Source: a virus
Virus record (IMG/VR): IMGVR_UViG_3300033149_002876
Coordinates: 4,118 to 68,117 of that record
Reading direction: 5' to 3' (one strand)
Length of the DNA stretch: 64,000 nt
Part shown: piece after piece, positions 1 through 64,000 of the stretch
How positions within the stretch are numbered: position 1 is the stretch's first letter
Layout: every line of letters begins with the position of its first letter
The notes under the pieces: model-generated
Seen by the model: only the letters and a program-made list of their open reading frames with translations
What the model was told of the DNA's origin: nothing
The model's database searches: none
Program-made: the position numbers and the translations under genes

Positions 1-756
1 CTTTGTGATTTCCTGACAAAGCCTTTCCTGTATCTGCAGCCTTCTTGCAAACACTTCCAAGACCCGGGCAAGCTTACTAATACCAACAACTTTTCCATTA
101 GGGATATATGCTATATGAGCTTTCCCAAAAAATGGAAGCATATGATGTTCACAGGTGGAATAGAATTCAATGTCTTTCAAGATAACCATCTCATCACTTG
201 AATCATCTTCAAATACTTTTAAAACAGATTGAGGATTAACAGTATATCCACCATATAATGTATCCCAGGATTTAAGAACTCGATCAGGAGTTTCTTTTAA
301 TCCTTCTCTGTCTGGATCTTCTCCTATGTATTCAATAACCCGTCTGACATTTTCTTCTGGGCCAGATTCATTTGTCATTTGTTCCCAAGGAAATATTAAC
401 CAACCCGGGGGATTATCATCATTTTCAATTTTGTTATATAAAGCATAAAAAGGAATGTTTGGATATTCCTTTTTATATTTTTGCATTGTAGCTCCAGAGT
501 CAATGATATCATCAACAAATACATCAGCATCTTTTGGATTAGTGACTAATATAACAGCCTCTGGTGAAAAACATTTAATTAAAAGAGCCACAGGAATACC
601 ACCCCGTGGAATCCCATATACATATAGTTCTCTTTCCAGAATAATTTTTCCTAAATCTTTACGAATTTTATTTACAATTCCTGCTGACTTTATACAAACG
701 TCTGGCCAACTTAGGAAATATTTATTAGTCTGTGAATCTGTACTGACAGGTTCCAT
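1..756 (-). CDS. folE: Type I phosphoribosyltransferase (Gpt-like) fused to GTP cyclohydrolase I; 3' end runs off the window
   Basis: Not in the ORF track. Manually translated open frame from ATG at 756 (AAGGAG 8 nt upstream) to base 1. N-part has [18 protein letters not shown] and WLIFPWE (PRTase). C-part has [28 protein letters not shown] and [22 protein letters not shown] (FolE). Confidence 0.9.
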
Positions 757-1358
757 CCAGGATTCTCCTTTACAAATTTAATAGCGGGTTCAAAATCATT
801 ACTGCAAGGCTGAATATAAAAATGATCAAAACTTTTACTTAATAGTACAGGCAGTACTGTTATCAGTTCTATATCAATTCCAGGTTCAAAAACAACTTTT
901 ATTTCATCTCCAATAATTATTTTATCTAAACCTAATGCAAGGAAATACTCTTCAGTGGATTTTCCATGAACACAATCCATAAATTTTGGAGATACTGTAA
1001 TCCAATCTATCCAAGGCAATATGCCCCCGGTTAAATTTGTTCCATTTGTTTCCAAAGCAATTCCATTTACAAAGAATGATTTTAAATGAGAAGTTAAAGG
1101 CTCAAGATCATATATAGTGGGTTCTCCTCCCGTAATAACAAATAAAACTCTTTGAGGATTATTTACACAAGATTTTAATAAATCCTGAATGGTATCAGTG
1201 ATCTCTATTTCTGACATTTGATTTTCTTTTGAATGATCAGTATCACACCAGGGGCATTTTAAATTACAACCAGATAGACGAATAAATATAGCAGGTCTAC
1301 CTGCGTAAAATCCTTCTCCCTGGATAGAATAAAATATTTCGTTTACGGGATAAAGCAT
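711..1358 (-). CDS. queE: 7-carboxy-7-deazaguanine synthase (radical SAM)
   Basis: [31 protein letters not shown] and LSVQIH motifs; adjacent to queD/queC. Confidence 0.95.
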
Positions 1359-1693
1359 GCTATGTTTCCCTCACTTTCTTGAACTGTAACTTTTGAAACC
1401 GTTATTAATCCAGTACATTCCCCTTCAACTTCATACGCAATCCATTTAGCAATATTTTCTGCTGTGGGATTGATAGGATCAATTACATCATTTATATGTG
1501 CATGATCTAATTTATTGACAACATTTTTTATATCTTTAAAATCAACTAACATTCCATTTTGATTTAATTTTCTTCCCATTATTTCAACAGTAATAATCCA
1601 ATTATGTCCATGAACATTTTGGCAAGGGGAATCATAATCTAATTTAAGTTTATGACTTCCTGCAATTTCAATTCTTTTTGATATTTTATACAT
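1343..1693 (-). CDS. queD: 6-carboxy-5,6,7,8-tetrahydropterin synthase
   Basis: CQNVHGHNW, GMLVDF, LDH, PTAENIA and ESE motifs. Confidence 0.95.
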   Translation of the reverse strand: MYKISKRIEIAGSHKLKLDYDSPCQNVHGHNWIITVEIMGRKLNQNGMLVDFKDIKNVVNKLDHAHINDVIDPINPTAENIAKWIAYEVEGECTGLITVSKVTVQESEGNIACFIP

Positions 1694-1695
1694 AT

Positions 1696-2358
1696 TTATA
1701 CCTCATATCTTATAGGGTCTTCAAAACCAATATTTTTAAAGGCTTCCAAACGTTCCTGACAAGCTCCACATTTACCACAAGCTCGTATCTGGTCTTTGTA
1801 ACAAGTTCTTGTAAACATATAGGGAAAGCCTATCGTTAATCCATATCCGTATTCTAATATTTGAGTTTTATTTTTATTTAAAAATGGAGCATGAAGAGTA
1901 ACCTTTTCATCTGTCCCATGTCTTATAGCACAACTCATAGCATTAAAAAATTCTGGTCTGCAGTCTGGATATATAGTATGATCTCCAGAATGGATTCCTA
2001 AAACAACTGAATCAAATCCCCGGCTCTCAGCAATCCCGGCAAGGATAGATATAAAAATAATATTCCTTCCTGGAACAATTGTTTGTTTCATAGATTCAGA
2101 TTCATAGTGACCTTCAGGAATAGTCCCTCCACTCTGAAGTAGATTTGATTGAAGATGTTTTCCTACTTCCTGAAGGTTAATTTTTATATATTCAACATTA
2201 AAAAAATCAGAGAGCTGTTGTGCACATTTTTGTTCATAAGAATTGTGCTTGCTACCGTAGATAAATCCTACGGCTAATACTTTTTCACTTTGTTCTTTTG
2301 CCCAAGCGAGTGCGGTAGCAGAATCCATCCCGCCCGATAATGACACAACAGCTCTCAT
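1696..2358 (-). CDS. queC: 7-cyano-7-deazaguanine (preQ0) synthase
   Basis: SGGMDS PP-loop, VPGRN, YPDCR and TCY..CGKCGAC. Start moved to ATG 2358 (MRAVVSL) after an AGGAAG SD. Confidence 0.95.
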   Translation of the reverse strand: MRAVVSLSGGMDSATALAWAKEQSEKVLAVGFIYGSKHNSYEQKCAQQLSDFFNVEYIKINLQEVGKHLQSNLLQSGGTIPEGHYESESMKQTIVPGRNIIFISILAGIAESRGFDSVVLGIHSGDHTIYPDCRPEFFNAMSCAIRHGTDEKVTLHAPFLNKNKTQILEYGYGLTIGFPYMFTRTCYKDQIRACGKCGACQERLEAFKNIGFEDPIRYEV

Positions 2359-2383
2359 CTTTCTTCCTTTCTTTTTAAAACAA

Positions 2384-3007
2384 TTATTTAATGTAAAAAC
2401 CACCCTTGTCGGTTTTCTTGATCTTCAAATTCTTTTCCCGGTTCAACCGATTGGGAAGCTGTACCTTAATGGTACTCAGCATGGCATCAGCTTTCCGGTC
2501 AGGAAATCTTTTTTCCAGTTTGGCCAGGATCTGTTCTTTATTAAGAGGCCGTTTTGAAGCTTTAAGAAATTCGACAATAGAAGCAATCACACCAGGCTTT
2601 TTAGGTTCAGATGCTTTTTTCTTTTTGGCAGGAGCTTTTTTAGCTGCCTTCTTTTTCTTTGCCGGAGCTTTCTTAGAAGATTTCTTTGATGATTTTTTTC
2701 TGGTTTTCTTTTCTTCAATATCTTCCAAGTCTTCATCACTTGGTTCCAGATCATCATCTTCAAATTCATCATCTTCGTCTTCTTCAAATTCTTCTTCCTC
2801 TTCCTCTTCTTCATCATCCATTTCCATCCCCATCTGTTTTAAAGCAGCCAATTCAGCCTTGGTCAGCTTTACATCTTCATCCATACCCTCATCGGTGAGT
2901 TCCCTTTCCAATTTGGACTGGGCTCTTTTAAGAGTAATACCAGATGAATATTCAATACCCATCTTGTCCAAAATCCCCAACACTGCTTTCCTGCTTGGTT
3001 TAGCCAT
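2384..3007 (-). CDS. Acidic-tract / histone H1-like protein with C-terminal winged-helix (HARE-HTH-like) domain
   Basis: Poly-E/D block, KKAPAKKKKA repeats and C-terminal VIASIVEFLKASKRPLNKEQIL...GGFYIK; AGGAG SD. Confidence 0.55.
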   Translation of the reverse strand: MAKPSRKAVLGILDKMGIEYSSGITLKRAQSKLERELTDEGMDEDVKLTKAELAALKQMGMEMDDEEEEEEEEFEEDEDDEFEDDDLEPSDEDLEDIEEKKTRKKSSKKSSKKAPAKKKKAAKKAPAKKKKASEPKKPGVIASIVEFLKASKRPLNKEQILAKLEKRFPDRKADAMLSTIKVQLPNRLNREKNLKIKKTDKGGFYIK

Positions 3008-3061
3008 TTTGTTTTCTCCTATTAAAAAAGTAACGGCTACGGTTCTAATTAAAAATAACTA

Positions 3062-3077
3062 TATATTATTATCTTTT
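3062..3077 (-). promoter_or_regulatory. Phage promoter/operator motif AAAAGATAATAATATA, copy 1
   Basis: Exact 16-mer also at 9104, 51480 and 61453; intergenic and oriented toward 3007 and the que operon. Confidence 0.75.
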
Positions 3078-3115
3078 CAAAATCGCGTTTTTAGCAAATA
3101 AAATTAAAAAAACTT

Positions 3116-3346
3116 TCACTTTGTTTTCTTTCTGAATTTCAATTTGCTTGTTTTCTTACTCTTAGAGGGAGTATCTTTGCTTTTCTGTTTTTTCCTTTTC
3201 TTCATAATTTTTTTGCCTTTTTCAATCCAACGATCAACTTCATCCATATTGTTCTTCCACCGGGAACAGGCTGCTACAGCTCTAATATGTTTTGGGCTCC
3301 TGCCTGCTTCAAATAATTGCTTAACAAAATCTTTAACTGTTCGCAT
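3116..3346 (-). CDS. Hypothetical basic protein
   Basis: ORF co-oriented with neighbours; AGGAG SD. Confidence 0.6.
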   Translation of the reverse strand: MRTVKDFVKQLFEAGRSPKHIRAVAACSRWKNNMDEVDRWIEKGKKIMKKRKKQKSKDTPSKSKKTSKLKFRKKTK

Positions 3347-3441
3347 CTCTTTTACTCCTTATCTTCTGTGCTCTCATTTCTAATACTTTGATTGGAGTTT
3401 CAGAATCACCACCATGTTGCCGGGTATTTCCACTCACTTCT

Positions 3442-3708
3442 TTATGAGCTTGCTTGTTTCTTTTCTTCATGGTTTTCCGTGTGTTCTTCTTTCGCTTCTG
3501 ATTTCCGTTCACATTCGCTTTCCTCATTTTCATTCTCCTTTTTTCTTTTTTCATCATCACAAACCAAAACCATTACATAAGCTTTTCTTTTACAGTGAGG
3601 ACATTTTCCGGTTATCTCTCCAAAGTTCCCATCAAAAGTATCCATTGGCACAAACATAAAAGTTGAACACGTTGGGCATTTTATATTAAAACCAAATTCT
3701 ATTGTCAT
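3442..3708 (-). CDS. Small Zn-ribbon protein
   Basis: CPTC...CPHC pairs; ATGA overlap with the upstream ORF. Confidence 0.6.
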   Translation of the reverse strand: MTIEFGFNIKCPTCSTFMFVPMDTFDGNFGEITGKCPHCKRKAYVMVLVCDDEKRKKENENEESECERKSEAKEEHTENHEEKKQASS

Positions 3709-3875
3709 AATACTTTCCTCAACAAAATATCATCATCGCCTTCACGTTCAACTTTATAGTGTTGGCAAATTTTAATAACTTCCACCTCACCATAATAATG
3801 TTCAATTTTTATAACAGTATCACATTCTTCACAATTAAATCTAGTTTGTCTACCAGTAATTTCAATATCAGGCAT
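3705..3875 (-). CDS. Small Cys-containing hypothetical protein (56 aa)
   Basis: Manually read MPDIEITGRQTRFNCEECDT...; AAGGA SD; below the ORF-track cutoff. Confidence 0.55.
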   Translation of the reverse strand: MPDIEITGRQTRFNCEECDTVIKIEHYYGEVEVIKICQHYKVEREGDDDILLRKVL

Positions 3876-3886
3876 TCTCTATTCCT

Positions 3887-5299
3887 TTAATAATACCCAC
3901 AACAAAAAGCTCTTCCTAATTTTAAACATTGACCTACATATAAACCTTTTCGAGTTGAAAAATCAGCTTCACGTAAAACAATCCAATTTAATCTCATAAT
4001 ACCAATTTCTTTTTCTTGTTCTGTTTGATTTAATCCAAGCAAACCGGTTACATGGGCAAGCTTTCTTTTATCCTCACTAAAGTTCTTAGCTGTCAACCAG
4101 TAAGTATCATAACTCATAGCATCAGCCTGAGTGGGAGCTATGACTAAACAATGCCTTTCCTGACTTAATCTTCTTAATGCTTTCCATGTTTCATTTATTT
4201 TATCCCTGGCAGAGTATTGTTCACAATTAGGTTCAGCAGCCAGAATGTCAGGATAATCAATTATGATAACATCAGGAATAAAATCCTTTTCCATTTCCCA
4301 TTGATTTAAAATTGCTTCTATCCCTGCTATATTTATAGAAGAGTTGGCATGAGTACTCAACATATGATATGTTATATTAGGCGATAATCCAAACCTTCTC
4401 ATAAAAGCTTTCCTAGCTCTTTTTGTATCTTCTTTAGTAACTGGTGTTTCACATATTATTGTTTTGTGTTTTATTTTTATTCTATCATCTCTCTTTAATA
4501 TTTTTATAGGAATCTTTATTTCACCACAATCTTTTTTGAACATAGGTTTTCTGCTCATGTATGTTCCAATTCTTTTTAATGATTGCCTTTCACTTAAATC
4601 TCCAACTTGAAATGTAGCTACTCTTCTGTGATTCATCAAAGCCAGATTTCCAAATTCATAACACCAATATGTTTTCCCTCTTTTTTCTGGTCCAAGAATT
4701 CCAATTAAGCCATCACGAACAAAAGCATTTCCAAAAAAAGAATTGACTTCTTCAGTTCCAACAGAAAACAGAGGATTTGAAAGCTCAGAATACGCGTTCT
4801 CCCAGGCTTTCTCATCTAAAAAGGTATCTACCCCTACACCCATGCCTAAACTCACCGTAGAATGCGAATTAACAGCCTTCTCGGCTAAGTCTAGGTCATT
4901 ATCTACCAGTGCTGAATCCAAATTATCCCGTAAAAGCTCCATTTTTCGCATTTTTAGGTATTCTGCAGCCTCATCAATCAGGTATGGGATATTGTTTTGA
5001 AAATTGCTATCATAATTGTCAGAAAGTTTTTCTAAGATGTCATGAATTGCTTCAACTGTTTCTTCTTTTGCTCTTCCTTTGCTAACCCAGGAATGGTATC
5101 TGTTTTCAATATGCTTGCCTGGAGCCTTTTTGTATTTGTTAAAATAACTGATACACCATTTGGCAATAAGTTTGAAATGATCCGCTTTTAATAAATCTAA
5201 ATCAAGCACAGGAACTACCTGGGAAAGATACTCTTTTGAAGTTATCATTGTGGTGATAATATTTTCTTCTAGTTTGGAATCAACTTTTTTTCTATTCAT
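3887..5299 (-). CDS. Replicative helicase (DnaB/T4 gp41-like, SF4)
   Basis: Walker A GPEKRGKT, Walker B IIIDYPD, PTQA and FSEDKRK motifs. Start may be 5299-5317. Confidence 0.85.
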   Translation of the reverse strand: MNRKKVDSKLEENIITTMITSKEYLSQVVPVLDLDLLKADHFKLIAKWCISYFNKYKKAPGKHIENRYHSWVSKGRAKEETVEAIHDILEKLSDNYDSNFQNNIPYLIDEAAEYLKMRKMELLRDNLDSALVDNDLDLAEKAVNSHSTVSLGMGVGVDTFLDEKAWENAYSELSNPLFSVGTEEVNSFFGNAFVRDGLIGILGPEKRGKTYWCYEFGNLALMNHRRVATFQVGDLSERQSLKRIGTYMSRKPMFKKDCGEIKIPIKILKRDDRIKIKHKTIICETPVTKEDTKRARKAFMRRFGLSPNITYHMLSTHANSSINIAGIEAILNQWEMEKDFIPDVIIIDYPDILAAEPNCEQYSARDKINETWKALRRLSQERHCLVIAPTQADAMSYDTYWLTAKNFSEDKRKLAHVTGLLGLNQTEQEKEIGIMRLNWIVLREADFSTRKGLYVGQCLKLGRAFCCGYY

Positions 5300-6002
5300 A
5301 TGAGATCTCATATTCATCCTTCTCTTTGTTGTGGCTTACTGAAGGCACTGATTCTTTTTTGGCCCACTTCTGAAGTACCAAATTATAATCTTTGTAAACA
5401 TATCCTTTCATCTGGACACCTTCATCAACTTTTTTAATCATATGTTTCAATTTAGCTTTTCCCCACCTTTTGAGTAAATTAAGATATTGGCGTTTAGTTA
5501 ACATAACATGTTTATATTCTCCAAACTTCTTTCTGGTGGGTTTTTTCTTTTTTATTTTTATTTTTTTCTTATCTTTTTCCTTATCTTTTTCCTTATCTTT
5601 TTCCTTATCTTTTTCTTTTTCTTTTTCTTTAAGACTATGAATAGTCTTTTTATACTCTATATATAGTCTATGCTTTTTTAATAGATTTATATAGGAAGTA
5701 TGAGGTTTGTTTTTCTCATTTTCTTGTAGAATACCATATTGAAAATTAACAAAATCTTTTATCCACCATTTCTCATTATTTTTAAATAATTTTATTTTAT
5801 GTCCAAATACTTTTAAAACTTCTTCACTAGCATAATCATATTGGATAGCATATGATGCCAATTCAATATCTTCTTCCCATACTCCTACTGAATCACAATT
5901 AGAAACCAGATAAAACCAGAATAGTTTATATTTAGGTTTTAGTTTTCTAAACCATTTATTTTTTAACCATATTCCTGTATCTATAAATCTTTTTTTACCC
6001 AT
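5292..6002 (-). CDS. Phage replication initiator / replisome-organizer-like protein
   Basis: N-terminal RFIDTGIW..KWFRKL..KYKLFWFYLVSNCD, a KEKDKEKD linker and C-terminal FGEYKHVMLT...YKDYNLVLQKW; lies between primase and helicase. Confidence 0.65.
   Translation of the reverse strand: MGKKRFIDTGIWLKNKWFRKLKPKYKLFWFYLVSNCDSVGVWEEDIELASYAIQYDYASEEVLKVFGHKIKLFKNNEKWWIKDFVNFQYGILQENEKNKPHTSYINLLKKHRLYIEYKKTIHSLKEKEKEKDKEKDKEKDKEKDKKKIKIKKKKPTRKKFGEYKHVMLTKRQYLNLLKRWGKAKLKHMIKKVDEGVQMKGYVYKDYNLVLQKWAKKESVPSVSHNKEKDEYEISYE
5568..5615. repeat. 4 x 12-bp direct repeat CTTATCTTTTTC inside the initiator gene (possible iterons)
   Basis: Four exact tandem copies; inverted repeat AAGACTAT-GA-ATAGTCTT nearby at 5631-5648. 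Confidence 0.7.
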
Positions 6003-6003
6003 A

Positions 6004-6897
6004 TTAAAATCCTAGTTCTTTCATAAATTTATTAGCTTCCTCTTGACTTAGATCACCAGGGTCAGTTTTCAATCCAGATATAATTTCAGTTTCTCCAGGG
6101 AAAGGAGCTAACCAGGCAGCCAATTTCTGTGCTTGCTTCTGAGCTTTTGGTTCTGGATCAAACATAATGAATCTGTATTTAAAGTCTTTTAATATAAAGG
6201 CCTGTTCAATCTTCCAATCAATTCCCATTATACTAACAGATCCAATTCCCATTCTCCAAACATCAGGTATGCCTTCCATAATTAAAACCATATCTCGTAT
6301 TTTTTCAATTCCGTATATCATTTTTTTTGGATCTTCTGACATATCTTTATTATTAGAAAATTTCCATTTTGGTCTTGTGTCCGGGTGAAGAGCCCTACCT
6401 GCATATCCTATAATCATATGAGATTTATTAAAAATAGGGGTTATAACTCTCCATGACCATTCTCCTGATAATCCTTTTGTTCCATCCAAGTTCCATTCTT
6501 GAGTAAGTTTTGTTGGGTTAAAGTTTCTTTGTTTTAAATAACGTCTATGAACTTTGGATAGAGATTCCATGTGAGGAGGTTTTTTAGCTTTTCTTGGTCT
6601 TGGTTTTGCTTTTTTCTTTGGGATAATATTTCTATCTTTCCCGTATAATTTTAATATTTGCTTTACAGAGACTCCCTTATTTTGAAGAACGATTGAAAGG
6701 AATTTATAAACATGATGGGAACCACATGACCAGCAATTCATATTTCCTTTTTCAATACTAAAGCCTAAATGCCAACCATAAGATCCATCAGTACAGAATG
6801 GACAATGGGTTTGAATCCATCCTTCGTGACAATGGTGGTGACCACTCTCAAGGTGGGGGATATTAAATTCTTCGCAGAGTTTTATAAAATCCAGCAT
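6004..6897 (-). CDS. DNA primase (Zn-binding + TOPRIM)
   Basis: CPFC..H...CWSC zinc domain, GYAGR, MEGIPD and DPGDL. Confidence 0.85.
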   Translation of the reverse strand: MLDFIKLCEEFNIPHLESGHHHCHEGWIQTHCPFCTDGSYGWHLGFSIEKGNMNCWSCGSHHVYKFLSIVLQNKGVSVKQILKLYGKDRNIIPKKKAKPRPRKAKKPPHMESLSKVHRRYLKQRNFNPTKLTQEWNLDGTKGLSGEWSWRVITPIFNKSHMIIGYAGRALHPDTRPKWKFSNNKDMSEDPKKMIYGIEKIRDMVLIMEGIPDVWRMGIGSVSIMGIDWKIEQAFILKDFKYRFIMFDPEPKAQKQAQKLAAWLAPFPGETEIISGLKTDPGDLSQEEANKFMKELGF

Positions 6898-6898
6898 T

Positions 6899-7048
6899 TT
6901 ATTTACTAAATTTTTTCATGAGATCAACAAAGGCATTTTCCATTGAGATACCTTTTTCAGCACACTTTGCTTTGAATTTCCTTTTTAATTCTTCAGGGAC
7001 ATTATGAATTAGTACTACACAGGTTTCTTTTTTATTCTTTTCGGCCAC
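6899..7048 (-). CDS. Ribbon-helix-helix DNA-binding protein (49 aa)
   Basis: Manually read MAEKNKKETCVVLIHNVPEELKRKFKAKCAEKGISMENAFVDLMKKFSK, a ParG/CopG-like pattern; GTG start with AAGGA SD. Confidence 0.75.
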   Translation of the reverse strand: MAEKNKKETCVVLIHNVPEELKRKFKAKCAEKGISMENAFVDLMKKFSK

Positions 7049-8426
7049 TCTTTTTTCCTTTCAGTAATTGAACTATTTCTAAAACGTTAGTATTGATATG
7101 TCTTTGAGATTTTCCATTCATTATTTCGTCTATTACCTTTCTTTTCTTTTCTATGATATTCCAGACATATTGATCAATTGTATTTCTTCCTAAGATATAA
7201 TAAATACCTATCTTATTATCTTTTTGACCAATTCTATTCACTCTATCTTCAGCTTGATCATGTTCACTTGGAGTCCATCCTAACTCAAGAAAAAGGACAG
7301 TACTAGAGGCTGTGAGGGTGATTGCTTCTTTATCACCTTTTAATGAAGCTATAAATAATCTGCACCATTCTTCTTCTTGAAATAATCTGACTTGATTTTG
7401 TCTTTCTTTTCCGGCCTTTCCTCCAACAGCAGCTATTTTTTTATATTTTTTTATTAGTGTATTAAAGATGTTTCTGTGATAAACAAAGACGACTAATTTT
7501 TCATTTGTATTATATAAAAAATTATCAATCCATTCGCAGGCTTTTTTAATTTTTCCTTCAGCTACCAGTTGTTTTAGCTGACCTATTTTTACAAGTGCTT
7601 GAGCTTTCTTTGCTCTTCTAGCTTTTTTAGTTCCAGCTTTTTTCCGATACCATTGAAGGAAATGAAGAGTTGCTTTTTCATATTCTTTTGAATTGCTTAT
7701 ATCTATAGGCAAAATTGTTCTACGTTTTTTAGGAAGCTGAGGTAGAACTTCTTTTTTGGTCCTACGTAGGAAATAAGGTTTGATGCGTTCTCTTAATTCA
7801 TCTAAGTGGCTTGCACCGGTGAAGTCCCATCCTTTTCCTTGCCACCCTTTTTTTGGATTACAATATCTAAAAGCATATTTCCAGAAACTTGAGAATTCTT
7901 TAGGAGCAACCATATTCAATACAGGAAAGAATTCAATAGGACGGTTGATGATAGGAGTACCACTCATAGGTATTATGCATTTTACTTTCCTGGCTATTTC
8001 TCTGCAGGCTTTTGTTCGTAATGCTGTTCGGGTTTTTAAGTAATGACTTTCATCAAAAACTATTACATGAGGTTTTATTTTTAATAATTCTTTTATCCAA
8101 TAGGTTATAATATCATAATTGATAATTATTAGATTTTCAGTAATGGGATAAGGAGTACGCCCAGATAATACTTGACATTTCATATAGGTGTGTTCTTGAA
8201 TTTGATCTTCCCAATTGTATTTAGCACTTGCTGGAACAACTACTATAATTGGTCTTTTGCTGGGATTGACGGCAGCCCATCCAAGGAATTGGATTGTCTT
8301 ACCTACTCCCATATCATCTCCAAGAATACCTCTTCCTTTAGTTTTTTTAAAGAACCACATTCCCCCTATTTGGAAGGGAAGAAATTTTGATTTAATAACT
8401 TTTTTGATTCTTTTTTTTAGAGACAT
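7032..8426 (-). CDS. SNF2-family (HARP/SMARCAL1-like) helicase
   Basis: GDDMGVGKT, DESH, SGTPIINRP and QAEDRVNRIGQ motifs. Confidence 0.9.
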   Translation of the reverse strand: MSLKKRIKKVIKSKFLPFQIGGMWFFKKTKGRGILGDDMGVGKTIQFLGWAAVNPSKRPIIVVVPASAKYNWEDQIQEHTYMKCQVLSGRTPYPITENLIIINYDIITYWIKELLKIKPHVIVFDESHYLKTRTALRTKACREIARKVKCIIPMSGTPIINRPIEFFPVLNMVAPKEFSSFWKYAFRYCNPKKGWQGKGWDFTGASHLDELRERIKPYFLRRTKKEVLPQLPKKRRTILPIDISNSKEYEKATLHFLQWYRKKAGTKKARRAKKAQALVKIGQLKQLVAEGKIKKACEWIDNFLYNTNEKLVVFVYHRNIFNTLIKKYKKIAAVGGKAGKERQNQVRLFQEEEWCRLFIASLKGDKEAITLTASSTVLFLELGWTPSEHDQAEDRVNRIGQKDNKIGIYYILGRNTIDQYVWNIIEKKRKVIDEIMNGKSQRHINTNVLEIVQLLKGKKSGRKE

Positions 8427-8956
8427 TTAGAAACTTCTTTAAAAGCTTTACTAACATCTTTGGAAGTCCAATCTAAAACATCAATCATATAATTTTTTAA
8501 TTTTGTTTGACTGGTTTTGGGCCGGTTTGGTCTGATACCTTCATATAATTCTTCTGGTGATTCAAAAACAATTTTGATTAGATGTTTTGTTTCTTCAGTC
8601 AGTTCATTGAAAAAAGTTTGAAACCAACTGGGTTTAGTTTCTTTTTGGATGAAGGGATTTCTTTTTCCAGTTTCGTAAGTATCCATAGGGATTTCTCGTT
8701 GAGGTTTAATACAATAAGTTAGCATTGCTCCTTTTGCACATAAGTTAACATATGTACAAAGTTTGGATCGTTTTGGATTCCAGTTGGAAAGTTTTTTGAA
8801 AACACTAAATATCCCTTCTGATAATACTTCATCAAAAGGTTTGGAGTAATGATAGCTCAGTTTAAGAGCAATGCCTGTTATCATTTTTTCGTATTGATTC
8901 CAGACTTCTTCAGGACTTAATTTTCGTAATTTATATTTACGTTTTTTGCTCTTCAT
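8417..8956 (-). CDS. Phage sigma-70-like sigma factor
   Basis: Region-2-like YEKMITGIA...FDEVLSEG...NWNPKRSKLCTYV. Confidence 0.65.
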   Translation of the reverse strand: MKSKKRKYKLRKLSPEEVWNQYEKMITGIALKLSYHYSKPFDEVLSEGIFSVFKKLSNWNPKRSKLCTYVNLCAKGAMLTYCIKPQREIPMDTYETGKRNPFIQKETKPSWFQTFFNELTEETKHLIKIVFESPEELYEGIRPNRPKTSQTKLKNYMIDVLDWTSKDVSKAFKEVSKCL

Positions 8957-8999
8957 TTTTTTCTCCGGGGCAAGAGTAATAATTTAAACAACTATAAGT

Positions 9000-9028
9000 A
9001 TTATAACATATAATCTACTAAATATCAA
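9000..9028 (-). promoter_or_regulatory. Host sigma70-type early promoter TTGATA-17-TATAAT with extended -10 TG
   Basis: Near-consensus boxes with an upstream T-tract; drives the sigma-factor operon. Confidence 0.8.
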
Positions 9029-9103
9029 GTAAAAAATTAAAAAAATTTTATTTCTTTTAATTTCATATACTTATAGAGATTACAAACACAAATTATTTCT
9101 CAG

Positions 9104-9119
9104 AAAAGATAATAATATA
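9104..9119 (+). promoter_or_regulatory. AAAAGATAATAATATA motif, copy 2
   Basis: Exact 16-mer 32 nt upstream of the first rightward gene. Confidence 0.75.
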
Positions 9120-9151
9120 TAAGAAATGTTTTAAATAAGAAGGAAAAAAGA

Positions 9152-9298
9152 ATGGTTAGAGAAATGGACAATGATGATAATTCTTCTGAAGCTCTCTGTG
9201 AATTATGTGAACGGGAGCAATGGGTTAAGAAAATAAATGGCATCCGTGTATGTCAAACTTGTTTAGATGAAATTGAGAAAAGGAAAAAAAATGAATGA
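9152..9298 (+). CDS. Small Zn-finger protein (48 aa)
   Basis: Manually read; CELC...CQTC; AAGGA SD. Confidence 0.6.
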   Translation: MVREMDNDDNSSEALCELCEREQWVKKINGIRVCQTCLDEIEKRKKNE

Positions 9299-9662
9299 AA
9301 TTGAAAAGAAGGAAATAGTAACAGAGTATTTAATACATCTTAAAGATTTACCACGAAAAATTATGGTGAAAGAGTTTCATGTAATTAAAAATGGTGTTCC
9401 AGAGAAACCTACATCATGGGAATTCTTAACTCTTTTTAATGAACCGATGAAAGGCCCAAAGGGTGAATCTCTTAATATTCAGATTCAATGCGGTAAAAAG
9501 ATTGAAGATGCTAAATCATTTGAACGTGCTTTTGAGAGATTTGATAAACATGCTGATGGGGAACTTGAGAAAGCAAAAAAAGAATTGTCGCTGAAGATGT
9601 CTGGTTTGATATTACCAGGACAACAGCAGACACCCCCTAATCAAAATCCTTTTGCGAGATAA
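9291..9662 (+). CDS. Hypothetical protein
   Basis: ORF with SD; tight gene packing. Confidence 0.6.
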   Translation: MNEIEKKEIVTEYLIHLKDLPRKIMVKEFHVIKNGVPEKPTSWEFLTLFNEPMKGPKGESLNIQIQCGKKIEDAKSFERAFERFDKHADGELEKAKKELSLKMSGLILPGQQQTPPNQNPFAR

Positions 9663-9668
9663 TAAAAG

Positions 9669-9875
9669 ATGAAAAAAGGTTATTTGGTTATGAAGGGAAT
9701 AAAGACCATAGGCATAAAAGATGCTTTTAAAGAAACAGTTCAAATTTCTGTAGTTAATAAAGAAGAAAAGGTGATTGGATTAGCTCCAATATATTCAAAT
9801 AAAAAGTTTGCTAAGAAAGCTTCTGAAAAAGGAAAGTATAATGTGGTTGAAGTGGTGGTGGGAGATTTTGAATGA
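9669..9875 (+). CDS. Hypothetical protein
   Basis: ORF in operon. Confidence 0.55.
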   Translation: MKKGYLVMKGIKTIGIKDAFKETVQISVVNKEEKVIGLAPIYSNKKFAKKASEKGKYNVVEVVVGDFE

Positions 9876-10075
9876 CAGACAATGATTTAATGCCCTGGGG
9901 AAAACATAAAAACAAAAAGATGAAAGATGTACCATCTCAATATTTGCTTTGGCTTTATGAAGCAGTTGAAGATGATGGTGCTCCTGAAGATGGTAATTGT
10001 GTTAAGGAATCAGTATTAAATTATATTGAAGATAATTTGGATGAAATTGAAAAGGAGAATGAAAATGATTCATGA
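9872..10075 (+). CDS. DUF3820-like small protein
   Basis: MPWGKHKNKKMKDVPSQYLLWL motif. Confidence 0.7.
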   Translation: MTDNDLMPWGKHKNKKMKDVPSQYLLWLYEAVEDDGAPEDGNCVKESVLNYIEDNLDEIEKENENDS

Positions 10076-10556
10076 AGATGAAAAGTATAATGAGCCATCT
10101 GCTGTATTAGATTTGTTAATTCCAGAAGATGAACCTGTGTTTTTAATTAGAGGAACAGATCCATCTGCTCAGTATATTTTAAATGAATGGATAGATACGA
10201 ATTGGAGCATGTTATCTGAAGAAAAAAGAGTCAGTGTTTCAGCTCATGCCAGAAAGATGGCTAATTATTATTATAATAAGAATAGAGAAAAAAAGCAACC
10301 CAAATTAAAGAAAAAGAAGTTTGCATATAAATACGCAAAATTTGAAATTGATCCTGAAGGTTGTGGTAAAGAAATTTATAATTGTATTGATATAAATAAT
10401 AATCGTATTATTGGGCAGGTTTCATATAAAAGTGAAACGGGATGGACTTTTGATTTTGAGCCTATTTTTTCGGATACGGATACACAGTTTTATCCTCAAT
10501 GTGTAAATAATATAGAAGATTTTCTTAAGCAATTAAGTAAAAGAGGTAGTATTTAA
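10065..10556 (+). CDS. Hypothetical two-domain protein
   Basis: N-terminal PEDEPVFLIRGTD; C-terminal domain paralogous to the N-terminus of 10884-11390. Confidence 0.6.
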   Translation: MIHEDEKYNEPSAVLDLLIPEDEPVFLIRGTDPSAQYILNEWIDTNWSMLSEEKRVSVSAHARKMANYYYNKNREKKQPKLKKKKFAYKYAKFEIDPEGCGKEIYNCIDINNNRIIGQVSYKSETGWTFDFEPIFSDTDTQFYPQCVNNIEDFLKQLSKRGSI

Positions 10557-10558
10557 AA

Positions 10559-10753
10559 ATGAAAATTAAATTGAAACTAAAAGGTGAGAAGAAGTGGAAG
10601 AGCATTGAAAAGGATTATACATTAGCCCGGACAGTTGAAAACTTTGCTGAACAGGAAATGCTTGAAGCTCCAGATATTGTAGAAATAAAAGGTGAAGGGG
10701 AATTTAAAATATCTCTTATTTCTGAACCTCAATATTATGCTGAGAGGATATAG
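10559..10753 (+). CDS. Hypothetical protein
   Basis: ORF with GAGG SD. Confidence 0.55.
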   Translation: MKIKLKLKGEKKWKSIEKDYTLARTVENFAEQEMLEAPDIVEIKGEGEFKISLISEPQYYAERI

Positions 10754-10755
10754 AA

Positions 10756-10887
10756 ATGAAATGTAGGATATGTAGATATGCTATAGTGTTTGATTTGCTG
10801 AAACCCAAAAGAAAATATAATTGCACAATTCATGAAAACCCAATAGCTAATTGTAAACAGTTTGAAAGAGTGGAGAAGAAAAAATGA
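10756..10887 (+). CDS. Small Cys-rich protein (43 aa)
   Basis: Manually read MKCRICRY...CTIH...CKQF; ATGA overlap with the next gene. Confidence 0.5.
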   Translation: MKCRICRYAIVFDLLKPKRKYNCTIHENPIANCKQFERVEKKK

Positions 10888-11390
10888 GAATGAACTACCA
10901 ATGGCTTAGGTTTGAGATAGATGATAGTGAAGGTGGAAAAGAAATATATAATTGTACGAATACATTTGATGGTAAGGTTATTGGGCATGTTGAATATTCT
11001 CTTAATTCAAAGCAGTATAGTTTTTTCCCTGCTTACGGAAATCATATTTTAACTCCTCATATTATGAGAGACATATTACATTTTTTGAATCAATTGCAAC
11101 GACATAAAGAAATAGATAAAATTAAATGGAGAACAGAAGCTCCAGAAATAAAAACAAAATTAGTAATTTTTTATGGTGGATCTTTGCATGGGACATCTAA
11201 AAGAGTAAATATTTTTAATGTCCATTGGTTTTATAATGCTGTATATCCAGAATTTAATCCAGGTTTGTATGAAGAAGGTTTTCCCCAGGAACCTGAATTT
11301 ATTGGAAAAGAAATATATAAATTAAAAGAAGTAAGATTCCCAAAATCTAAAATATCAATATATCGTTTTGTTTTTCAAAGTAAGGAATAA
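10884..11390 (+). CDS. Hypothetical two-domain protein
   Basis: FEID..GKEIYNC..IG.V.Y domain shared with 10065-10556. Confidence 0.6.
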   Translation: MRMNYQWLRFEIDDSEGGKEIYNCTNTFDGKVIGHVEYSLNSKQYSFFPAYGNHILTPHIMRDILHFLNQLQRHKEIDKIKWRTEAPEIKTKLVIFYGGSLHGTSKRVNIFNVHWFYNAVYPEFNPGLYEEGFPQEPEFIGKEIYKLKEVRFPKSKISIYRFVFQSKE

Positions 11391-11398
11391 GAAATAAA

Positions 11399-11638
11399 AT
11401 GGAAAGAATTAAATGTGCTGCAGTAAGAAAATATTTCCTTCTCTATGAAGGTGAAAGCCATGCTCAAATAGGAAAGGATCATCCAGGAATATTAAAAAAT
11501 GGTATTCAAGGATTTGTTACTGAGTCAGGTCAGTTTGTAGGAAGGTCTGTAGCATTAGGTATTGCCCAGGAAGCTGGACAAATAGTAAAGAAGCATGGCA
11601 ATAAGAAATTATTGTTTTCAGAAGATTTAAAGGAATAA
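11399..11638 (+). CDS. Hypothetical phage protein
   Basis: QGFVT..G.FV.R..A..IA..AGQ...LFSEDL pattern typical of small phage proteins. Confidence 0.6.
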   Translation: MERIKCAAVRKYFLLYEGESHAQIGKDHPGILKNGIQGFVTESGQFVGRSVALGIAQEAGQIVKKHGNKKLLFSEDLKE

Positions 11639-11641
11639 GAA

Positions 11642-11926
11642 ATGGAATGGAAAGATAAATTAAAGAATTGTCCTTTATGTAATGAACCGGCTCATGTTCC
11701 CCGGATTGGATCACTTGAGAAAACACATTGCACTGATATGGATTGTTCATTACATACTGTTTTTATAGATTGTGAGGAATGGAATACCCGTCCAATAGAA
11801 TCAAAAATAAAAGAGATTGTGGAAATATGGAAACGAGAAGGGATTGTTCAAACATCAGATGGAACTATAGAAGATGTTGTTTTAAAAATTATTAACGGAG
11901 AGAAATTGAAAAGGGAATATAAATAA
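11642..11926 (+). CDS. Lar-like (restriction alleviation) Zn-ribbon protein
   Basis: LKNCPLC...C..C...WNTRP pattern. Confidence 0.5.
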   Translation: MEWKDKLKNCPLCNEPAHVPRIGSLEKTHCTDMDCSLHTVFIDCEEWNTRPIESKIKEIVEIWKREGIVQTSDGTIEDVVLKIINGEKLKREYK

Positions 11927-11929
11927 AAA

Positions 11930-12000
11930 GTGGGTGGGGTATGTAGGTCGGCAATCAGCCGGGTTGCTAGGCTTACTAAGAGTGTATATGCCCCATCCAC
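11930..12000 (+). ncRNA. Candidate structured intergenic RNA
   Basis: 16-bp closing stem (11930-11945 with 11985-12000, including G-U pairs) enclosing hairpin GGCAATC-AGCCG-GGTTGCT; GC-rich island. Confidence 0.45.
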
Positions 12001-12026
12001 CCTATTTTAAAAAAGGAATAAATAAA

Positions 12027-12236
12027 ATGGATAAATTAGAAGCAGATGTAAAATTGTTGATGGATCATATGTATAAGACTGAATGTAGATATTTTATTGG
12101 TGATGAAGAAGAATGTAATCGACCTGGTAATGACGCTTTTAATAGAAGATGTAAAGCGGATTTTATTCCTCATCATATAGCTTGTAATTGTTATGGTGAT
12201 ATAAGGGAATGTGATTTTCCATTAGAGCATTTGTAA
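12027..12236 (+). CDS. Cys-rich hypothetical protein
   Basis: ATG 12027 after AAGGA; preferred over the GTG at 11934. Confidence 0.55.
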   Translation: MDKLEADVKLLMDHMYKTECRYFIGDEEECNRPGNDAFNRRCKADFIPHHIACNCYGDIRECDFPLEHL

Positions 12237-12248
12237 GGAATAAATAAA

Positions 12249-12440
12249 ATGGAAAATGAAGCAACTTGTATTGATTGTGCGTCAGCACTTCCATTAAAGG
12301 TTTTACATAGCAACGCTGGATATTATATTGGAACATTTTGTTCATGCTGTGGCCCATATAGTAGGGAGAGTGAATATTTCAAAACCCGTGATGAAGCAGA
12401 AAAAGAATTGAAGTTTATTTTAAAATCGGAAAAGGAATAA
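12249..12440 (+). CDS. Small Zn-binding phage protein
   Basis: CIDC...SNAGYYIGTFCSCCGPYSRESEYF. Confidence 0.6.
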   Translation: MENEATCIDCASALPLKVLHSNAGYYIGTFCSCCGPYSRESEYFKTRDEAEKELKFILKSEKE

Positions 12441-12441
12441 A

Positions 12442-12633
12442 ATGAGTGAATATAATAAATATAATGAGTGTGATGAATGTCCAATAATAGAAGATAAATT
12501 AAAATTGTTGGGACAAAAGAGGGAACTCAAGAAAGTATTAAACAAAATTAAAAAGCTAGTTAATTCAAAGGACTGTAATTGTAATAAAATCCTAGAAGTT
12601 ATTAATGATATTAAAAATAAGAGAGAGGAGTAA
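12442..12633 (+). CDS. Hypothetical protein
   Basis: ORF with SD. Confidence 0.5.
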   Translation: MSEYNKYNECDECPIIEDKLKLLGQKRELKKVLNKIKKLVNSKDCNCNKILEVINDIKNKREE

Positions 12634-12640
12634 TACATCA

Positions 12641-12751
12641 GCCCCTTGAACTATATGCGACTTATAAACACAGTTTGCACATATATAGTTTTAAACTAAT
12701 GACCTATTAGCTTAAATAAGAACTGTTCGTTTAAGATAGGTTTACAAGGGC
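12641..12751 (+). ncRNA. Candidate multi-stem RNA upstream of the terminase genes
   Basis: Outer CCCTTG/CAAGGG stem enclosing two hairpins (AACTATAT/ATATAGTT; ACCTAT..CTTAAA/TTTAAG.ATAGGT). Confidence 0.4.
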
Positions 12752-12890
12752 GCTCTGGGATCAGACGAGAGTGGTGGAGGCTCCTCTTTTTCTTATAAAA
12801 ATCCATGCAAGTGGAGGTCTGTATAATAAATATTATATATTTATTACCTGGGGGTGTTATTAAAATAATCAAAGTTTTTTTATTTTTTAC

Positions 12891-12922
12891 TTGATTTTTA
12901 TAAAGTTATAAGTAATAATATA
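12891..12922 (+). promoter_or_regulatory. Putative late promoter TTGATT...AAGTAATAATATA
   Basis: Same architecture at 18590-18620; directly upstream of terS. Confidence 0.65.
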
Positions 12923-12926
12923 GAAG

Positions 12927-13493
12927 ATGGTATTAACCAATCACGACCTAACCATTATGTATATAGGGGGTTTTTGGAAATTGAGCAAACTAGCGAAGAG
13001 AGCAAGAAAAAGAAAAACAAAACAGAAAACTACCAAAGTCATAAAACGTAAAGGCAAAATCAATCCTGAACGATTAATAAAAGCAATCGAAGATTCATAC
13101 GGAAACATAGAGACAATAGCTTATAAAATGAACAGATCGTATGCAGTCATTTACAAACACATTAAAAACGCTCCCCCTGAGATAAAAGATATATATGATC
13201 GTGAGAATGAGCGTATCCTGGATGTAGCGGAAGAAACGGTCGTAGATATGGCTATGCAGCGTTTGCACTTTCCAACGGCTTTAAACGCCTCTAAATTCAT
13301 TCTGACGCATCATAAGAAATCTGAGAGTAAGGGATATAAAGAAAAGAGGCAACTAACATTGGAAGGTGGGGAAAATCCATTGAAGGTCCAGAATGAAAAT
13401 GTTGTATCTTTGGATGAAATGAAATCATGGCCTTTATCTCTTAGAAAAAAGATGTTGGCTGAAATGGAAGAAAAGGAAAAAGATGAAGATTAA
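12927..13493 (+). CDS. Terminase small subunit
   Basis: HTH (GNIETIAYKMNRSYAVIY), LDVAEE and KFIL...GYKEK; upstream of terL. Start uncertain. Confidence 0.7.
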   Translation: MVLTNHDLTIMYIGGFWKLSKLAKRARKRKTKQKTTKVIKRKGKINPERLIKAIEDSYGNIETIAYKMNRSYAVIYKHIKNAPPEIKDIYDRENERILDVAEETVVDMAMQRLHFPTALNASKFILTHHKKSESKGYKEKRQLTLEGGENPLKVQNENVVSLDEMKSWPLSLRKKMLAEMEEKEKDED

Positions 13494-13695
13494 AAAAAGT
13501 AATATAATAAATAATGCTCTTAGAAATGTTTTAAAAAGGGTGATTGAGTTATTCCCGAAACAATTTAAAAGAATAAAACCATGGAAACAGGAAAATATCC
13601 ACGGGGAAATGCCTGGGGGTGGTTGTTGTAAAAGGGCTACAGGCCAATTTTGTTTTGAGCATAACCCGGATAATTATAAGAAGGAAAAAGAATAA
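13483..13695 (+). CDS. Hypothetical protein
   Basis: ORF between terS and terL. Confidence 0.5.
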   Translation: MKIKKSNIINNALRNVLKRVIELFPKQFKRIKPWKQENIHGEMPGGGCCKRATGQFCFEHNPDNYKKEKE

Positions 13696-13901
13696 TGGGA
13701 TATGTACCACCGCCATTAATGTTATCCAGAAAAGAGTTTGAGAAAAGATATAAAGCAGGAGCCAGAACAATGAAAGAATTAGATCCAGCTTTGGTTAAAT
13801 GGTCTGCTAAGAATGATTTGGTTTTTAAAATTTATATGTTTAGTGTAATTCTTTTTTTTATTGTTTTTATATTTCTTATGATATTGGCAATAACCAAATG
13901 A
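13695..13901 (+). CDS. Small membrane protein
   Basis: C-terminal hydrophobic helix; overlaps the terL start. Confidence 0.55.
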   Translation: MGYVPPPLMLSRKEFEKRYKAGARTMKELDPALVKWSAKNDLVFKIYMFSVILFFIVFIFLMILAITK

Positions 13902-15382
13902 CCGTAACTGAAGCTCCTATGATTAGTAAAAACCTACTCCAGAAATCCATACTCCAAGATTCCTTCTTTGAATTCATGCAATACCATTGGGATACAGTTG
14001 TTCCTGAAGAACCAGTATGGAACTGGCATATTGAATATATATGTGATGAAATGCAAAAAGTAGCTGAACGGGTATTTAATAATGAAAAGAAAAAATACGA
14101 CTTAGTTATAAATGTCCCCCCTGGTTCAACTAAATCAACTATCTGTTCTATTATGTTCCCACCTTGGACTTGGATCAATATGCCTTCAGCAAGATCCATA
14201 TGCAGTTCTTATTCTAATCCTCTTTCCCTTCAGTTATCCAGGAAAAGCAGGGATGTGGTTAATTCAGATAAATATCAAAATTTGTTTGATGTTAGACTTA
14301 GACAAGATCAGCAAACTAAAAGTAATTTTGAGAATATCCAAGGTGGATATAGGTATGCTACTTCAGTTGGTGGAACAGCAATGGGATTTCATGCTCATTT
14401 TCTTATTGCAGATGATCTCCTTAATCCTTTGGAAGCAGCATCAGAAGTAGGACTTAAAAATGCAAACAGTCATCTTAGAGATACCCTTTCCACTAGAAAG
14501 GTTGATAAAGATGTCACAGTAACAGTATTGATAATGCAGAGATTACATGAAGATGATCCAACAGCAATGACACTTAATCAGAAAAAAGCAAAAGTCCGGC
14601 ATATAAATTTACCAGCTGAAATAACACTTGGAAAGAAAATGACAGTACGTCCAAGATCATTAAAAAGAAAGTATAAAAAAGATCCAGATAAAAAAGGAAC
14701 ACAGCTCTTAGATCCAATAAGGTTAAACAGATCAGTATTGGATGAAGCTTTAGATAAACTTCTTGAATATAGTTATGCTGGTCAATTCCTGCAGAGCCCA
14801 GTACCCTTAGAAGGGGGAATGTTTAAAACAGCAAGAATTCATGCTGACATTCCTCCAGTAAGTAGAAATGATTGGATACAAAAGGTGAGGTTTTGGGATA
14901 AAGCAGGAACAGAAGGTGGAGGAGCTTTTACTGTTGGTCTGTTAATGGGAGAGGATAAACAAAATCGTTTTTGGATATTAGATGTAATAAGAGTTCAACT
15001 GGATACATGGGAAAGAGAAAAGTTAGTAAAACAAACAGCTAAAATAGATATATCAAATGAACCTAGAACTAAAATAGGTATTGAGCAAGAACCAGGATCA
15101 GGGGGGAAAGAATCTGCTTTAGGTACTATTAAGAATTTAGCAGGATTTAATATTGAAGCAGTTAATCCCACAGGAGATAAGGTACAAAGAGCTGTTTCAT
15201 TCTCTAAGCAGGTAAATGGAGAGAATGTTTATATGGCTCCAGGAGAATGGAATCAAACTTACATAAATGAATTAACGCTATTCCCAAATAGCAAATATAA
15301 AGATCAAGTGGATGCTTCAAGTGGAGCATTTACATTAATGACATTTTCAGAACAAGTTGAAGTAGGAGCTTATTTAAGATGA
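13898..15382 (+). CDS. terL: Terminase large subunit
   Basis: NVPPGSTKS, IADD, IMQRLHEDD, WDKA, IEQEPGSGGK and KDQVDA. Confidence 0.95.
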   Translation: MTVTEAPMISKNLLQKSILQDSFFEFMQYHWDTVVPEEPVWNWHIEYICDEMQKVAERVFNNEKKKYDLVINVPPGSTKSTICSIMFPPWTWINMPSARSICSSYSNPLSLQLSRKSRDVVNSDKYQNLFDVRLRQDQQTKSNFENIQGGYRYATSVGGTAMGFHAHFLIADDLLNPLEAASEVGLKNANSHLRDTLSTRKVDKDVTVTVLIMQRLHEDDPTAMTLNQKKAKVRHINLPAEITLGKKMTVRPRSLKRKYKKDPDKKGTQLLDPIRLNRSVLDEALDKLLEYSYAGQFLQSPVPLEGGMFKTARIHADIPPVSRNDWIQKVRFWDKAGTEGGGAFTVGLLMGEDKQNRFWILDVIRVQLDTWEREKLVKQTAKIDISNEPRTKIGIEQEPGSGGKESALGTIKNLAGFNIEAVNPTGDKVQRAVSFSKQVNGENVYMAPGEWNQTYINELTLFPNSKYKDQVDASSGAFTLMTFSEQVEVGAYLR

Positions 15383-16887
15383 AAAAAATAAAAAGATTTA
15401 AGAAGAAAGCAAAAGAAGTGACTGAACAAACATTTAATGGAATTGTTACTGAGATTATGTCAAATGAAAAAGATAGGGGTATGATTAGAAATGCTATTAG
15501 TGGAGCAATCACTAATGAAATTACCTCTAGGACTAATCTTTTAAACAAAACAATTGATGAGCGCAGGGAGATTGATGATGAATGTGGTTATCCCAGTGTA
15601 ATTACTACAGCCCAATACAGAAAAATGTATGACAGGGAAGGGATAGCAACCAGAATTGTTAATCTATACCCGGAAGAGAGTTGGTCACAAGATCCAGTAG
15701 TAGCAGAAGATGAAAAAGCTGACCCAACTGAATTTGAAAAAGCCTGGGCTGAATTAGAACGTGAACTTAAGATTTATTCCTATATGTTTAGAGGTGATGG
15801 ATTGAGCGGAATAGGAAGATTTGGAATAATCCTGTTAGGGTTTGATGATGGAAAACCTCTTCATCAATCTGTTGAGGGTATAAATGAAGAAGGGGAACAG
15901 GTTGGAAGTCCTCAACATAGTCTTATATACCTAAGAGCTTTTGATGAATCTTATGTAAAGGTAAAATCAACAGAAAAGGATATTACAAATAAACGCTATG
16001 GCCTACCTACTTCATATAACATAACATTTGAGAATGAAACAGGCTCTAGCTCTGGTTCCTCAAAAGCAGGAAATAAATCTGTAGTGCATTGGTCAAGAGT
16101 TATTCATATTGCTGATAACAGGGAAAGCTCAGAAGTATTTGGAACTCCACGAATGCAATCCTTGTTCAATCGTCTTTATGATATCAGAAAAATAGCAGGT
16201 GGTTCAGGGGAAATGTTTTGGAAAGGTGGATTTCCAGGATATGTATTTCAGATGGACCCAAAAGCAAGAGAACTATCATCAACTGAGAAAAATACTTTAG
16301 AAGATACTATAGCAGCCTGGACAAACGGTCTTCAGCGAACTATAAGATTGCAGGGAATGGAAATAAAGGGATTGGAGCCTCAATTGGCTGATCCCAAGAA
16401 TCATATAGATGTTCAATTACAAATAATTGCTATTGCTATGGGAGTACCTAAAAGAATATTGATGGGATCAGAGCAAGCCAAATTAGCTTCATCTCAGGAT
16501 AGTGAAAATTGGAGTAAGAGAATGAAGCGCAGACAGAACAAATACTTAACTCCATATCTAATAAGGCCTTTTATTGATAGATTGATTACTTTGGGTGTTT
16601 TACCTGAAGTAGAGCAGTACGATGTTATTTGGCCTGACATGAGTACCCCATCTGAGAAAGATAAAGCTGAAGTGATGAAGATGCAGGTTGAAGCTTATGC
16701 TAGATATGTTAGTGGGACAGTTGGTGAGCTTATCCCAGAAGAAATATTCTTGAAATTGATTGCTGGTTTTGATGAAGAGCAAATAAAAGAAATAATGGAG
16801 AAAGCTGAAACCCGACAGGAAGATATGGAATTGGAAGAAGAGGATTTTGATGAGGAAGAAGATGTAGATGAAGAGGAAACTGAATAA
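15379..16887 (+). CDS. Portal protein (DUF1073-type)
   Basis: Follows terL; VHWSRVIH, GVPKRILMG and LRPFIDRL-like motifs; acidic tail. Confidence 0.85.
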   Translation: MKKIKRFKKKAKEVTEQTFNGIVTEIMSNEKDRGMIRNAISGAITNEITSRTNLLNKTIDERREIDDECGYPSVITTAQYRKMYDREGIATRIVNLYPEESWSQDPVVAEDEKADPTEFEKAWAELERELKIYSYMFRGDGLSGIGRFGIILLGFDDGKPLHQSVEGINEEGEQVGSPQHSLIYLRAFDESYVKVKSTEKDITNKRYGLPTSYNITFENETGSSSGSSKAGNKSVVHWSRVIHIADNRESSEVFGTPRMQSLFNRLYDIRKIAGGSGEMFWKGGFPGYVFQMDPKARELSSTEKNTLEDTIAAWTNGLQRTIRLQGMEIKGLEPQLADPKNHIDVQLQIIAIAMGVPKRILMGSEQAKLASSQDSENWSKRMKRRQNKYLTPYLIRPFIDRLITLGVLPEVEQYDVIWPDMSTPSEKDKAEVMKMQVEAYARYVSGTVGELIPEEIFLKLIAGFDEEQIKEIMEKAETRQEDMELEEEDFDEEEDVDEEETE

Positions 16888-17988
16888 ATGGTTTTACTTA
16901 GACGAGACCCAACCAGAACAACTACAATTCGTAATCAGTATCAAGCTGAAATGCGGAGAAGGTTTAAAGCTCTTCGTAAATTAGTTACTAAAGCAATACT
17001 GGATTTAGATGTTTTAGGATTAGATGAAAGTCAGCCATTATCATTTAATCAAGAACTAATATCAAATGCATTACCAGAAAGACAAGCATGGAGATTCCAA
17101 ACAGATGCTCAGAAACTTACATCATTCCAAACATGGCTACAACAGCAAATTGATCAAGAAATATTAAGTGTAGATGCAAGAGGAAATCCCTGGACAGCTA
17201 AATATGTTGACTCATCCTATAGGAAAGGTGTTGTTCGATCATTTAATGAAGCTAATAAGCAATTGGATGAGCCATTGGGTTTTTATCAAGGGAGAAGATC
17301 ACAATTCCTAGAATCCTCATTTGCTCAACCGGAAAGATTAAGTAAACTCCAATTTCTTTATACAAGATCATTTGAAGAGTTAAAAGGAATCACAGCTGCA
17401 ATGTCTCAGCAATTAAGTCGAGTATTGGCTGGTGGAATTGCTAATGGCAAAGGTGCTAGAGCAATCGCAAGGGAATTAAGTAATACAATTACAGGTATCA
17501 CAAATAAAAGGGCATTAGTATTAGCCCGGACAGAAGTAATTTCTGCTCATGCTGAAGGACAGCTAGATTCATTTCAGGAATTAGGAATTGAAAAGGTTGG
17601 AGTATTAGTTGAATGGGATACAGCCGGTGATGCAGCTGTATGTGAATTATGTGCTCCTCTGCAGGGAGCAATATTAACAATTAAACAGGCAAGAGGAATG
17701 ATTCCCAGGCATCCGAATTGTAGATGTGCTTGGATACCAGCATCAAAAAGTAAAACTAATAGAAAGAAGAAAGTCCAAACACCTGGTAAAATTAAAAGAT
17801 CATTAAAAGCTGAACTGCCTAATAAAACAAGGGCTGGAGATAAAGTTCCTCAGACAGTTAAGGAAGCTAAAAAAAGAAGTTCTTGGGTAGGGAAAGAAAA
17901 AGTAACTACAAATGTATGTGATCATCTTGAAACAAATGAAAAATGGTTTAATAATTATATGGAAGCTTTACGAGATTATAGAAATTGA
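16888..17988 (+). CDS. Head morphogenesis protein (Mu gpF / SPP1 gp7 family)
   Basis: RALVLARTEV, VCELC and PRHPNCRC. Confidence 0.9.
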   Translation: MVLLRRDPTRTTTIRNQYQAEMRRRFKALRKLVTKAILDLDVLGLDESQPLSFNQELISNALPERQAWRFQTDAQKLTSFQTWLQQQIDQEILSVDARGNPWTAKYVDSSYRKGVVRSFNEANKQLDEPLGFYQGRRSQFLESSFAQPERLSKLQFLYTRSFEELKGITAAMSQQLSRVLAGGIANGKGARAIARELSNTITGITNKRALVLARTEVISAHAEGQLDSFQELGIEKVGVLVEWDTAGDAAVCELCAPLQGAILTIKQARGMIPRHPNCRCAWIPASKSKTNRKKKVQTPGKIKRSLKAELPNKTRAGDKVPQTVKEAKKRSSWVGKEKVTTNVCDHLETNEKWFNNYMEALRDYRN

Positions 17989-17998
17989 TAAAGGAGAA

Positions 17999-18397
17999 AT
18001 GAAAGTGGGAAGAAGAAATGGAAAAGGATTACCTTATAATAATTTAGAGGTAACAACTAATGCTAAAGAGCATTTTTTATTTTTATGTAATATGTATGAA
18101 AATATGGGGAAGTTAATTAAGCTCCAATCCCAAACGGTTTCTCATCCTTCATTTAGCAAAACAACAGCCCCAGCTATTTTAGTAAATATGACCCAACAGC
18201 ATCATGAGATGGGAGAAGAGTTAAAAAATATAGGAGCCTATCTTGATTTGATGCCAGGTAAAAATGTATTGAGACCTGAAGAGCCTGAAGGGAAAGAAGT
18301 GGAGGTTGAAGTTGAGAAAGAACCCCCTATGATGTCTGGTGATTTTGTATCTAATATACAACCTGAGGAAGAAAATAATGACAATGACACCTATTAA
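17999..18397 (+). CDS. Hypothetical protein
   Basis: ATG 17999 after AAGGAG. Confidence 0.55.
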   Translation: MKVGRRNGKGLPYNNLEVTTNAKEHFLFLCNMYENMGKLIKLQSQTVSHPSFSKTTAPAILVNMTQQHHEMGEELKNIGAYLDLMPGKNVLRPEEPEGKEVEVEVEKEPPMMSGDFVSNIQPEEENNDNDTY

Positions 18398-18566
18398 AAA
18401 TCCAGAGATATTGAAAAGGCAAGAATTTCAATTACAGTGGATTCAGGGATTATTAGTGTCTGCTCAAAAGCGTAGATGGTACGGGAAAATCACGATGGAG
18501 ATTAAGAATGGCATGGTTCATGAAGTGACTAATATAGAGACATTAAGACCCCCAGAACCCGAATAA
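18378..18566 (+). CDS. Small hypothetical protein
   Basis: WYGKITMEIKNG motif; GAGG SD. Confidence 0.55.
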   Translation: MTMTPIKNPEILKRQEFQLQWIQGLLVSAQKRRWYGKITMEIKNGMVHEVTNIETLRPPEPE

Positions 18567-18589
18567 TTAAAATTTTTTTTATTTTTTTC

Positions 18590-18620
18590 TTGATTTTTTT
18601 AAATAACAAGTAATAATATA
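18590..18620 (+). promoter_or_regulatory. Putative late promoter TTGATT...AAGTAATAATATA
   Basis: Matches 12891-12922; upstream of the capsid operon. Confidence 0.65.
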
Positions 18621-18652
18621 AGCATATATGTAGAATGTAGGAGCCTTTCTAT

Positions 18653-18691
18653 AAAAAGGACCACTTCTTAAATCGAAGCTGGTCTTTTTTT
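18653..18691 (+). terminator. Intrinsic terminator-like hairpin in the capsid-operon leader
   Basis: AAAAAGGACCA-CTTC..GAAG-C-TGGTCTTTTTTT. Confidence 0.6.
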
Positions 18692-18706
18692 ATTGGGAGG
18701 GTAAGG

Positions 18707-20221
18707 ATGGAGAGCAATTCTTTATTCGTAACAAATAACTCAACCGCAGTTGAAGAGCTTTTCACAGAAGTAACTTTCAACCTCAAAGCCGATAAAGCTA
18801 AAACCCGATATGATACCTTTCAAGGAAAACAATATTTAGTAGTCCCTTGTGTAATGATAACAGAAGGTATTCTCAATGGTTCTGAAGGCCCATTATATTA
18901 TCCGGCAAAAGAGCTTTCTAAAACTCCAGCCGTATGGAATGCAAAACCGGTTGTAGTTCATCATCCTGAAATGAATGGCCAACCTGTATCAGCTTGTGAT
19001 CCTATTATTATTGAGACATATAGTATTGGATTGCTTTTTAATACTCGATGGGAAGATGGAAAGCTAAAAACTGAATGTTGGATTGATGAAGAGAAAGCTA
19101 ATCAAGTTGATGAGAGAGTATTGGAAGCAGTTGAAAATGAAAGTATGATGGAGGTTAGTACAGGACTTTATCTTGATAATGATAAAAAGGAAGGTAAATG
19201 GAATGGGGAAGTTTATAATGGCACTGTTCGTAATTTCCGGCCTGATCATTTAGCTATACTTCCTGATCTTAAAGGAGCTTGTTCAATAGAGGACGGTGCT
19301 GGACTTCTTCGTAATGCTAAGAAAGAAAATACACCTGAAGGAAGATTTGCAGGAAGTCTATATAAAGTTTTTAATGAAATGAGTCATAACGAATTGTGGG
19401 GGAAATTAAACGATAAAGTTGAAACAGCTGCCATGAATTCTTGGGTGGTGGATGTGTATGATGATTATTTTGTATATGAAGTTAAAGATAAAATGTATTA
19501 CCAAGAATATGAAGTTAATAATGAGGATGAAGTAAAGTTTATTGGTCTTCGACAGGAAGTCGAAAAAATAACCCAGTATAAAACTACTGATGGTAATTTA
19601 ATTGGTAATGTTTCAAACCATGTTCATAATAAGGAGTTAGATATGAACAAGAAGAAAATTGTTGATGGTCTCATTAAGAATGAGAAAAGTCCCTGGACTG
19701 AAGAAGACAGGGAAGCTTTGATGGCGATGGATGAAGGTAAACTGGAATGTGTTGTGAATGGTTCGGAAGAAAAGAAGGTTGAGCCTGAACCGAAACCTAA
19801 AGCAAATGTTGATCCTGAACCGAAGAAGGGAAAGAAGACAGAACCCAAGAAGAAGGAAGAAGGCAAAGAAGTTCCTGCAGAGAATAAGGAACTGACTGAC
19901 GCGGAATATATTGCCAATGCTCCAAAGGGAGTTCAGGACATGTATAATTTTGCGATTGCCACTCTTAATAAGCAGAAAGTTGATTTGATCACGAAGATCA
20001 CAGCCAATGATCGGAATCCTTATACCCCAGAAGAGCTTGCAGTAAAAAATGTGGGTGAACTTGAAAATCTTGCTATTCTGGCTGAAGTTCCTGTGCAGAA
20101 ACCTGCACCTGTAATTCCTGCTTCTCCTCTTTTTAATGGACAGGCTCCTCTGCCTGTAGCAAATGAAGATGAAGAAGAGCCACTGGTTGCTCCGGGTGTT
20201 GTGAATGCAGAAGAAGAATAA
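18707..20221 (+). CDS. Prohead protease/scaffold (DUF2213 family)
   Basis: VVVHHP, EVSTG and PDHLAILPD..GACS..DGAG, followed by a charged scaffold-like C-terminus. Confidence 0.85.
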   Translation: MESNSLFVTNNSTAVEELFTEVTFNLKADKAKTRYDTFQGKQYLVVPCVMITEGILNGSEGPLYYPAKELSKTPAVWNAKPVVVHHPEMNGQPVSACDPIIIETYSIGLLFNTRWEDGKLKTECWIDEEKANQVDERVLEAVENESMMEVSTGLYLDNDKKEGKWNGEVYNGTVRNFRPDHLAILPDLKGACSIEDGAGLLRNAKKENTPEGRFAGSLYKVFNEMSHNELWGKLNDKVETAAMNSWVVDVYDDYFVYEVKDKMYYQEYEVNNEDEVKFIGLRQEVEKITQYKTTDGNLIGNVSNHVHNKELDMNKKKIVDGLIKNEKSPWTEEDREALMAMDEGKLECVVNGSEEKKVEPEPKPKANVDPEPKKGKKTEPKKKEEGKEVPAENKELTDAEYIANAPKGVQDMYNFAIATLNKQKVDLITKITANDRNPYTPEELAVKNVGELENLAILAEVPVQKPAPVIPASPLFNGQAPLPVANEDEEEPLVAPGVVNAEEE

Positions 20222-20290
20222 GTAAAGATTTATTTATATAATGGAAGTACAAGGTAAAAATTCAGTAACTAACTTTAAAGGAGATATGTA

Positions 20291-20743
20291 ATGAGTACTG
20301 AAAATCAGGTACACTTGAGAGGTCAGTTTGAAAGGGATGAGATTCGTGCAGCCGCTGCAATTACTCCCGGACATCTTATTGAAAAGGTTGCAGCGGGAAC
20401 TTGTCAGAAGCATTCCACAGAGGGCGGAGTAGCCATGCGGATGTTTGCGGAAATTGATGCGCTTCAGGGGAATACTCTGGATGATGATTATGCTGCTGCT
20501 GCTTTAGTGGCGGTAAATCTTGAGCATATTGGAAATGATTGCCAGGCATTTTTAAAAGCCGGTGAAAATGTCACCATAGGCGAAAAGCTTATCAGCGCAG
20601 GGGATGGAACTCTTATTGCAGCTGGTTCGGTTTCTTCTGGCACGACTGTTGCAGATAATGTTGCCACAGCCCAGGAAGCAAAAGACCTGAGTGGTTCAGG
20701 CGCGGTTGATACTCTTATTAAAGTAAGAATTCTTCCGTCGTAA
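20291..20743 (+). CDS. Head decoration / capsid cement protein
   Basis: Small Ala/Gly-rich protein directly before the major capsid gene; LISAGDGTL motif. Confidence 0.75.
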   Translation: MSTENQVHLRGQFERDEIRAAAAITPGHLIEKVAAGTCQKHSTEGGVAMRMFAEIDALQGNTLDDDYAAAALVAVNLEHIGNDCQAFLKAGENVTIGEKLISAGDGTLIAAGSVSSGTTVADNVATAQEAKDLSGSGAVDTLIKVRILPS

Positions 20744-20805
20744 TATTTCCCTGTTTTAAATGAGAAATAAGATATGATAAAAAGAACTTTTTCAAGGAGA
20801 AGAAA

Positions 20806-21873
20806 ATGGACGTTATAATGAATGGGCAGGCACAGGGGGATATTGCTACAAAACTCCTGGCCAATAACATGGACCCGGGTATCCTGCGTCCCTTTGTAGG
20901 GAACGATGGTAGATCATATGCTACTATTATGGAAAATGGGAAACCCACTGTCAAGCTGCTTAATAATGCAACAGCCACTCTGCGTAAAGATGCATGGCAG
21001 ATACTTGATGCTGCAGTTGTGAAAGCAGCAAAACCCAGACTCAAGGCTGTTGCTGACCTTCGTGGAGCTGGTCTTACTTATAATATTCCAAATGGAATGA
21101 GTAAGACTGTTGTTCAGACAGAAACTCAGAGTGACATCAGTGATGCGGTAATCTCAATGTCTGGAATCAGGCAAAGTGACACTGACCGGCCGGTATATGA
21201 AATTACCAATTTACCCCTGCCTATCATCCATAAAGATTTTCAGTTTCCGACCAGGCAGGTAATGGTAAGTCGTAATAGCGGAAGTCCTCTTGATACCTCC
21301 ACAGCAGAATTGGCTGCACGGAGAGTTGCCGAACAGGCCGAACAGTTGCTTCTGGGAACTTCGGGCTCTTATGCCTATGGTGGTGGGACTATCTACGGAT
21401 ATACCAACTTTCCAAGTCGCTTGACTAAAACTATGACCGCTCCTACTGCGGGTGGATGGACAGCAGCAACGACTGTTAATGAAGTTTTGGAAATGCGTCT
21501 CCAGGCACAGCAGGCTTTTCATTATGGTCCTTATATGATCTATTGCTCAACGGCATGGGATGTATATCTGGATGATGATTATTCTGCTAATAAGGGTGAT
21601 AATACCCTGCGTGATCGTTTAAAAGCGATTAACGAAATCAGTGATGTTCGCACCCTTGATTATCTTGATACGGCCGGCACTTCTTACGTTATGCTGCTCG
21701 TCCAGATGACAAGTGATGTAGTTCGAGAAGTTGTGGGAATGGATATCAATACTGTCCAGTGGGAAACCCAGGGCGGAATGATGCTGAATTTCAAAGTAAT
21801 GGCTATTCTTGTTCCTCAGTTGAGGGCCGACCAGAATAGTAATACGGGCATAGTTCACGGAACTACTGCTTAA
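20806..21873 (+). CDS. Major capsid protein, HK97 fold (Linocin-M18/encapsulin-like)
   Basis: TLRKDAWQILDAAVV, PLPIIHKDF and GYTNFPSR; position in the head module; biased codon usage. Confidence 0.85.
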   Translation: MDVIMNGQAQGDIATKLLANNMDPGILRPFVGNDGRSYATIMENGKPTVKLLNNATATLRKDAWQILDAAVVKAAKPRLKAVADLRGAGLTYNIPNGMSKTVVQTETQSDISDAVISMSGIRQSDTDRPVYEITNLPLPIIHKDFQFPTRQVMVSRNSGSPLDTSTAELAARRVAEQAEQLLLGTSGSYAYGGGTIYGYTNFPSRLTKTMTAPTAGGWTAATTVNEVLEMRLQAQQAFHYGPYMIYCSTAWDVYLDDDYSANKGDNTLRDRLKAINEISDVRTLDYLDTAGTSYVMLLVQMTSDVVREVVGMDINTVQWETQGGMMLNFKVMAILVPQLRADQNSNTGIVHGTTA

Positions 21874-21888
21874 GTGAGAGCAATCTAA

Positions 21889-21920
21889 GCCGGGGGTTGG
21901 GTTTTTAATCCTCCCCCGGT
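21889..21920 (+). terminator. Hairpin after the major capsid gene
   Basis: GCCGGGGG...CCCCCGGT stem. Confidence 0.6.
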
Positions 21921-21978
21921 AAAAGATTTTGATGGCTGAATAATTTTATTTTTAAATCTCTTGGGAAGGAGAAAAGAA

Positions 21979-22398
21979 ATGAAGCGTTTTAAACTGTTAC
22001 CCAAAGTTGGTAATCACACACAGCGTGACAAAGCAGGTGAACTGGTCACTATTACTGCAGAAGGTGGGGAAATAATTGAAACAGAAGATGATCTGTGCAA
22101 AATGTTTCCTGGCAAATTTGAAGAAGTAAAAATTCCAGAATCACAAGCGAAGAAAGAAAAAACTGAAGATACTAAAAGTAAACCCAAAAAGAAGATTGTA
22201 AAAAAGAAGAAAAAACCTTTGGGAAGAGATGTCACTGAAAAATTTGAAGTAGCCGAAGAAGAAGATTTCAAAGTGTTTTATGCTACTGGCCGGGGTTATT
22301 TTGTAGCTGAAGCTGAAGATCCTACCACATCATTAAATGAAAAAGGACTTAAAAAAGCTTCTGTTGAAAAGTACATCAAAAAGTATCTGAAGGAATAG
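21979..22398 (+). CDS. Hypothetical head-associated protein
   Basis: ATG after GGAAGGAG; K-rich linker. Confidence 0.6.
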   Translation: MKRFKLLPKVGNHTQRDKAGELVTITAEGGEIIETEDDLCKMFPGKFEEVKIPESQAKKEKTEDTKSKPKKKIVKKKKKPLGRDVTEKFEVAEEEDFKVFYATGRGYFVAEAEDPTTSLNEKGLKKASVEKYIKKYLKE

Positions 22399-22400
22399 TA

Positions 22401-23042
22401 GTGAATCAGAACTGGCAACCTAAAGAGATGTGGAAAGAGGAGCCCTGCTATATAATAGGGGGTGGAAATTCTCTAGAAGGTTTTGATTGGGATGCTCTTA
22501 AGGAAAAAAATGTCATAGGCTGTAATGTAGCTTTTTATATTGGCGTTGACATTGTTCCTATTATTGTTTTTGGTGATGGTCTTTTTCTTAAACAACATAG
22601 AACGGGTTTAGATAAATATGCTAAGCAAGGTGGTTGGGCAATTACCAATTCCAGTCTTGTTACTAGTATGAATCCACCTGATTACCTCAAACATATGAAA
22701 AAAGAAAATAGAGGTCTTATCAAAGATGGTTTAGGATGGAATTCCAATACAGGTGCCAGTGCAATAAATCTTGCTTTACTATTTGGATGTAATCCTATTT
22801 ATTTATTAGGGTATGATATGCGGTTATCTGATAATGGGAAGAAAAATTATCATAACTTTTATAATGATTCCCCTAAAGTCAAATCATATGATCGCTTTCT
22901 TCGCGGGCTGACCCAGGTGGCCAGGGATTTGAAACTGCTTTTCCCTGGTCGCCAGGTCATTAACCTGGAAGACAATACAAGTTCCTTGGAAGTGTTTCCA
23001 AAGGAGAGTTTAAAGAATCATTTTTCTAAAGAGAGAGTGTAA
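22401..23042 (+). CDS. Maf/DUF115/MptE-like transferase (sialyltransferase-like Rossmann fold)
   Basis: CYIIGGGNSL, VIGCN and NTGASAINLALLFGCNPIYLLGYDM. Confidence 0.7.
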   Translation: MNQNWQPKEMWKEEPCYIIGGGNSLEGFDWDALKEKNVIGCNVAFYIGVDIVPIIVFGDGLFLKQHRTGLDKYAKQGGWAITNSSLVTSMNPPDYLKHMKKENRGLIKDGLGWNSNTGASAINLALLFGCNPIYLLGYDMRLSDNGKKNYHNFYNDSPKVKSYDRFLRGLTQVARDLKLLFPGRQVINLEDNTSSLEVFPKESLKNHFSKERV

Positions 23043-23572
23043 TGAAAAGAAATTATTTATTTGTTGCTTTGATTTGTTTTTTCCTTATGGGGTTTGTAGT
23101 CGCAGCTATTACAGCTGATCCTACGGCCGTTTCCCCGGATTCTATAGATAATGAGGCTATTGAAGAAGAAAAGCTCGTTACAGAGCCTGTCACAGCGGTT
23201 GTCGAAGAAGATAAAGGTAGTTCTTTTGGTAAAAATCTCTGGTTATTCCTAAATAGCCCTATTGGATTATCTGTTATAGCTTTTATCCTAACATTGATAG
23301 GTGGAAAAATATTTACAGCTAAACCAAAATGGAAGTCTCTTGTTCTTAAATACGGCCCACAACTAATGCAAGCTGTAAAATTAGCTGAAAAGAAAATTAC
23401 AACTGATAGTGGGGGTTTATCTCGATTAGATGATGCCCTTGAATATATTATAAAGTTGGAACCGAAGTTAGCTAAAGTTGATAGTGAAGATATTAAGAAA
23501 GCTTTAACAACTGTTCATGCTAAAGCTGAAGCAAGTGGAAATATAAAGGTACATCATGAAGTGGCTGATTGA
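23042..23572 (+). CDS. Holin-like membrane protein
   Basis: N-terminal signal/TM helix, a second TM (PIGLSVIAFILTLIGG) and a helical C-terminus (AVKLAEK). Confidence 0.5.
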   Translation: MKRNYLFVALICFFLMGFVVAAITADPTAVSPDSIDNEAIEEEKLVTEPVTAVVEEDKGSSFGKNLWLFLNSPIGLSVIAFILTLIGGKIFTAKPKWKSLVLKYGPQLMQAVKLAEKKITTDSGGLSRLDDALEYIIKLEPKLAKVDSEDIKKALTTVHAKAEASGNIKVHHEVAD

Positions 23573-23711
23573 TTTAATTGTGGGATTGTTCAAATCCATA
23601 TTTCAAGTGAATATGGAAAACCCGATTAAAGAAAGTGAGGAAATGTATGATTATGCAGAAACGTCATTTGAACATCCTGATGATGTTTTTTCTGATTCTG
23701 ATTGGCATTAA
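23556..23711 (+). CDS. Short membrane-anchored protein (i-spanin-like, 51 aa)
   Basis: Manually read MKWLIDLIVGLFKSIF...; overlaps the downstream lipoprotein gene. Confidence 0.45.
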   Translation: MKWLIDLIVGLFKSIFQVNMENPIKESEEMYDYAETSFEHPDDVFSDSDWH

Positions 23712-23952
23712 CTCAGGCTGCTTTCTTCAACCACGTGTTGAAATTAAAAGGGAGCTTCATATATTAGGTACGGATGCTCCTGCTGTGCGTTTAGGAAAAT
23801 CGGTAAAGGGAGAAATATGGGCTTGGAATTTTGATAAGAAAAAATGGGAGCTTAAAGGTGAACAAATGATTCCAGCAGGAACTTATTTGAAATTTAAAAA
23901 GCCTAAAGATAAAATTGAAGATGTTTTGAAGGAAGAGAATATAGATGGCTAG
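23635..23952 (+). CDS. Lipoprotein (o-spanin-like)
   Basis: MMFFLILIGINSG-C lipobox; true start probably about 23680. Confidence 0.55.
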   Translation: MRKCMIMQKRHLNILMMFFLILIGINSGCFLQPRVEIKRELHILGTDAPAVRLGKSVKGEIWAWNFDKKKWELKGEQMIPAGTYLKFKKPKDKIEDVLKEENIDG

Positions 23953-24343
23953 AGTAACTGAAGATGAAGTCAAAGTTGTAGTTGATTGGGATGGTTCTAC
24001 TGATCTCACTGCTTTTATAGCTGCTGCTAATATTCTTGTTACTGCAGTTTGTACTGATTCTGGTTATACTGATACTGAATTAAAAGAAATTGAAAGATGG
24101 TTGTCTGGTCATTTTTATGTAATGAAAGATCAGACACCATCTGAAATGAAAGCAGGTAATGCAAGTGATAAATATCAATATGATATTGGAAAAATGCTTT
24201 ATCATAGTAAGCAGGGACAGGTGGCTATGTCTATAGACTATGATGGTAATTTGGCAGAACTTAGTCATAAAATGGAAGAAGGCCAAATTGATATTACCGT
24301 TGAGTGGATGGGTGAAGATTATGAAACTGAGTATAGCAATTAA
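23945..24343 (+). CDS. Head-tail adaptor
   Basis: MARVT..EVK, FIAAAN, IERWLSGHF and QGQVA..D pattern. Confidence 0.75.
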   Translation: MARVTEDEVKVVVDWDGSTDLTAFIAAANILVTAVCTDSGYTDTELKEIERWLSGHFYVMKDQTPSEMKAGNASDKYQYDIGKMLYHSKQGQVAMSIDYDGNLAELSHKMEEGQIDITVEWMGEDYETEYSN

Positions 24344-24361
24344 ATAAAGAGAGGGCACCTA

Positions 24362-24625
24362 ATGTCTAACGGATTAAAAGGACTTATAGAAAAATATGCC
24401 GAAAATGCGGACAATGGTTCATTTGAAAGTTTGATGTGCCAGTTTGCTTTAGATATGATAGATTTAAAAAAAGAAGTAAAAGAATTAAAGAAAGCCAAAA
24501 CGAATTTTTTTATTAGAATGGGAGTTATTAAAGCTTCTGCTTTTCTTTTTGGTATTTTCTTATTTAACTCAATTATAATAACGGGTGTTTGTATTGGTAT
24601 TTTAAAAACATTCGGAAAACTTTAA
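24362..24625 (+). CDS. Coiled-coil protein with C-terminal TM (holin-like?)
   Basis: Hydrophobic C-terminal ~30 aa. Confidence 0.45.
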   Translation: MSNGLKGLIEKYAENADNGSFESLMCQFALDMIDLKKEVKELKKAKTNFFIRMGVIKASAFLFGIFLFNSIIITGVCIGILKTFGKL

Positions 24626-24648
24626 TATATAAATTAAGGAGATAAAGT

Positions 24649-25836
24649 ATGGCAGGTGATGATAGACAAATTGAAGTTGCATTATTTGATATAGATAATC
24701 CAGAAGCCCTTGCTGATTTGCTTGCAGGAAGAGCTAAGAATCTGGGTATTTGTATTATGGGTTCTGATGGGACTAAGATTTATCCTATTAAAACTAATAA
24801 TGAAGGTGAATTGATTATAAATCTTGAAGCCAGTTCTATTACAATTGGTGATGTAAGAATAAAAGATGCTGTAGGTTCTTTTTATGCTGATGTAAATGAT
24901 GCTAATACTGCCCGGACTACTGGAACAAAAGTAATTGCTGTCCAGTCTTTAGATGAGGCTGGTAATGTATTGAAAACTTCTTTATTAGCAACAGCTGCAA
25001 AGCAACCTGCTTTGGGTACGGGCTCAATGGTAGGTTCTTCTCCTTTTACTTTAGCTATTGATGATACTCAGTTTGGAGCAATAGGTTCAGCAGCAGCAAT
25101 AGCCGGAAATATTCATGCCCAATTGAGAGCGATAGGAATTGCTCTTGAAATTATGGATGATTGGGATGAATCAGACAGAGCTAAAGTAAATATTATTGCC
25201 GGGCAGGTTGGAGTTGCCGGTGGTGCTGGTGCAATATCTGCTTTGACTCTAAGAACTATAATGGCAAATGATGATCCGGCTTCAGTAGCAATACAATTGA
25301 TTTCAGAAACTATAGGAACAGAAGCAGCCACAGCAGCACTTAAATCATTATTGATGGGTGGGAAGCATGAAGTAACTTTAACTGAACTAGCTGATGGTCA
25401 GCAAGGTGATATTGCTGTTGGTCCTTTTCGTAGAATAATCACATCAAATAATGATGCTTCCCAAAATGTTAATCAGGTTCAGGATGCCACAACAGTATCC
25501 GGGGTTCCAATGACCCCAGGAGAGCAGACAACTCTTACTGCTCCGGGTGATGGAAATGCTGAGAATGTAAAAGGATATAAAAATCATACCTGGGCAGTTA
25601 CAATTGTTCTTAATACTTGTGATTCTGTAGATGTAGCTATTCATGGAAAGTTAAAAGATTCTGCTTATGGAAATGTTGAAGGCTCTAATCCACCAGTTGA
25701 TACGACATGGAGTGCTGATGGAACGTTTTTTATGACAGCTCCAGATATTGGTTTTGTTTCAATGAAGCCTGTATTTGTTTCTGAAGCTGGGGATACTGAT
25801 TCAACCGTAACTTTCGAGTATGTAGGATGCAATTAA
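24649..25836 (+). CDS. Virion structural protein (neck/collar fibre-like)
   Basis: A/G/T-rich, beta-rich C-terminal domain; within the neck module. Confidence 0.55.
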   Translation: MAGDDRQIEVALFDIDNPEALADLLAGRAKNLGICIMGSDGTKIYPIKTNNEGELIINLEASSITIGDVRIKDAVGSFYADVNDANTARTTGTKVIAVQSLDEAGNVLKTSLLATAAKQPALGTGSMVGSSPFTLAIDDTQFGAIGSAAAIAGNIHAQLRAIGIALEIMDDWDESDRAKVNIIAGQVGVAGGAGAISALTLRTIMANDDPASVAIQLISETIGTEAATAALKSLLMGGKHEVTLTELADGQQGDIAVGPFRRIITSNNDASQNVNQVQDATTVSGVPMTPGEQTTLTAPGDGNAENVKGYKNHTWAVTIVLNTCDSVDVAIHGKLKDSAYGNVEGSNPPVDTTWSADGTFFMTAPDIGFVSMKPVFVSEAGDTDSTVTFEYVGCN

Positions 25837-26393
25837 TGGTAAATTTATTACAACCTAGTATATTATCTCGGATTCTTCATGGACAATCTCCTGCTAATTC
25901 TTTATTGGATTATGCTGAGAGAGTTGCTGGTGAAATAATAGAGGTTCCTGTTACAGTGGGAGGTACTGGTGCTCAAGTAGTTAATATGTTTGAAATAACC
26001 GGAACTGTTAAAATATATACTCAGTGGGCAGAATTAACAAGAGTTGGAACTTTACTTAATTTAACAGGAATGTATGCTGATGTATATGATGGGATAAATA
26101 CTATATTGTTAACAGATAATACACCTGGAGCAGTATTGAGTGGGGCACCAGTAGGATCATTTTTCACAAAAGATAAAATATCATCTCAACCTTATACAGT
26201 TCTTTTGGCAGATGAGGTAAGGTTATCAGAACCAGCATTCTTGATGGCTCAACCTTTCTTAATAACAGCAAAGAATGGAGCAACTACTTATATGAGGTTT
26301 CATTATACGACTACAGATAATCCTGTGGACTTTGATTTTATAGCTTGGTTCATATGGTTGCCTGTAAACGGTGGAACATTAACATTAGTTTAA
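25836..26393 (+). CDS. Putative virion structural protein
   Basis: Beta-rich ORF starting MVNLL, like the next gene. Confidence 0.5.
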   Translation: MVNLLQPSILSRILHGQSPANSLLDYAERVAGEIIEVPVTVGGTGAQVVNMFEITGTVKIYTQWAELTRVGTLLNLTGMYADVYDGINTILLTDNTPGAVLSGAPVGSFFTKDKISSQPYTVLLADEVRLSEPAFLMAQPFLITAKNGATTYMRFHYTTTDNPVDFDFIAWFIWLPVNGGTLTLV

Positions 26394-26404
26394 TGGAGTA
26401 AAAT

Positions 26405-26938
26405 ATGGTAAATTTATTAGCAAATAATAATATGGCCCAAGAGGTTTATGAGATTGAACACCATCTTCATAATTACGAAGATTGGTTTGGTATAGCAGTC
26501 GCTCCAGATGCAGAACTTCATGTGGCAGATGATATCCTGGGAACAACTCTTGCTAATCCGGTATTGCCTTTTCAGCTTGACGGTGGCAATGAAATATGGG
26601 GATCATGGGTACAAATACTTGGAAGTAGTGATACTCCAAACAGACCAGGGAACACTCATTTTGATTTGCATAAAATAGAGATAGTAGGTTCTGAACATAC
26701 CAACACTCATTATTTTATTCAGATAGCCACTGGAGCAACGGGAGCTGCCGGGCTAAGTGCTTTAACATATACAACAGTACCTTATCTGTCACCAACGAAT
26801 CAAGCTGCTGATAGACCAATAATAGCACTTGACAGGAGATCACTTGTTGGTGAAAAGGCTTGGGCCAGATGTGTGGCTATGGCAAAGAATGAAGGAACAA
26901 TAAACTTTTATTTTGGTACTCACGAATACAGTAAATAG
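26405..26938 (+). CDS. Putative virion structural protein
   Basis: Beta-rich ORF (WGSWVQIL, FDLH); GGAG SD. Confidence 0.5.
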   Translation: MVNLLANNNMAQEVYEIEHHLHNYEDWFGIAVAPDAELHVADDILGTTLANPVLPFQLDGGNEIWGSWVQILGSSDTPNRPGNTHFDLHKIEIVGSEHTNTHYFIQIATGATGAAGLSALTYTTVPYLSPTNQAADRPIIALDRRSLVGEKAWARCVAMAKNEGTINFYFGTHEYSK

Positions 26939-26949
26939 GAGAATAGAAA

Positions 26950-27339
26950 ATGGACGGAATATATTTAAAAGCAAAAGAAGATGAAATTGGGGAAGCTGGA
27001 TTTGATGAAAAAACCAGTGTTACTGAAATGATCAGACTTGTTGAAGAGGGTGAAAAATCTAAGATTGTTGTATGTAGTAAAGCATTAAAAGGAATAGATG
27101 CCACTTCCAAAGATTTTGATAAAATGAGTAAGCTGTATGATGAAATTGAAGCTGAGACAAAAGCAATGGCTTTAATAAGTATAGTAGATGCCAAAAATGA
27201 AAGTGAATATGTAGCTGAACTTGATAAAGTGAAGAATCATTTGGAGAGTGATAAATGGCTGGCAGGAGTAAAGGCTGAAGCAAAAGTTACTACCTTTAAA
27301 GATTTAAAAGATGCTTATGCAGTTGAGGAGCCTGTTTAA
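26950..27339 (+). CDS. Hypothetical helical protein
   Basis: ORF with AGGAG SD. Confidence 0.55.
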   Translation: MDGIYLKAKEDEIGEAGFDEKTSVTEMIRLVEEGEKSKIVVCSKALKGIDATSKDFDKMSKLYDEIEAETKAMALISIVDAKNESEYVAELDKVKNHLESDKWLAGVKAEAKVTTFKDLKDAYAVEEPV

Positions 27340-27996
27340 ATGAGTCAGATGAGAAGATTTCTAATTGATTCCAGTTGTGTGCTCGCTGAAAGTCTTGGTG
27401 ATCTACAATATCTTCGGGATAAATATATTATACAGGATAAACCCACAATAGTAAATGGCTTAAGTGGTAAGGCTATGAAATTTGGAGGACTTAGGGCAAT
27501 TCGTATAGAGGACTTTCAATATTTATTTACGGGAGATTATCTCCCAATGTCTTTTTCATTTTTACTCAGAATAAATACATCTGGAGCAAGCAGGGTATTT
27601 TTAGATACTTCACTTGATGCAAGTAGTGATGATGCTAAAGGTTTTATGATTTTTACTTATCAGTCAGAAGATCTTGTTTTTGCTGCTGGTGATGGAACTT
27701 GGGGCCAAGTGCAATTTGATTCTAGTGCGAATTGTGTTCTTGATGTGTGGGCTAGATATATATTTACAATTGATGCAAGTAAAAATTATATAATTTATAA
27801 AGATGGTTTACCAAAAGATTCAGGAGTATTTGTTAGAGGAATTGATTTTGATGATGATATTGATGATTTGTATATAGGTCTTCGTGGAGACAATTGGCCT
27901 AATGATGATTCTTTTGATATGGATGAAGTTATTTTTTGGAATAGGGTGGTTTCTCCTGCTGAAGCTTTTGGTATTTCAACTGGAAAGGCTTTCTAA
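27340..27996 (+). CDS. LamG/concanavalin A-like domain protein 1
   Basis: GKAMKFGG, IYKDG, LYIG and MDEVIFWNRVVS. Confidence 0.8.
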   Translation: MSQMRRFLIDSSCVLAESLGDLQYLRDKYIIQDKPTIVNGLSGKAMKFGGLRAIRIEDFQYLFTGDYLPMSFSFLLRINTSGASRVFLDTSLDASSDDAKGFMIFTYQSEDLVFAAGDGTWGQVQFDSSANCVLDVWARYIFTIDASKNYIIYKDGLPKDSGVFVRGIDFDDDIDDLYIGLRGDNWPNDDSFDMDEVIFWNRVVSPAEAFGISTGKAF

Positions 27997-28649
27997 TGGG
28001 ATACATGGATAAACTAATTGCTTGGTATGATATGAGTACCATCAATCCTGTCAACCTGGCTCCCCGGAGTTATGGGACTAATAATGGAACTGGAGTTGGA
28101 TTAGTAGCTGCTACAGATATTGTTCCTGGTATCGGTGGAGGAATGGCTACTAAATATGATGGTGCGGGTGAATATACGACTATTCCGGGTACAGGTTTAC
28201 TTGATGTGCTTGCAGCGCCATTCAGTATTTTTACTTTTCTAAGAATGGATTCAGATTCAACCCGTTGGATAATTTCTAAGAATTTGGACGGTGCCGCAAA
28301 TATGCAGTATGGGTTCTATTTTGATTCTGGCAATGATAAAATAATTACTTATCTTGAAGGTGCCGAAAGATGTTCTTCTCCAAATAATTCAGTAGAAATT
28401 GGTAGATGGCATTTAGTAGGGTTTGCGTGGGATGGGACAATTGTTACTCCATATATTGATATAGATCCTGGTACTACAGGAGCTTACTCTGGCTCTTTGA
28501 CATCAAGACCGAATATGGCTATTGGACTTAGGGCTGGTTCCGCAAATACTCTTGGTGGCGCAGTTGATGAAATGATGTTTTTTGATGATGCCTTAACCCA
28601 ACTTCAAGTAGCAGACCTAAATCACAGAATCAGAACAGGAAGGGTATAA
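27996..28649 (+). CDS. LamG-like domain protein 2
   Basis: WHLVGFAWDG, IG and VDEMMFFDDALT. Confidence 0.85.
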   Translation: MGYMDKLIAWYDMSTINPVNLAPRSYGTNNGTGVGLVAATDIVPGIGGGMATKYDGAGEYTTIPGTGLLDVLAAPFSIFTFLRMDSDSTRWIISKNLDGAANMQYGFYFDSGNDKIITYLEGAERCSSPNNSVEIGRWHLVGFAWDGTIVTPYIDIDPGTTGAYSGSLTSRPNMAIGLRAGSANTLGGAVDEMMFFDDALTQLQVADLNHRIRTGRV

Positions 28650-28650
28650 A

Positions 28651-29280
28651 ATGACCTGGAGATTAACTTCACCTAAATTTTTAAAAGGACATTGGCCTTT
28701 AAATGGAAATATTGAAGATGCTGTTGGTCCAAATAATGGAGCATGGGATGGAACAGCAGTTTATTCTGATGGCCCATTTGGAAAACAGATTGGAGGAGCT
28801 TTTACAGCTGCCCGGATTGATATAAGTGATAATGCTGCGCTTCGGGTTGCTCCCAAAATGAGCGTTTCTTGTTTTATGATTCCTTATCTTGGAGGTGGGG
28901 GTACTTTTCTGAGAGCTTTAGTTAAGGCAGATGATGCAGATAATTATTATGCTATTGCACATGCCGATGATACTGGTGAGATTCGGTTTACCGTAAAAAG
29001 GAACACGGTCACTTATGCTGCTCCAAAAGCATTTCTTTTGCCTGGCCCAAGTTATGTCACAATGAGTTTTGATGGGTCGGCAGTGATTGGATATGTCAAT
29101 GGAGTTCTGGCTACTGGTGCAGAATCAAGTGTAGGAACATCTGGTGATACTGATTTGCAAATAGGTGGGGTTCCAGGTGGGCAGTTTGTAGGAAATGTTT
29201 GGGAAGTTAAAAAACATGATTGCGCTCTTACTTATGATGAGCATATAAAACTTTATAGAATGGCAAGAAGGGGAACATAA
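28651..29280 (+). CDS. LamG-like domain protein 3
   Basis: GHWPLNGN, FDG...YVNG, LQIGG and EVKKHDCALT. Confidence 0.8.
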   Translation: MTWRLTSPKFLKGHWPLNGNIEDAVGPNNGAWDGTAVYSDGPFGKQIGGAFTAARIDISDNAALRVAPKMSVSCFMIPYLGGGGTFLRALVKADDADNYYAIAHADDTGEIRFTVKRNTVTYAAPKAFLLPGPSYVTMSFDGSAVIGYVNGVLATGAESSVGTSGDTDLQIGGVPGGQFVGNVWEVKKHDCALTYDEHIKLYRMARRGT

Positions 29281-30584
29281 TGCCAAACTTAATAAGAAAA
29301 TCTCAACCATTTGATATTCTCCCTGATCTTGCTGATCCAACTCTTGTTGGAAGCTGGTTAAATAAAGCTGTACGGAATACTGGTAAAGATTATTCTGTCA
29401 AAGGAAATGATGGAATTCCAACTGATGTTGAGTGGGATGAGGTTGGTGGTATATTTAATGGAAGTTCAAGTATTCTTAATGTTGGCAGTGATTCATCTAT
29501 AGATAATGTAGCTGCTTGGACTACTGAGGCTTGGATAAAACCAGATGGTTCAGGTGATGCTTATCAGATGATATTTTCTCAAAGTAGAAAATTTAGACGT
29601 GGTTTTATGTGGTATCAACATACTGATGAAATAATTCGTTGTTATATTGATATGAGTGGAACAGATGCCCAAGCACTTACTAATACTGGTGCAATTGTTC
29701 CTGGTATATTAAATTATGTTCTTGTTACCTTTGATACATTATTTAATCTTAGAATTTACATTAATGGTAAAGAAGTAAGTTATGATACCCAGACACAAGG
29801 GACTGGTTCTATTATTGGTTGGGCTGGTGATGATGTTAATATTGGTGGTAATAGTAATTTTTCTGAAGATTATTTTAAGGGTGGTATAGAAATAGTGAAT
29901 TTTTATTCTGAAGCAAAGTCAGACAATTTTGCTGCAGAACGTTATAAAAAAGCTGTTCCAGATGATAGTTTAATATTCTCCACTGTTGGTGGGATAGATG
30001 ATTTGAGCCGTTATAAAAGACCAATCACTCGGGGGGGTAGTGTTGTTCGGGGAGCCAATGAAATGAGTGGCTTTGATGGATCAACCGGTTATCTTTTGAC
30101 TTCTGATTCTGATAGCCTTAAGGGGATGGCTCAACTTTGCGGAGTTGCTTGGATTTACCCTACTGCTTGGGGGAATGTAAGTAATGAGGAAAAAATATTA
30201 TCCAAGAATAATGCAGTGTATGAGTGGGGGCTTGAGAGTAATAATGTTTGTGATATTTTCATTAACGGAAATAGAATTACAAGTGGACAGGTGGATGCGT
30301 ATTTGAATCGTTGGCAGTGTGCCGGATTTTCATATGATTCTGTTTCAACGCAGACAATACTTTTTATGAATGGTGTTCCAGTAAAGAGTGACACTGGTAC
30401 AGCTTCAGGGGTCATAGCTAGCACAGCAGACCCGTTAGTAATCGGGCAACGGTCAGAAGGTGGAGTATCAGCAACAGACCTTTATTGGAATGGGGCATTA
30501 TCTCTTATTGATCTTTTTGCTAATGATTTAAAATCACCAGCTTGGTTTAAAGAATTTTATCTCAGAACAAGGAAATATTTCTAA
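29280..30584 (+). CDS. Tandem two-LamG-domain protein
   Basis: FNGSSS..WTTEAWIKP..IYING..IGG followed by FDGSTG..AWIYP..FMNG..LVIG. Confidence 0.85.
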   Translation: MPNLIRKSQPFDILPDLADPTLVGSWLNKAVRNTGKDYSVKGNDGIPTDVEWDEVGGIFNGSSSILNVGSDSSIDNVAAWTTEAWIKPDGSGDAYQMIFSQSRKFRRGFMWYQHTDEIIRCYIDMSGTDAQALTNTGAIVPGILNYVLVTFDTLFNLRIYINGKEVSYDTQTQGTGSIIGWAGDDVNIGGNSNFSEDYFKGGIEIVNFYSEAKSDNFAAERYKKAVPDDSLIFSTVGGIDDLSRYKRPITRGGSVVRGANEMSGFDGSTGYLLTSDSDSLKGMAQLCGVAWIYPTAWGNVSNEEKILSKNNAVYEWGLESNNVCDIFINGNRITSGQVDAYLNRWQCAGFSYDSVSTQTILFMNGVPVKSDTGTASGVIASTADPLVIGQRSEGGVSATDLYWNGALSLIDLFANDLKSPAWFKEFYLRTRKYF

Positions 30585-30946
30585 TGGCTGCAGCAACTGA
30601 TAACACTAGAGTAGCAATTAGAGTAATGAAACAGAAAGCTGTTTGGTGGGAAAGTACTTCGCTAGGTGAATTCGGAAAACCTTCTTATACAACCCCTGTT
30701 GAGATTGATTGTCGTTGGGAAGATGTAGCTGAGGAATTTATAAATCCTAGTGGTGATCAGGAAATAAGTAGAGCAAAATTGATTGTTGATAGAGATGTAA
30801 AAGTAAAAGATAAATTAAAACTTGGTGAGCTTGATAGTAATATTGAAGATAATCCTAATGATAATGAAGATGTTTGGGAAATTCTTCAGTTTGGAAAAGT
30901 CCCGTATATTAAAGGAAATAAATATACCAGGGAGGTTTATCTATAA
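30584..30946 (+). CDS. Head closure protein
   Basis: FGKPSY..PVEIDCRWE...G.QEISRA; position. Confidence 0.75.
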   Translation: MAAATDNTRVAIRVMKQKAVWWESTSLGEFGKPSYTTPVEIDCRWEDVAEEFINPSGDQEISRAKLIVDRDVKVKDKLKLGELDSNIEDNPNDNEDVWEILQFGKVPYIKGNKYTREVYL

Positions 30947-31347
30947 TGGCTCACATGGTAAAAGTAACTGGTGTTAAAGCAATAAAGAAAGCTATGAAAA
31001 AAGCTAATACTTTACTTGGAGATGGCCAGCGCAAAGGACTTATAAAAGGTGGTTTGTATATCCAGAGAAAGAGTCAACAGGTTGTTCCCGTTGAATATGG
31101 TATATTAAAGAATTCAGCCGGGACGAAAGCTATTGGGCATGGATGGTATACGGATGTAATAGTCTATTATACGGCTTCCTACGCTGTATATGTGCACGAG
31201 AGAGTGGATCTGAGACATAAGCCAGGTAAATACGCTAAATTCTTAGAAAGGCCTGTAAGAGAGAATATGTCAAGGCTATTATTAATTATTTCTGGAGAGA
31301 TGTCAAAACATATGAAGCGTGTTAGAAGTTTTAAGGGGAAGAGCTAA
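30946..31347 (+). CDS. HK97 gp10-like neck/tail completion protein
   Basis: VPVEYGILKNS, YAVYVHE and AKFLE. Confidence 0.8.
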   Translation: MAHMVKVTGVKAIKKAMKKANTLLGDGQRKGLIKGGLYIQRKSQQVVPVEYGILKNSAGTKAIGHGWYTDVIVYYTASYAVYVHERVDLRHKPGKYAKFLERPVRENMSRLLLIISGEMSKHMKRVRSFKGKS

Positions 31348-31788
31348 ATGGATCATTCCCCAGCTTATATCATTTATAAATATTTAGTTGCTGAAGGATT
31401 AGTTACTGTTCCCACAGCTGGTGATGATTGGCCTATGTTTGTAGGAAATTTACCTGATGGGAATGATGTTAAAAATAATGCAACAGCTTGTTTAGATACT
31501 ACTCCAGTAAAAGATGGCAGAGTAATGGAAGGCGAGACTATATTTCATGAAGGCTGTGAAATTTTACTTCGTTCTGTTGATTACAATCCAGGTTGGGCTA
31601 AAATGAAAGCCTTGAAAGATGCTTTAGATGCTGTGAATAGAAATACCATAACAATATTAACAAAAACTTATAGATTGGATAGTATTACTCTTGCTACGGG
31701 AATTACTTCGTTAGGCCAAGAGGAGAATAGTCCAAAGAGAAGAGAGATGTTTAGTTTGAATTTTCTTGTTACTTTAAAGGAGACATAA
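31348..31788 (+). CDS. Tail terminator
   Basis: Position before the tail tube; R..FSLNF C-terminal strand. Confidence 0.7.
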   Translation: MDHSPAYIIYKYLVAEGLVTVPTAGDDWPMFVGNLPDGNDVKNNATACLDTTPVKDGRVMEGETIFHEGCEILLRSVDYNPGWAKMKALKDALDAVNRNTITILTKTYRLDSITLATGITSLGQEENSPKRREMFSLNFLVTLKET

Positions 31789-31789
31789 C

Positions 31790-32218
31790 ATGGCAAGAAT
31801 TGATGATGGCCACGCAACCTTAATTGAGTTTGCGGAAGACAGTGATGTTCAGATGTGGGAAAAGGAAGTAACACCTCCGGGAATTTCCGGTGGTGGTGAA
31901 AATGATACTTCCACGATGCATAATACAGTTTGGAGAACGAAAAGTCCAAAGGGGCTCAAGTCTCTTTCTGAATCTTCATTTACTGCAGCATATGATCCCG
32001 CAGTATATGATGAGATTGTATCTATGTGTAATGTGAATCAGTTGATCACTATTACATTCCCGGATTCCAGTACAATAGCATTTTGGGGATGGATTGATGA
32101 GTTTACTCCAGGAGCAAATGTAGAAGGTGAGCAGCCTACTGCTGATGTTACTATTATATGCTCAAATCAGAATGGTTCTCAGGTTGAGACTGCTCCTGTT
32201 TATTCTGCTGCGCCTTAA
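31790..32218 (+). CDS. Major tail tube protein
   Basis: VTPPG.SGG..DTSTM and ITFPDSST.AFWG. Confidence 0.8.
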   Translation: MARIDDGHATLIEFAEDSDVQMWEKEVTPPGISGGGENDTSTMHNTVWRTKSPKGLKSLSESSFTAAYDPAVYDEIVSMCNVNQLITITFPDSSTIAFWGWIDEFTPGANVEGEQPTADVTIICSNQNGSQVETAPVYSAAP

Positions 32219-32282
32219 GTTGTTTTATTTTATGTTGTTTTTGGCTGAACGTTTTTTATTTTTATTGGGAAGGAATTGATCT

Positions 32283-32639
32283 ATGGCTGATGTATTGAAA
32301 TTGTCATTGGAATTGAAAACTTTTGAATTGATTTTAGGTGATGAGAAATGTCTTTTGAAAGAATTGACTGGTAAAGACAGAAACAAATATCTTAATACCA
32401 TGAAGTCAAGAGTAAAGGTTGGGGAAGAAGGAAAGAAGATTACGATAAATTCTTTTGATGGAATGCAATCGGATCTTTTAGGAAAGAGTTTGTTCCATGA
32501 ATCAGGTGAAGCTTTTTCTGTTGAAGAAATTGAGAATATACCTTCATCTGCTCAGCAGACTTTATTTGAAGAAGCAGCAAAACTTTCGGGACTTGATGAG
32601 AAAAAAGATAAGGAAAAAGACGAAGACCCAAACGTTTAG
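32283..32639 (+). CDS. Tail assembly chaperone (gpG-like)
   Basis: Between the tube and TMP genes; ends ...LSGL..EDPNV. Confidence 0.8.
   Translation: MADVLKLSLELKTFELILGDEKCLLKELTGKDRNKYLNTMKSRVKVGEEGKKITINSFDGMQSDLLGKSLFHESGEAFSVEEIENIPSSAQQTLFEEAAKLSGLDEKKDKEKDEDPNV
32627..32633 (+). other. -1 ribosomal frameshift slippery site C CCA AAC
   Basis: X XXY YYZ heptamer in frame just before the gpG stop; the -1 frame is open into 32690-33040. Confidence 0.85.
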
Positions 32640-33040
32640 AGGGTGAGGAGCTAGATTGGTTTAGATTAGCTTCACACCAAAATTGGTCTGTGGAAGAGGC
32701 TCAAGTAAAAGTCTCTTCCACAGGATTTTTAAAATGGATATGGTTTTTAGATTGGAAAGCAACAAGGGAGTTTAGACGGGAGGATTATTATATGGCTCAT
32801 ATCGCAGCAACGATAGAACGGGGTTATGTAAAACATCCAAAAAAAGTAAAACTTAAAAACCATTTATTGGATTTCAATCGTATTCAAGATAAATCCTCTA
32901 AGCCTCAACTTCAAAAGAAGAAAGGCCTTTCAAAAGAGCGTATGCAGAAGAGCAAAAGTTTTTGGAAAGGTTTAACAGGGTTGATCGGAAAGAAAAAGAA
33001 GACAAAGTTACCTAAGAAAGTAAAACAGAGTAAAGGATAA
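32627..33040 (+). CDS. Tail assembly chaperone gpT part (expressed as a gpGT fusion)
   Basis: -1 frame reads RLEGEELDWFRLASHQNWSVEEAQVKVSSTGFLKWIWF, a gpT-like pattern. Confidence 0.8.
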   Translation, partial: PKRLEGEELDWFRLASHQNWSVEEAQVKVSSTGFLKWIWFLDWKATREFRREDYYMAHIAATIERGYVKHPKKVKLKNHLLDFNRIQDKSSKPQLQKKKGLSKERMQKSKSFWKGLTGLIGKKKKTKLPKKVKQSKG

Positions 33041-33043
33041 TAT

Positions 33044-35578
33044 ATGGCTTTTTCTTTAAATCTTGGTAATTTAGAAGTTCATCTTTTAGGTGATAATAGT
33101 CACTTAGCCAAGACACTCCGTAGCACAGAAGCTATGTTAAAAAGGACAGAAGATAAAGCAAAGAAGTTTGGTAAAAGTATGACTAGAAATGTTACCCTTC
33201 CTCTTGCAGCTATGGGTTTAGCTGCTTCCAAAGCTATTGTTGATTTTGATAAAGCTATGACAGAGTCTTTAGCTATTATGAAAAACATAACACCACAAAT
33301 ACGTAAAGAAATGGAAGAGACTGCCATATCTATTTCTTCTCAAGGTGTAAAGTCAGCAGAAGAACTTGCCAGATCATATTTCTTTTTAGCTTCTGCTGGG
33401 TTTGATGCTAAACAATCTATAGCTGCTTTATCAACTGTAGAATCATTTGCTACAGCCGGAACATTTGATATGGCTTTAGCTACGGATTTATTAACAGACG
33501 CTCAATCAGCTTTAGGTTTGACTGTAAAAGATTCTGAACAGAATATGAAAAACATGGCTCGTATATCAGATGTGCTAGTAAAAGCTAATGTTTTAGCAAA
33601 TGCTTCAGTAGAACAATTTTCAACTGCTCTTACTAGTAAAGCTGCAACAGCCATGAAGTCCTTTAATATAGAACTCGAAGAAGGAGTATCTATTTTAGCT
33701 GCTTATGCTGATCAGGGGATCAAGGCCCAATTAGCTGGTAGTATGTTTGATCGTATGTTAAGATTATTGCTTAAAAGTATAAATGATAATAAAGAGGTTT
33801 GGGACAAATTTAATATAAGAACAACTGATGCTATGGGAAATCTAGTTCCATTGGCTGATATAATTGAGGACTTGACTGAAAGAACAAAGGGTATGGGAGC
33901 GGCTCAGAAAACCGCTATGTTGGATATGCTTGGATTTGAAGCTCGAAGTCAGCAGGCAATTTTACCATTATTGGGATTATCTAATAAAATTCGTGATTAT
34001 GAAAAAAATCTAAGGTCTGCAGGTGGAGTGACAGAAGATGTTGCAAATAAGATAAAAAAATCATTAAGCGCACAATTTAAAATTTTGTGGAATAATATTA
34101 AGAATGCTTCTATTGAATTGAGAAATGAGTTTAAGCCAATATTACTTGGTGTTTTAAGTCATATTCAAAAAGCAGTACAATGGTTTAGGGATTTAGATGT
34201 AAATACAAAAAAATGGATTGTTGCTTTGGCTGCAGTTGCTGCTATTTTAGGGCCATTAACTTTAGTTTTGTTTACATTTCTAAGTTTAGGAATTAAGATT
34301 CTTTCAATCTTAGTTGCTTTTGGACCAGCTATAATTGTATTTACTGTAATGGCAACAGCGATATGGGCTATTGTGGATGCTTTTACTAAAGCTGATTTGA
34401 AAATAATAAACTTTTTTAGAAATATCCGAATTGGAGGGACATCAGTAGGAGCATGGATGGATGCTCTTGGAACTTATATCTGGCAGACATGGGACTGGGC
34501 CATAAATAAATCTATATTGATTTGGGAAACTCTTTGGGTTTCTGTTAAAGAATTAGGAGCTAAAATAAAAAGAGTATTTCTTGCAATGGGACAATTCCTT
34601 GATGAGGTTTTTTGGATTGCTATTGGTTCAATTACTCGTGGATTAGCTTCCTTATTAAGAAACACTGCAGAAACTATGAGCCGTGTGAAGGGTATGAGTC
34701 AGAAAGTAGTAGACAGTATTATTGAAAGTGCTGCTAGTATGGAATTTAAAGTAAGTCAGGCAAGCACAAAGTCTGCTGCTAGTTATAAAAAAGCAATTGA
34801 AGATAGTCTTGATGAATCTGCAGCTAATTGGAAAAAGTATTATGAAAAAGTTACAAAGCTGGATGCAGAAAATGCAGCAAGAATGAAAAAATGGGCTGTT
34901 GCAAGACAATTAATATTTGGTACAGATGCTATGAAAGCTCAGGCTGTAGGTGGAGCAGGTGGAGCAGGTGTAGAAGGAACTGTTGCTGCTGCTGAACAGG
35001 TTAATATTGATCTTGAAAATGTATTACAACGACGAACTGATATGATGAATGAACAAGCTAGAAAACAAATTGAAATTGAAAGACAAAAGAATGAGGTCAT
35101 AGTTACAGGTGTTGGAGCATTGTTTGGTGCTATGGCCCAAATTGCTCAGATAGGTGGAAAGAAAACATTTAAAATTTATAAATCTTTAGCATTAGCAGAA
35201 GCGGGAATTGCAGCTTATTCAGCTTTCAATAAAGCTCTTGCTTCTCCACCCGGGCCTCCAGCTACTTATCCGGTTGCAGCTGCAGCACTGGCTATTGGTC
35301 TTTTAAGAGTACGTCAGATTGCAATGATGAAACCTGGTGGAGGATTCTCCGGGGGTGGAGGCGGTGGTGGAAGAGGAGTTACTGCTTCTCCAAAAGCAAG
35401 TACACCACCTGAAGAAATTAGTACTCAAGCAACTGATAGACCACGAGATCGTTATACAATTATTATTGAAAATGTTAATGGAACTGCAGATGATGAATTT
35501 GCAGACAAATTAGCTGAATCTCTTATGAATCGTAGTGTGGATGGTCGGGAATATGGTTTTGAAACAACAAGTAGATAG
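33044..35578 (+). CDS. Tape measure protein (TP901 family)
   Basis: VTLPLAAMG, FDKAM and LASAG motifs; helical Ala-rich, with W-spaced repeats. Confidence 0.92.
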   Translation: MAFSLNLGNLEVHLLGDNSHLAKTLRSTEAMLKRTEDKAKKFGKSMTRNVTLPLAAMGLAASKAIVDFDKAMTESLAIMKNITPQIRKEMEETAISISSQGVKSAEELARSYFFLASAGFDAKQSIAALSTVESFATAGTFDMALATDLLTDAQSALGLTVKDSEQNMKNMARISDVLVKANVLANASVEQFSTALTSKAATAMKSFNIELEEGVSILAAYADQGIKAQLAGSMFDRMLRLLLKSINDNKEVWDKFNIRTTDAMGNLVPLADIIEDLTERTKGMGAAQKTAMLDMLGFEARSQQAILPLLGLSNKIRDYEKNLRSAGGVTEDVANKIKKSLSAQFKILWNNIKNASIELRNEFKPILLGVLSHIQKAVQWFRDLDVNTKKWIVALAAVAAILGPLTLVLFTFLSLGIKILSILVAFGPAIIVFTVMATAIWAIVDAFTKADLKIINFFRNIRIGGTSVGAWMDALGTYIWQTWDWAINKSILIWETLWVSVKELGAKIKRVFLAMGQFLDEVFWIAIGSITRGLASLLRNTAETMSRVKGMSQKVVDSIIESAASMEFKVSQASTKSAASYKKAIEDSLDESAANWKKYYEKVTKLDAENAARMKKWAVARQLIFGTDAMKAQAVGGAGGAGVEGTVAAAEQVNIDLENVLQRRTDMMNEQARKQIEIERQKNEVIVTGVGALFGAMAQIAQIGGKKTFKIYKSLALAEAGIAAYSAFNKALASPPGPPATYPVAAAALAIGLLRVRQIAMMKPGGGFSGGGGGGGRGVTASPKASTPPEEISTQATDRPRDRYTIIIENVNGTADDEFADKLAESLMNRSVDGREYGFETTSR

Positions 35579-35586
35579 GATTTAAT

Positions 35587-36396
35587 ATGCCTTATGATCT
35601 TCCTTTTATATTATATAATAATGAATTAGAGAATGGAGTACTGAGTGTCACTTCTGAAGAGGCAAGTTTTCCAAAAGAAAATATGATTGATTGGTTGGAT
35701 TGGACTTATTGGAAAGCTACTACTGGTTTAGATCAAAACATTGATGTAGATAAAGGCGCGCCAGGAGTTGAAGTAGATACTTTAGCTATTTTGGCTCACA
35801 ATATCGGTACTGGTGGGAATTCTTTAGGAGCAACCATAACTGTTTATGAAGATGATAATGATTCATTTTCCTCTGCTACAACATTAGGAACAATATCACC
35901 TACAGATGATAATCCCTTTTATTTAGATTTAACACCAGGAACAGAAAGATATAATCGGATAAAAATTGAGAACATGGAAGATCCAGCTTTCATAGGTGTG
36001 ATATGGCTTGGTAAGAAAATGGAAATGCCTGTTGGACCTGAATTTTCATTTGATCCTGATATGCAAGAAGTGGTATCTGAAAAATTTGTAAGTTATAGTG
36101 GAAGAATGGTTTCTTCTTCAGTGAAATATTCTGATAGAACTATGAATGTTCCTTTTAGAAGAATTGCTCAAAGTTTTATTGCTTCAGATTTATTACCTTT
36201 TCTTGAAGATCATTATGGACAGATGAAACCTTTCTTCTTTGTTCCTGATCCGGGGGATGTATTTGGAACTGGTAAAGTATATTATTTAGTTGCTCCAGAT
36301 AATCCATCAATTGGGCTTCCAGTATATAATGATGATATTGGTTTTAGAGATTGGGAACTTGTAGCTCGTGGCGTGCGTCAAAGCACTTTTAGATAA
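35587..36396 (+). CDS. Distal tail / tail tip protein
   Basis: Follows TMP; LAILAHN and PFFFVPDP. Confidence 0.7.
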   Translation: MPYDLPFILYNNELENGVLSVTSEEASFPKENMIDWLDWTYWKATTGLDQNIDVDKGAPGVEVDTLAILAHNIGTGGNSLGATITVYEDDNDSFSSATTLGTISPTDDNPFYLDLTPGTERYNRIKIENMEDPAFIGVIWLGKKMEMPVGPEFSFDPDMQEVVSEKFVSYSGRMVSSSVKYSDRTMNVPFRRIAQSFIASDLLPFLEDHYGQMKPFFFVPDPGDVFGTGKVYYLVAPDNPSIGLPVYNDDIGFRDWELVARGVRQSTFR

Positions 36397-36405
36397 GGGA
36401 TAGAG

Positions 36406-38211
36406 ATGGCTTGGGATGCTGACAAAGGAAAGGTAGGACAAAATTGGATTTATTATGTTGAAATCCTACCCAGAACTTGTAGTCTAGTTTATGGTGATTC
36501 TCCCTGTATAGCTTCAGGTGGTCAATGCGCTTATTCCTGGGCTACTTGTGAAGATGTAGCTAATTTTGATTTGAATACAACCACTTATAAATTTTCTAGT
36601 AAGTTTGGAGGAAAGGTATTTGAAGGAACTCAAATACAGCCTTCATTAACATCTATATCATCTATTCCAACTGAAATCAATCCAAATAAATCTATAACAA
36701 TAAATGCTCGACTTGTATTAACTTTTGAAGATGTTGAAGATCCTCCACCATTTCATTCTGAAAAAGGGTCTGGAAAATTTTATCCATATAGGAAGGGAAC
36801 CTTTTGGCGTATATTTACTCGTATATATCGGGAGAGTTATAAGTATTGTACATTAAAATTATATGAAGGGCTTCCAAGTTATACTTCATTGAATGATTTT
36901 AGTTTGAGACGGGAACTTAAAATAAATAATATTGAGTTTTCTAAAGGTGGGAAAGTCAGAGTCACAGCAACTGATAAAACACGACTCACTAAAGCTCTTA
37001 AAATTCCTAATGCAATTAGCTCTTCTAATGTACTTACTCAAGAAGCCACTGCGGGTGATGCTGTTATTTTTGTTGCTAATACAAATGAATTTAAAATTCT
37101 AGATGGTGGTTATCCTTCTTACGGAAAAATAATAGACAGTGTTGCAGGTGATGAGTATTTTGAATTCACTAGTATTGGTATTACAGGAACCTATCTTGCA
37201 GGAGTAACTCGGGGATTGTTTGGAACATCCAATGTTACCCATGCAGTCGGAAAGAAAGTTATTCAAGTTGCGTCTTTTGCTAATGAATTTGATACAGGAA
37301 TTAGTTCAGATGTTGGTAAAAATCCTGTAGATATAGCAAAAGAAATTATTTTGGGTTGGGTTGGAATAGATTCTGGAGATGTAGATGATACTGAATTTGA
37401 TGATGAACGTGATCTTTGGTATCCTTCTTTAAAGTATCGGAGAATTATTGAAAGCCCGGTTCAAGCAGATAAATTGATATCACAACTCAATCAATTTATG
37501 ATGTCTAATATTTGGCAGAATGAAGATCAAAAATTAACATTCAGAGCATTGCAACCCACTGCTCCAGGGGAAACTCTTGTTGAATTTAAAACTGATGAAA
37601 ATATTATAAATGATACTCTTACAATCAATAATAAAGTAGAGACCCAAGTTAGTAGAGTTACTGTCCATTTTAGTCCAGATGATGTTTGGGGACTTAAAGA
37701 TCATTCATCAGCAGATGATTTTAGTGAGCATCTTATTTTAATAAATGCTGCAGCTGAAACTAGTAATGGACAAGGCGAACCCATTGAAGTTGAATTTTTT
37801 GCTGATTGGATTTATAATATATCGGAAGCCAAATCATTTGCTGATCGTTATATGCGCAGATATTCTCCTGTAGCTCCTATGGAAATTATGTACCAAGTAT
37901 CTCGTAGGGATTCAGATACACAAACAGGAGATATAGTTGATATAACTAGTGAATATTTTGTTAATGATGATGGTACAGAAGATACTTTAAATTTTCAAGT
38001 TCTTTCAAAATCAGAATCTCAAAAAGGTATTATTGAAATGAAAGCTCTTGAAACAAAATTTGATAAAAAATATGCTTTCATTACTCCTTCAGGATACCCG
38101 GATTGGACGGCAGCTACAGATGCTGAAAAAGAATATGGATACATTTGTGATGAAGATAGTGATGGAGAAGTTTTTATGAGTGATGGTTCTGAAGCCTCTT
38201 ATATTTGGTAA
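36406..38211 (+). CDS. Tail tip / baseplate hub protein
   Basis: N-terminal C..YG..PC...C...TC, RGLFGT...H and GDIV motifs. Confidence 0.7.
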   Translation: MAWDADKGKVGQNWIYYVEILPRTCSLVYGDSPCIASGGQCAYSWATCEDVANFDLNTTTYKFSSKFGGKVFEGTQIQPSLTSISSIPTEINPNKSITINARLVLTFEDVEDPPPFHSEKGSGKFYPYRKGTFWRIFTRIYRESYKYCTLKLYEGLPSYTSLNDFSLRRELKINNIEFSKGGKVRVTATDKTRLTKALKIPNAISSSNVLTQEATAGDAVIFVANTNEFKILDGGYPSYGKIIDSVAGDEYFEFTSIGITGTYLAGVTRGLFGTSNVTHAVGKKVIQVASFANEFDTGISSDVGKNPVDIAKEIILGWVGIDSGDVDDTEFDDERDLWYPSLKYRRIIESPVQADKLISQLNQFMMSNIWQNEDQKLTFRALQPTAPGETLVEFKTDENIINDTLTINNKVETQVSRVTVHFSPDDVWGLKDHSSADDFSEHLILINAAAETSNGQGEPIEVEFFADWIYNISEAKSFADRYMRRYSPVAPMEIMYQVSRRDSDTQTGDIVDITSEYFVNDDGTEDTLNFQVLSKSESQKGIIEMKALETKFDKKYAFITPSGYPDWTAATDAEKEYGYICDEDSDGEVFMSDGSEASYIW

Positions 38212-38220
38212 AGGAAAATA

Positions 38221-38832
38221 ATGGCAGTTCCAAGTAAAAATTTTACAGTAATTCCAGATGGTTCAATTGATGCTGATTCTCCAATCACCCAAGACCTTAT
38301 GACGGACTTTCGTGATAATGATATTAACCTTGAAGAATGGTTGGGAAAGAATTATACAGCAGCAGTAGATCATGATCATGATGGAGCAAACAGTGCTCCA
38401 GTAAATATTTCTGCAGTTCTAGCAGCTTATAATGCTCAGCATTCCGTTGATGCTAATTCATCATGGAGTATTTCTACAGGTGCTCTTGGTTTTACTCCAC
38501 AAGCTATGGTGGTTCATTGGGGAGTTGAGTTTGGATCTTTGAATGAAATTCATTATGGATGGGGCTTGGCTATGGGAATAGGCGCAGGGAATCAATCTGG
38601 ATTTGCTACCCGTTTTGATTCAAGTGGTCCAGCATTTGATGGTTCAGCTATTGATGCTAGTAATGTTATGGGTACAACTGCTAATACTGCAGGTGGATTA
38701 AATACTACATTTGCTGAAAAAGGTGAAGTAACAGCTTGGGCTGCAGGTGGTATTACCATAGCTACAACAACAGGTGTTTGGAGAGGTTCTGCCGGAACAC
38801 TTTATGTTAATATTCAAATTTGGGGAGCTTAA
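38221..38832 (+). CDS. Short tail fibre-like protein
   Basis: IDADSP.T.LM..RDN, HDHDG and GFTPQA; Gly/Thr-rich. Confidence 0.6.
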   Translation: MAVPSKNFTVIPDGSIDADSPITQDLMTDFRDNDINLEEWLGKNYTAAVDHDHDGANSAPVNISAVLAAYNAQHSVDANSSWSISTGALGFTPQAMVVHWGVEFGSLNEIHYGWGLAMGIGAGNQSGFATRFDSSGPAFDGSAIDASNVMGTTANTAGGLNTTFAEKGEVTAWAAGGITIATTTGVWRGSAGTLYVNIQIWGA

Positions 38833-38833
38833 A

Positions 38834-39197
38834 AATGATAATATATTATCAGAAAAGTACAAAACAAATTTTATCTATTGTTAATCATGATGCTAAAAAA
38901 TATTTAGATGATGAACAGTTGGAAGGGGAATTGGATTTAATATATCCGAATCTCAAAAATGATGTAGGTGTGAGTCGATTTAAAGAAGTAGAAAATCAAA
39001 AAGTAGAATGTGGTGGATTTTGGGATTCAGAAAAGAATATCCAAACTGCTCCACGGCCTGAAACTATTAAAACAGAACATCCTCATAAAGATCGTATTAG
39101 ATATCTTTTTGAAAATATGGAAACTGGCACAGCGACTTTAGCTGAAGTTCAGGAATATTTAGTAAAGGCTAATTTAACAAAAAGAATAACACAATAA
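38834..39197 (+). CDS. Tail fibre assembly-like protein
   Basis: MIIYYQKSTKQI start typical of XkdW-like chaperones; follows the fibre gene. Confidence 0.5.
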
Positions 39198-39217
39198 TAT
39201 CGGGAAGGAAAACAAAC

Positions 39218-39856
39218 GTGGCTGAAACATTTTATGATTCTGGTAAAAACAATAGACCTTTAGTTGTAGCTTATTATACTATTGATACTCCATATGAAGA
39301 TGAAGCAGAAACATTAAAATTATCTTTGGAAGCTGTTGGGTATAGTTATTTGATTACAGGTGTTCCCAATTTAGGAACCTGGCAAAAGAATACACAATAC
39401 AAAGCAAAGTTTATTCAGGAAATGCTCAATAGAAATATAGGTAAGCCTATATTATACCTTGATGTTGATGCTATAATGGTTCAAGCTCCAGTTCTGTTAG
39501 ATAATCTTAAAGCAGATGTTGCTGCTGTTCATTATGCAGGTAAATCTGAATTACTATCTGGAACAATTTATTTAGGTAATACTAAACAATGTAGAAGGAT
39601 AGTTCAAAAATGGATTCATCTCAACGAACAATATCCAGAAACATTACCTAATGGAAAACATGCTTGGGATCAAAGAACTTTAAAAATGGCTATAAGTAAA
39701 ATAAAAGGAGTAAATTTTGTAGAGCTTCCTCAGAGCTACACTTGGATAGTTGAACTTACTCAAAGATATACTGATTGTTCACCTATTATAATGCATACCA
39801 GAGGAGCTAAAAGATTTAAGAATAAAATCAACGGAAAGAAAGGATACGCAAAATGA
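39218..39856 (+). CDS. Nucleotide-diphospho-sugar transferase (GT-A)
   Basis: WQKNTQYKAKFI, ILYLDVDA (DxD), LLSGT, WDQ and IMH. Confidence 0.75.
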   Translation: MAETFYDSGKNNRPLVVAYYTIDTPYEDEAETLKLSLEAVGYSYLITGVPNLGTWQKNTQYKAKFIQEMLNRNIGKPILYLDVDAIMVQAPVLLDNLKADVAAVHYAGKSELLSGTIYLGNTKQCRRIVQKWIHLNEQYPETLPNGKHAWDQRTLKMAISKIKGVNFVELPQSYTWIVELTQRYTDCSPIIMHTRGAKRFKNKINGKKGYAK

Positions 39857-40512
39857 TTGCAAATCTTGAAGCTGATATTTGGGTTGTCTGGCCAACAGTT
39901 AATATTGAAAAAAGTCAGAGGATGATTGAAGCTTGGCATGATCGGGGATATAAAGTAGCTGTATTAGTAAATCCACCTAATACGGATGATATGTTAATTG
40001 AAGCTGAGATAGTTATTGTTCAAGATAAATGGATAAACTTTCCTGTTGCTGCTAATATCCTTTGCAAAATAGTTTCAGGAGATATTGTAGTTGTTGTAGG
40101 TGATGATATTAGTCCTGATCCTAATTCAACTGCTCAGGAAATAGGAAGAGATTTTTTGAAAAGATTTCCTGATACTTTCGGAGTTATACAACCTACTGGT
40201 GATGAATTTGGGTGTTATAATAAATGTGCTGTATCTCCCTGGCTTGGTCGAGATTTTATAGAAAAAGCTTATGAAGGAAAAGGACCATATTGGGAAGAGT
40301 ATTTTCATTATTTTTCAGATCAAGAATTACAAGAGTATGCTACTCAGTTAGGAATATTTGAACAACGGAAATATGTAAATCAATATCATGATCATTGGCA
40401 ACGACAAGAGGAACCCCAACGTCCTGGATATTTACTTCCGGCTAAAAAGAAATGGCATAAAGATAAACAAATTTTTCAGCAAAGACAAAAGGAAGGATTT
40501 CCATGTCAATAG
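39853..40512 (+). CDS. GT2-like glycosyltransferase
   Basis: VVWPT, VVVGDD, YFSDQE and HDHW. Confidence 0.7.
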   Translation: MIANLEADIWVVWPTVNIEKSQRMIEAWHDRGYKVAVLVNPPNTDDMLIEAEIVIVQDKWINFPVAANILCKIVSGDIVVVVGDDISPDPNSTAQEIGRDFLKRFPDTFGVIQPTGDEFGCYNKCAVSPWLGRDFIEKAYEGKGPYWEEYFHYFSDQELQEYATQLGIFEQRKYVNQYHDHWQRQEEPQRPGYLLPAKKKWHKDKQIFQQRQKEGFPCQ

Positions 40513-41438
40513 AAGGTTTGAATTTATCTTTTTCTAACAAGTGCCCTGCCAAATGTGTATTCTGTCCACCAGAACGGGGAACTAGTGATCCTCATTTTAT
40601 GGAACCAGATTTAGTAGAGAAACTTATTAAAGAAATATCTAGTGATGATTTTCCTTGGAAAGTTAAAACAATTCAGATCGGAGAAAATGGTGATGCTTTA
40701 ACTTCTCCTTATTTTATTCGGAATATTAGAATCATTCGTGATTATCTTCCAGGGGTTCGCATCAATCTCACAACTAATTTTTTCTGTATGAGCGAAGTTC
40801 AGGCTGTAATAATTTTAGAATTATTAAATGGTATTCAATTAAATATAGATGGTCATAACGCTGAAACATATGAAGCTCAAAAAAAGATTTCATATAATAC
40901 CGTAATGAAAAAGTTTCGTATGTTTATGAGATTTAGAAAAGGATTAAAACCTAATTTTCCAGTAGGGGTGAATGTGCTTCCTTTTTCAGTGTATTATAAT
41001 AAAGTTATGAAAAGATTTAATCAACCACCTTTGCAGGCTCCTGTTTATTTTCCTTCTATCCTTAAATCCTCTTATGTACAGGTTAAAAAAAGTTTAGAAG
41101 AAAAAAAATGGATCACTGAGGATGTTTTTATACGTGAATCACCTTCTTTCTTTTGGGCTGAAAGAAAAATGGATGTTGATTTTAATTTAAAAAAACACAG
41201 TTGTCCTCAATTACCTAGAATAGAAAAAGAAGCATTTATTAGTCCATCAGGTTGGTGGTATCCTTGTTGTTTTGATTCTAATCAAGATCAGGGGTATGGT
41301 AATGTTGTAATAAATTCTTTGGTTACACTTCATAATTCTGATGAGAGATTACGTTTTATTAAAATGTTAAAAAATAAAGAGTTTAAAAAAATTGGTTATC
41401 CTTGTAATCGAGTCCCTTTTTGTAAGGCTATAAAATGA
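40503..41438 (+). CDS. Radical SAM protein with SPASM/twitch domain
   Basis: CPAKCVFC, GENGD, LTTN and C-terminal C...ISPSG..YPCCFD...PC. Confidence 0.85.
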   Translation: MSIEGLNLSFSNKCPAKCVFCPPERGTSDPHFMEPDLVEKLIKEISSDDFPWKVKTIQIGENGDALTSPYFIRNIRIIRDYLPGVRINLTTNFFCMSEVQAVIILELLNGIQLNIDGHNAETYEAQKKISYNTVMKKFRMFMRFRKGLKPNFPVGVNVLPFSVYYNKVMKRFNQPPLQAPVYFPSILKSSYVQVKKSLEEKKWITEDVFIRESPSFFWAERKMDVDFNLKKHSCPQLPRIEKEAFISPSGWWYPCCFDSNQDQGYGNVVINSLVTLHNSDERLRFIKMLKNKEFKKIGYPCNRVPFCKAIK

Positions 41439-42112
41439 GTTTAGACACACCCTGGCAAATAGAACAAACTTGGGGAAGCCACCAAGCAGTCCTCAAAGCT
41501 GTATTAAAAGTTTTAAAACCCCAAACAGCAATAGAATGTGGTTCTGGATATTTTTCAACTCCATTATTATTAGAATATGTTCAAAATCTTATTACCATAG
41601 AACATAATCAAAGTTGGGCTAATAAAATTCAAAAAGATCATCCAGTCAATTCAAAACATACTTGGATTGTACAATCATTTCCTAATGTTAAAAATTGGAC
41701 ATCTATAGAAGAAGTAAAACCTGCTCATAGAAAGTTGCTTAAAATTCTTTATGAAAAACTTGCCAAAGATTTATCTCCCTGTGATTTTCTTTTTATGGAT
41801 ACTTTCCGGGCTGCTCGTGTTCCTGCTACAAAACAACTTTTATCAAAAGCAAATATGCTTCTATTACATGATGTGGAAGGTCCAAGTTACGACTATTATC
41901 AATTTAATGAAATACAAGAAATCTTAAAAGGATGGTTTAGGTATGAACATAGACCTGATAATATAAGGATAAATAAAAAACATATGGTACCTTGGACTGC
42001 TCTTTATACAAGAGAACGTATTGATTTAGAAAAAGTCAATGAAGAAGTTATTATAGAATCTAAACGGTTATGGAATGAACCTATTATTATGAAAGAAATA
42101 CATGGCGCCTGA
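41435..42112 (+). CDS. Class I SAM-dependent methyltransferase-like
   Basis: IECGSGYFST, TIEHN..W, FMD and LLHD. Confidence 0.7.
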   Translation: MSLDTPWQIEQTWGSHQAVLKAVLKVLKPQTAIECGSGYFSTPLLLEYVQNLITIEHNQSWANKIQKDHPVNSKHTWIVQSFPNVKNWTSIEEVKPAHRKLLKILYEKLAKDLSPCDFLFMDTFRAARVPATKQLLSKANMLLLHDVEGPSYDYYQFNEIQEILKGWFRYEHRPDNIRINKKHMVPWTALYTRERIDLEKVNEEVIIESKRLWNEPIIMKEIHGA

Positions 42113-42752
42113 TATTGATGGAGTTGAATACATTTTAAATTTCTTTTCTAAGAAAAAGAATGGTTATTTAATTGATGTGGGAGCTATGGATGGAGCCAAT
42201 GGTAGTATGTCTAAAGATTTAATTTCAGAAGGTTGGAATGGTTTATTGATAGAACCATTACCAGATTCTTTTAAAAAGTTAAAAAAGAACTATGAAAAAT
42301 ATCCTGGAGCCCAAACTATTCAGACACTTTGTTCTAATGAAAATGGTGAAGGTATATTATATCCATTCAGAGGAGTTTCGACAATGAGTCCTGAGTGGAG
42401 AGATGTATGTCAGAATCATTGGAAGCATGTTAATTATGGAAAGCCTATTAAACTGCCAAAAGTAACTCTAAAAACTCTTATGAGATTATATAAAGTTCCA
42501 TCTCATATAGATTTTTTACAAATTGATACTGAAGGACATGACTTATTTGTATTAAAAGGAATGGATTGGGATAGAAAACCTTCATTGGTTTGTGTTGAAG
42601 TTATTGATTTATGTCATATGGAAAGAAGATTAAGAAAAGGAATATGGAAACCGAGTATGGAATTGCAACAATATATGAGTGATGTTGGTTATTATCGAGA
42701 TAAACTTACCAAAGGTGGTAATGCTATTTTTATTAGGAAAGACAATGATTGA
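42102..42752 (+). CDS. FkbM-family methyltransferase
   Basis: IDVGAMDG, GLLIEP and IDFLQIDTEGHD. Confidence 0.88.
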   Translation: MAPDIDGVEYILNFFSKKKNGYLIDVGAMDGANGSMSKDLISEGWNGLLIEPLPDSFKKLKKNYEKYPGAQTIQTLCSNENGEGILYPFRGVSTMSPEWRDVCQNHWKHVNYGKPIKLPKVTLKTLMRLYKVPSHIDFLQIDTEGHDLFVLKGMDWDRKPSLVCVEVIDLCHMERRLRKGIWKPSMELQQYMSDVGYYRDKLTKGGNAIFIRKDND

Positions 42753-43494
42753 TTTAGTTGCTGGATATGCTCGTGGATATAATGCTGAACAGATAAGGCC
42801 ATTTTTAAAATCCTTGAGAGAAACAGGATATAAAGGAAAGATTCTTTTATTTGCAAATGGAGGAGCTGCAGAGGAAGCTAAAAATTGGAATGTGGATTTG
42901 AGGCCTTGTCCTAAACCTAAAATAAAAGTTCATTCAGATCGGTTTGTATGTCTGCAGGAAGCACTTGAAAATAGCGATTCTAAGGGCATTTTATTATCAG
43001 ATACCCGAGACGTTATATTTCAGCGAGATCCGGCTTTAGGATTGCCCTCAGACGGTTTGAACGCCTTTGAAGAGGATGATAGTAAGTCTATTGAGACCTG
43101 TCCTTATAATTCTTTATGGATAAAGCTGGGTTACGATAAAGAAATGTTTGAAAAATTAAAGACTTATCCAATATCTTGTGTTGGAACAGTTTGTGGAGAT
43201 GCTGCATCAATTAAATATTATTTAAAACGATTAAGAGAAGAAGTAGAAAGGATTCAACCTAAAACATTGAAACCTCAAGATCAAGGAGCCCATAATTATT
43301 TAATTCGTGGTCAAATAGAATCTCGTGTATGGCATAATGAAGAAGGGGAAATATATACAGTGGGATATATTCACCGGGGAAGTGTTAAAATTGAGAATGA
43401 TAATATAGTTAATCAATCAGGAAAAGTCCCAACAGTAATTCATCAATGGGACAGACATAAAAATTTGACAAAGTTTGTAGAAGGAAAATATTAA
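42745..43494 (+). CDS. GT-A fold glycosyltransferase-like protein
   Basis: LLSDTRDVIFQRDP, DQGAHN and IHQWDR. Confidence 0.7.
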   Translation: MIDLVAGYARGYNAEQIRPFLKSLRETGYKGKILLFANGGAAEEAKNWNVDLRPCPKPKIKVHSDRFVCLQEALENSDSKGILLSDTRDVIFQRDPALGLPSDGLNAFEEDDSKSIETCPYNSLWIKLGYDKEMFEKLKTYPISCVGTVCGDAASIKYYLKRLREEVERIQPKTLKPQDQGAHNYLIRGQIESRVWHNEEGEIYTVGYIHRGSVKIENDNIVNQSGKVPTVIHQWDRHKNLTKFVEGKY

Positions 43495-43956
43495 ATGGAT
43501 TATGCAATTACAGGATACCATGGAAAGAAAATCTTTAGTGGGCATTCAGCTAAACATGAAGGAAAAATTAAACGTATGGCTGACCTAATGAAATTACATG
43601 GATGGGTTTTTCCTCCAATTCCTGTAACTGATATGGGAGTTTATTTTCAAGCAATAGATGGTACTCATCGTATTGCTGCTTCCAATCAGGCAAGACTTTG
43701 TCCTGAAATAATAGTACTAGAAGCAAAACTTCATCCTGATCAACCCATTCCAAAGACTTGGAAAGAAATTTTAAATGCTCCATTAGTTTATGGTAAAACA
43801 ATTCGTGGTTACGCTCTTATTGAAAATCCAAAACAAAAACATATAGGAGTTGTATTAGATAAAGATCGAGAAATATTATGTGTTGAATATGTCGAGTATC
43901 TATTTGAGTTGCTTCTTAAGGTGACTCAGAAAATCAAAATCTTTAAGGAGAATTAA
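43495..43956 (+). CDS. ParB/sulfiredoxin-fold protein
   Basis: PPIPV...QAIDGTHRIAA. Confidence 0.65.
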   Translation: MDYAITGYHGKKIFSGHSAKHEGKIKRMADLMKLHGWVFPPIPVTDMGVYFQAIDGTHRIAASNQARLCPEIIVLEAKLHPDQPIPKTWKEILNAPLVYGKTIRGYALIENPKQKHIGVVLDKDREILCVEYVEYLFELLLKVTQKIKIFKEN

Positions 43957-43957
43957 G

Positions 43958-44548
43958 ATGAAGGACAAAAAGATTGAAAAGTATCTTGAAAAGGCAGATC
44001 GTTTTTCTGGTGATGGTGAATTGTATCAAAGTGTTACAGGAGTGGAAGGTAAAGGAACTCGTAATTTAAAAGACAGATGGAAGCTATATAAAATTTTATC
44101 CGCTGATTTAAAAGGCAAAAAGGTAGTTGATATCGGTTGTAATATTGGAGGCTTTTCTAAATTTTGTAAAGACAAGGTTAAAAGTTATTTAGGGATTGAG
44201 CCTTTCAAAGAATCAACTAAATTGGCCAAGCATCTTTTTCCATATTCCAATTGTACTTTCAGAACATCCACCTTTGATAAACTTAAAGGAAAGTTTGATG
44301 TGATTCTTGCATTGGCTGTAAGACGATACACTGGACTTTCAATGGAAGCTTTTGCTGAAGCTTGTTCTAATCGTTTAAATGAAAATGGATTGATCTTCTT
44401 TGAATCTCATGGAAGAGAAAAGCTGACTCCTAAAAAGAAAAAAGCATTTGAAAAATATTTTCGTATTGAAAGAGTGATTGATGTTCCTTCTACTTCACTT
44501 CCTGATTGTGAAAATGTTCGTTTTTTTATAAGAGGCATAAAAAAATGA
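43958..44548 (+). CDS. Class I SAM-dependent methyltransferase
   Basis: LKGKKVVDIGCNIGGFS, FDVIL and IFFE. Confidence 0.82.
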   Translation: MKDKKIEKYLEKADRFSGDGELYQSVTGVEGKGTRNLKDRWKLYKILSADLKGKKVVDIGCNIGGFSKFCKDKVKSYLGIEPFKESTKLAKHLFPYSNCTFRTSTFDKLKGKFDVILALAVRRYTGLSMEAFAEACSNRLNENGLIFFESHGREKLTPKKKKAFEKYFRIERVIDVPSTSLPDCENVRFFIRGIKK

Positions 44549-45330
44549 CCTACATTACCAACCAAAGATTAGCTAAACTTGCTGGAGTAGGTTTTAGATC
44601 AGAAGAAATTAAACTGGGGACTATTGTTTATTCTAGGACTCATACAATAGTCCCCCAGTTTAAGAAATTGGCTGAATTTCCTGAGTGTGTTTTAATCACC
44701 AGTTTCTCTGATGATAATTGTACGGATGAAATGGCTGATAAACTTCCTTTCAATGTTAAAAAATGGTTCAGTAATAATGTTTCAACTGATAATCCTAGAG
44801 TTATAGGAGTGCCTATTGGTCTAAGAACATCAAATGAAATTGAAATGAAAATAAAAGAAGCTGAAGAAAGAGGTAGATTGCCTGACCAAAATTTAGTGTA
44901 TATGAATTTTTGGAGAAAGATTGCGAATAGAAGAGGCAGAGGTAATCCACGGAATGGATTATATAAAATGTTTGAAGGTAAAAAATGGGTCACTACTGAA
45001 GGGGGATACGAACATGTTTCTATAGACCATTTTTATAAACAAGTTATAAGCCATCCATATATTTTAAGTCCTCCGGGAGCTGGTCCAGATTGCCACCGTC
45101 ATTGGGAAGCAATATTATTGGGCTCAATTCCTATTGTACAAAGAAGTCCCGTGACTAAAATTCTTGATGGTCTTCCTTGTCTTCAGGTAAATAACTGGAG
45201 TGAAGTAAATGAAGAAATGTTATTGGGATCATTACCTAGATTAAAAAAATTATTTAAAAGTCCACGGATGGAAATTTGTAAATTTGAATATTGGAAGAAA
45301 AAAATATTAGGGGTAGTCAATGTTTCATAA
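44545..45330 (+). CDS. Exostosin/GT47-like glycosyltransferase
   Basis: PIGL, LVYMNF and ILSPPGAGPDCHRHWEAILLGSIPIV. Confidence 0.75.
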   Translation: MTYITNQRLAKLAGVGFRSEEIKLGTIVYSRTHTIVPQFKKLAEFPECVLITSFSDDNCTDEMADKLPFNVKKWFSNNVSTDNPRVIGVPIGLRTSNEIEMKIKEAEERGRLPDQNLVYMNFWRKIANRRGRGNPRNGLYKMFEGKKWVTTEGGYEHVSIDHFYKQVISHPYILSPPGAGPDCHRHWEAILLGSIPIVQRSPVTKILDGLPCLQVNNWSEVNEEMLLGSLPRLKKLFKSPRMEICKFEYWKKKILGVVNVS

Positions 45331-45931
45331 TATGGTAATGTGTGGAATACCTAGAAGTGGCTCAACTTTAATATGGCAGATTCTACAGTCTATTTTTCCC
45401 AGACAGAAAATTATAAAAACACATCCTTATGATTGGGACGCAGATGGATCTTGGGTCTTTGCAAGTATTCGTGATCCTAGAGATATTGCTGCATCTTTAT
45501 TGAGGGTAAGATTAAGTAGAGAAGGAAAAAAAAGGAATTTAGAAGGAAAAGATATAAGACAAGAATTAAAAAGGATGGAACTTAATTTTGAAAAATTAAG
45601 AAAATTGATAATTGGTCCACATGTAATTCTTAGATATGAAGAATTCTATCAAAATTATGATATTATATATGATTCTATTTGTAAAACATTTAATATAACT
45701 ATTCCAACTAAAATACGATTACAATTAAATAGTAAATTTAGTTTAAAAAATAATAAAGGAAGAGCTGATAACCTGAAAAATTTTTATGATGTTGATGAAT
45801 GGCACGTGCATGGAGATCATATAGGTCATATTCACCCGGGATATTGGAAAGAGTTCATACCAAGTTGGGGTATGCATTATATAAATAAAGTTTGTTTACC
45901 TATTTGTAAAGAATGGAATTATGATGAATAA
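45320..45931 (+). CDS. Sulfotransferase paralog 1
   Basis: 5'-PSB GIPRSGSTL, KTH, 3'-PB RDPRDIAAS and LRYEEF. Confidence 0.85.
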   Translation: MFHNMVMCGIPRSGSTLIWQILQSIFPRQKIIKTHPYDWDADGSWVFASIRDPRDIAASLLRVRLSREGKKRNLEGKDIRQELKRMELNFEKLRKLIIGPHVILRYEEFYQNYDIIYDSICKTFNITIPTKIRLQLNSKFSLKNNKGRADNLKNFYDVDEWHVHGDHIGHIHPGYWKEFIPSWGMHYINKVCLPICKEWNYDE

Positions 45932-46547
45932 AGCAAAAGTTGTTTTTAGTGGAATACCAAGATCAGGTTCAACTTTATTATGGCAAGTTTTTACTCATAT
46001 TGTTCCTCATACTATTGGATCTGAAAGAACAACTCCCAGAGCTTGGAAGCCAGATGGTATTTCTTGGGCTTTATGTGCATATAGAAATCCTTATGATGTG
46101 GCAGCAAGCAAATATACTCTTCGTAAAGGAAGAGCAAAAGTAGAAGAAAAACCTGAAATTGGAGTGAGGGCTGTTTCTGGTCATGTGGTTAAATTATTTG
46201 ATGCTTTAAAAAATTTAAAAGCAACTTATGATAAATGTCTTGTTTTCAAATATGAAGATTTCATATATGATTTTACACCTTTTTATGAAGCTATTGAAAA
46301 GTTATTTGAAATGGAAGTCCCACAATCCCAAAGAAAAGAAATATATGATTTATGTTGTCTTGAAGCAAATAAGAAAAAATGCGCTAGTCCAGATATAGAT
46401 GATATGTATAAAGAATTTTGGTTGCATAGAAAACACATCAATTCTCCTGAACCAGGTTCATGGATAAATGTTATTCCAGAATCATGTCATACTTTATTGA
46501 GAAATAAGTGTGGGAGAATTTGTAAAGAATGGGGATATGATGAATAA
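45921..46547 (+). CDS. Sulfotransferase paralog 2
   Basis: GIPRSGSTL, RNPYDVAAS and FKYEDF. Confidence 0.85.
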   Translation: MMNKAKVVFSGIPRSGSTLLWQVFTHIVPHTIGSERTTPRAWKPDGISWALCAYRNPYDVAASKYTLRKGRAKVEEKPEIGVRAVSGHVVKLFDALKNLKATYDKCLVFKYEDFIYDFTPFYEAIEKLFEMEVPQSQRKEIYDLCCLEANKKKCASPDIDDMYKEFWLHRKHINSPEPGSWINVIPESCHTLLRNKCGRICKEWGYDE

Positions 46548-47166
46548 TATAATAGCTTGTGGAGTTCCAAGAACCGGTTCAACTTTAATTTGGCAGATTC
46601 TTATTAGAGCTTTACCTAATCGAAAAGTTATCAAAGCTCATCCTGCTTCCTGGGAACCTATTGATAATTGTTTTATTGTAGGTTCAATTAGACATCCTTA
46701 TGATAATGCTGCTAGTTGTTTTCGTTCACGAGTGATAGGTGATGATGGAGATGGAGTGGATGTTAAAGGAACTAAAAAAGGATTGATTGCTGAATTGAGA
46801 ATGCTTAAAAATAATTATGATCAATTGAGAATATTATTAGATAAATATCCTAGTTTTAATTTACGCTATGAGAATTTTTTTAATAATTTTGATTATGTAT
46901 TTGATATAATTGAAAGTGATTTAAAGATAAAAGTTCCTTATGAGTTAAGAAAAGAAATTAAAATTGATTGTTCTTTTGGAATGAATATGAAAAGATCATT
47001 TGCTAATATCAAAGGTCAGGAATATCAGAAAACAAAAATAAATCCTGGGCATGTTGGAGTTGGAATTCCGGGCTCTTGGAAAGCTATTATTCCACGATGG
47101 GGATATGATGTAATGAGAAAATGGTGTGACCCTTTATGTAAGGATTGGGGCTATGAGGGTAAATAA
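46537..47166 (+). CDS. Sulfotransferase paralog 3
   Basis: GVPRTGSTL, KAH, RHPYDNAAS and LRYENF. Confidence 0.85.
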   Translation: MMNNIIACGVPRTGSTLIWQILIRALPNRKVIKAHPASWEPIDNCFIVGSIRHPYDNAASCFRSRVIGDDGDGVDVKGTKKGLIAELRMLKNNYDQLRILLDKYPSFNLRYENFFNNFDYVFDIIESDLKIKVPYELRKEIKIDCSFGMNMKRSFANIKGQEYQKTKINPGHVGVGIPGSWKAIIPRWGYDVMRKWCDPLCKDWGYEGK

Positions 47167-47776
47167 GATACATAAATTCATTTTTATTTCTACTCCAAAA
47201 GCATGTACTCATACTATATATAATATTTTGGATGAGCATTATTCTTTTAGATTAAGAAAATTTGGATTTCATTGTAATAACATTCCTGAAAGATATAAAA
47301 ATTATTTCAGATGGACAGTTGTGAGGAATCCTTTTAGCAGGGCTGTTAGTATTTGGTGGAGTGCCTGCCGTTTAGCTCATAAGGATCAATATAAATTCCG
47401 AGTCAGAAGTGGAGGACAATACGACTTTACTAAATTTATAGTTTGGTTATCTAAGCAAAATCAGAATGAAGCTTTAGTAATGAATCAATCTAATTGGCTT
47501 CGTTCAGTAGAGCCTTACAATCTTATTCATATGGAAAATTTAGAAGAAGAATTAAAACAACTTCCATTTTGGAAAGAAGGAATAAAGATACCCCAACTCA
47601 ATACCACTACTGAAAAAATAGAAACACAATCAAAAGCTGAAGAAAAAGTTATTAAAAGACCTTCATTGAAAGAATTGTATAAAAGTAAGAGAGCAATTGA
47701 AGCTGTGTTGAAATGGGCTGAAGAAGATTTTGATAAATTTGAATATGAAAGAGATATCAAGTGGCTAAAAAAATAA
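47153..47776 (+). CDS. Sulfotransferase family 2 (carbohydrate sulfotransferase-like)
   Basis: FIFISTPKACTHT, VVRNPFSRAVS and MENLEEE...DFDKFEY. Confidence 0.82.
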   Translation: MRVNKIHKFIFISTPKACTHTIYNILDEHYSFRLRKFGFHCNNIPERYKNYFRWTVVRNPFSRAVSIWWSACRLAHKDQYKFRVRSGGQYDFTKFIVWLSKQNQNEALVMNQSNWLRSVEPYNLIHMENLEEELKQLPFWKEGIKIPQLNTTTEKIETQSKAEEKVIKRPSLKELYKSKRAIEAVLKWAEEDFDKFEYERDIKWLKK

Positions 47777-48414
47777 TTAGTATATCGCTTTATGGAGACT
47801 CACCTGTATATTTTAATGGGGTGATTGCCAATGCTAAACTTGTTCCTAAGATATTTCCAGGCTGGACAATGAGAGTATATTGTGAAATGTCCAATATTGA
47901 TCTAACACCATTAGTAGAATTGGATTGTGAAATTATAAGAAAGCCTGAATCAAGACTTCACTCAGGAATGTTCTGGAGATTTTTAGCTGCATGGGATAAT
48001 GAAGCTGAACGTGCAATTTTTCGTGATGCTGATTCCCGGTTAAATGTAAAAGAAGCTGAAGCAGTTAAAGCCTGGGAAGAATCTGGATTGGATGCCCATT
48101 GCATGAAAGATCATCTTCATCATACAATCAAACCAATGTCCGGGGGAATGTGGGGAATCAAATGTAGAATATTGCCTAGACAACTTTTGAGAGAAGTATT
48201 AAAGAAAGCAAGACAATCTCAAAAAAGGGTAAAGGATATGCATTGGTTAAGAGATAATGTTCATCCATTGATAAAAGATTCTTTGCTTCGTCATTCTTCA
48301 TTTCCTTCCAGATGGCCCAGTGTTCCTTTTCCACCTCATCCTGAATATGAAGGCTTTGTTGGACAACAGTATGATGAATTAGATAATCCAATTTATCCAG
48401 GAGAAAATAAATGA
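47761..48414 (+). CDS. Putative GT-A-type glycosyltransferase
   Basis: IISISLYG, GMFWRFL, IFRDADSR (DxD) and GGMWG. Confidence 0.6.
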   Translation: MAKKIISISLYGDSPVYFNGVIANAKLVPKIFPGWTMRVYCEMSNIDLTPLVELDCEIIRKPESRLHSGMFWRFLAAWDNEAERAIFRDADSRLNVKEAEAVKAWEESGLDAHCMKDHLHHTIKPMSGGMWGIKCRILPRQLLREVLKKARQSQKRVKDMHWLRDNVHPLIKDSLLRHSSFPSRWPSVPFPPHPEYEGFVGQQYDELDNPIYPGENK

Positions 48415-49340
48415 AAATTTTAGTAACAGGTAGTAGTGGATTTATAGCCGGGCATTTGATTCAGGCTTTACTTGAACGTGGAAATGAAGTTACAGCTATT
48501 GATAAAAGAGTACCTTCAGATTGGATAGTCCATCAATTTTTAAAATATGAAGATCAATTAGATATTTGTCAAGGATACTTAACAGAAATTGTATGTAAAG
48601 AAGGAATGAGAAATATTCAAGTGGTTTATCATTTAGCTTCAGAAACTAATTTAGAAAAGTCAATGGGCAATCCTGTTCAAGCTCTTGAAGATGATTTAAC
48701 TTCCACTGTACAATTACTTGAGGCTTGTAAAGAAGTTTCTCCAGATGCCCGATTTATTTTTACTTCCAGTGCAGCTGTATATGGTCATACTTCAAAACAT
48801 AAAGTATCAGAAGAGGAAGCGGAAACAGCTGAAATGATTTCTACATATGGGATAAATAAAAGAGCTTGTGAATTTTATATTGACTTATATAAGAGAATTC
48901 ATAAATTATCAATAGGGTGTGTTCGATTTTTTAATGTATATGGACCTGGACAATTAAATCTTCAAGCTGTGATCCCATCTTTTATTTTAAGTGCTTTGAA
49001 AGACAAAGAGCTATTGATTAAAGGGGATGGAAGTCATACCCGGGATTTTGTTCATGTGAGTGATGTCGTTGAAGCTCTTTTATTAATGGGCAAGAGTAAT
49101 TGCCAGGGGATACTTAATGTAGGTACAGGGGAATCCCATTCAATAAAAGATTTAGTTGTTTATTTAGAAATTGAATTGAAGAAAAAATTACAAGTTGAAA
49201 ATATTTCTATGACAGAATGGGATATTAAACATAGTTGTGCTGATGTTTCTTCAATTGAGGAATTGATTGGCTGGAAAGCAAAGAAGAAATTGGATGAAGG
49301 ATTAAAAGATACAATAGAATATTATAAACAGATGATATAA
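48411..49340 (+). CDS. NAD-dependent nucleotide-sugar epimerase/dehydratase (GalE-like)
   Basis: GSSGFIAG, TSSAAVYG, YGINK, RFFNVYGP and RDFVHVSD. Confidence 0.92.
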   Translation: MKILVTGSSGFIAGHLIQALLERGNEVTAIDKRVPSDWIVHQFLKYEDQLDICQGYLTEIVCKEGMRNIQVVYHLASETNLEKSMGNPVQALEDDLTSTVQLLEACKEVSPDARFIFTSSAAVYGHTSKHKVSEEEAETAEMISTYGINKRACEFYIDLYKRIHKLSIGCVRFFNVYGPGQLNLQAVIPSFILSALKDKELLIKGDGSHTRDFVHVSDVVEALLLMGKSNCQGILNVGTGESHSIKDLVVYLEIELKKKLQVENISMTEWDIKHSCADVSSIEELIGWKAKKKLDEGLKDTIEYYKQMI

Positions 49341-49413
49341 AAAGATGGGGTTTCAGGGAACCTTCCCGAGTGTTCAGCCACGCTCTCAGAAAAGACCTTG
49401 GCCCCATCTTTTT
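49339..49413. terminator. Bidirectional terminator with two internal hairpins, between convergent operons
   Basis: AAAAAGATGGGG/CCCCATCTTTTT closing stem enclosing GGGAA-CC-TTCCC and GAGTGT-TCAGCC-ACGCTC. Confidence 0.7.
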
Positions 49414-49613
49414 TATTTTTTAAATAAAGTAATAGTATAAACAATTATATTTTCTTGAAATGATCCACGTCTGTGTTTAAGAAAATTTTTCACATGCCAA
49501 TGTTCTCTTTTACCACAATATGTAAAATATACTCCTTTATTTTTATCAAATGCTTCTTTTAGCTTTCTTACAACTCTTGTTTCTTGAGTAACAATAGTAA
49601 GTAATTCGTACAT
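49413..49613 (-). CDS. Hypothetical protein
   Basis: ORF; likely start MYELL after AAGGA. Confidence 0.5.
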   Translation of the reverse strand: MYELLTIVTQETRVVRKLKEAFDKNKGVYFTYCGKREHWHVKNFLKHRRGSFQENIIVYTITLFKK

Positions 49614-49614
49614 T

Positions 49615-49959
49615 TTATTTCCTTTCTTTTTTAATGTTATAAAAACGTTTATCAAAAGTTCGTACTTTCAAAGGCATATTATATTGACCAGGATTTGACA
49701 TATTACATCTTTCACATTCTCTAACACACCATTTATTAGGGAATTCATTAGATGATTTTGGTTTTGCATGGCCTCCTTCGTAACTTCCTGGATCTGTAGG
49801 AGCTTCTCCTAATTCATTATCAGCCAGCCACGTCCAATCATCTTCATCATCTGATAATTTAACATTTGGTCGTAGATTTGATCCCCATGCCTTACAACAA
49901 TTACTATCACAATTGACTTTCACTTTTTGTCCAAAAAAAGTAATTATAGCTTCTTTCAT
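49615..49959 (-). CDS. Cys-rich hypothetical phage protein
   Basis: CDSNCCKAWG...DPGSYEGG...NKWCVRECERC. Confidence 0.6.
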   Translation of the reverse strand: MKEAIITFFGQKVKVNCDSNCCKAWGSNLRPNVKLSDDEDDWTWLADNELGEAPTDPGSYEGGHAKPKSSNEFPNKWCVRECERCNMSNPGQYNMPLKVRTFDKRFYNIKKERK

Positions 49960-49970
49960 TTTCTTTTTCC

Positions 49971-50531
49971 TTATTCCAATTCAATAATTAAACCAATTTT
50001 CATTTCATCAATATGTGTTACCTGGATAAACTGAAAACCAAATTCCTCAGTTAGCATTACCAGCATCTCCGGGACTCTACTCAGATATCCTTTATCTTTA
50101 GATACATCACCAAAAGGTTGATCCAGAGCCATTGTGCGCCTGGGTCTTTTCTTTGATAGGAGCAAAGAGGATAGCCGGAGAGCGAATGCTACAATAACAA
50201 TGACTCCTCCCCCTACATTCTTTCTTTCTTTGCCATCCCGAATGAATAAGAGGTCTGCTTCAAGCTTTCCCCGTTTACGAATAAAGTTAATTTTGAATTC
50301 ATAAGGATCAGGGAAAATAGCTTGGAGGCATTTGTTAACAATATTAGCTATTTGTTTATGAACCTGTTGCTGGATTTCCTCTGCAGCTTCCTGGGCAATT
50401 TCTTGAGCCCGGAGAATATCAGCCAATTGCTCTTTGGCTTGTTTCAATTTCTCTTGTTCTGTTTTTTGGAGCTTGAGTGCATCAGTATATTTGTCTTTTA
50501 GATCCTCAATTTGTTTTTTAAGTTTGGTCAT
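49971..50531 (-). CDS. sbcC: Rad50/SbcC C-terminal half (coiled coil + ABC signature/Walker B)
   Basis: VGGGV...FALRL, MALDQPF and QFIQVTH; complements 54966-55994. Confidence 0.8.
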   Translation of the reverse strand: MTKLKKQIEDLKDKYTDALKLQKTEQEKLKQAKEQLADILRAQEIAQEAAEEIQQQVHKQIANIVNKCLQAIFPDPYEFKINFIRKRGKLEADLLFIRDGKERKNVGGGVIVIVAFALRLSSLLLSKKRPRRTMALDQPFGDVSKDKGYLSRVPEMLVMLTEEFGFQFIQVTHIDEMKIGLIIELE

Positions 50532-50626
50532 TACTTAACCCTCTTAAATAATTTCTTGCCTTCCATAAGAAGACAACCTATAAGCACTCCAATAAAAAGC
50601 ATTATTATATGACTCATTCTTTTTCC

Positions 50627-51037
50627 TTATGAAACTAATTTTTCCCAATCTCGTACTGCTAAAGCAAGAGCTTTTTCTTTTACTTCATTGATTGTTTCTT
50701 GTATTTCACAGAATTTTTCATACCTTTGAAAATAATGATAAACTGCTCCTCTTCGACCACAACGATTACAACGGACTTGAACATATATTTTATTTCTTTT
50801 ATTCCTACTTGTGATTTTAGTATTACCACCACATCCACATGGAGAAATCATTCCTGAACCAGTTTCAATTATAGGGATGATGTCTTCATCAACTCTAATA
50901 GCTGCAGCAACTTCCTTGCATGCATCATGAGCTTCTTTTAAAGATACACTTCTTCTTGCTCTGTGTTCTTTAACTGCTGTAATCATTCGATTATTTTTGA
51001 CCCAGTTAATTTCTTTTTCATTAAGTGTTGTTTTCAT
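50627..51037 (-). CDS. L7/L12-CTD-like domain fused to a Lar-like Zn ribbon
   Basis: ITAVKEHR...SLKEAHDAC followed by SPCGCGG...CNRCG...AVRDW. Confidence 0.5.
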   Translation of the reverse strand: MKTTLNEKEINWVKNNRMITAVKEHRARRSVSLKEAHDACKEVAAAIRVDEDIIPIIETGSGMISPCGCGGNTKITSRNKRNKIYVQVRCNRCGRRGAVYHYFQRYEKFCEIQETINEVKEKALALAVRDWEKLVS

Positions 51038-51049
51038 TTTCTTTCTCCT

Positions 51050-51256
51050 TTAATATCTAACGACTTTTGCAATATGCCCAAAAGGGATTTGACCAATTCT
51101 ATCTTCATCCCATTTTTTAATTTTATAAGTATGAGTAGTCACTGTATTATCATTTGGTTTGGGAGTTTTTAGAACTCTTGCGAAATTTCCGCTTTTTAGT
51201 TTTAATCTTGATCCTCTTCTTAATTTTAATCTTTTTGATTTTTTTCTTTTTCCCAT
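51050..51256 (-). CDS. Small basic protein
   Basis: ORF with AAGGAG SD. Confidence 0.5.
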   Translation of the reverse strand: MGKRKKSKRLKLRRGSRLKLKSGNFARVLKTPKPNDNTVTTHTYKIKKWDEDRIGQIPFGHIAKVVRY

Positions 51257-51470
51257 TCTTTTTCTCCTTTAAATTATGTGAACCTTTAAATTCTCCATTA
51301 CTCATTGCAACCCATTGTCCTTTATCATTGAGTTGGACTCTGTATCTTCTTCCAGTACAATCTTTAACAGTGACCCGATCTTTAGCATATCGTTTTACAA
51401 TCTCACCATATCGCCAGCCCTGGCAATAGAAAGAAAGGCAATCTTCTTTTGCTGCTGTTATTTTTTTCAT
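51150..51470 (-). CDS. Hypothetical protein (SH3-like beta N-terminus)
   Basis: ORF directly after motif copy 3. Confidence 0.5.
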   Translation of the reverse strand: MKKITAAKEDCLSFYCQGWRYGEIVKRYAKDRVTVKDCTGRRYRVQLNDKGQWVAMSNGEFKGSHNLKEKKNGKKKKIKKIKIKKRIKIKTKKRKFRKSSKNSQTK

Positions 51471-51479
51471 AGTATTTCC

Positions 51480-51495
51480 TATATTATTATCTTTT
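51480..51495 (-). promoter_or_regulatory. AAAAGATAATAATATA motif, copy 3
   Basis: Exact 16-mer 9 nt upstream of ATG 51470. Confidence 0.7.
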
Positions 51496-51725
51496 TAAAA
51501 AGCAAAATTTGTGGATCTTCCTTTCTTGAATTGATCACTGGCATGGTTGCTACACCAATTATAAGCATCTTTAAATTTGTCACTGTCTTTGTGTAATAAG
51601 GAATCATTCATATGTTGAATTATTTTTAAACGGGGGTGTTTGTCATAATATTCATTTGTAGTATGATTTCCTTCAGCAGTAATTTTTACCATAGTTCCTA
51701 AAAATGAAAAACATATAATGATCAT
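51495..51725 (-). CDS. Small protein with N-terminal hydrophobic segment
   Basis: MIIICFSFLGTMV; start uncertain. Confidence 0.45.
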   Translation of the reverse strand: MIIICFSFLGTMVKITAEGNHTTNEYYDKHPRLKIIQHMNDSLLHKDSDKFKDAYNWCSNHASDQFKKGRSTNFAF

Positions 51726-51922
51726 GACCAATCCCCTTTTAATCTTTTTTCGATCTCCCAACAGGTCCAACAAATTTCTCTACTCGTGTTTAAATTTTTC
51801 ATTATTTGTTTTTGCTTTATTCGGCTTTCTTCAAAGTCTTTTATGGTATGTATTCCCACTTCAGTTAAATGCTTTTGAAGTTTTTTAGTTAATGCTTTTT
51901 TAGCTTTTTTAGTTCTGAGCAT
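51722..51922 (-). CDS. Hypothetical protein
   Basis: ORF with CWTC. Confidence 0.55.
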   Translation of the reverse strand: MLRTKKAKKALTKKLQKHLTEVGIHTIKDFEESRIKQKQIMKNLNTSREICWTCWEIEKRLKGDWS

Positions 51923-51924
51923 TT

Positions 51925-52275
51925 TTATTTTTCCTCTATAATTTTTTTTACTCTGGCAAGTAATTTAGAATCAGGTTTTGTATCCGTAATAAAAAGAGCA
52001 ATCAATTGAGCCAAAATAGCTGTGCTCTTTTTTAATTTCTTTTTCAATTTTTCATGTTCCTTTCCTAATTTATCTAACCTATGCCAAGGTGAGTTTTTTT
52101 GTTTTTCTAAAAATTTACGTTCTTTTTCTTCTTCTCTTTTTTTTACTGAATCAGGATGGTGCTGTTTACAAAATCCATCTTTTACAGTTTTTCTTGAACA
52201 TTGATACCGGTGCCAACCAGTAGGACTCCATACCAGTACTTTACAATAATCTTTTTTTAATTCAATTTCTGTCAT
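51925..52275 (-). CDS. Zn-finger + coiled-coil protein
   Basis: C...QCSRK...FCKQHHP. Confidence 0.6.
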   Translation of the reverse strand: MTEIELKKDYCKVLVWSPTGWHRYQCSRKTVKDGFCKQHHPDSVKKREEEKERKFLEKQKNSPWHRLDKLGKEHEKLKKKLKKSTAILAQLIALFITDTKPDSKLLARVKKIIEEK

Positions 52276-52290
52276 TCTTTTTTCCTCAAA

Positions 52291-52449
52291 TTAAACAAAC
52301 GGATTTTCAACAAGACCATTCAACATATCTTCAGCCAAGCCCTGGGCATCTTCCCACTCCTCTTGCAGTTGTCCTTCAGTCATTCCTTCTGTGACCACCT
52401 GTTCAAAGAGTGCTTCAGTTAAATTAAAAAGTTCTGTTTTACTTGTCAT
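52291..52449 (-). CDS. Small highly acidic protein (52 aa)
   Basis: Manually read MTSKTELFNLTEALFEQVVTEGMTEGQLQEEWEDAQGLAEDMLNGLVENPFV; AGGA SD. Confidence 0.65.
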   Translation of the reverse strand: MTSKTELFNLTEALFEQVVTEGMTEGQLQEEWEDAQGLAEDMLNGLVENPFV

Positions 52450-52458
52450 TTTATTATC

Positions 52459-52671
52459 CTAATAGAAAAGTTTACCATCAATTACATCAACTTCATTTCC
52501 AGCTGCTTCCCAATAATGACAAAAAATTTCATACCCTTCTTCTTCAGGAAATTTCTCTTTTATGATTGGTAATATTTTCTTAAGATCTTTTTCTGTTTTA
52601 ATACTCCGTGAATCTGTTGCAAAAAAATGACTTCCATTTAAACTAACATTGATTTCATAATAATTTTCCAT
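52459..52671 (-). CDS. Hypothetical early protein
   Basis: YEINVSLNGSHFFAT...KFPEEEGY; first gene after the sigma70 promoter. Confidence 0.65.
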   Translation of the reverse strand: MENYYEINVSLNGSHFFATDSRSIKTEKDLKKILPIIKEKFPEEEGYEIFCHYWEAAGNEVDVIDGKLFY

Positions 52672-52721
52672 CTTATATTCCTTTTAAAAAAGTAAAATCG
52701 AATTCTTTAAGAACTATAAGA

Positions 52722-52750
52722 AGTATAACATATAATCATTAAAAAAGCAA
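52722..52750 (-). promoter_or_regulatory. Host sigma70-type early promoter TTGCTT-17-TATACT with extended -10 TG
   Basis: Shares GATTATATGTTATA.T.CTTATAGTT with the promoter at 9000. Confidence 0.78.
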
Positions 52751-52781
52751 CATAAAAATAAAAAAACTTTAACATATAATC

Positions 52782-52822
52782 AAAAACCCCTCTAAACTAT
52801 CAATATCAACAGCTTAGAGGGG
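52782..52822 (-). terminator. Intrinsic terminator after the TopoVI-A-like gene
   Basis: CCCCTCTAA/TTAGAGGGG stem followed by a T-run on the minus strand. Confidence 0.65.
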
Positions 52823-52848
52823 CAAAAATATTTTAAGAAAATAACAGA

Positions 52849-53817
52849 TTATAAATGTTCCATCATCTTTTTCAATCTCTTAACTTCCCTCTTCTCTTTT
52901 CGTTCTGCTTTCTTCCATTCCTTTTCATCTAAATATATCTTTACTTCATCAGAAATAAGTTTACATAAGGTCTCAGGATCAAGGGCATCCAATTCCCAGG
53001 CCTTATTTCCAAATTTCTTAATATACTTTTTAGCTCTTGTGTCTGTTATCTTTGCAGGACTGGGAGGTGGTTTAAATTTTTTAATTTGGTTTTGATTTAA
53101 TGCTAATCTTTCAACTATTATTTCAAGAGGTTTCCCATTCTTTGTTTTTATATGATGATTGATAAAAAGCTCAAGCCTTTCTTTAATATCTCTGCTCATA
53201 TCTATTCCACTTGGATCATGATCTCCAAAATGTAATATTATAGGAACTTGTTTTTGTTCAAGGATAATATCAACAAATCGTAGACCTGTTCGCCACATAG
53301 ATGATTGAGAAGCATATCCACGACAAGAGAAGCAGGGAATACGAAGCTTTGCACAGGTGGGTTCTATCACTCCAATCAAAGCATCTTTTTCAATCCATAC
53401 TTCTGGTCTTGTTTTTTGAGTTTCATATAAATCTCTTTTATAGGAATCAATAGTTGATTGAACTATTTCTTCTGGACTATCCCAGGTGGATACTCTACGA
53501 ATAAATCGAGTCCTATCTACAATAGCATTCCAATCTATTAATCCTGCAAGCCTGGCATTGCTAATTGTTCTTTCTAACCAATCGTAATTTGGTTGAGCAT
53601 TTTTAGTTCCTTCTCTTGTATCTTTAATCCATTTTTTCCCTGTCCAGGAATAACGTCTATTCTCCGGGAAAGTATCAAGAGCAATAAATTGATAATAAAG
53701 CTGACGAAGGGTCATGTCAAATCCCTTCTTCATATAATTGTTTATTATCTCATCAGCTTTTTGAATTAAATATTTGGCGTCTGTATAGAACTGTTTTTCA
53801 ACATAAGCAATTTTCAT
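52849..53817 (-). CDS. Topoisomerase VI-A / Spo11-like protein (phage Mini-A type)
   Basis: TLRQLYY (catalytic-Tyr motif), WIEKDAL, RGYAS, GDHDPSG and WELDAL. Confidence 0.8.
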   Translation of the reverse strand: MKIAYVEKQFYTDAKYLIQKADEIINNYMKKGFDMTLRQLYYQFIALDTFPENRRYSWTGKKWIKDTREGTKNAQPNYDWLERTISNARLAGLIDWNAIVDRTRFIRRVSTWDSPEEIVQSTIDSYKRDLYETQKTRPEVWIEKDALIGVIEPTCAKLRIPCFSCRGYASQSSMWRTGLRFVDIILEQKQVPIILHFGDHDPSGIDMSRDIKERLELFINHHIKTKNGKPLEIIVERLALNQNQIKKFKPPPSPAKITDTRAKKYIKKFGNKAWELDALDPETLCKLISDEVKIYLDEKEWKKAERKEKREVKRLKKMMEHL

Positions 53818-54068
53818 TCTTCTTCTCCTAGTTTATCACCCCATTTTTCCATGAAAGAATTTAGGCTAGACTCATATTCATTATCTATTTTTTTCAATTT
53901 CACTTCTGTCTTCTTTAAGGATTGTTGACCTTGTTTAAAACTTGAGCATTTGAATTTTTCTTTTAATGTTTCCATCTGTTGTTCAACTCTTCCTTTGGCC
54001 CGGTCTTTCTCCTGGCCTAATTTTTTAACTTCTTTTTCTATTCTTAGTACAGTATTTATATCAACCAC
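53814..54068 (-). CDS. Coiled-coil protein (middle segment of split Rad50)
   Basis: Heptad-rich 84 aa protein coupled to sbcD. Confidence 0.55.
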   Translation of the reverse strand: MVDINTVLRIEKEVKKLGQEKDRAKGRVEQQMETLKEKFKCSSFKQGQQSLKKTEVKLKKIDNEYESSLNSFMEKWGDKLGEEE

Positions 54069-55002
54069 GATCTAATGCCTCCAACATATGTTTTCTTACT
54101 TTATTTTTTACTGAATACTTTCCCATAAGGAATTCAACAGCTTCAATGAAATCAAAATTATGAACTTGAGCTTCTTTCAATCCATGTAATACATCAGCTA
54201 CTTCTTTAGTAGTTCCTACAAAAGTTCCTTTGAAATCATCTTCCAAACTTTTAAATTTTTCATTCTTTCTACTTATCCAATGAGTTATTATTTTACCTGA
54301 AGAACATAACAGACCTATTCTGGGTCTATATTCCTTCTCATGTAATTTTCTTCTCATCAGAGTTCCACAATTCCATACGGGTACTCCATTCAATTTTGTT
54401 TTGAACCCTTTGTGATTATCTCCAAACACAACAGTGTGATATCCTTTTACTCGTTCTTTGTATTTGGATATATGATTATTACGAGAAGCTTTCTTATAAG
54501 TAAAATTCTTTTTCCAGAAGTAATCGTGAGATAAAGCAACATGATATTTTCCTTTGATTTTGTTTTTTAAAGATTCTAATTTTCTTCCCCAGGGAAAGCC
54601 ATGAAGTATAATTCCATTTTTAGCCATTATAGGTTCTTCTGTTATCACTGGGATTATTCTATCAGCAAGACATAAGGTCCAGAATGCTGAATTTTCAATT
54701 CGTTCAATATTATGAAGAGGCAAATCATGTTGTCCTGGTACTGCATACATTTCTGGTAAAAACTTTAAAGCAAAGTTAATCAGAGCAGGTTGAGCAGCCC
54801 AATGATTAAAAATATCTCCAGCACATAATATAGGAGCATTATAACGAGAAGATAATTCAGCTAGATTATCCAATGATTTTTTCATAGTACGAAACCAATT
54901 GGACTCCTCTCTCCGTACCCGGGGAGGATCAAGACTCAGATGAATGTCAGCACAAAGAATTGCAATTACTTTGTCGTCACCTGGCTCCCGCATAGTGGAC
55001 AT
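54061..55002 (-). CDS. sbcD: Mre11/SbcD-like nuclease
   Basis: ADIH, AGDIF, PGQHD, SH and GDNH metallophosphoesterase motifs; start uncertain. Confidence 0.88.
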   Translation of the reverse strand: MSTMREPGDDKVIAILCADIHLSLDPPRVRREESNWFRTMKKSLDNLAELSSRYNAPILCAGDIFNHWAAQPALINFALKFLPEMYAVPGQHDLPLHNIERIENSAFWTLCLADRIIPVITEEPIMAKNGIILHGFPWGRKLESLKNKIKGKYHVALSHDYFWKKNFTYKKASRNNHISKYKERVKGYHTVVFGDNHKGFKTKLNGVPVWNCGTLMRRKLHEKEYRPRIGLLCSSGKIITHWISRKNEKFKSLEDDFKGTFVGTTKEVADVLHGLKEAQVHNFDFIEAVEFLMGKYSVKNKVRKHMLEALDRG

Positions 55003-55994
55003 GTTTTTCCTATCATCTTTCTTAGCTTTCTTTTTTTTGATGATAGTTCTTTTTCTTTTTGACATACTATTTTCTTCTCCAATATTATTTTATCAATACA
55101 TTTAGATAGTTCTTTATAAAATCGTTTTGCTTTTTTGTATTTATTAGTAATTGAAATAAGAGGTTTGATATCAGGAATAACAGCTTCAGAAATAATCATA
55201 TCTTTTTCAAGGTTCTCCAGTAGATTAGATAGGGTTTTCACTTTGAGGGCTGTATTTTTATATTGATTCCCTATTTTCACTAGCTTCTGGCCTTCTGAAT
55301 GAGCTTCTCCAAGCGTTTTAGCCTTTAGTGAGTACTTTCCTATGTCTTTTATAGATATGGCCAGAGAATTGAAATAAGAGCGTCCTTTTTCTATCCGGGT
55401 TTCCATCTTCTCCAGTTGTTTGTATTCTTTTACCATTGGCTTTACAAATGCCATTTGTTTTAATAATGTTTCTGTTTCATCTAAATGTTTTTGAGATAGC
55501 TTGACTTCAGTATTTCCTTGACGTACTTTAGAGGATAATTTATATAAAGTGGTATCAATTATTTCCAGGTCAACTATTTGATTTAATTGTTTGCTTACTT
55601 CTCCAGGAGAAATATGAAACCAATAAGGAGCATCAAATTGAAATTGGAAATTTAGCTCTTCCATATTCAGAAACTTTTTAACTTCGTCAGGAACACTCTG
55701 GCCAAAGGCTTCAAGTTTTAATTTATTGATTTTATAGTTGTTGATTCCTTTTCCCTTTTTTCGGGATACAATACCTTTATCAGTTTTGATTCCTACATAA
55801 GCAGGCTTGTTTTCATCTCGAATAAAAGAATCTGCTGGACCATTATATTTATTTGTTGCAATCCATCTAATAGCTCTGATGATTGAACTTTTTCCTAAAT
55901 CTGTTGCTCCGGTGAAGGTAGTAATATGAGGATCAAGCTTTGCCCGGAATAGATCATGGGCTTCAAAGTTTTTTATTATGAGTTCTTTAATCAT
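54966..55994 (-). CDS. sbcC: Rad50/SbcC N-terminal half (Walker A to Zn hook)
   Basis: IKNFEAH, GATDLGKSSIIRA, Q-loop FQFQFD, coiled coil, ending in TCPLCG. Confidence 0.88.
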   Translation of the reverse strand: MIKELIIKNFEAHDLFRAKLDPHITTFTGATDLGKSSIIRAIRWIATNKYNGPADSFIRDENKPAYVGIKTDKGIVSRKKGKGINNYKINKLKLEAFGQSVPDEVKKFLNMEELNFQFQFDAPYWFHISPGEVSKQLNQIVDLEIIDTTLYKLSSKVRQGNTEVKLSQKHLDETETLLKQMAFVKPMVKEYKQLEKMETRIEKGRSYFNSLAISIKDIGKYSLKAKTLGEAHSEGQKLVKIGNQYKNTALKVKTLSNLLENLEKDMIISEAVIPDIKPLISITNKYKKAKRFYKELSKCIDKIILEKKIVCQKEKELSSKKRKLRKMIGKTCPLCGSQVTTK

Positions 55995-56193
55995 TTTTTA
56001 ATTCATCAGGTATAATAGGACATTCTTCTACAACGCAAAAGCATTCATTATGGTATGGAGGATAACCAACTTTATCAGCGTTTAATCCATTTTTTGATAA
56101 ACAAATTGGATGATCTATTTTTGAACATGGAATACTTATAACAACAGTTGGTTCTGTTTCCCATTCATCCAAATCAGGCAAGTTGTCAAACAT
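55987..56193 (-). CDS. Small Cys-rich hypothetical protein
   Basis: ORF overlapping both neighbours. Confidence 0.5.
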   Translation of the reverse strand: MFDNLPDLDEWETEPTVVISIPCSKIDHPICLSKNGLNADKVGYPPYHNECFCVVEECPIIPDELKND

Positions 56194-56677
56194 CCCAATC
56201 TCCTGCTACAGTTCTTTTTCCATATTCGGCTATGCATAATGCATCGGCCATCCCGTCTGAATCTTTTCTACTTCTTTTTGTAGGCAATAAATTTACTTTG
56301 GGCCAAAGTCTTTTAGCTATAATGATGCTAACATCTTTTGAACCTTTTGGCATACCTTTGCATATAACTTTTTTCCAAGCTTGTGGGGTCACTAAAGTAT
56401 AAGGCAATCCCAGTCCAACGCAGATTCCCCGGATCAATCCCCAACCAGTTCCAAAATTAAACATACTGGTCACCCCCTGTCCGGGCATTGCATGAACCTT
56501 TTCAATAAAAACATGACCCACTTTATATTTTAATAAGCATTTTCTTAATTTTCGTTCATCCAAAGCATTTTTGGTTTTGGTTATTTTAAGAGTGGGCATT
56601 GGTAATACTTTTACTTTATTATTTTTTATAAAACCAATAGCTCCTTTTAATCCGGGATCAATTCCTACAACAATCAT
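56186..56677 (-). CDS. ruvC: RuvC-like Holliday junction resolvase
   Basis: VGIDPG, FIEKV, SMFNFG, PQAWKK and DGMADAL. Confidence 0.88.
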   Translation of the reverse strand: MIVVGIDPGLKGAIGFIKNNKVKVLPMPTLKITKTKNALDERKLRKCLLKYKVGHVFIEKVHAMPGQGVTSMFNFGTGWGLIRGICVGLGLPYTLVTPQAWKKVICKGMPKGSKDVSIIIAKRLWPKVNLLPTKRSRKDSDGMADALCIAEYGKRTVAGDWDV

Positions 56678-57567
56678 CTTCTTTTCCTTCTTCTTATTTT
56701 ACTTTTGAATTTACCTTTGAAAAAATTTATCCATTGTTTCTTTCTCTTGGGCTCCAGATAACTCATAATATTATAATACTTACAGAACTTAAAAAACATT
56801 TTGATATTATATTCTGGTTCATATATTTCAAATGATTTTGTTTTCTTGTGAGGAAGTACAGTTAGTTCAGCCCATTCCTTATACTCATTCGTACTTTTTT
56901 CTATTGTTCTATATTGTTTATACTTTTTTGATAACTTTCCTGTTAAATATTTAATAGCTCCTTTTTCACCTACTCCTTTTAAACCAGGAACACAATCTGA
57001 AGTACAACCACCAAGACCTTTTACCATACCCCATGTAGCCGGAATCAAATTATATTTTTCTTCAAAAGATTCCATATCCATTAATAATTTTTTTCCTGGA
57101 TCATACCATTTAACATAAGGATTAATACATTGGTATAAATCTTGATCTGATGTAATGATAATTCCTTTTTGTTTTTTCCAAGTAAGTTTTTCAGCAGCAT
57201 AAGCAATTAAATCATCTGATTCTAAACCTACTTGTTTAAATATAGGGAAACCTAGTTTAGGAAATATTTTATTTTTAAGTTTGTCTACCTGCAGATGCAT
57301 TATATCAATTTGCTTTTGTTCTTCTGGAGTACGTGAATCATGTCTTCTCTTCTTATATCCGGGGAAAGCCCGTTCACGATAACTTTTTTTTGAATCAGCA
57401 AAGATCACTATTTTATTACTACTTACTGGAGGGTTTTTACATATATCATAAAGCTCTTGAAAGAATCCATAGAGAACTCCTGTTGGAATATCTTCATGAG
57501 TTAAATTTCCGGTGGTGCATCTTGCCCGGTGAGCAATATAACTCAAATCTATAAATACCCATTTCAT
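56674..57567 (-). CDS. 5'-3' exonuclease / flap endonuclease (T4 RNase H-like)
   Basis: IDLS, YKKRR, LESDD, TSDQD and SDCVPGLKGVGEK. Confidence 0.9.
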   Translation of the reverse strand: MKWVFIDLSYIAHRARCTTGNLTHEDIPTGVLYGFFQELYDICKNPPVSSNKIVIFADSKKSYRERAFPGYKKRRHDSRTPEEQKQIDIMHLQVDKLKNKIFPKLGFPIFKQVGLESDDLIAYAAEKLTWKKQKGIIITSDQDLYQCINPYVKWYDPGKKLLMDMESFEEKYNLIPATWGMVKGLGGCTSDCVPGLKGVGEKGAIKYLTGKLSKKYKQYRTIEKSTNEYKEWAELTVLPHKKTKSFEIYEPEYNIKMFFKFCKYYNIMSYLEPKRKKQWINFFKGKFKSKIRRRKRR

Positions 57568-57812
57568 TTTTTATCTTTCTTGAAGGGTTTGTCTATCATG
57601 GGTAATTGTGGCTGCAAAGGTTGATGGAATGTTAATTGACTAAACCAAAAACATCCAGTGAATAGTATTTTCAAACGTTCTCTCCAAGTTAATTTCCAAC
57701 AAGAGATTACATCACCTTCAGGTTCTTCTGATCTATAAACAGGTAAAGGTAAATATTCGGGTTGATCTTTTGCATAAGTACAATTTGATTCTTTAAATTT
57801 AATAGGTTTCAT
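57564..57812 (-). CDS. Hypothetical phage protein
   Basis: MKPIKF...QPEYLPLP...ISCWKLTWRERL. Confidence 0.6.
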   Translation of the reverse strand: MKPIKFKESNCTYAKDQPEYLPLPVYRSEEPEGDVISCWKLTWRERLKILFTGCFWFSQLTFHQPLQPQLPMIDKPFKKDKK

Positions 57813-58060
57813 TTCTTTTTCCTTTTCAAAGACTCTCTCCATTTTTCCATAAGCATATCAATATACTTAATAATTTCATCAAAACATTTTGGATCTATAT
57901 CAGTTTTTGGGAGTGCTCTCCAAACATAAGTACGCCAAGCACCTTTCCAATGAATTATTCCTATTTTCTGATGTCCATAATATTCATTAAATACTAAATA
58001 CCTTGATAATTTATTTTTAGGTTTTGGAGGAATCTTTTTGAAACTCAAATAACGTTCCAT
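57809..58060 (-). CDS. Hypothetical protein, same domain family as 10065 and 10884
   Basis: YLSF...IGIIHW..AWRTY...CFDEI. Confidence 0.55.
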   Translation of the reverse strand: MERYLSFKKIPPKPKNKLSRYLVFNEYYGHQKIGIIHWKGAWRTYVWRALPKTDIDPKCFDEIIKYIDMLMEKWRESLKRKKK

Positions 58061-59161
58061 TTAATATCTTCCTTTCCTGTTTAAATTACAGGCAAGCCTA
58101 ATTTCTTTCCAACATCTTCCAGTAATAATTTGAAGTTTTCTGTATAAATTTTCTTCTTCAATATAATGAATCAATTTTTCTCTAGTAAAAGTTGCTTTGA
58201 ATTCTTCAGCATTAATCTTTTGTCCTGTTTTACTCCACCATTTCTCATCAACAAGATAATCAATACAGCTACCAATATCATCAATCCCATATGTGGGATA
58301 AATATCCAGTTTGACTTTATATTTTTCTCCTGTTATTCGGTTCTTTTTTAATTTAAGGTCTATGTGGACTCCAATTGATCTTGGTTTCCCTTTAACAGTT
58401 TTGGTAATTTGACCGTATACACTACTCCATATTTCTACAGTAGCATAAAACTTAAGTGATTTTCCACCAGAACGAGTTTTCTTTTCCCTGCCAAATCCAA
58501 TATTATCTCTTGTCTGGGAAATGATGATCAATATAGAACCAGTTTTTTTCAAACGGTTCACCATCTTTCTTATATTTTCACTATTCTTTTTAGCTTTGCT
58601 TGTGCCATAACTTCCTTCTGTTGTTTTTCCTTTTCTGTGAGCCTCTTTCTGTTCTTCAAATTTCTCATTGTCAGCTTCACTATCTAATCCATCCATACTA
58701 TCTAAAATATATATGAAAGGTTTATCAGCTTTAATTGCATCATCTAAATTATAATAAAATTCTTCAATCAGCATTGAGTAAATTGGATTTCCTTTTTCAT
58801 CTGTCATGGGTGCTTCAACTTTTCTGGCTACTTCTTTATTAAAAAGAGCTTCCAAATCAATGTTCATTCCGTCCTCAACGTTATCATATATCAATCGGTA
58901 ATTTTTAAATAAAGGATGTCTTAATGCTTCAGCAAGACATGTCATAGATAAAAAGGTTTTGCCACTTTCAGAATCACCTACTATAAAATAATATTTTCCT
59001 TTTGCAAATGCTCCAAAAGGATTATTGGTACACGCCAGGTTTAAAAGTGTTGAACCTGATGAGAGTATATTTTCAGTTTTAGGTTTTAATTTCTTTTTCT
59101 TTTTTGGTTTCTTTGCTGCAGTCTTTTTTATTTGCTTCACTATCTTTTTAAACTTGGACAT
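58061..59161 (-). CDS. recA: RecA/UvsX-like recombinase
   Basis: SSGSTLLN, GDSESGKT, ILDSMD, ISQTRD and SGGKSLKFYA. Confidence 0.92.
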   Translation of the reverse strand: MSKFKKIVKQIKKTAAKKPKKKKKLKPKTENILSSGSTLLNLACTNNPFGAFAKGKYYFIVGDSESGKTFLSMTCLAEALRHPLFKNYRLIYDNVEDGMNIDLEALFNKEVARKVEAPMTDEKGNPIYSMLIEEFYYNLDDAIKADKPFIYILDSMDGLDSEADNEKFEEQKEAHRKGKTTEGSYGTSKAKKNSENIRKMVNRLKKTGSILIIISQTRDNIGFGREKKTRSGGKSLKFYATVEIWSSVYGQITKTVKGKPRSIGVHIDLKLKKNRITGEKYKVKLDIYPTYGIDDIGSCIDYLVDEKWWSKTGQKINAEEFKATFTREKLIHYIEEENLYRKLQIITGRCWKEIRLACNLNRKGRY

Positions 59162-59179
59162 AAGTTTTCCTTAAAAGTA

Positions 59180-59204
59180 GGGGAGAGGTTATTAGCCCCT
59201 CCCC
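59180..59204 (-). terminator. Hairpin terminator after SSB
   Basis: GGGGAGAGG..CCCCTCCCC stem flanked by A/T runs. Confidence 0.6.
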
Positions 59205-59217
59205 CAAAAATGTTTAA

Positions 59218-60414
59218 TTATTCTTCTTCCTCTTCTTCTTCGTCCTCTTCCTCTTCTTCAAAATCATCATCTTCTTCCTCTTCCTCTTCTTCGTCGTCCT
59301 CTTCTTCTTCTTCTTCCTCTTCATCATCCCAATCATCATCTTCGTCGTCCTCTTCTTCTTCTTCTTCCTCTTCATCATCCCAATCATCATCTTCGTCGTC
59401 TTCTTCTTCTTCTTCCAAATCTTCCTCTTCTTCTTCGTCTTCTTCATCATCCCAATCATCATCATCATCTTCTTCGTCCTCTTCAGGTTCAGGCTTCTTC
59501 TTCTTTTTAGCTGCCTTCTTTTTCTTTGCTGCTTTCTTCCTGGGTTTGGGTTTTGCTTCTTCTTCTTCATCATCATCTTCTTCTTCGTCTTCAGGATCTT
59601 CACCTTCAAGAAACATGGCTTCAATCTTTTTAGAAGGAAGAACATTTAAAATGGTATCCAGATCAAGAACTTTTTCAAGTATCTCATCTTCATCCATCTC
59701 ATCACGTTCAACAAAATCAAAAGCTGTTGCTTCAAGAAATTTATTCCCATTATAAACAGCATCTGAAAATCTCACTCTTACTGTTCTGCCTTCATCCGTC
59801 ACGTCCCAGAAAGAAAAGTTGTCTTCATTTTCGGGCTCTTCCAGTTCTGCATTCAACTGCATATCAAATTTGCCATATGAAAGAGCGAAAATAGCAATGG
59901 TATCAGGATCGTCAGGATGAAGAATGTTCATTATGACCCATTCCTGGCCTTTAATGTCATTGATCAACTCTTTGTTTTCATCCCAATTCTTTTTCAGTTT
60001 GTCAACTTCATTGCAGATGATACAGGGTTTGCCAATTGACCGGGGGCAAACAACAGAAGCTTTATCAATACCCAGATCATAATGAACTCTGAAGTATCTT
60101 CTGAACCAAAGATTACCTTTTCCAATGACGTTTCCATTCCGTTCTTTATGATCCTTGATTGAAATTTCAAAAGGAACAATATCCAATTTGTATTTTCCTC
60201 TTTTCTCAGGAGACCATACTTCAGTATCTTTAGGAAGATTCAACCAGTTTGCATTTTTACCACCGCTGACCATGTTTTTCTTTGTGTCTTCTTTTGAAAG
60301 CCGGTTACGATTTGACTTTCTTTTTTTACTTTTCACAGGTCTCTTCTTTGCGGATTTTTTCTTTGCTGCCTTCTTTTTGGCAGGTCTTTTCTTAACAGCT
60401 TTTTTCTTAGCCAT
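59218..60414 (-). CDS. gp32-like single-stranded DNA-binding protein with basic N-arm and very long acidic tail
   Basis: VH...CPRSIGKPCIIC Zn site, FWD..EGRT and DLD motifs; start at MAKKKA. Confidence 0.8.
   Translation of the reverse strand: MAKKKAVKKRPAKKKAAKKKSAKKRPVKSKKRKSNRNRLSKEDTKKNMVSGGKNANWLNLPKDTEVWSPEKRGKYKLDIVPFEISIKDHKERNGNVIGKGNLWFRRYFRVHYDLGIDKASVVCPRSIGKPCIICNEVDKLKKNWDENKELINDIKGQEWVIMNILHPDDPDTIAIFALSYGKFDMQLNAELEEPENEDNFSFWDVTDEGRTVRVRFSDAVYNGNKFLEATAFDFVERDEMDEDEILEKVLDLDTILNVLPSKKIEAMFLEGEDPEDEEEDDDEEEEAKPKPRKKAAKKKKAAKKKKKPEPEEDEEDDDDDWDDEEDEEEEEDLEEEEEDDEDDDWDDEEEEEEEEDDEDDDWDDEEEEEEEEDDEEEEEEEDDDFEEEEEDEEEEEEE
59288..59400. repeat. 51-bp tandem repeat (about 2.2 copies) in the SSB acidic tail
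   Basis: Units start at 59288, 59339 and 59390; each encodes DDDWDDEEEEEEEEDDE. Confidence 0.8.
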
Positions 60415-60547
60415 TTCTTTTCCTTTCTTTCCATTCCTCAATTGATCGCATTATAGCTGTAGTTGATGTTCTAGCAGCCACATACAACCAATACCAAGCA
60501 ATGATTCCAATAAAAATATATCTCAAAACAGTTACAAAATTATTCAC
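60407..60547 (-). CDS. Small membrane protein (46 aa)
   Basis: Manually read MNNFVTVLRYIFIGIIAWYWLYVAAR...; overlaps both neighbours. Confidence 0.5.
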   Translation of the reverse strand: MNNFVTVLRYIFIGIIAWYWLYVAARTSTTAIMRSIEEWKERKRNG

Positions 60548-61055
60548 GGCTACCCTTCTTTCTTTTCCGACTCTGCTTGATCATTTTCTCATTAGTCTTT
60601 TCTCCTTTCTTTTTCTTAACTTTATTCCAAAAATAATCTGGTGAATGAGGCGTGCTTGGTCCTGAAAAATATTCTCTTCCATGAAGTTGTACCAACAACT
60701 CTAACATTCGTTTCCTTTGCTCCATTGATTCTTGAGCTTTATTAAGTAAATCAGCTTCATATCTAGCATTAATCATTCGTTTATAAGCAATTTTATATTC
60801 AACATGAGTTGTGACTGCTTCTCTAATAGCATTGTCAGTTACCTTTGTAATATTAAATGCTGCTGGTTTTCCTCTTGCTCTTCGTGCTAACTCAGCTTCT
60901 TTTACGCTTAGTTTAAATTTATAAATTTCATATTTTTTACGGGCTTTCTGAGTCAATGAAGAATATTTAAAATAGAGTTCAGGCTGAAGACAAGCTTCAA
61001 CTTCTAAATTTTCAATATCAATTTCTGAATCTTTTTCAAATTCGTTTTTATTCAT
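60540..61055 (-). CDS. UvsY-like recombination mediator
   Basis: IDIENL..E...QPELYFKY, helical protein upstream of SSB and recA. Confidence 0.55.
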   Translation of the reverse strand: MNKNEFEKDSEIDIENLEVEACLQPELYFKYSSLTQKARKKYEIYKFKLSVKEAELARRARGKPAAFNITKVTDNAIREAVTTHVEYKIAYKRMINARYEADLLNKAQESMEQRKRMLELLVQLHGREYFSGPSTPHSPDYFWNKVKKKKGEKTNEKMIKQSRKRKKGSRE

Positions 61056-61312
61056 TAGTAACCACCATTTGCCATATTATTTATAACATCTTTTGCAAAT
61101 CTTTCAACAGCTTCTAATTGAGCTTCGGCATTTCCAGTATTCTGGTCAGCCCTTGTACGATATTTTTTATATTGTTCTTTTTCCATTTTGTGAAATTCTA
61201 AAGAGCCTTTAAGTGTTTTTATTTCTCCTTCTAATTCAATAATCTTTTTTAATTTTTCGCAATTCTCTTTTGCAAGCCTTTTAGTAAGTTTAAGTAATTC
61301 ATCTTTAGTCAT
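61055..61312 (-). CDS. Coiled-coil hypothetical protein
   Basis: ORF with AAGGAG SD. Confidence 0.55.
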   Translation of the reverse strand: MTKDELLKLTKRLAKENCEKLKKIIELEGEIKTLKGSLEFHKMEKEQYKKYRTRADQNTGNAEAQLEAVERFAKDVINNMANGGY

Positions 61313-61340
61313 TTTTCATCTCCTTAAAATAAAATATAAA

Positions 61341-61431
61341 ATGCGGTGAAGTAAAAGGAAAGGAGAACATGAATTCCCAACCGGTCGTGACTGCTTGTCC
61401 ATGATTACAGCAAAAACCAACTCCACCGCAT
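61341..61431 (-). ncRNA. Candidate sRNA or structured leader
   Basis: 12-bp closing stem ATGCGGTGGAGT/ACTTCACCGCAT, internal hairpins and a CU-rich tract; downstream of motif copy 4 and followed by a U-run. Confidence 0.55.
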
Positions 61432-61452
61432 AGTTTTAAAAGAACTTTCTTA

Positions 61453-61468
61453 TATATTATTATCTTTT
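61453..61468 (-). promoter_or_regulatory. AAAAGATAATAATATA motif, copy 4
   Basis: Exact 16-mer just after the clamp-loader stop. Confidence 0.75.
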
Positions 61469-61476
61469 TCAACACT

Positions 61477-62394
61477 TTAAAAGTCTCCATTAACAGCTTG
61501 ATAGCAAGCTCTTACCAAACCAAACTTCTTTGAATCGTAGAAATGATTTTCAAAACAAGTCAATATATGAAAGATATAATCTTTGTTTTTTGCATTACCT
61601 AAAAGACAACCAGAACAATATCCCATTACAGCCCACCTTATTGATTCTGGTTCACCTTTAATATCCCGGAGAATTTTAGAAACAAATGACCACTCTTTAT
61701 TCTGTATCAATGCCCGGCATAAATCTATACCTTCTTTCTCATCTTCCTGGGCCCCTATGGCTTCGCTACGTTGATTCTCCGGCAGGTTCTTTAATTTATC
61801 GAGTAAAACCAAGCATTTTCGTGCGGAGCCCTCAGAAGCGTCTATTACATCTTCTATTATATCTGCAGTAAATTTTATTTTTTCTCTTTTGCTTATTCTT
61901 TGTATGAGCTTAAGCATGTTTTGTCTATCAAGAGGTTCCACAGGCATTTCAGTACAACGATTACGAATAGTACTTATTAACTTCTGAGGATTGGTAGTGC
62001 AAAGGAAAAAATAAATATGGTCTGGAGTATCTTCAAATATTTTCAAAGCAGCTTCTTGTCCAGCTGTAGTCATTTGATGAACTTCATCCAATAACCATAT
62101 TCTGCAAGTTCCTCCAACTGGTGCTAAATGCATTGTTTGTCTAATTTCTCTGGTGGTATCTATTCCCCGGAAATCAGAACAGTTCAATTCTTGGAAATCT
62201 ATATCAGCACATTCCAGTTCTTCTTTAAGTATTCGGGCTAATGTTGTTTTTCCACAACCGGATTCCCCGTGAAATAATATTGTATGAGGAACTGTTTTAC
62301 GTTCAATCATATTCTTTAAAGTAGCAACAGTGGATTTATTTCCAATTACCCCTTTTAAAGTTTTGGGTCTATGTTTTTTATAAAGTTCTTTCAT
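61477..62394 (-). CDS. Clamp loader AAA+ subunit (DnaX/RFC-like)
   Basis: LYKKHRP, GESGCGKTT, LDEVH and TIRNRC. Confidence 0.9.
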   Translation of the reverse strand: MKELYKKHRPKTLKGVIGNKSTVATLKNMIERKTVPHTILFHGESGCGKTTLARILKEELECADIDFQELNCSDFRGIDTTREIRQTMHLAPVGGTCRIWLLDEVHQMTTAGQEAALKIFEDTPDHIYFFLCTTNPQKLISTIRNRCTEMPVEPLDRQNMLKLIQRISKREKIKFTADIIEDVIDASEGSARKCLVLLDKLKNLPENQRSEAIGAQEDEKEGIDLCRALIQNKEWSFVSKILRDIKGEPESIRWAVMGYCSGCLLGNAKNKDYIFHILTCFENHFYDSKKFGLVRACYQAVNGDF

Positions 62395-62395
62395 T

Positions 62396-62638
62396 TTATT
62401 TCCTTGCATTTTCGTTAAAACAATCACAAACTTTTCGCATCCATTCTGTTGTTCTTATTTTTTCTGGAGATAAATAACACATAAGATTATTTTTTAACTT
62501 TACCCATAACCCGTGTTCTGTTTCTGGTAATACTAAAAATATATTATTTTTGAATTCTTCAAGAAATCTATGAAATTCATGGTCTTCTCTAGGTATTATT
62601 TTTATCATTTCTTTCACAGTTCCAATAATATCTCTCAT
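62396..62638 (-). CDS. Hypothetical protein
   Basis: ORF coupled to polA. Confidence 0.5.
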   Translation of the reverse strand: MRDIIGTVKEMIKIIPREDHEFHRFLEEFKNNIFLVLPETEHGLWVKLKNNLMCYLSPEKIRTTEWMRKVCDCFNENARK

Positions 62639-64000
62639 TTTGGTATCTCCATTTCTTCTTTATCAGCCCAACTACCTCCAACTGGAGAAACTTCAGCTTC
62701 AATTTCAAGAGGAACATTTATCCATTTCCATTTTCTTGCTAATTGTTTTGTCATTACATCATTCGCAAGAACTAAAAAATCATTTAACTCTTCTTCCGGG
62801 ACATCAGCAAGGATACTATCATGAATCTGACCCACAATTAAAGTTTTCATTTTATGTTTCTTAAGCTCAACTCTTACTAATCGAGTCAAGGACCAAAGTA
62901 AACAATGAAAAGCTGATCCCTGGACAGGATAATTTATTATTTCATTACGTTTCATAAAGCCTTGACATATGAATCCTGTTTTAGTTAACATATATCCATT
63001 GTCCAGATATTTATTATACCATTTCTTTTTCCATTGAGCATACACTTTGAATCGTTTCTCCCAAAAGTTTTTTTCAACCATTTCAATATGTCTTACAAAT
63101 GTGTATTTGGGTTGAGTATCATATTTATTTAAACTTTCACAGTCACCTAATTCAGTAATTCCTTTTTTTCTTAAGTGGGTTTTAAGGGGAGTTCCTTTTT
63201 CTGTCTTTAGATCACCTGTTATTATTGATTCCCATAAGTTCCGGGCACAATCAACATAAACACTCCCATAAAATTGAGGAAATACAAAACAATTCTTTCC
63301 ATAGAAACGAATATCCTTAGTGATTTGATTTGAATTAAGCTTATAACATTCCATAGCCATGTCCCGGTGCATATCTTTCTCAGGATTCTTTATATAATCA
63401 ATCATCCGGGGATCTTTATGATAGCAAGCTGCTACTCCAACTTCAATTCCACTATAATCTAATTCAAGTAATTGATTCCCTGGCCTGGCAATGAAAGCTC
63501 TTCTGATCAATTTACCTAGTTCTTTATCCCTTACAGGAATGTTTTGAAAATTAGGTGAGTCAGATGATCCCCGAAATGTTCTAGGGATATGTAAATTGAA
63601 AAAAGGATGAAGCAAACCATCAACAACTTCCTTTTCAATTCCCCTTAGATAAGTTGTAAGAGCTTTTTGTAGCTTTTTAATTTTTAGATAACCAATTACG
63701 AATGGATGATCTACTGTCATTAAAGATTTTTCATTGGTTCTGTATCTTCCAGTTTTAGTTAAGTCTGGACATTCAATTCCCATATGCTCAAACAATATTT
63801 TTCCTAGTTGATCATTTGAATTAAAATTAGTTTTATGTTTATATATCTTTCTCCAGGTTTTTGCTACTTCTGTTTTATCTAATTTTGTTAAAAGCTTTTT
63901 GATTCTTCTTTCAGTTTTTGTTGTAGCTCTTTTTAAATAAGCAGTATCAATTTGGATTCCATTCCCTTCTACTTCTGCCAGGGCAATAGCTCCATCATGA
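62635..64000 (-). CDS. polA: Family A DNA polymerase, C-terminal part (5' end outside the window)
   Basis: Frame stays open to the window edge (EGNGIQID, NFNSNDQL); SSDSPNFQNIP, DYSGIE, NYPVQGSA and QIHDS. Confidence 0.93.
   Translation of the reverse strand, partial: HDGAIALAEVEGNGIQIDTAYLKRATTKTERRIKKLLTKLDKTEVAKTWRKIYKHKTNFNSNDQLGKILFEHMGIECPDLTKTGRYRTNEKSLMTVDHPFVIGYLKIKKLQKALTTYLRGIEKEVVDGLLHPFFNLHIPRTFRGSSDSPNFQNIPVRDKELGKLIRRAFIARPGNQLLELDYSGIEVGVAACYHKDPRMIDYIKNPEKDMHRDMAMECYKLNSNQITKDIRFYGKNCFVFPQFYGSVYVDCARNLWESIITGDLKTEKGTPLKTHLRKKGITELGDCESLNKYDTQPKYTFVRHIEMVEKNFWEKRFKVYAQWKKKWYNKYLDNGYMLTKTGFICQGFMKRNEIINYPVQGSAFHCLLWSLTRLVRVELKKHKMKTLIVGQIHDSILADVPEEELNDFLVLANDVMTKQLARKWKWINVPLEIEAEVSPVGGSWADKEEMEIPK

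Follow-up and report, generated by a model that had tools for sequence, protein, structure and literature searches.

The 15 genes at the 3' terminus of the late (virion) operon of an uncultured, long-tailed phage form a cassette whose predicted products support a glycan pathway of soluble proteins with several transferases and with methylation and sulfation steps. We propose that this cassette tailors a glycan in the cytoplasm late in infection and acts most likely on virion proteins, a reading to which we assign a probability of roughly 0.45. The phage genome is complete at 68,117 bp and carries a tape-measure gene; the window analyzed here is a 64,000-nt stretch of it. The cassette fills positions 39218–49340 of the window with ORFs of a single strand (+), follows the tail-fibre block and begins 20 nt past the last tail-block ORF (38820–39197, same strand). 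Once start codons had been reset from orthologues (orf6 to 42745, orf12 to 46537 and orf13 to 47153), every junction within the cassette measured between -16 and +1 nt, in line with the tightly packed, mostly overlapping genes that the initial annotation had described behind the tail fibre. Promoter and terminator scans returned chance-level counts (83 versus 76.9 and 11 versus 8.3, respectively), so it is from the layout only that we infer late co-transcription of the cassette. Also as first annotated, the products lack transmembrane segments: a KD scan (at least 1.6 over 19 residues) flagged nothing in the cassette ORFs except one stretch in orf2. That stretch is internal and hydrophobic in the manner of a beta-strand. 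A search of the cassette for a membrane protein, flippase, polymerase or priming transferase found none. Family membership was verified for 11 of the 15 ORFs (orf1, orf3, orf5 and orf8–orf15).

The best-defined sugar transferase is the core gene orf9 (44545–45330), a GT114-family inverting glycosyltransferase (GT-B) homologous to chlorovirus A075L. It matches PDB entries 8q8i/8avq/8asa with E-values of 1.1e-20 (single sequence) and 4.6e-36 (profile), and its Asp56, Arg136 and Arg185, invariant in 7/7 orthologues, align to the A075L catalytic residues Asp73, Arg158 and Arg208. The core protein orf14 (47761–48414) is a GT-A-fold glycosyltransferase whose virus-rich family is without a Pfam assignment. 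Its model (pLDDT 96.1) finds GT-A enzymes as PDB fold matches (TMq 0.36–0.56) and phage and giant-virus proteins in BFVD (TMq 0.72–0.81). An R-D-x-D-S motif is invariant; none of the 120 proteins listed among its 600 relatives has a Pfam domain, and a relative is present on 279 viral contigs. Core orf1 (39218–39856) is a nucleotide-diphospho-sugar transferase-like protein (GT-A type) with a marginal Pfam match (PF03407 Nucleotid_trans, 22.8 bits versus a cut-off of 22). Its orthologues, at 57–71% identity, occur in L001, L002, L004, L005 and L006, and homologues, alone or within other cassettes, occupy the same slot in eight further relatives.

Two more core proteins are putative glycosyltransferases, and for neither did Pfam, PHROG, NCBIfam or PDB-sequence searches give a match. 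The first, orf2 (39853–40512), has a GDDxxPD motif and belongs to a family of 618 representatives at E <= 1e-3; 4 of the 10 multidomain members scanned are fusions to GT4/GT1, GT2, NDP-sugar SDR or class I methyltransferase domains. Its language-model look-alikes are mainly phage clusters, including one that is 24% GT2. The second, orf6 (42745–43494), whose start is backed by orthologues and by a 249-aa database copy, has an invariant D-x-R-D motif. Its family numbers 489 proteins, with a Pfam domain in 0 of the 120 matches listed; comparison with the orf14 GT-A profile (hhalign) gave a probability of 4%, and GT_PLOD and GT8 clusters came up as language-model leads. Of about five glycosyltransferase-like ORFs proposed initially, orf9, orf14 and, as a borderline case, orf1 are thus upheld, and orf2 and orf6 stay putative on DxD-like motifs, fusions and language-model leads. 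A GalE-like epimerase had also been named. This accessory protein, orf15 (48411–49340), is an extended-SDR NDP-sugar epimerase/dehydratase (PF01370, 161 bits); no NCBIfam equivalog exceeds its cut-off, the best being GalE (140.9 bits) and dTDP-glucose dehydratase (134 bits).

Downstream of orf9 lie four PAPS-type sulfotransferases, as originally annotated. Paralogues 1 to 3 are orf10 (45320–45931), orf11 (45921–46547, found in the window alone) and orf12 (46537–47166); orf10 and orf12 share 36% identity, and orf11 is 30–31% identical to both. Their PRSGST and RxPxDxxxS motifs are invariant. Pfam matches are weak for orf10 (Sulfotransfer_3) and below the cut-offs for orf11 (Sulfotransfer_3, 24.8 bits; Sulfotransfer_1, 20.2 bits). 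A Foldseek search of PDB with an AlphaFold2 model of orf12 (pLDDT 86.9), the check that had been suggested, returned exclusively PAPS-dependent sulfotransferases or retinol dehydratase among the matches listed at ranks 1–48 (TMq 0.54–0.69). Near-length relatives of orf12 number just 15 among 5.8 billion clusters. The fourth enzyme, orf13 (47153–47776), belongs to the Sulfotransfer_2 (carbohydrate-type) family (PF03567, 33.5 bits versus a cut-off of 22), with the motifs PKACTHT and RNPFSRAVS invariant in 4/4 orthologues. The initial remark that PAPS-synthesis genes are missing from the window extends to the whole 68,117-bp genome, where we found no APS kinase over cut-off, no PAPS_reduct/CysD-type domain and no ATP sulfurylase.

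Three SAM methyltransferases had been counted, and two are confirmed, both accessory: the FkbM-family orf5 (42102–42752; PF05050, 53.7 bits; TIGR01444, 50.6 bits versus a cut-off of 37.7) and the class I orf8 (43958–44548; PF13489, 41.4 bits, with PF08242, PF13847 and PF08241 likewise over their cut-offs). The third, core orf4 (41435–42112), is a putative class I enzyme with an invariant ECGxG..STP motif and weak profile matches to TRMT61A and PIMT methyltransferases (E 0.21 and 2.6). Its one Pfam match, to Med18, was judged spurious. The accessory orf3 (40503–41438) bears out the annotation as a radical SAM enzyme with a SPASM/twitch-type C-terminal domain: PF04055 scores 41.3 bits, the CxxxCxxC motif lies at residues 14–21, and SPASM PF13186 reaches 20.8 bits, just below its cut-off of 21.5. 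No NCBIfam model exceeded its cut-off for orf3; weak matches include PapB and anaerobic sulfatase maturase. The small accessory protein orf7 (43495–43956) has a ParB/Srx-like DGTHR motif, no Pfam match at E <= 0.01 and a profile match to the ParB N-terminal domain 4umk at E 0.054. Both orf7 and orf8 occur in 3/7 cassettes, as does orf3, which is limited to the window, L002 and L003.

The cassette was present at 4 of 48 related loci, and nine others have one or two cassette homologues; it is accessory and dispensable within the lineage. Six of the nine viral contigs found via the sulfotransferase carry this gene set in unchanged order at 36–77% amino-acid identity, and this conserved order makes the cassette more than a chance assembly. 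Its place after the tail fibre, p203 and p125 is kept in L001 and L006. It is likewise kept in G003, a terminally repeated genome of 43.9 kb in which the cassette wraps across the ends, behind the tail genes. G003 has a GC content of 61%, versus about 33% in the window phage. The two share TerL (62% identity), portal (58%), capsid (72%), tail tube (72%), tape measure (39%), a Maf-like gene (59%) and six cassette genes (38–57%), and have no replication genes in common (blastp, E 1e-5). Loci with homologues of core cassette genes range from 41 to 64% GC. The cassette is therefore co-inherited with the virion module across 33–64% GC and, in the case of G003, without the replication module. This spread argues that a phage-borne acceptor is a simpler explanation than a host acceptor. 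Elsewhere among the loci examined, L156 carries a different cassette by Pfam, with NeuB and a CMP-sugar synthetase (a nonulosonic-acid pathway) in the same slot, and L146 and L179 carry similar runs of short ORFs. Since related phages hold different cassettes in this slot, they would be expected to show different glycan coats.

Under our proposal, orf1, orf2, orf6, orf9 and orf14 would draw on nucleotide sugars of the host to build a short oligosaccharide in its cytoplasm late in infection, and orf15 may convert one such sugar. The methyltransferases would O-methylate the chain, orf3 would edit a sugar, and the four sulfotransferases would sulfate several positions with host-made PAPS as donor. 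The acceptor would most likely be a protein of the phage particle, be it capsid, tail tube or fibre. Among 27 virion-region proteins we saw no Ser/Thr-rich tail, repeat or obvious acceptor motif (S+T fraction 0.04–0.20). The sulfated, methylated virion glycan first envisaged is backed in its enzymology, and its virion target gains indirect support from co-inheritance with the virion module, the placement in G003 and the membership of orf9 in the A075L family, as well as from the occurrence of the orf14 fold family in giant viruses.

Chloroviruses provide a close enzymatic parallel. A075L is a soluble xylosyltransferase that, according to the available part of the source, builds the capsid N-glycan of PBCV-1 (PMC11571054), and O-methylation enzymes accompany the transferases there, as an excerpt of a second paper describes (PMC9614988). 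PBCV-1 (A075L/GT114, A064R, A061L, A111/114R) thus resembles the present case in its virus-encoded, soluble cytoplasmic transferases and methyltransferases, and in orf9 the catalytic Asp of A075L and its two phosphate-binding Arg residues are retained. It differs in that ours is a tailed phage with a bacterial host; the available portions of these papers describe no chlorovirus equivalent of the four sulfotransferases or the radical SAM enzyme, and a PDB-sequence profile search detected no A064R homologue. Fibril-glycosylation clusters of Megavirinae (Moumouvirus australiensis, Cotonvirus, Tupanvirus), for which accessible passages suggest a sulfated virion glycan, are likewise clade-specific and swappable and pair sugar-nucleotide and sulfate-metabolism enzymes with methyltransferases and numerous transferases; giant viruses also have members of the orf14 fold family. 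These passages describe giant amoeba viruses with SAT/APS-kinase-type sulfate genes, whereas our phage has sulfotransferases without PAPS-synthesis genes. Mycobacteriophage virion-glycosylation systems reportedly comprise two or three genes and lack sulfation. The likeness to our proposal is that phage-encoded transferases act on virion proteins, decorating capsid and tail-tube subunits by O-glycosylation (Freeman et al. 2023, as cited in the consulted part of PMC12619734). The initial annotation knew of no sulfated virion-glycan pathway in a tailed phage; glycosyltransferase islands flanking tail-fibre genes of phages, and phage sulfotransferases without an assigned role, are already in print, and what is new here are sulfation and this gene composition.

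The main rival, possible but on balance unlikely, is that the cassette remodels a host surface glycan, its soluble enzymes acting at the inner membrane face on undecaprenyl-linked O-antigen, capsule or LPS-core intermediates; the changed surface of the infected cell might, for example, block superinfection or keep progeny from sticking to debris. This alternative, already raised at the outset, is kept alive by the sulfotransferases. Five bacterial loci hold distant homologues of orf10–orf12 (24–35% identity), and all three whose neighbours were scanned are of LPS/O-antigen type (lipid A acyltransferase with GT4, GT11 and GT10; GT2 with Wzy_C; ABC transporter with GT2), so cell-surface glycans are a familiar setting for this enzyme family. 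The cultured cyanophage S-SRM01, too, carries an orf14 homologue within a large fucose/glycosyltransferase/FkbM cluster of a type usually annotated as LPS. Pelagimyophages and cyanomyophages have a host recognition cluster, a hypervariable island of tail fibres and glycosyltransferases (Zaragoza-Solas et al. 2020; PMC7029224). As far as the consulted text of that paper extends, it describes a variable glycan-enzyme island joined to tail-fibre genes in aquatic uncultured phages, with radical SAM cassettes among the variable parts, takes the adjoining glycosyltransferases as modifiers of the host O-chain and makes no mention of sulfotransferases; our phage differs in that its genome is 68 kb long and includes a tape-measure gene, and in that the cassette closes the late operon. 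Against host remodelling, the phage genome lacks an integrase, the cassette has no membrane or export component, and its place as the last unit of the late operon gives the surface little time to turn over. That phages of 33–64% GC carry this gene set at 38–77% identity would require widely differing hosts to present a single acceptor structure, and four to five transferases without a priming transferase must rely on a host intermediate.

It is improbable that the product is a sulfated oligosaccharide or other small molecule, free or lipid-linked and bound to neither virion, host envelope polymer nor DNA, such as a signal or host-defence inhibitor, or that part of the cassette is a peptide-modifying, RiPP-like unit around the SPASM enzyme. 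SPASM radical SAM enzymes are frequently peptide maturases, a role that the weak NCBIfam matches of orf3 also evoke, and no acceptor protein stood out among the 27 virion-region proteins; yet the radical SAM gene is accessory, the conserved core consists of transferases, and linkage to the virion module would be left unexplained. Hypermodification of phage DNA to evade restriction (for example, through a glycosylated, sulfated 7-deazaguanine or hydroxymethyl base), another early suggestion, is very improbable: although the window genome encodes QueC alongside a QueE-like radical SAM enzyme, the ParB/Srx-like motif of orf7 adjoins a methyltransferase, and phage glycosyltransferases that place multi-sugar glycans on DNA are on record (Pyle et al. 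2024, as cited in part of another source), QueC is found in 0/5 cassette-bearing relatives (four of them at least 90% complete, with the window genome as positive control), G003 has the cassette and no replication or DNA-metabolism gene in common with the window, the Que genes are part of the replication arm (minus strand) and not, like the cassette, of the late arm, orf7 and orf8 are accessory, and orf8 matches small-molecule-type rather than DNA methyltransferase families.

Outside the cassette, two ORFs past the capsid gene, lies a GT42/Maf-like (MptE-like, sialyltransferase-like) gene (22401–23042, plus strand) that is a candidate partner of the cassette. Its product weakly resembles Cst-II and the MptE-like (DUF115) family: profile matches to Cst-II sialyltransferases have E-values of 8e-4 to 3e-3, and PF01973 matches 5/6 orthologues, all below cut-off (21 bits versus 34.6). 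The gene occurs in 9/9 cassette-bearing genomes versus 2/12 relatives without a window-like cassette, a comparison in which the genomes are not independent and several negatives are 50–87% complete. Maf proteins act in the cytoplasm, where they glycosylate a structural protein that self-assembles, according to the available portions of two papers (PMC3426422, PMC4065374). The Maf/GT42 flagellin islands differ from the window, which lacks nonulosonic-acid synthesis genes; these were seen solely in L156, whose pathway could be used by a transferase of the GT42/Maf-like type. Giant phages of Caulobacter have homologues of the 22401–23042 gene that carry the annotation alpha-2,3-sialyltransferase.

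Fifteen plus-strand ORFs (orf1-orf15) span 39218-49340, directly behind the tail-fibre genes. Three starts were reset from orthologues (orf6 to 42745, orf12 to 46537 and orf13 to 47153), and with orthologue-supported starts all 14 junctions within this cassette lie between -16 and +1 nt; 20 nt separate the last tail-block ORF from the start of orf1. The layout given in the initial annotation, 15 tightly packed genes on one strand after the tail fibre, is thus confirmed. GC content is 32.4% in the cassette versus 36.7% in the structural block, and GC3 is 0.19 versus 0.22, values close enough that the cassette does not have the look of a recent import. Promoter and terminator scans remained at chance level. 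TM-like segments were absent from the 15 proteins, save for one internal hydrophobic strand in orf2, and none is a multi-TM protein; apart from that strand, the earlier remark that no TM segment is obvious was borne out. AGGA/GGAG-like Shine-Dalgarno sequences lie 5' of many cassette genes (39190-49340), yet the closest terminase relatives of the phage are from phages of Bacteroidota, a phylum mostly without Shine-Dalgarno sites.

The window covers bases 4118-68117 of a record of 68,117 bp, which is bounded by direct terminal repeats and has a completeness rating of 100%; PHROGs matches mark the virus as a tailed phage. They place the large terminase at 13898-15382, the portal at 15379-16887, a protease/scaffold-like protein at 18707-20221, a capsid-type virion protein at 20806-21873, the tape measure at 33044-35578 and a tail fibre at 36406-38211. 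We call the phage long-tailed because a tape-measure gene is present, and the label rests on that gene. Its nearest terminase relatives among GenBank phages, from Riemerella, Croceibacter and Cellulophaga phages (Bacteroidota), share just 39% identity. Replication genes (SNF2 helicase, primase, sigma-like factor, SbcCD-like, 5'-3' exonuclease, RecA-like, clamp-loader-like and family A polymerase) lie on the minus strand in both flanks. The left replication arm also holds, on the minus strand, the 7-deazaguanine-pathway gene QueC (203 bits) at 1696-2403 and, at 711-1358, a radical SAM gene resembling QueE; the DNA of the phage probably contains a 7-deazaguanine base. An ORF straddling the first bases of the window starts with a motif like that of GTP cyclohydrolase I.

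Four cassette genes, orf10 to orf13, encode sulfotransferases of two families. The products of orf10, orf11 and orf12 are mutually paralogous (30-36% identity), and in all 16 aligned sequences of this type P-R-[ST]-G-S-T and R-x-P-x-D-x-x-x-S, the 5'-phosphosulfate and 3'-phosphate motifs for the sulfate donor PAPS, are invariant. All three score under the Pfam cut-off for Sulfotransfer_3 (17.5-24.8 bits versus 27); precomputed Pfam assignments mark PF13469 on 7 of 14 relatives, with the window's own copy excluded. The modelled member of the group, orf12, reached a pLDDT of 86.9, and all PDB fold matches listed for it are PAP(S)-bound sulfotransferases or retinol dehydratase (TMq 0.54-0.69). 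The possibility that these ORFs fold as unrelated P-loop kinases, which would have undone the original proposal, is thereby removed for the orf10-12 group. The type is rare, with 15 near-length relatives among 5.8 billion clusters. The product of orf13 exceeds the Sulfotransfer_2 gathering cut-off (33.5 bits versus 22), and all four sequences compared retain its PKACTHT and RNPFSRAVS motifs unchanged.

The observation that the window carries no PAPS-synthesis gene extends to the whole genome, where no ATP sulfurylase, no PAPS-reductase/CysD-type domain and no APS kinase above cut-off was found. Sulfation would therefore rely on host PAPS. A single APS-kinase-like match (17.6 bits, below cut-off) fell on the P-loop of a clamp-loader-like ORF and was rejected as a PAPS gene.

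Among the predicted glycosyltransferases, orf9 has the clearest family assignment of the cassette, CAZy GT114 (inverting, GT-B). The founder of that family is A075L, the beta-xylosyltransferase of the capsid N-glycan of chlorovirus PBCV-1. In a search of crystal-structure sequences, residues 49-255 of orf9 aligned with residues 68-278 of the A075L chain (E 1.1e-20), and a profile built from seven orthologues improved this to E 4.6e-36. In the alignment Asp56, Arg136 and Arg185 of orf9, invariant in 7/7 orthologues, correspond to Asp73, Arg158 and Arg208 of A075L; excerpts of the published work assign Asp73 as catalytic base and the two arginines to phosphate binding (PMC11571054). A075L uses UDP-xylose as donor and a fucose of the capsid N-glycan as acceptor; orf9 is likened to it by sequence.

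The orf14 model (pLDDT 96.1) has a GT-A fold. Its best PDB fold matches are GT-A transferases at moderate similarity (TMq 0.36-0.56), including the Skp1 alpha-galactosyltransferase and the fucosyltransferase WrtF, and much closer matches were found in BFVD (TMq 0.72-0.81, 22-32% identity), namely an uncultured phage protein and proteins of the giant viruses Mimivirus LCMiAC01 and Aureococcus virus. An acidic motif, R88-D89-x-D91-S92, is invariant in 59/59 sequences, and neither orf14 nor any of the 120 relatives listed (of 600) carries a Pfam domain. The product of orf1 passes the Nucleotid_trans cut-off by just 0.8 bit. No match to orf2 or orf6 was detected in Pfam, PHROGs, NCBIfam or PDB sequences; they belong to large Pfam-less families of 618 representatives and 489 proteins, respectively. 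Their language-model look-alike clusters are dominated by phage proteins, with a minority labelled GT2, GT8 or GT_PLOD. Of 10 multidomain relatives scanned for orf2, four have its domain fused to GT4/GT1, GT2, an NDP-sugar SDR or a methyltransferase, and six gave no Pfam match. Profile comparison of orf6 with orf14 and orf1 gave hhalign probabilities of 4% and 0.2%, respectively. The product of orf15 is an extended-SDR nucleotide-sugar enzyme whose sequence does not specify the reaction.

Family matches identify orf5 as FkbM and orf8 as a class I methyltransferase, and orf4 has a methyltransferase-like glycine motif with weak, chance-level PDB matches. A PF04055 match of 41.3 bits, CxxxCxxC at residues 14-21 and a SPASM score of 20.8 bits, 0.7 below cut-off, identify orf3 as a radical SAM enzyme whose C-terminal tail is of SPASM type; no specific NCBIfam subfamily exceeded its cut-off. 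Over residues 22-85 the orf7 profile matched ParB (4umk) with an E-value of 0.054, and a DGTHR motif is present, with no Pfam match. PHROGs returned nothing for nine cassette proteins and for the upstream ORF of 125 aa (0/10), and PDB sequence-profile searches with orf1, orf2, orf6, orf13 and orf14 were blank or at chance level. Altogether, 11 of the 15 family assignments were verified (orf1, orf3, orf5 and orf8-orf15) and none was refuted, and those of orf2, orf4, orf6 and orf7 stay putative.

Against GenBank phages, megablast with the whole cassette gave no match, and tblastn found nothing for orf12, orf3 or orf2 and one weak match for orf6. Single-protein locus searches gave no match. Among viral contigs, nine encode an orf10-12-type sulfotransferase, and in six of these (L001-L006) the cassette genes, at 36-77% identity, keep their order; the search for co-occurrence and position, suggested at the outset, thus recovered a conserved gene order. 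A core recurs that comprises orf1, orf2, orf4, orf6, orf9, one or two sulfotransferases and orf14; orf3, orf5, orf7, orf8, orf11, orf13 and orf15 are variable. The set in the window, with four sulfotransferases, is the most complete. The orf14 family is far wider (279 viral contigs), and its partners in 79 loci examined are GT114 (26), SDR (26), FkbM (16), orf2 (11), orf1 (10), orf6 (9), orf4 (9) and any sulfotransferase (8). A homologue annotated as hypothetical also occurs in the cultured freshwater Synechococcus phage S-SRM01 (L095, record 190672-209313), within a cluster of about 15 genes that includes fucosyltransferases, GT2, GT25, FkbM and GDP-fucose synthesis genes.

We then surveyed the cassette's position through the gene that faces it (49971-50531), which has relatives in 144 viral contigs; 80 loci were taken, 48 of them with at least 8 kb beyond the gene. 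At a phmmer threshold of E <= 1e-4, four of the 48 had five or more cassette genes, nine had one or two homologues (orf1, orf5 or orf15) and 35 had none. The cassette is an accessory island. In two loci (L112 and L127) the slot runs straight into fibre and tape-measure genes, and in three (L146, L156 and L179) it holds long runs of ORFs of 200-300 aa. One of these, L156:10707-19525 (minus strand), has the same genome layout and a different glycan cassette: NeuB, a CMP-type cytidylyltransferase, an SDR, FkbM, two class I methyltransferases, a rhamnosyltransferase-family protein, a GT2 and a glyoxalase-fold protein, a predicted pathway of nonulosonic-acid type. Since the relatives carry differing cassettes, the end of the late operon in this lineage serves as a slot for interchangeable glycan cassettes.

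The linkage of the cassette to the virion module is seen in a complete related phage genome, G003 (L186-L188; 43.9 kb, with terminal repeats), whose GC content is 60.8% versus 33% for the window phage. The two share terminase (62% identity), portal (58%), capsid (72%), tail tube (31790-32218; 72%), tape measure (39%) and connector-like proteins, together with the gene at 22401-23042 (59%) and six cassette genes (38-57%), whereas their replication arms have nothing in common (blastp, E 1e-5). Conserved virion proteins common to both also include two of 150 and 145 aa beside the capsid, the fibre and p203. By sequence comparison this is a striking case of modules exchanged between phages of very different GC content. 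The G003 cassette lies at the start of the record, behind a plus-strand ORF open at its 5' end, and the last ORF of the record is open at its 3' end; the cassette therefore follows the tail genes across the terminal repeat. Loci with homologues of core cassette genes range from 41 to 64% GC.

The shared gene at 22401-23042 (plus strand), two ORFs after the capsid gene, is GT42/Maf-like (MptE-like, sialyltransferase-like). Its profile matched Campylobacter Cst-II sialyltransferases (E 8e-4 to 3e-3) over the GGxSL-type N-terminus and a second motif, five of six orthologues matched MptE-like/DUF115, every score being below cut-off, and alpha-2,3-sialyltransferase is the annotation of its homologues in giant phages of Caulobacter. 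It is present in 9/9 genomes with a cassette in the slot versus two of 12 relatives that lack a cassette like the window's (seven at least 90% complete), in a set of mutually related genomes with coarsely checked absences. We regard as a lead that the cassette may have a partner in this gene, one that glycosylates protein. According to excerpts of two studies (PMC3426422, PMC4065374), flagellin is glycosylated by Maf-family enzymes while still in the cytoplasm, prior to export.

What the cassette decorates was considered in the light of these data. We favour a virion protein as the acceptor, with a probability of roughly 0.45, because the enzymes are soluble and come without export machinery, because the cassette closes the virion operon, because it is co-inherited with a conserved capsid/tail module across hosts of very different GC, and because the founder of one core enzyme's family builds a capsid glycan. 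A scan of 27 virion-region proteins for collagen-like or Ser/Thr-rich acceptor features gave none worth claiming. The virion-glycan interpretation in the initial annotation is partly supported: gene content, motifs, folds, layout, conservation and virion-module linkage are shown, and the product and the acceptor we still infer.

Remodelling of a host surface glycan is the main rival, and we consider it less likely than a virion acceptor. GtrABC-like seroconversion modules combine a membrane flippase with transferases in temperate phages that carry an integrase; here, no multi-TM protein is found among the 15 and Phage_integrase is absent from the complete genome. Distant bacterial homologues of the sulfotransferases (five found) do lie in an LPS/O-antigen context in all three loci scanned. 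To our knowledge, no one has shown which targets the fibre-side glycan islands of marine myophages decorate. Such glycosyltransferase-rich variable islands, joined to tail-fibre genes in pelagimyophages and cyanomyophages, have been read as modifiers of the host O-chain, in a paper whose available sections leave sulfotransferases unmentioned (PMC7029224), and this published reading of comparable islands also speaks for the host surface. That the cassette instead makes a free metabolite or has a peptide-modifying role seems improbable to us. Hypermodification of phage DNA, the 7-deazaguanine alternative, is weakened to the point of being very improbable, with QueC absent from 5/5 cassette-bearing relatives (four at least 90% complete) in the same search that finds the window's own QueC, and with G003 keeping the cassette and no replication-arm gene of the window.

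In the mechanism that we favour, the cassette genes would be translated late, along with the tail genes, and the core transferases would assemble a short oligosaccharide from host nucleotide sugars, one of which might be converted by orf15. The methyltransferases and the radical SAM enzyme would tailor the chain, and the four sulfotransferases, from their two families, would sulfate different positions from host PAPS. More broadly, and tentatively, we propose that a widespread uncultured tailed-phage lineage, with hosts of ~33-64% GC, coats its particles with an oligosaccharide that bears sulfate and O-methyl groups and is assembled in the cytoplasm of the host by an exchangeable cassette of the late operon. 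If so, virion 'glyco-serotypes' would be interchangeable, because sister phages hold the nonulosonic-acid cassette in the same slot, and would represent the first sulfated glycoprotein virions of bacterial viruses, built in part by enzymes of families that giant viruses also have.

Virus-encoded glycosylation of particles is established in chloroviruses, Megavirinae and some mycobacteriophages. In systems of the chlorovirus and mycobacteriophage type the glycan is, by definition, attached covalently to proteins of the capsid or tail; the present cassette is known from its genes. The available text of one study describes Megavirinae glycosylation clusters that include sulfate-metabolism genes and suggests sulfated fibril sugars (PMC9614988), and phage sulfotransferases have already been noticed, with a function that "remains unclear" (PMC10580990). 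By title and abstract, we found no description of a phage-encoded sulfated virion glycan among the papers listed in searches of open-access literature. The initial claim of novelty is tempered in that fibre-side glycan islands and phage sulfotransferases were already in print. Apparently new to the literature are the compact siphovirus-type setting, the presence of four sulfotransferases, the link through GT114 to chlorovirus capsid glycosylation, the two large Pfam-less core families, the slot for interchangeable cassettes and the joint inheritance of cassette and virion module.

The cassette is of real interest for phage glycobiology. It is a compact 10 kb, consists of soluble enzymes only, is rich in sulfotransferases and is co-inherited with a conserved capsid/tail module across very different hosts; its compactness, its solubility and this co-inheritance make the question of the target (virion, host surface or DNA) directly testable by expression. 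If the virion is the target, sulfated coats would bear on adsorption, on stickiness to marine polysaccharides or mucus and on escape from recognition, and the cassette would also supply new soluble glycan sulfotransferases and two Pfam-less transferase families.

Elsewhere in the genome, a small minus-strand ORF (8417-8956) contains a Sigma70_r2 domain (25.8 bits versus a cut-off of 24) and is a candidate phage sigma factor for the timing of late transcription. Two plus-strand ORFs, 23042-23572 and 23635-23952, look spanin- or lysis-like: one has an N-terminal hydrophobic segment and a second such segment, the other a lipoprotein-like signal ending in Cys. Further along the structural module, four successive proteins (27340-30584, plus strand), which have no homologue in G003, carry concanavalin A-like/LamG domains (Laminin_G_3, 33-98 bits). 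No tRNA was found within the window. The last of the four LamG proteins contains two such domains.
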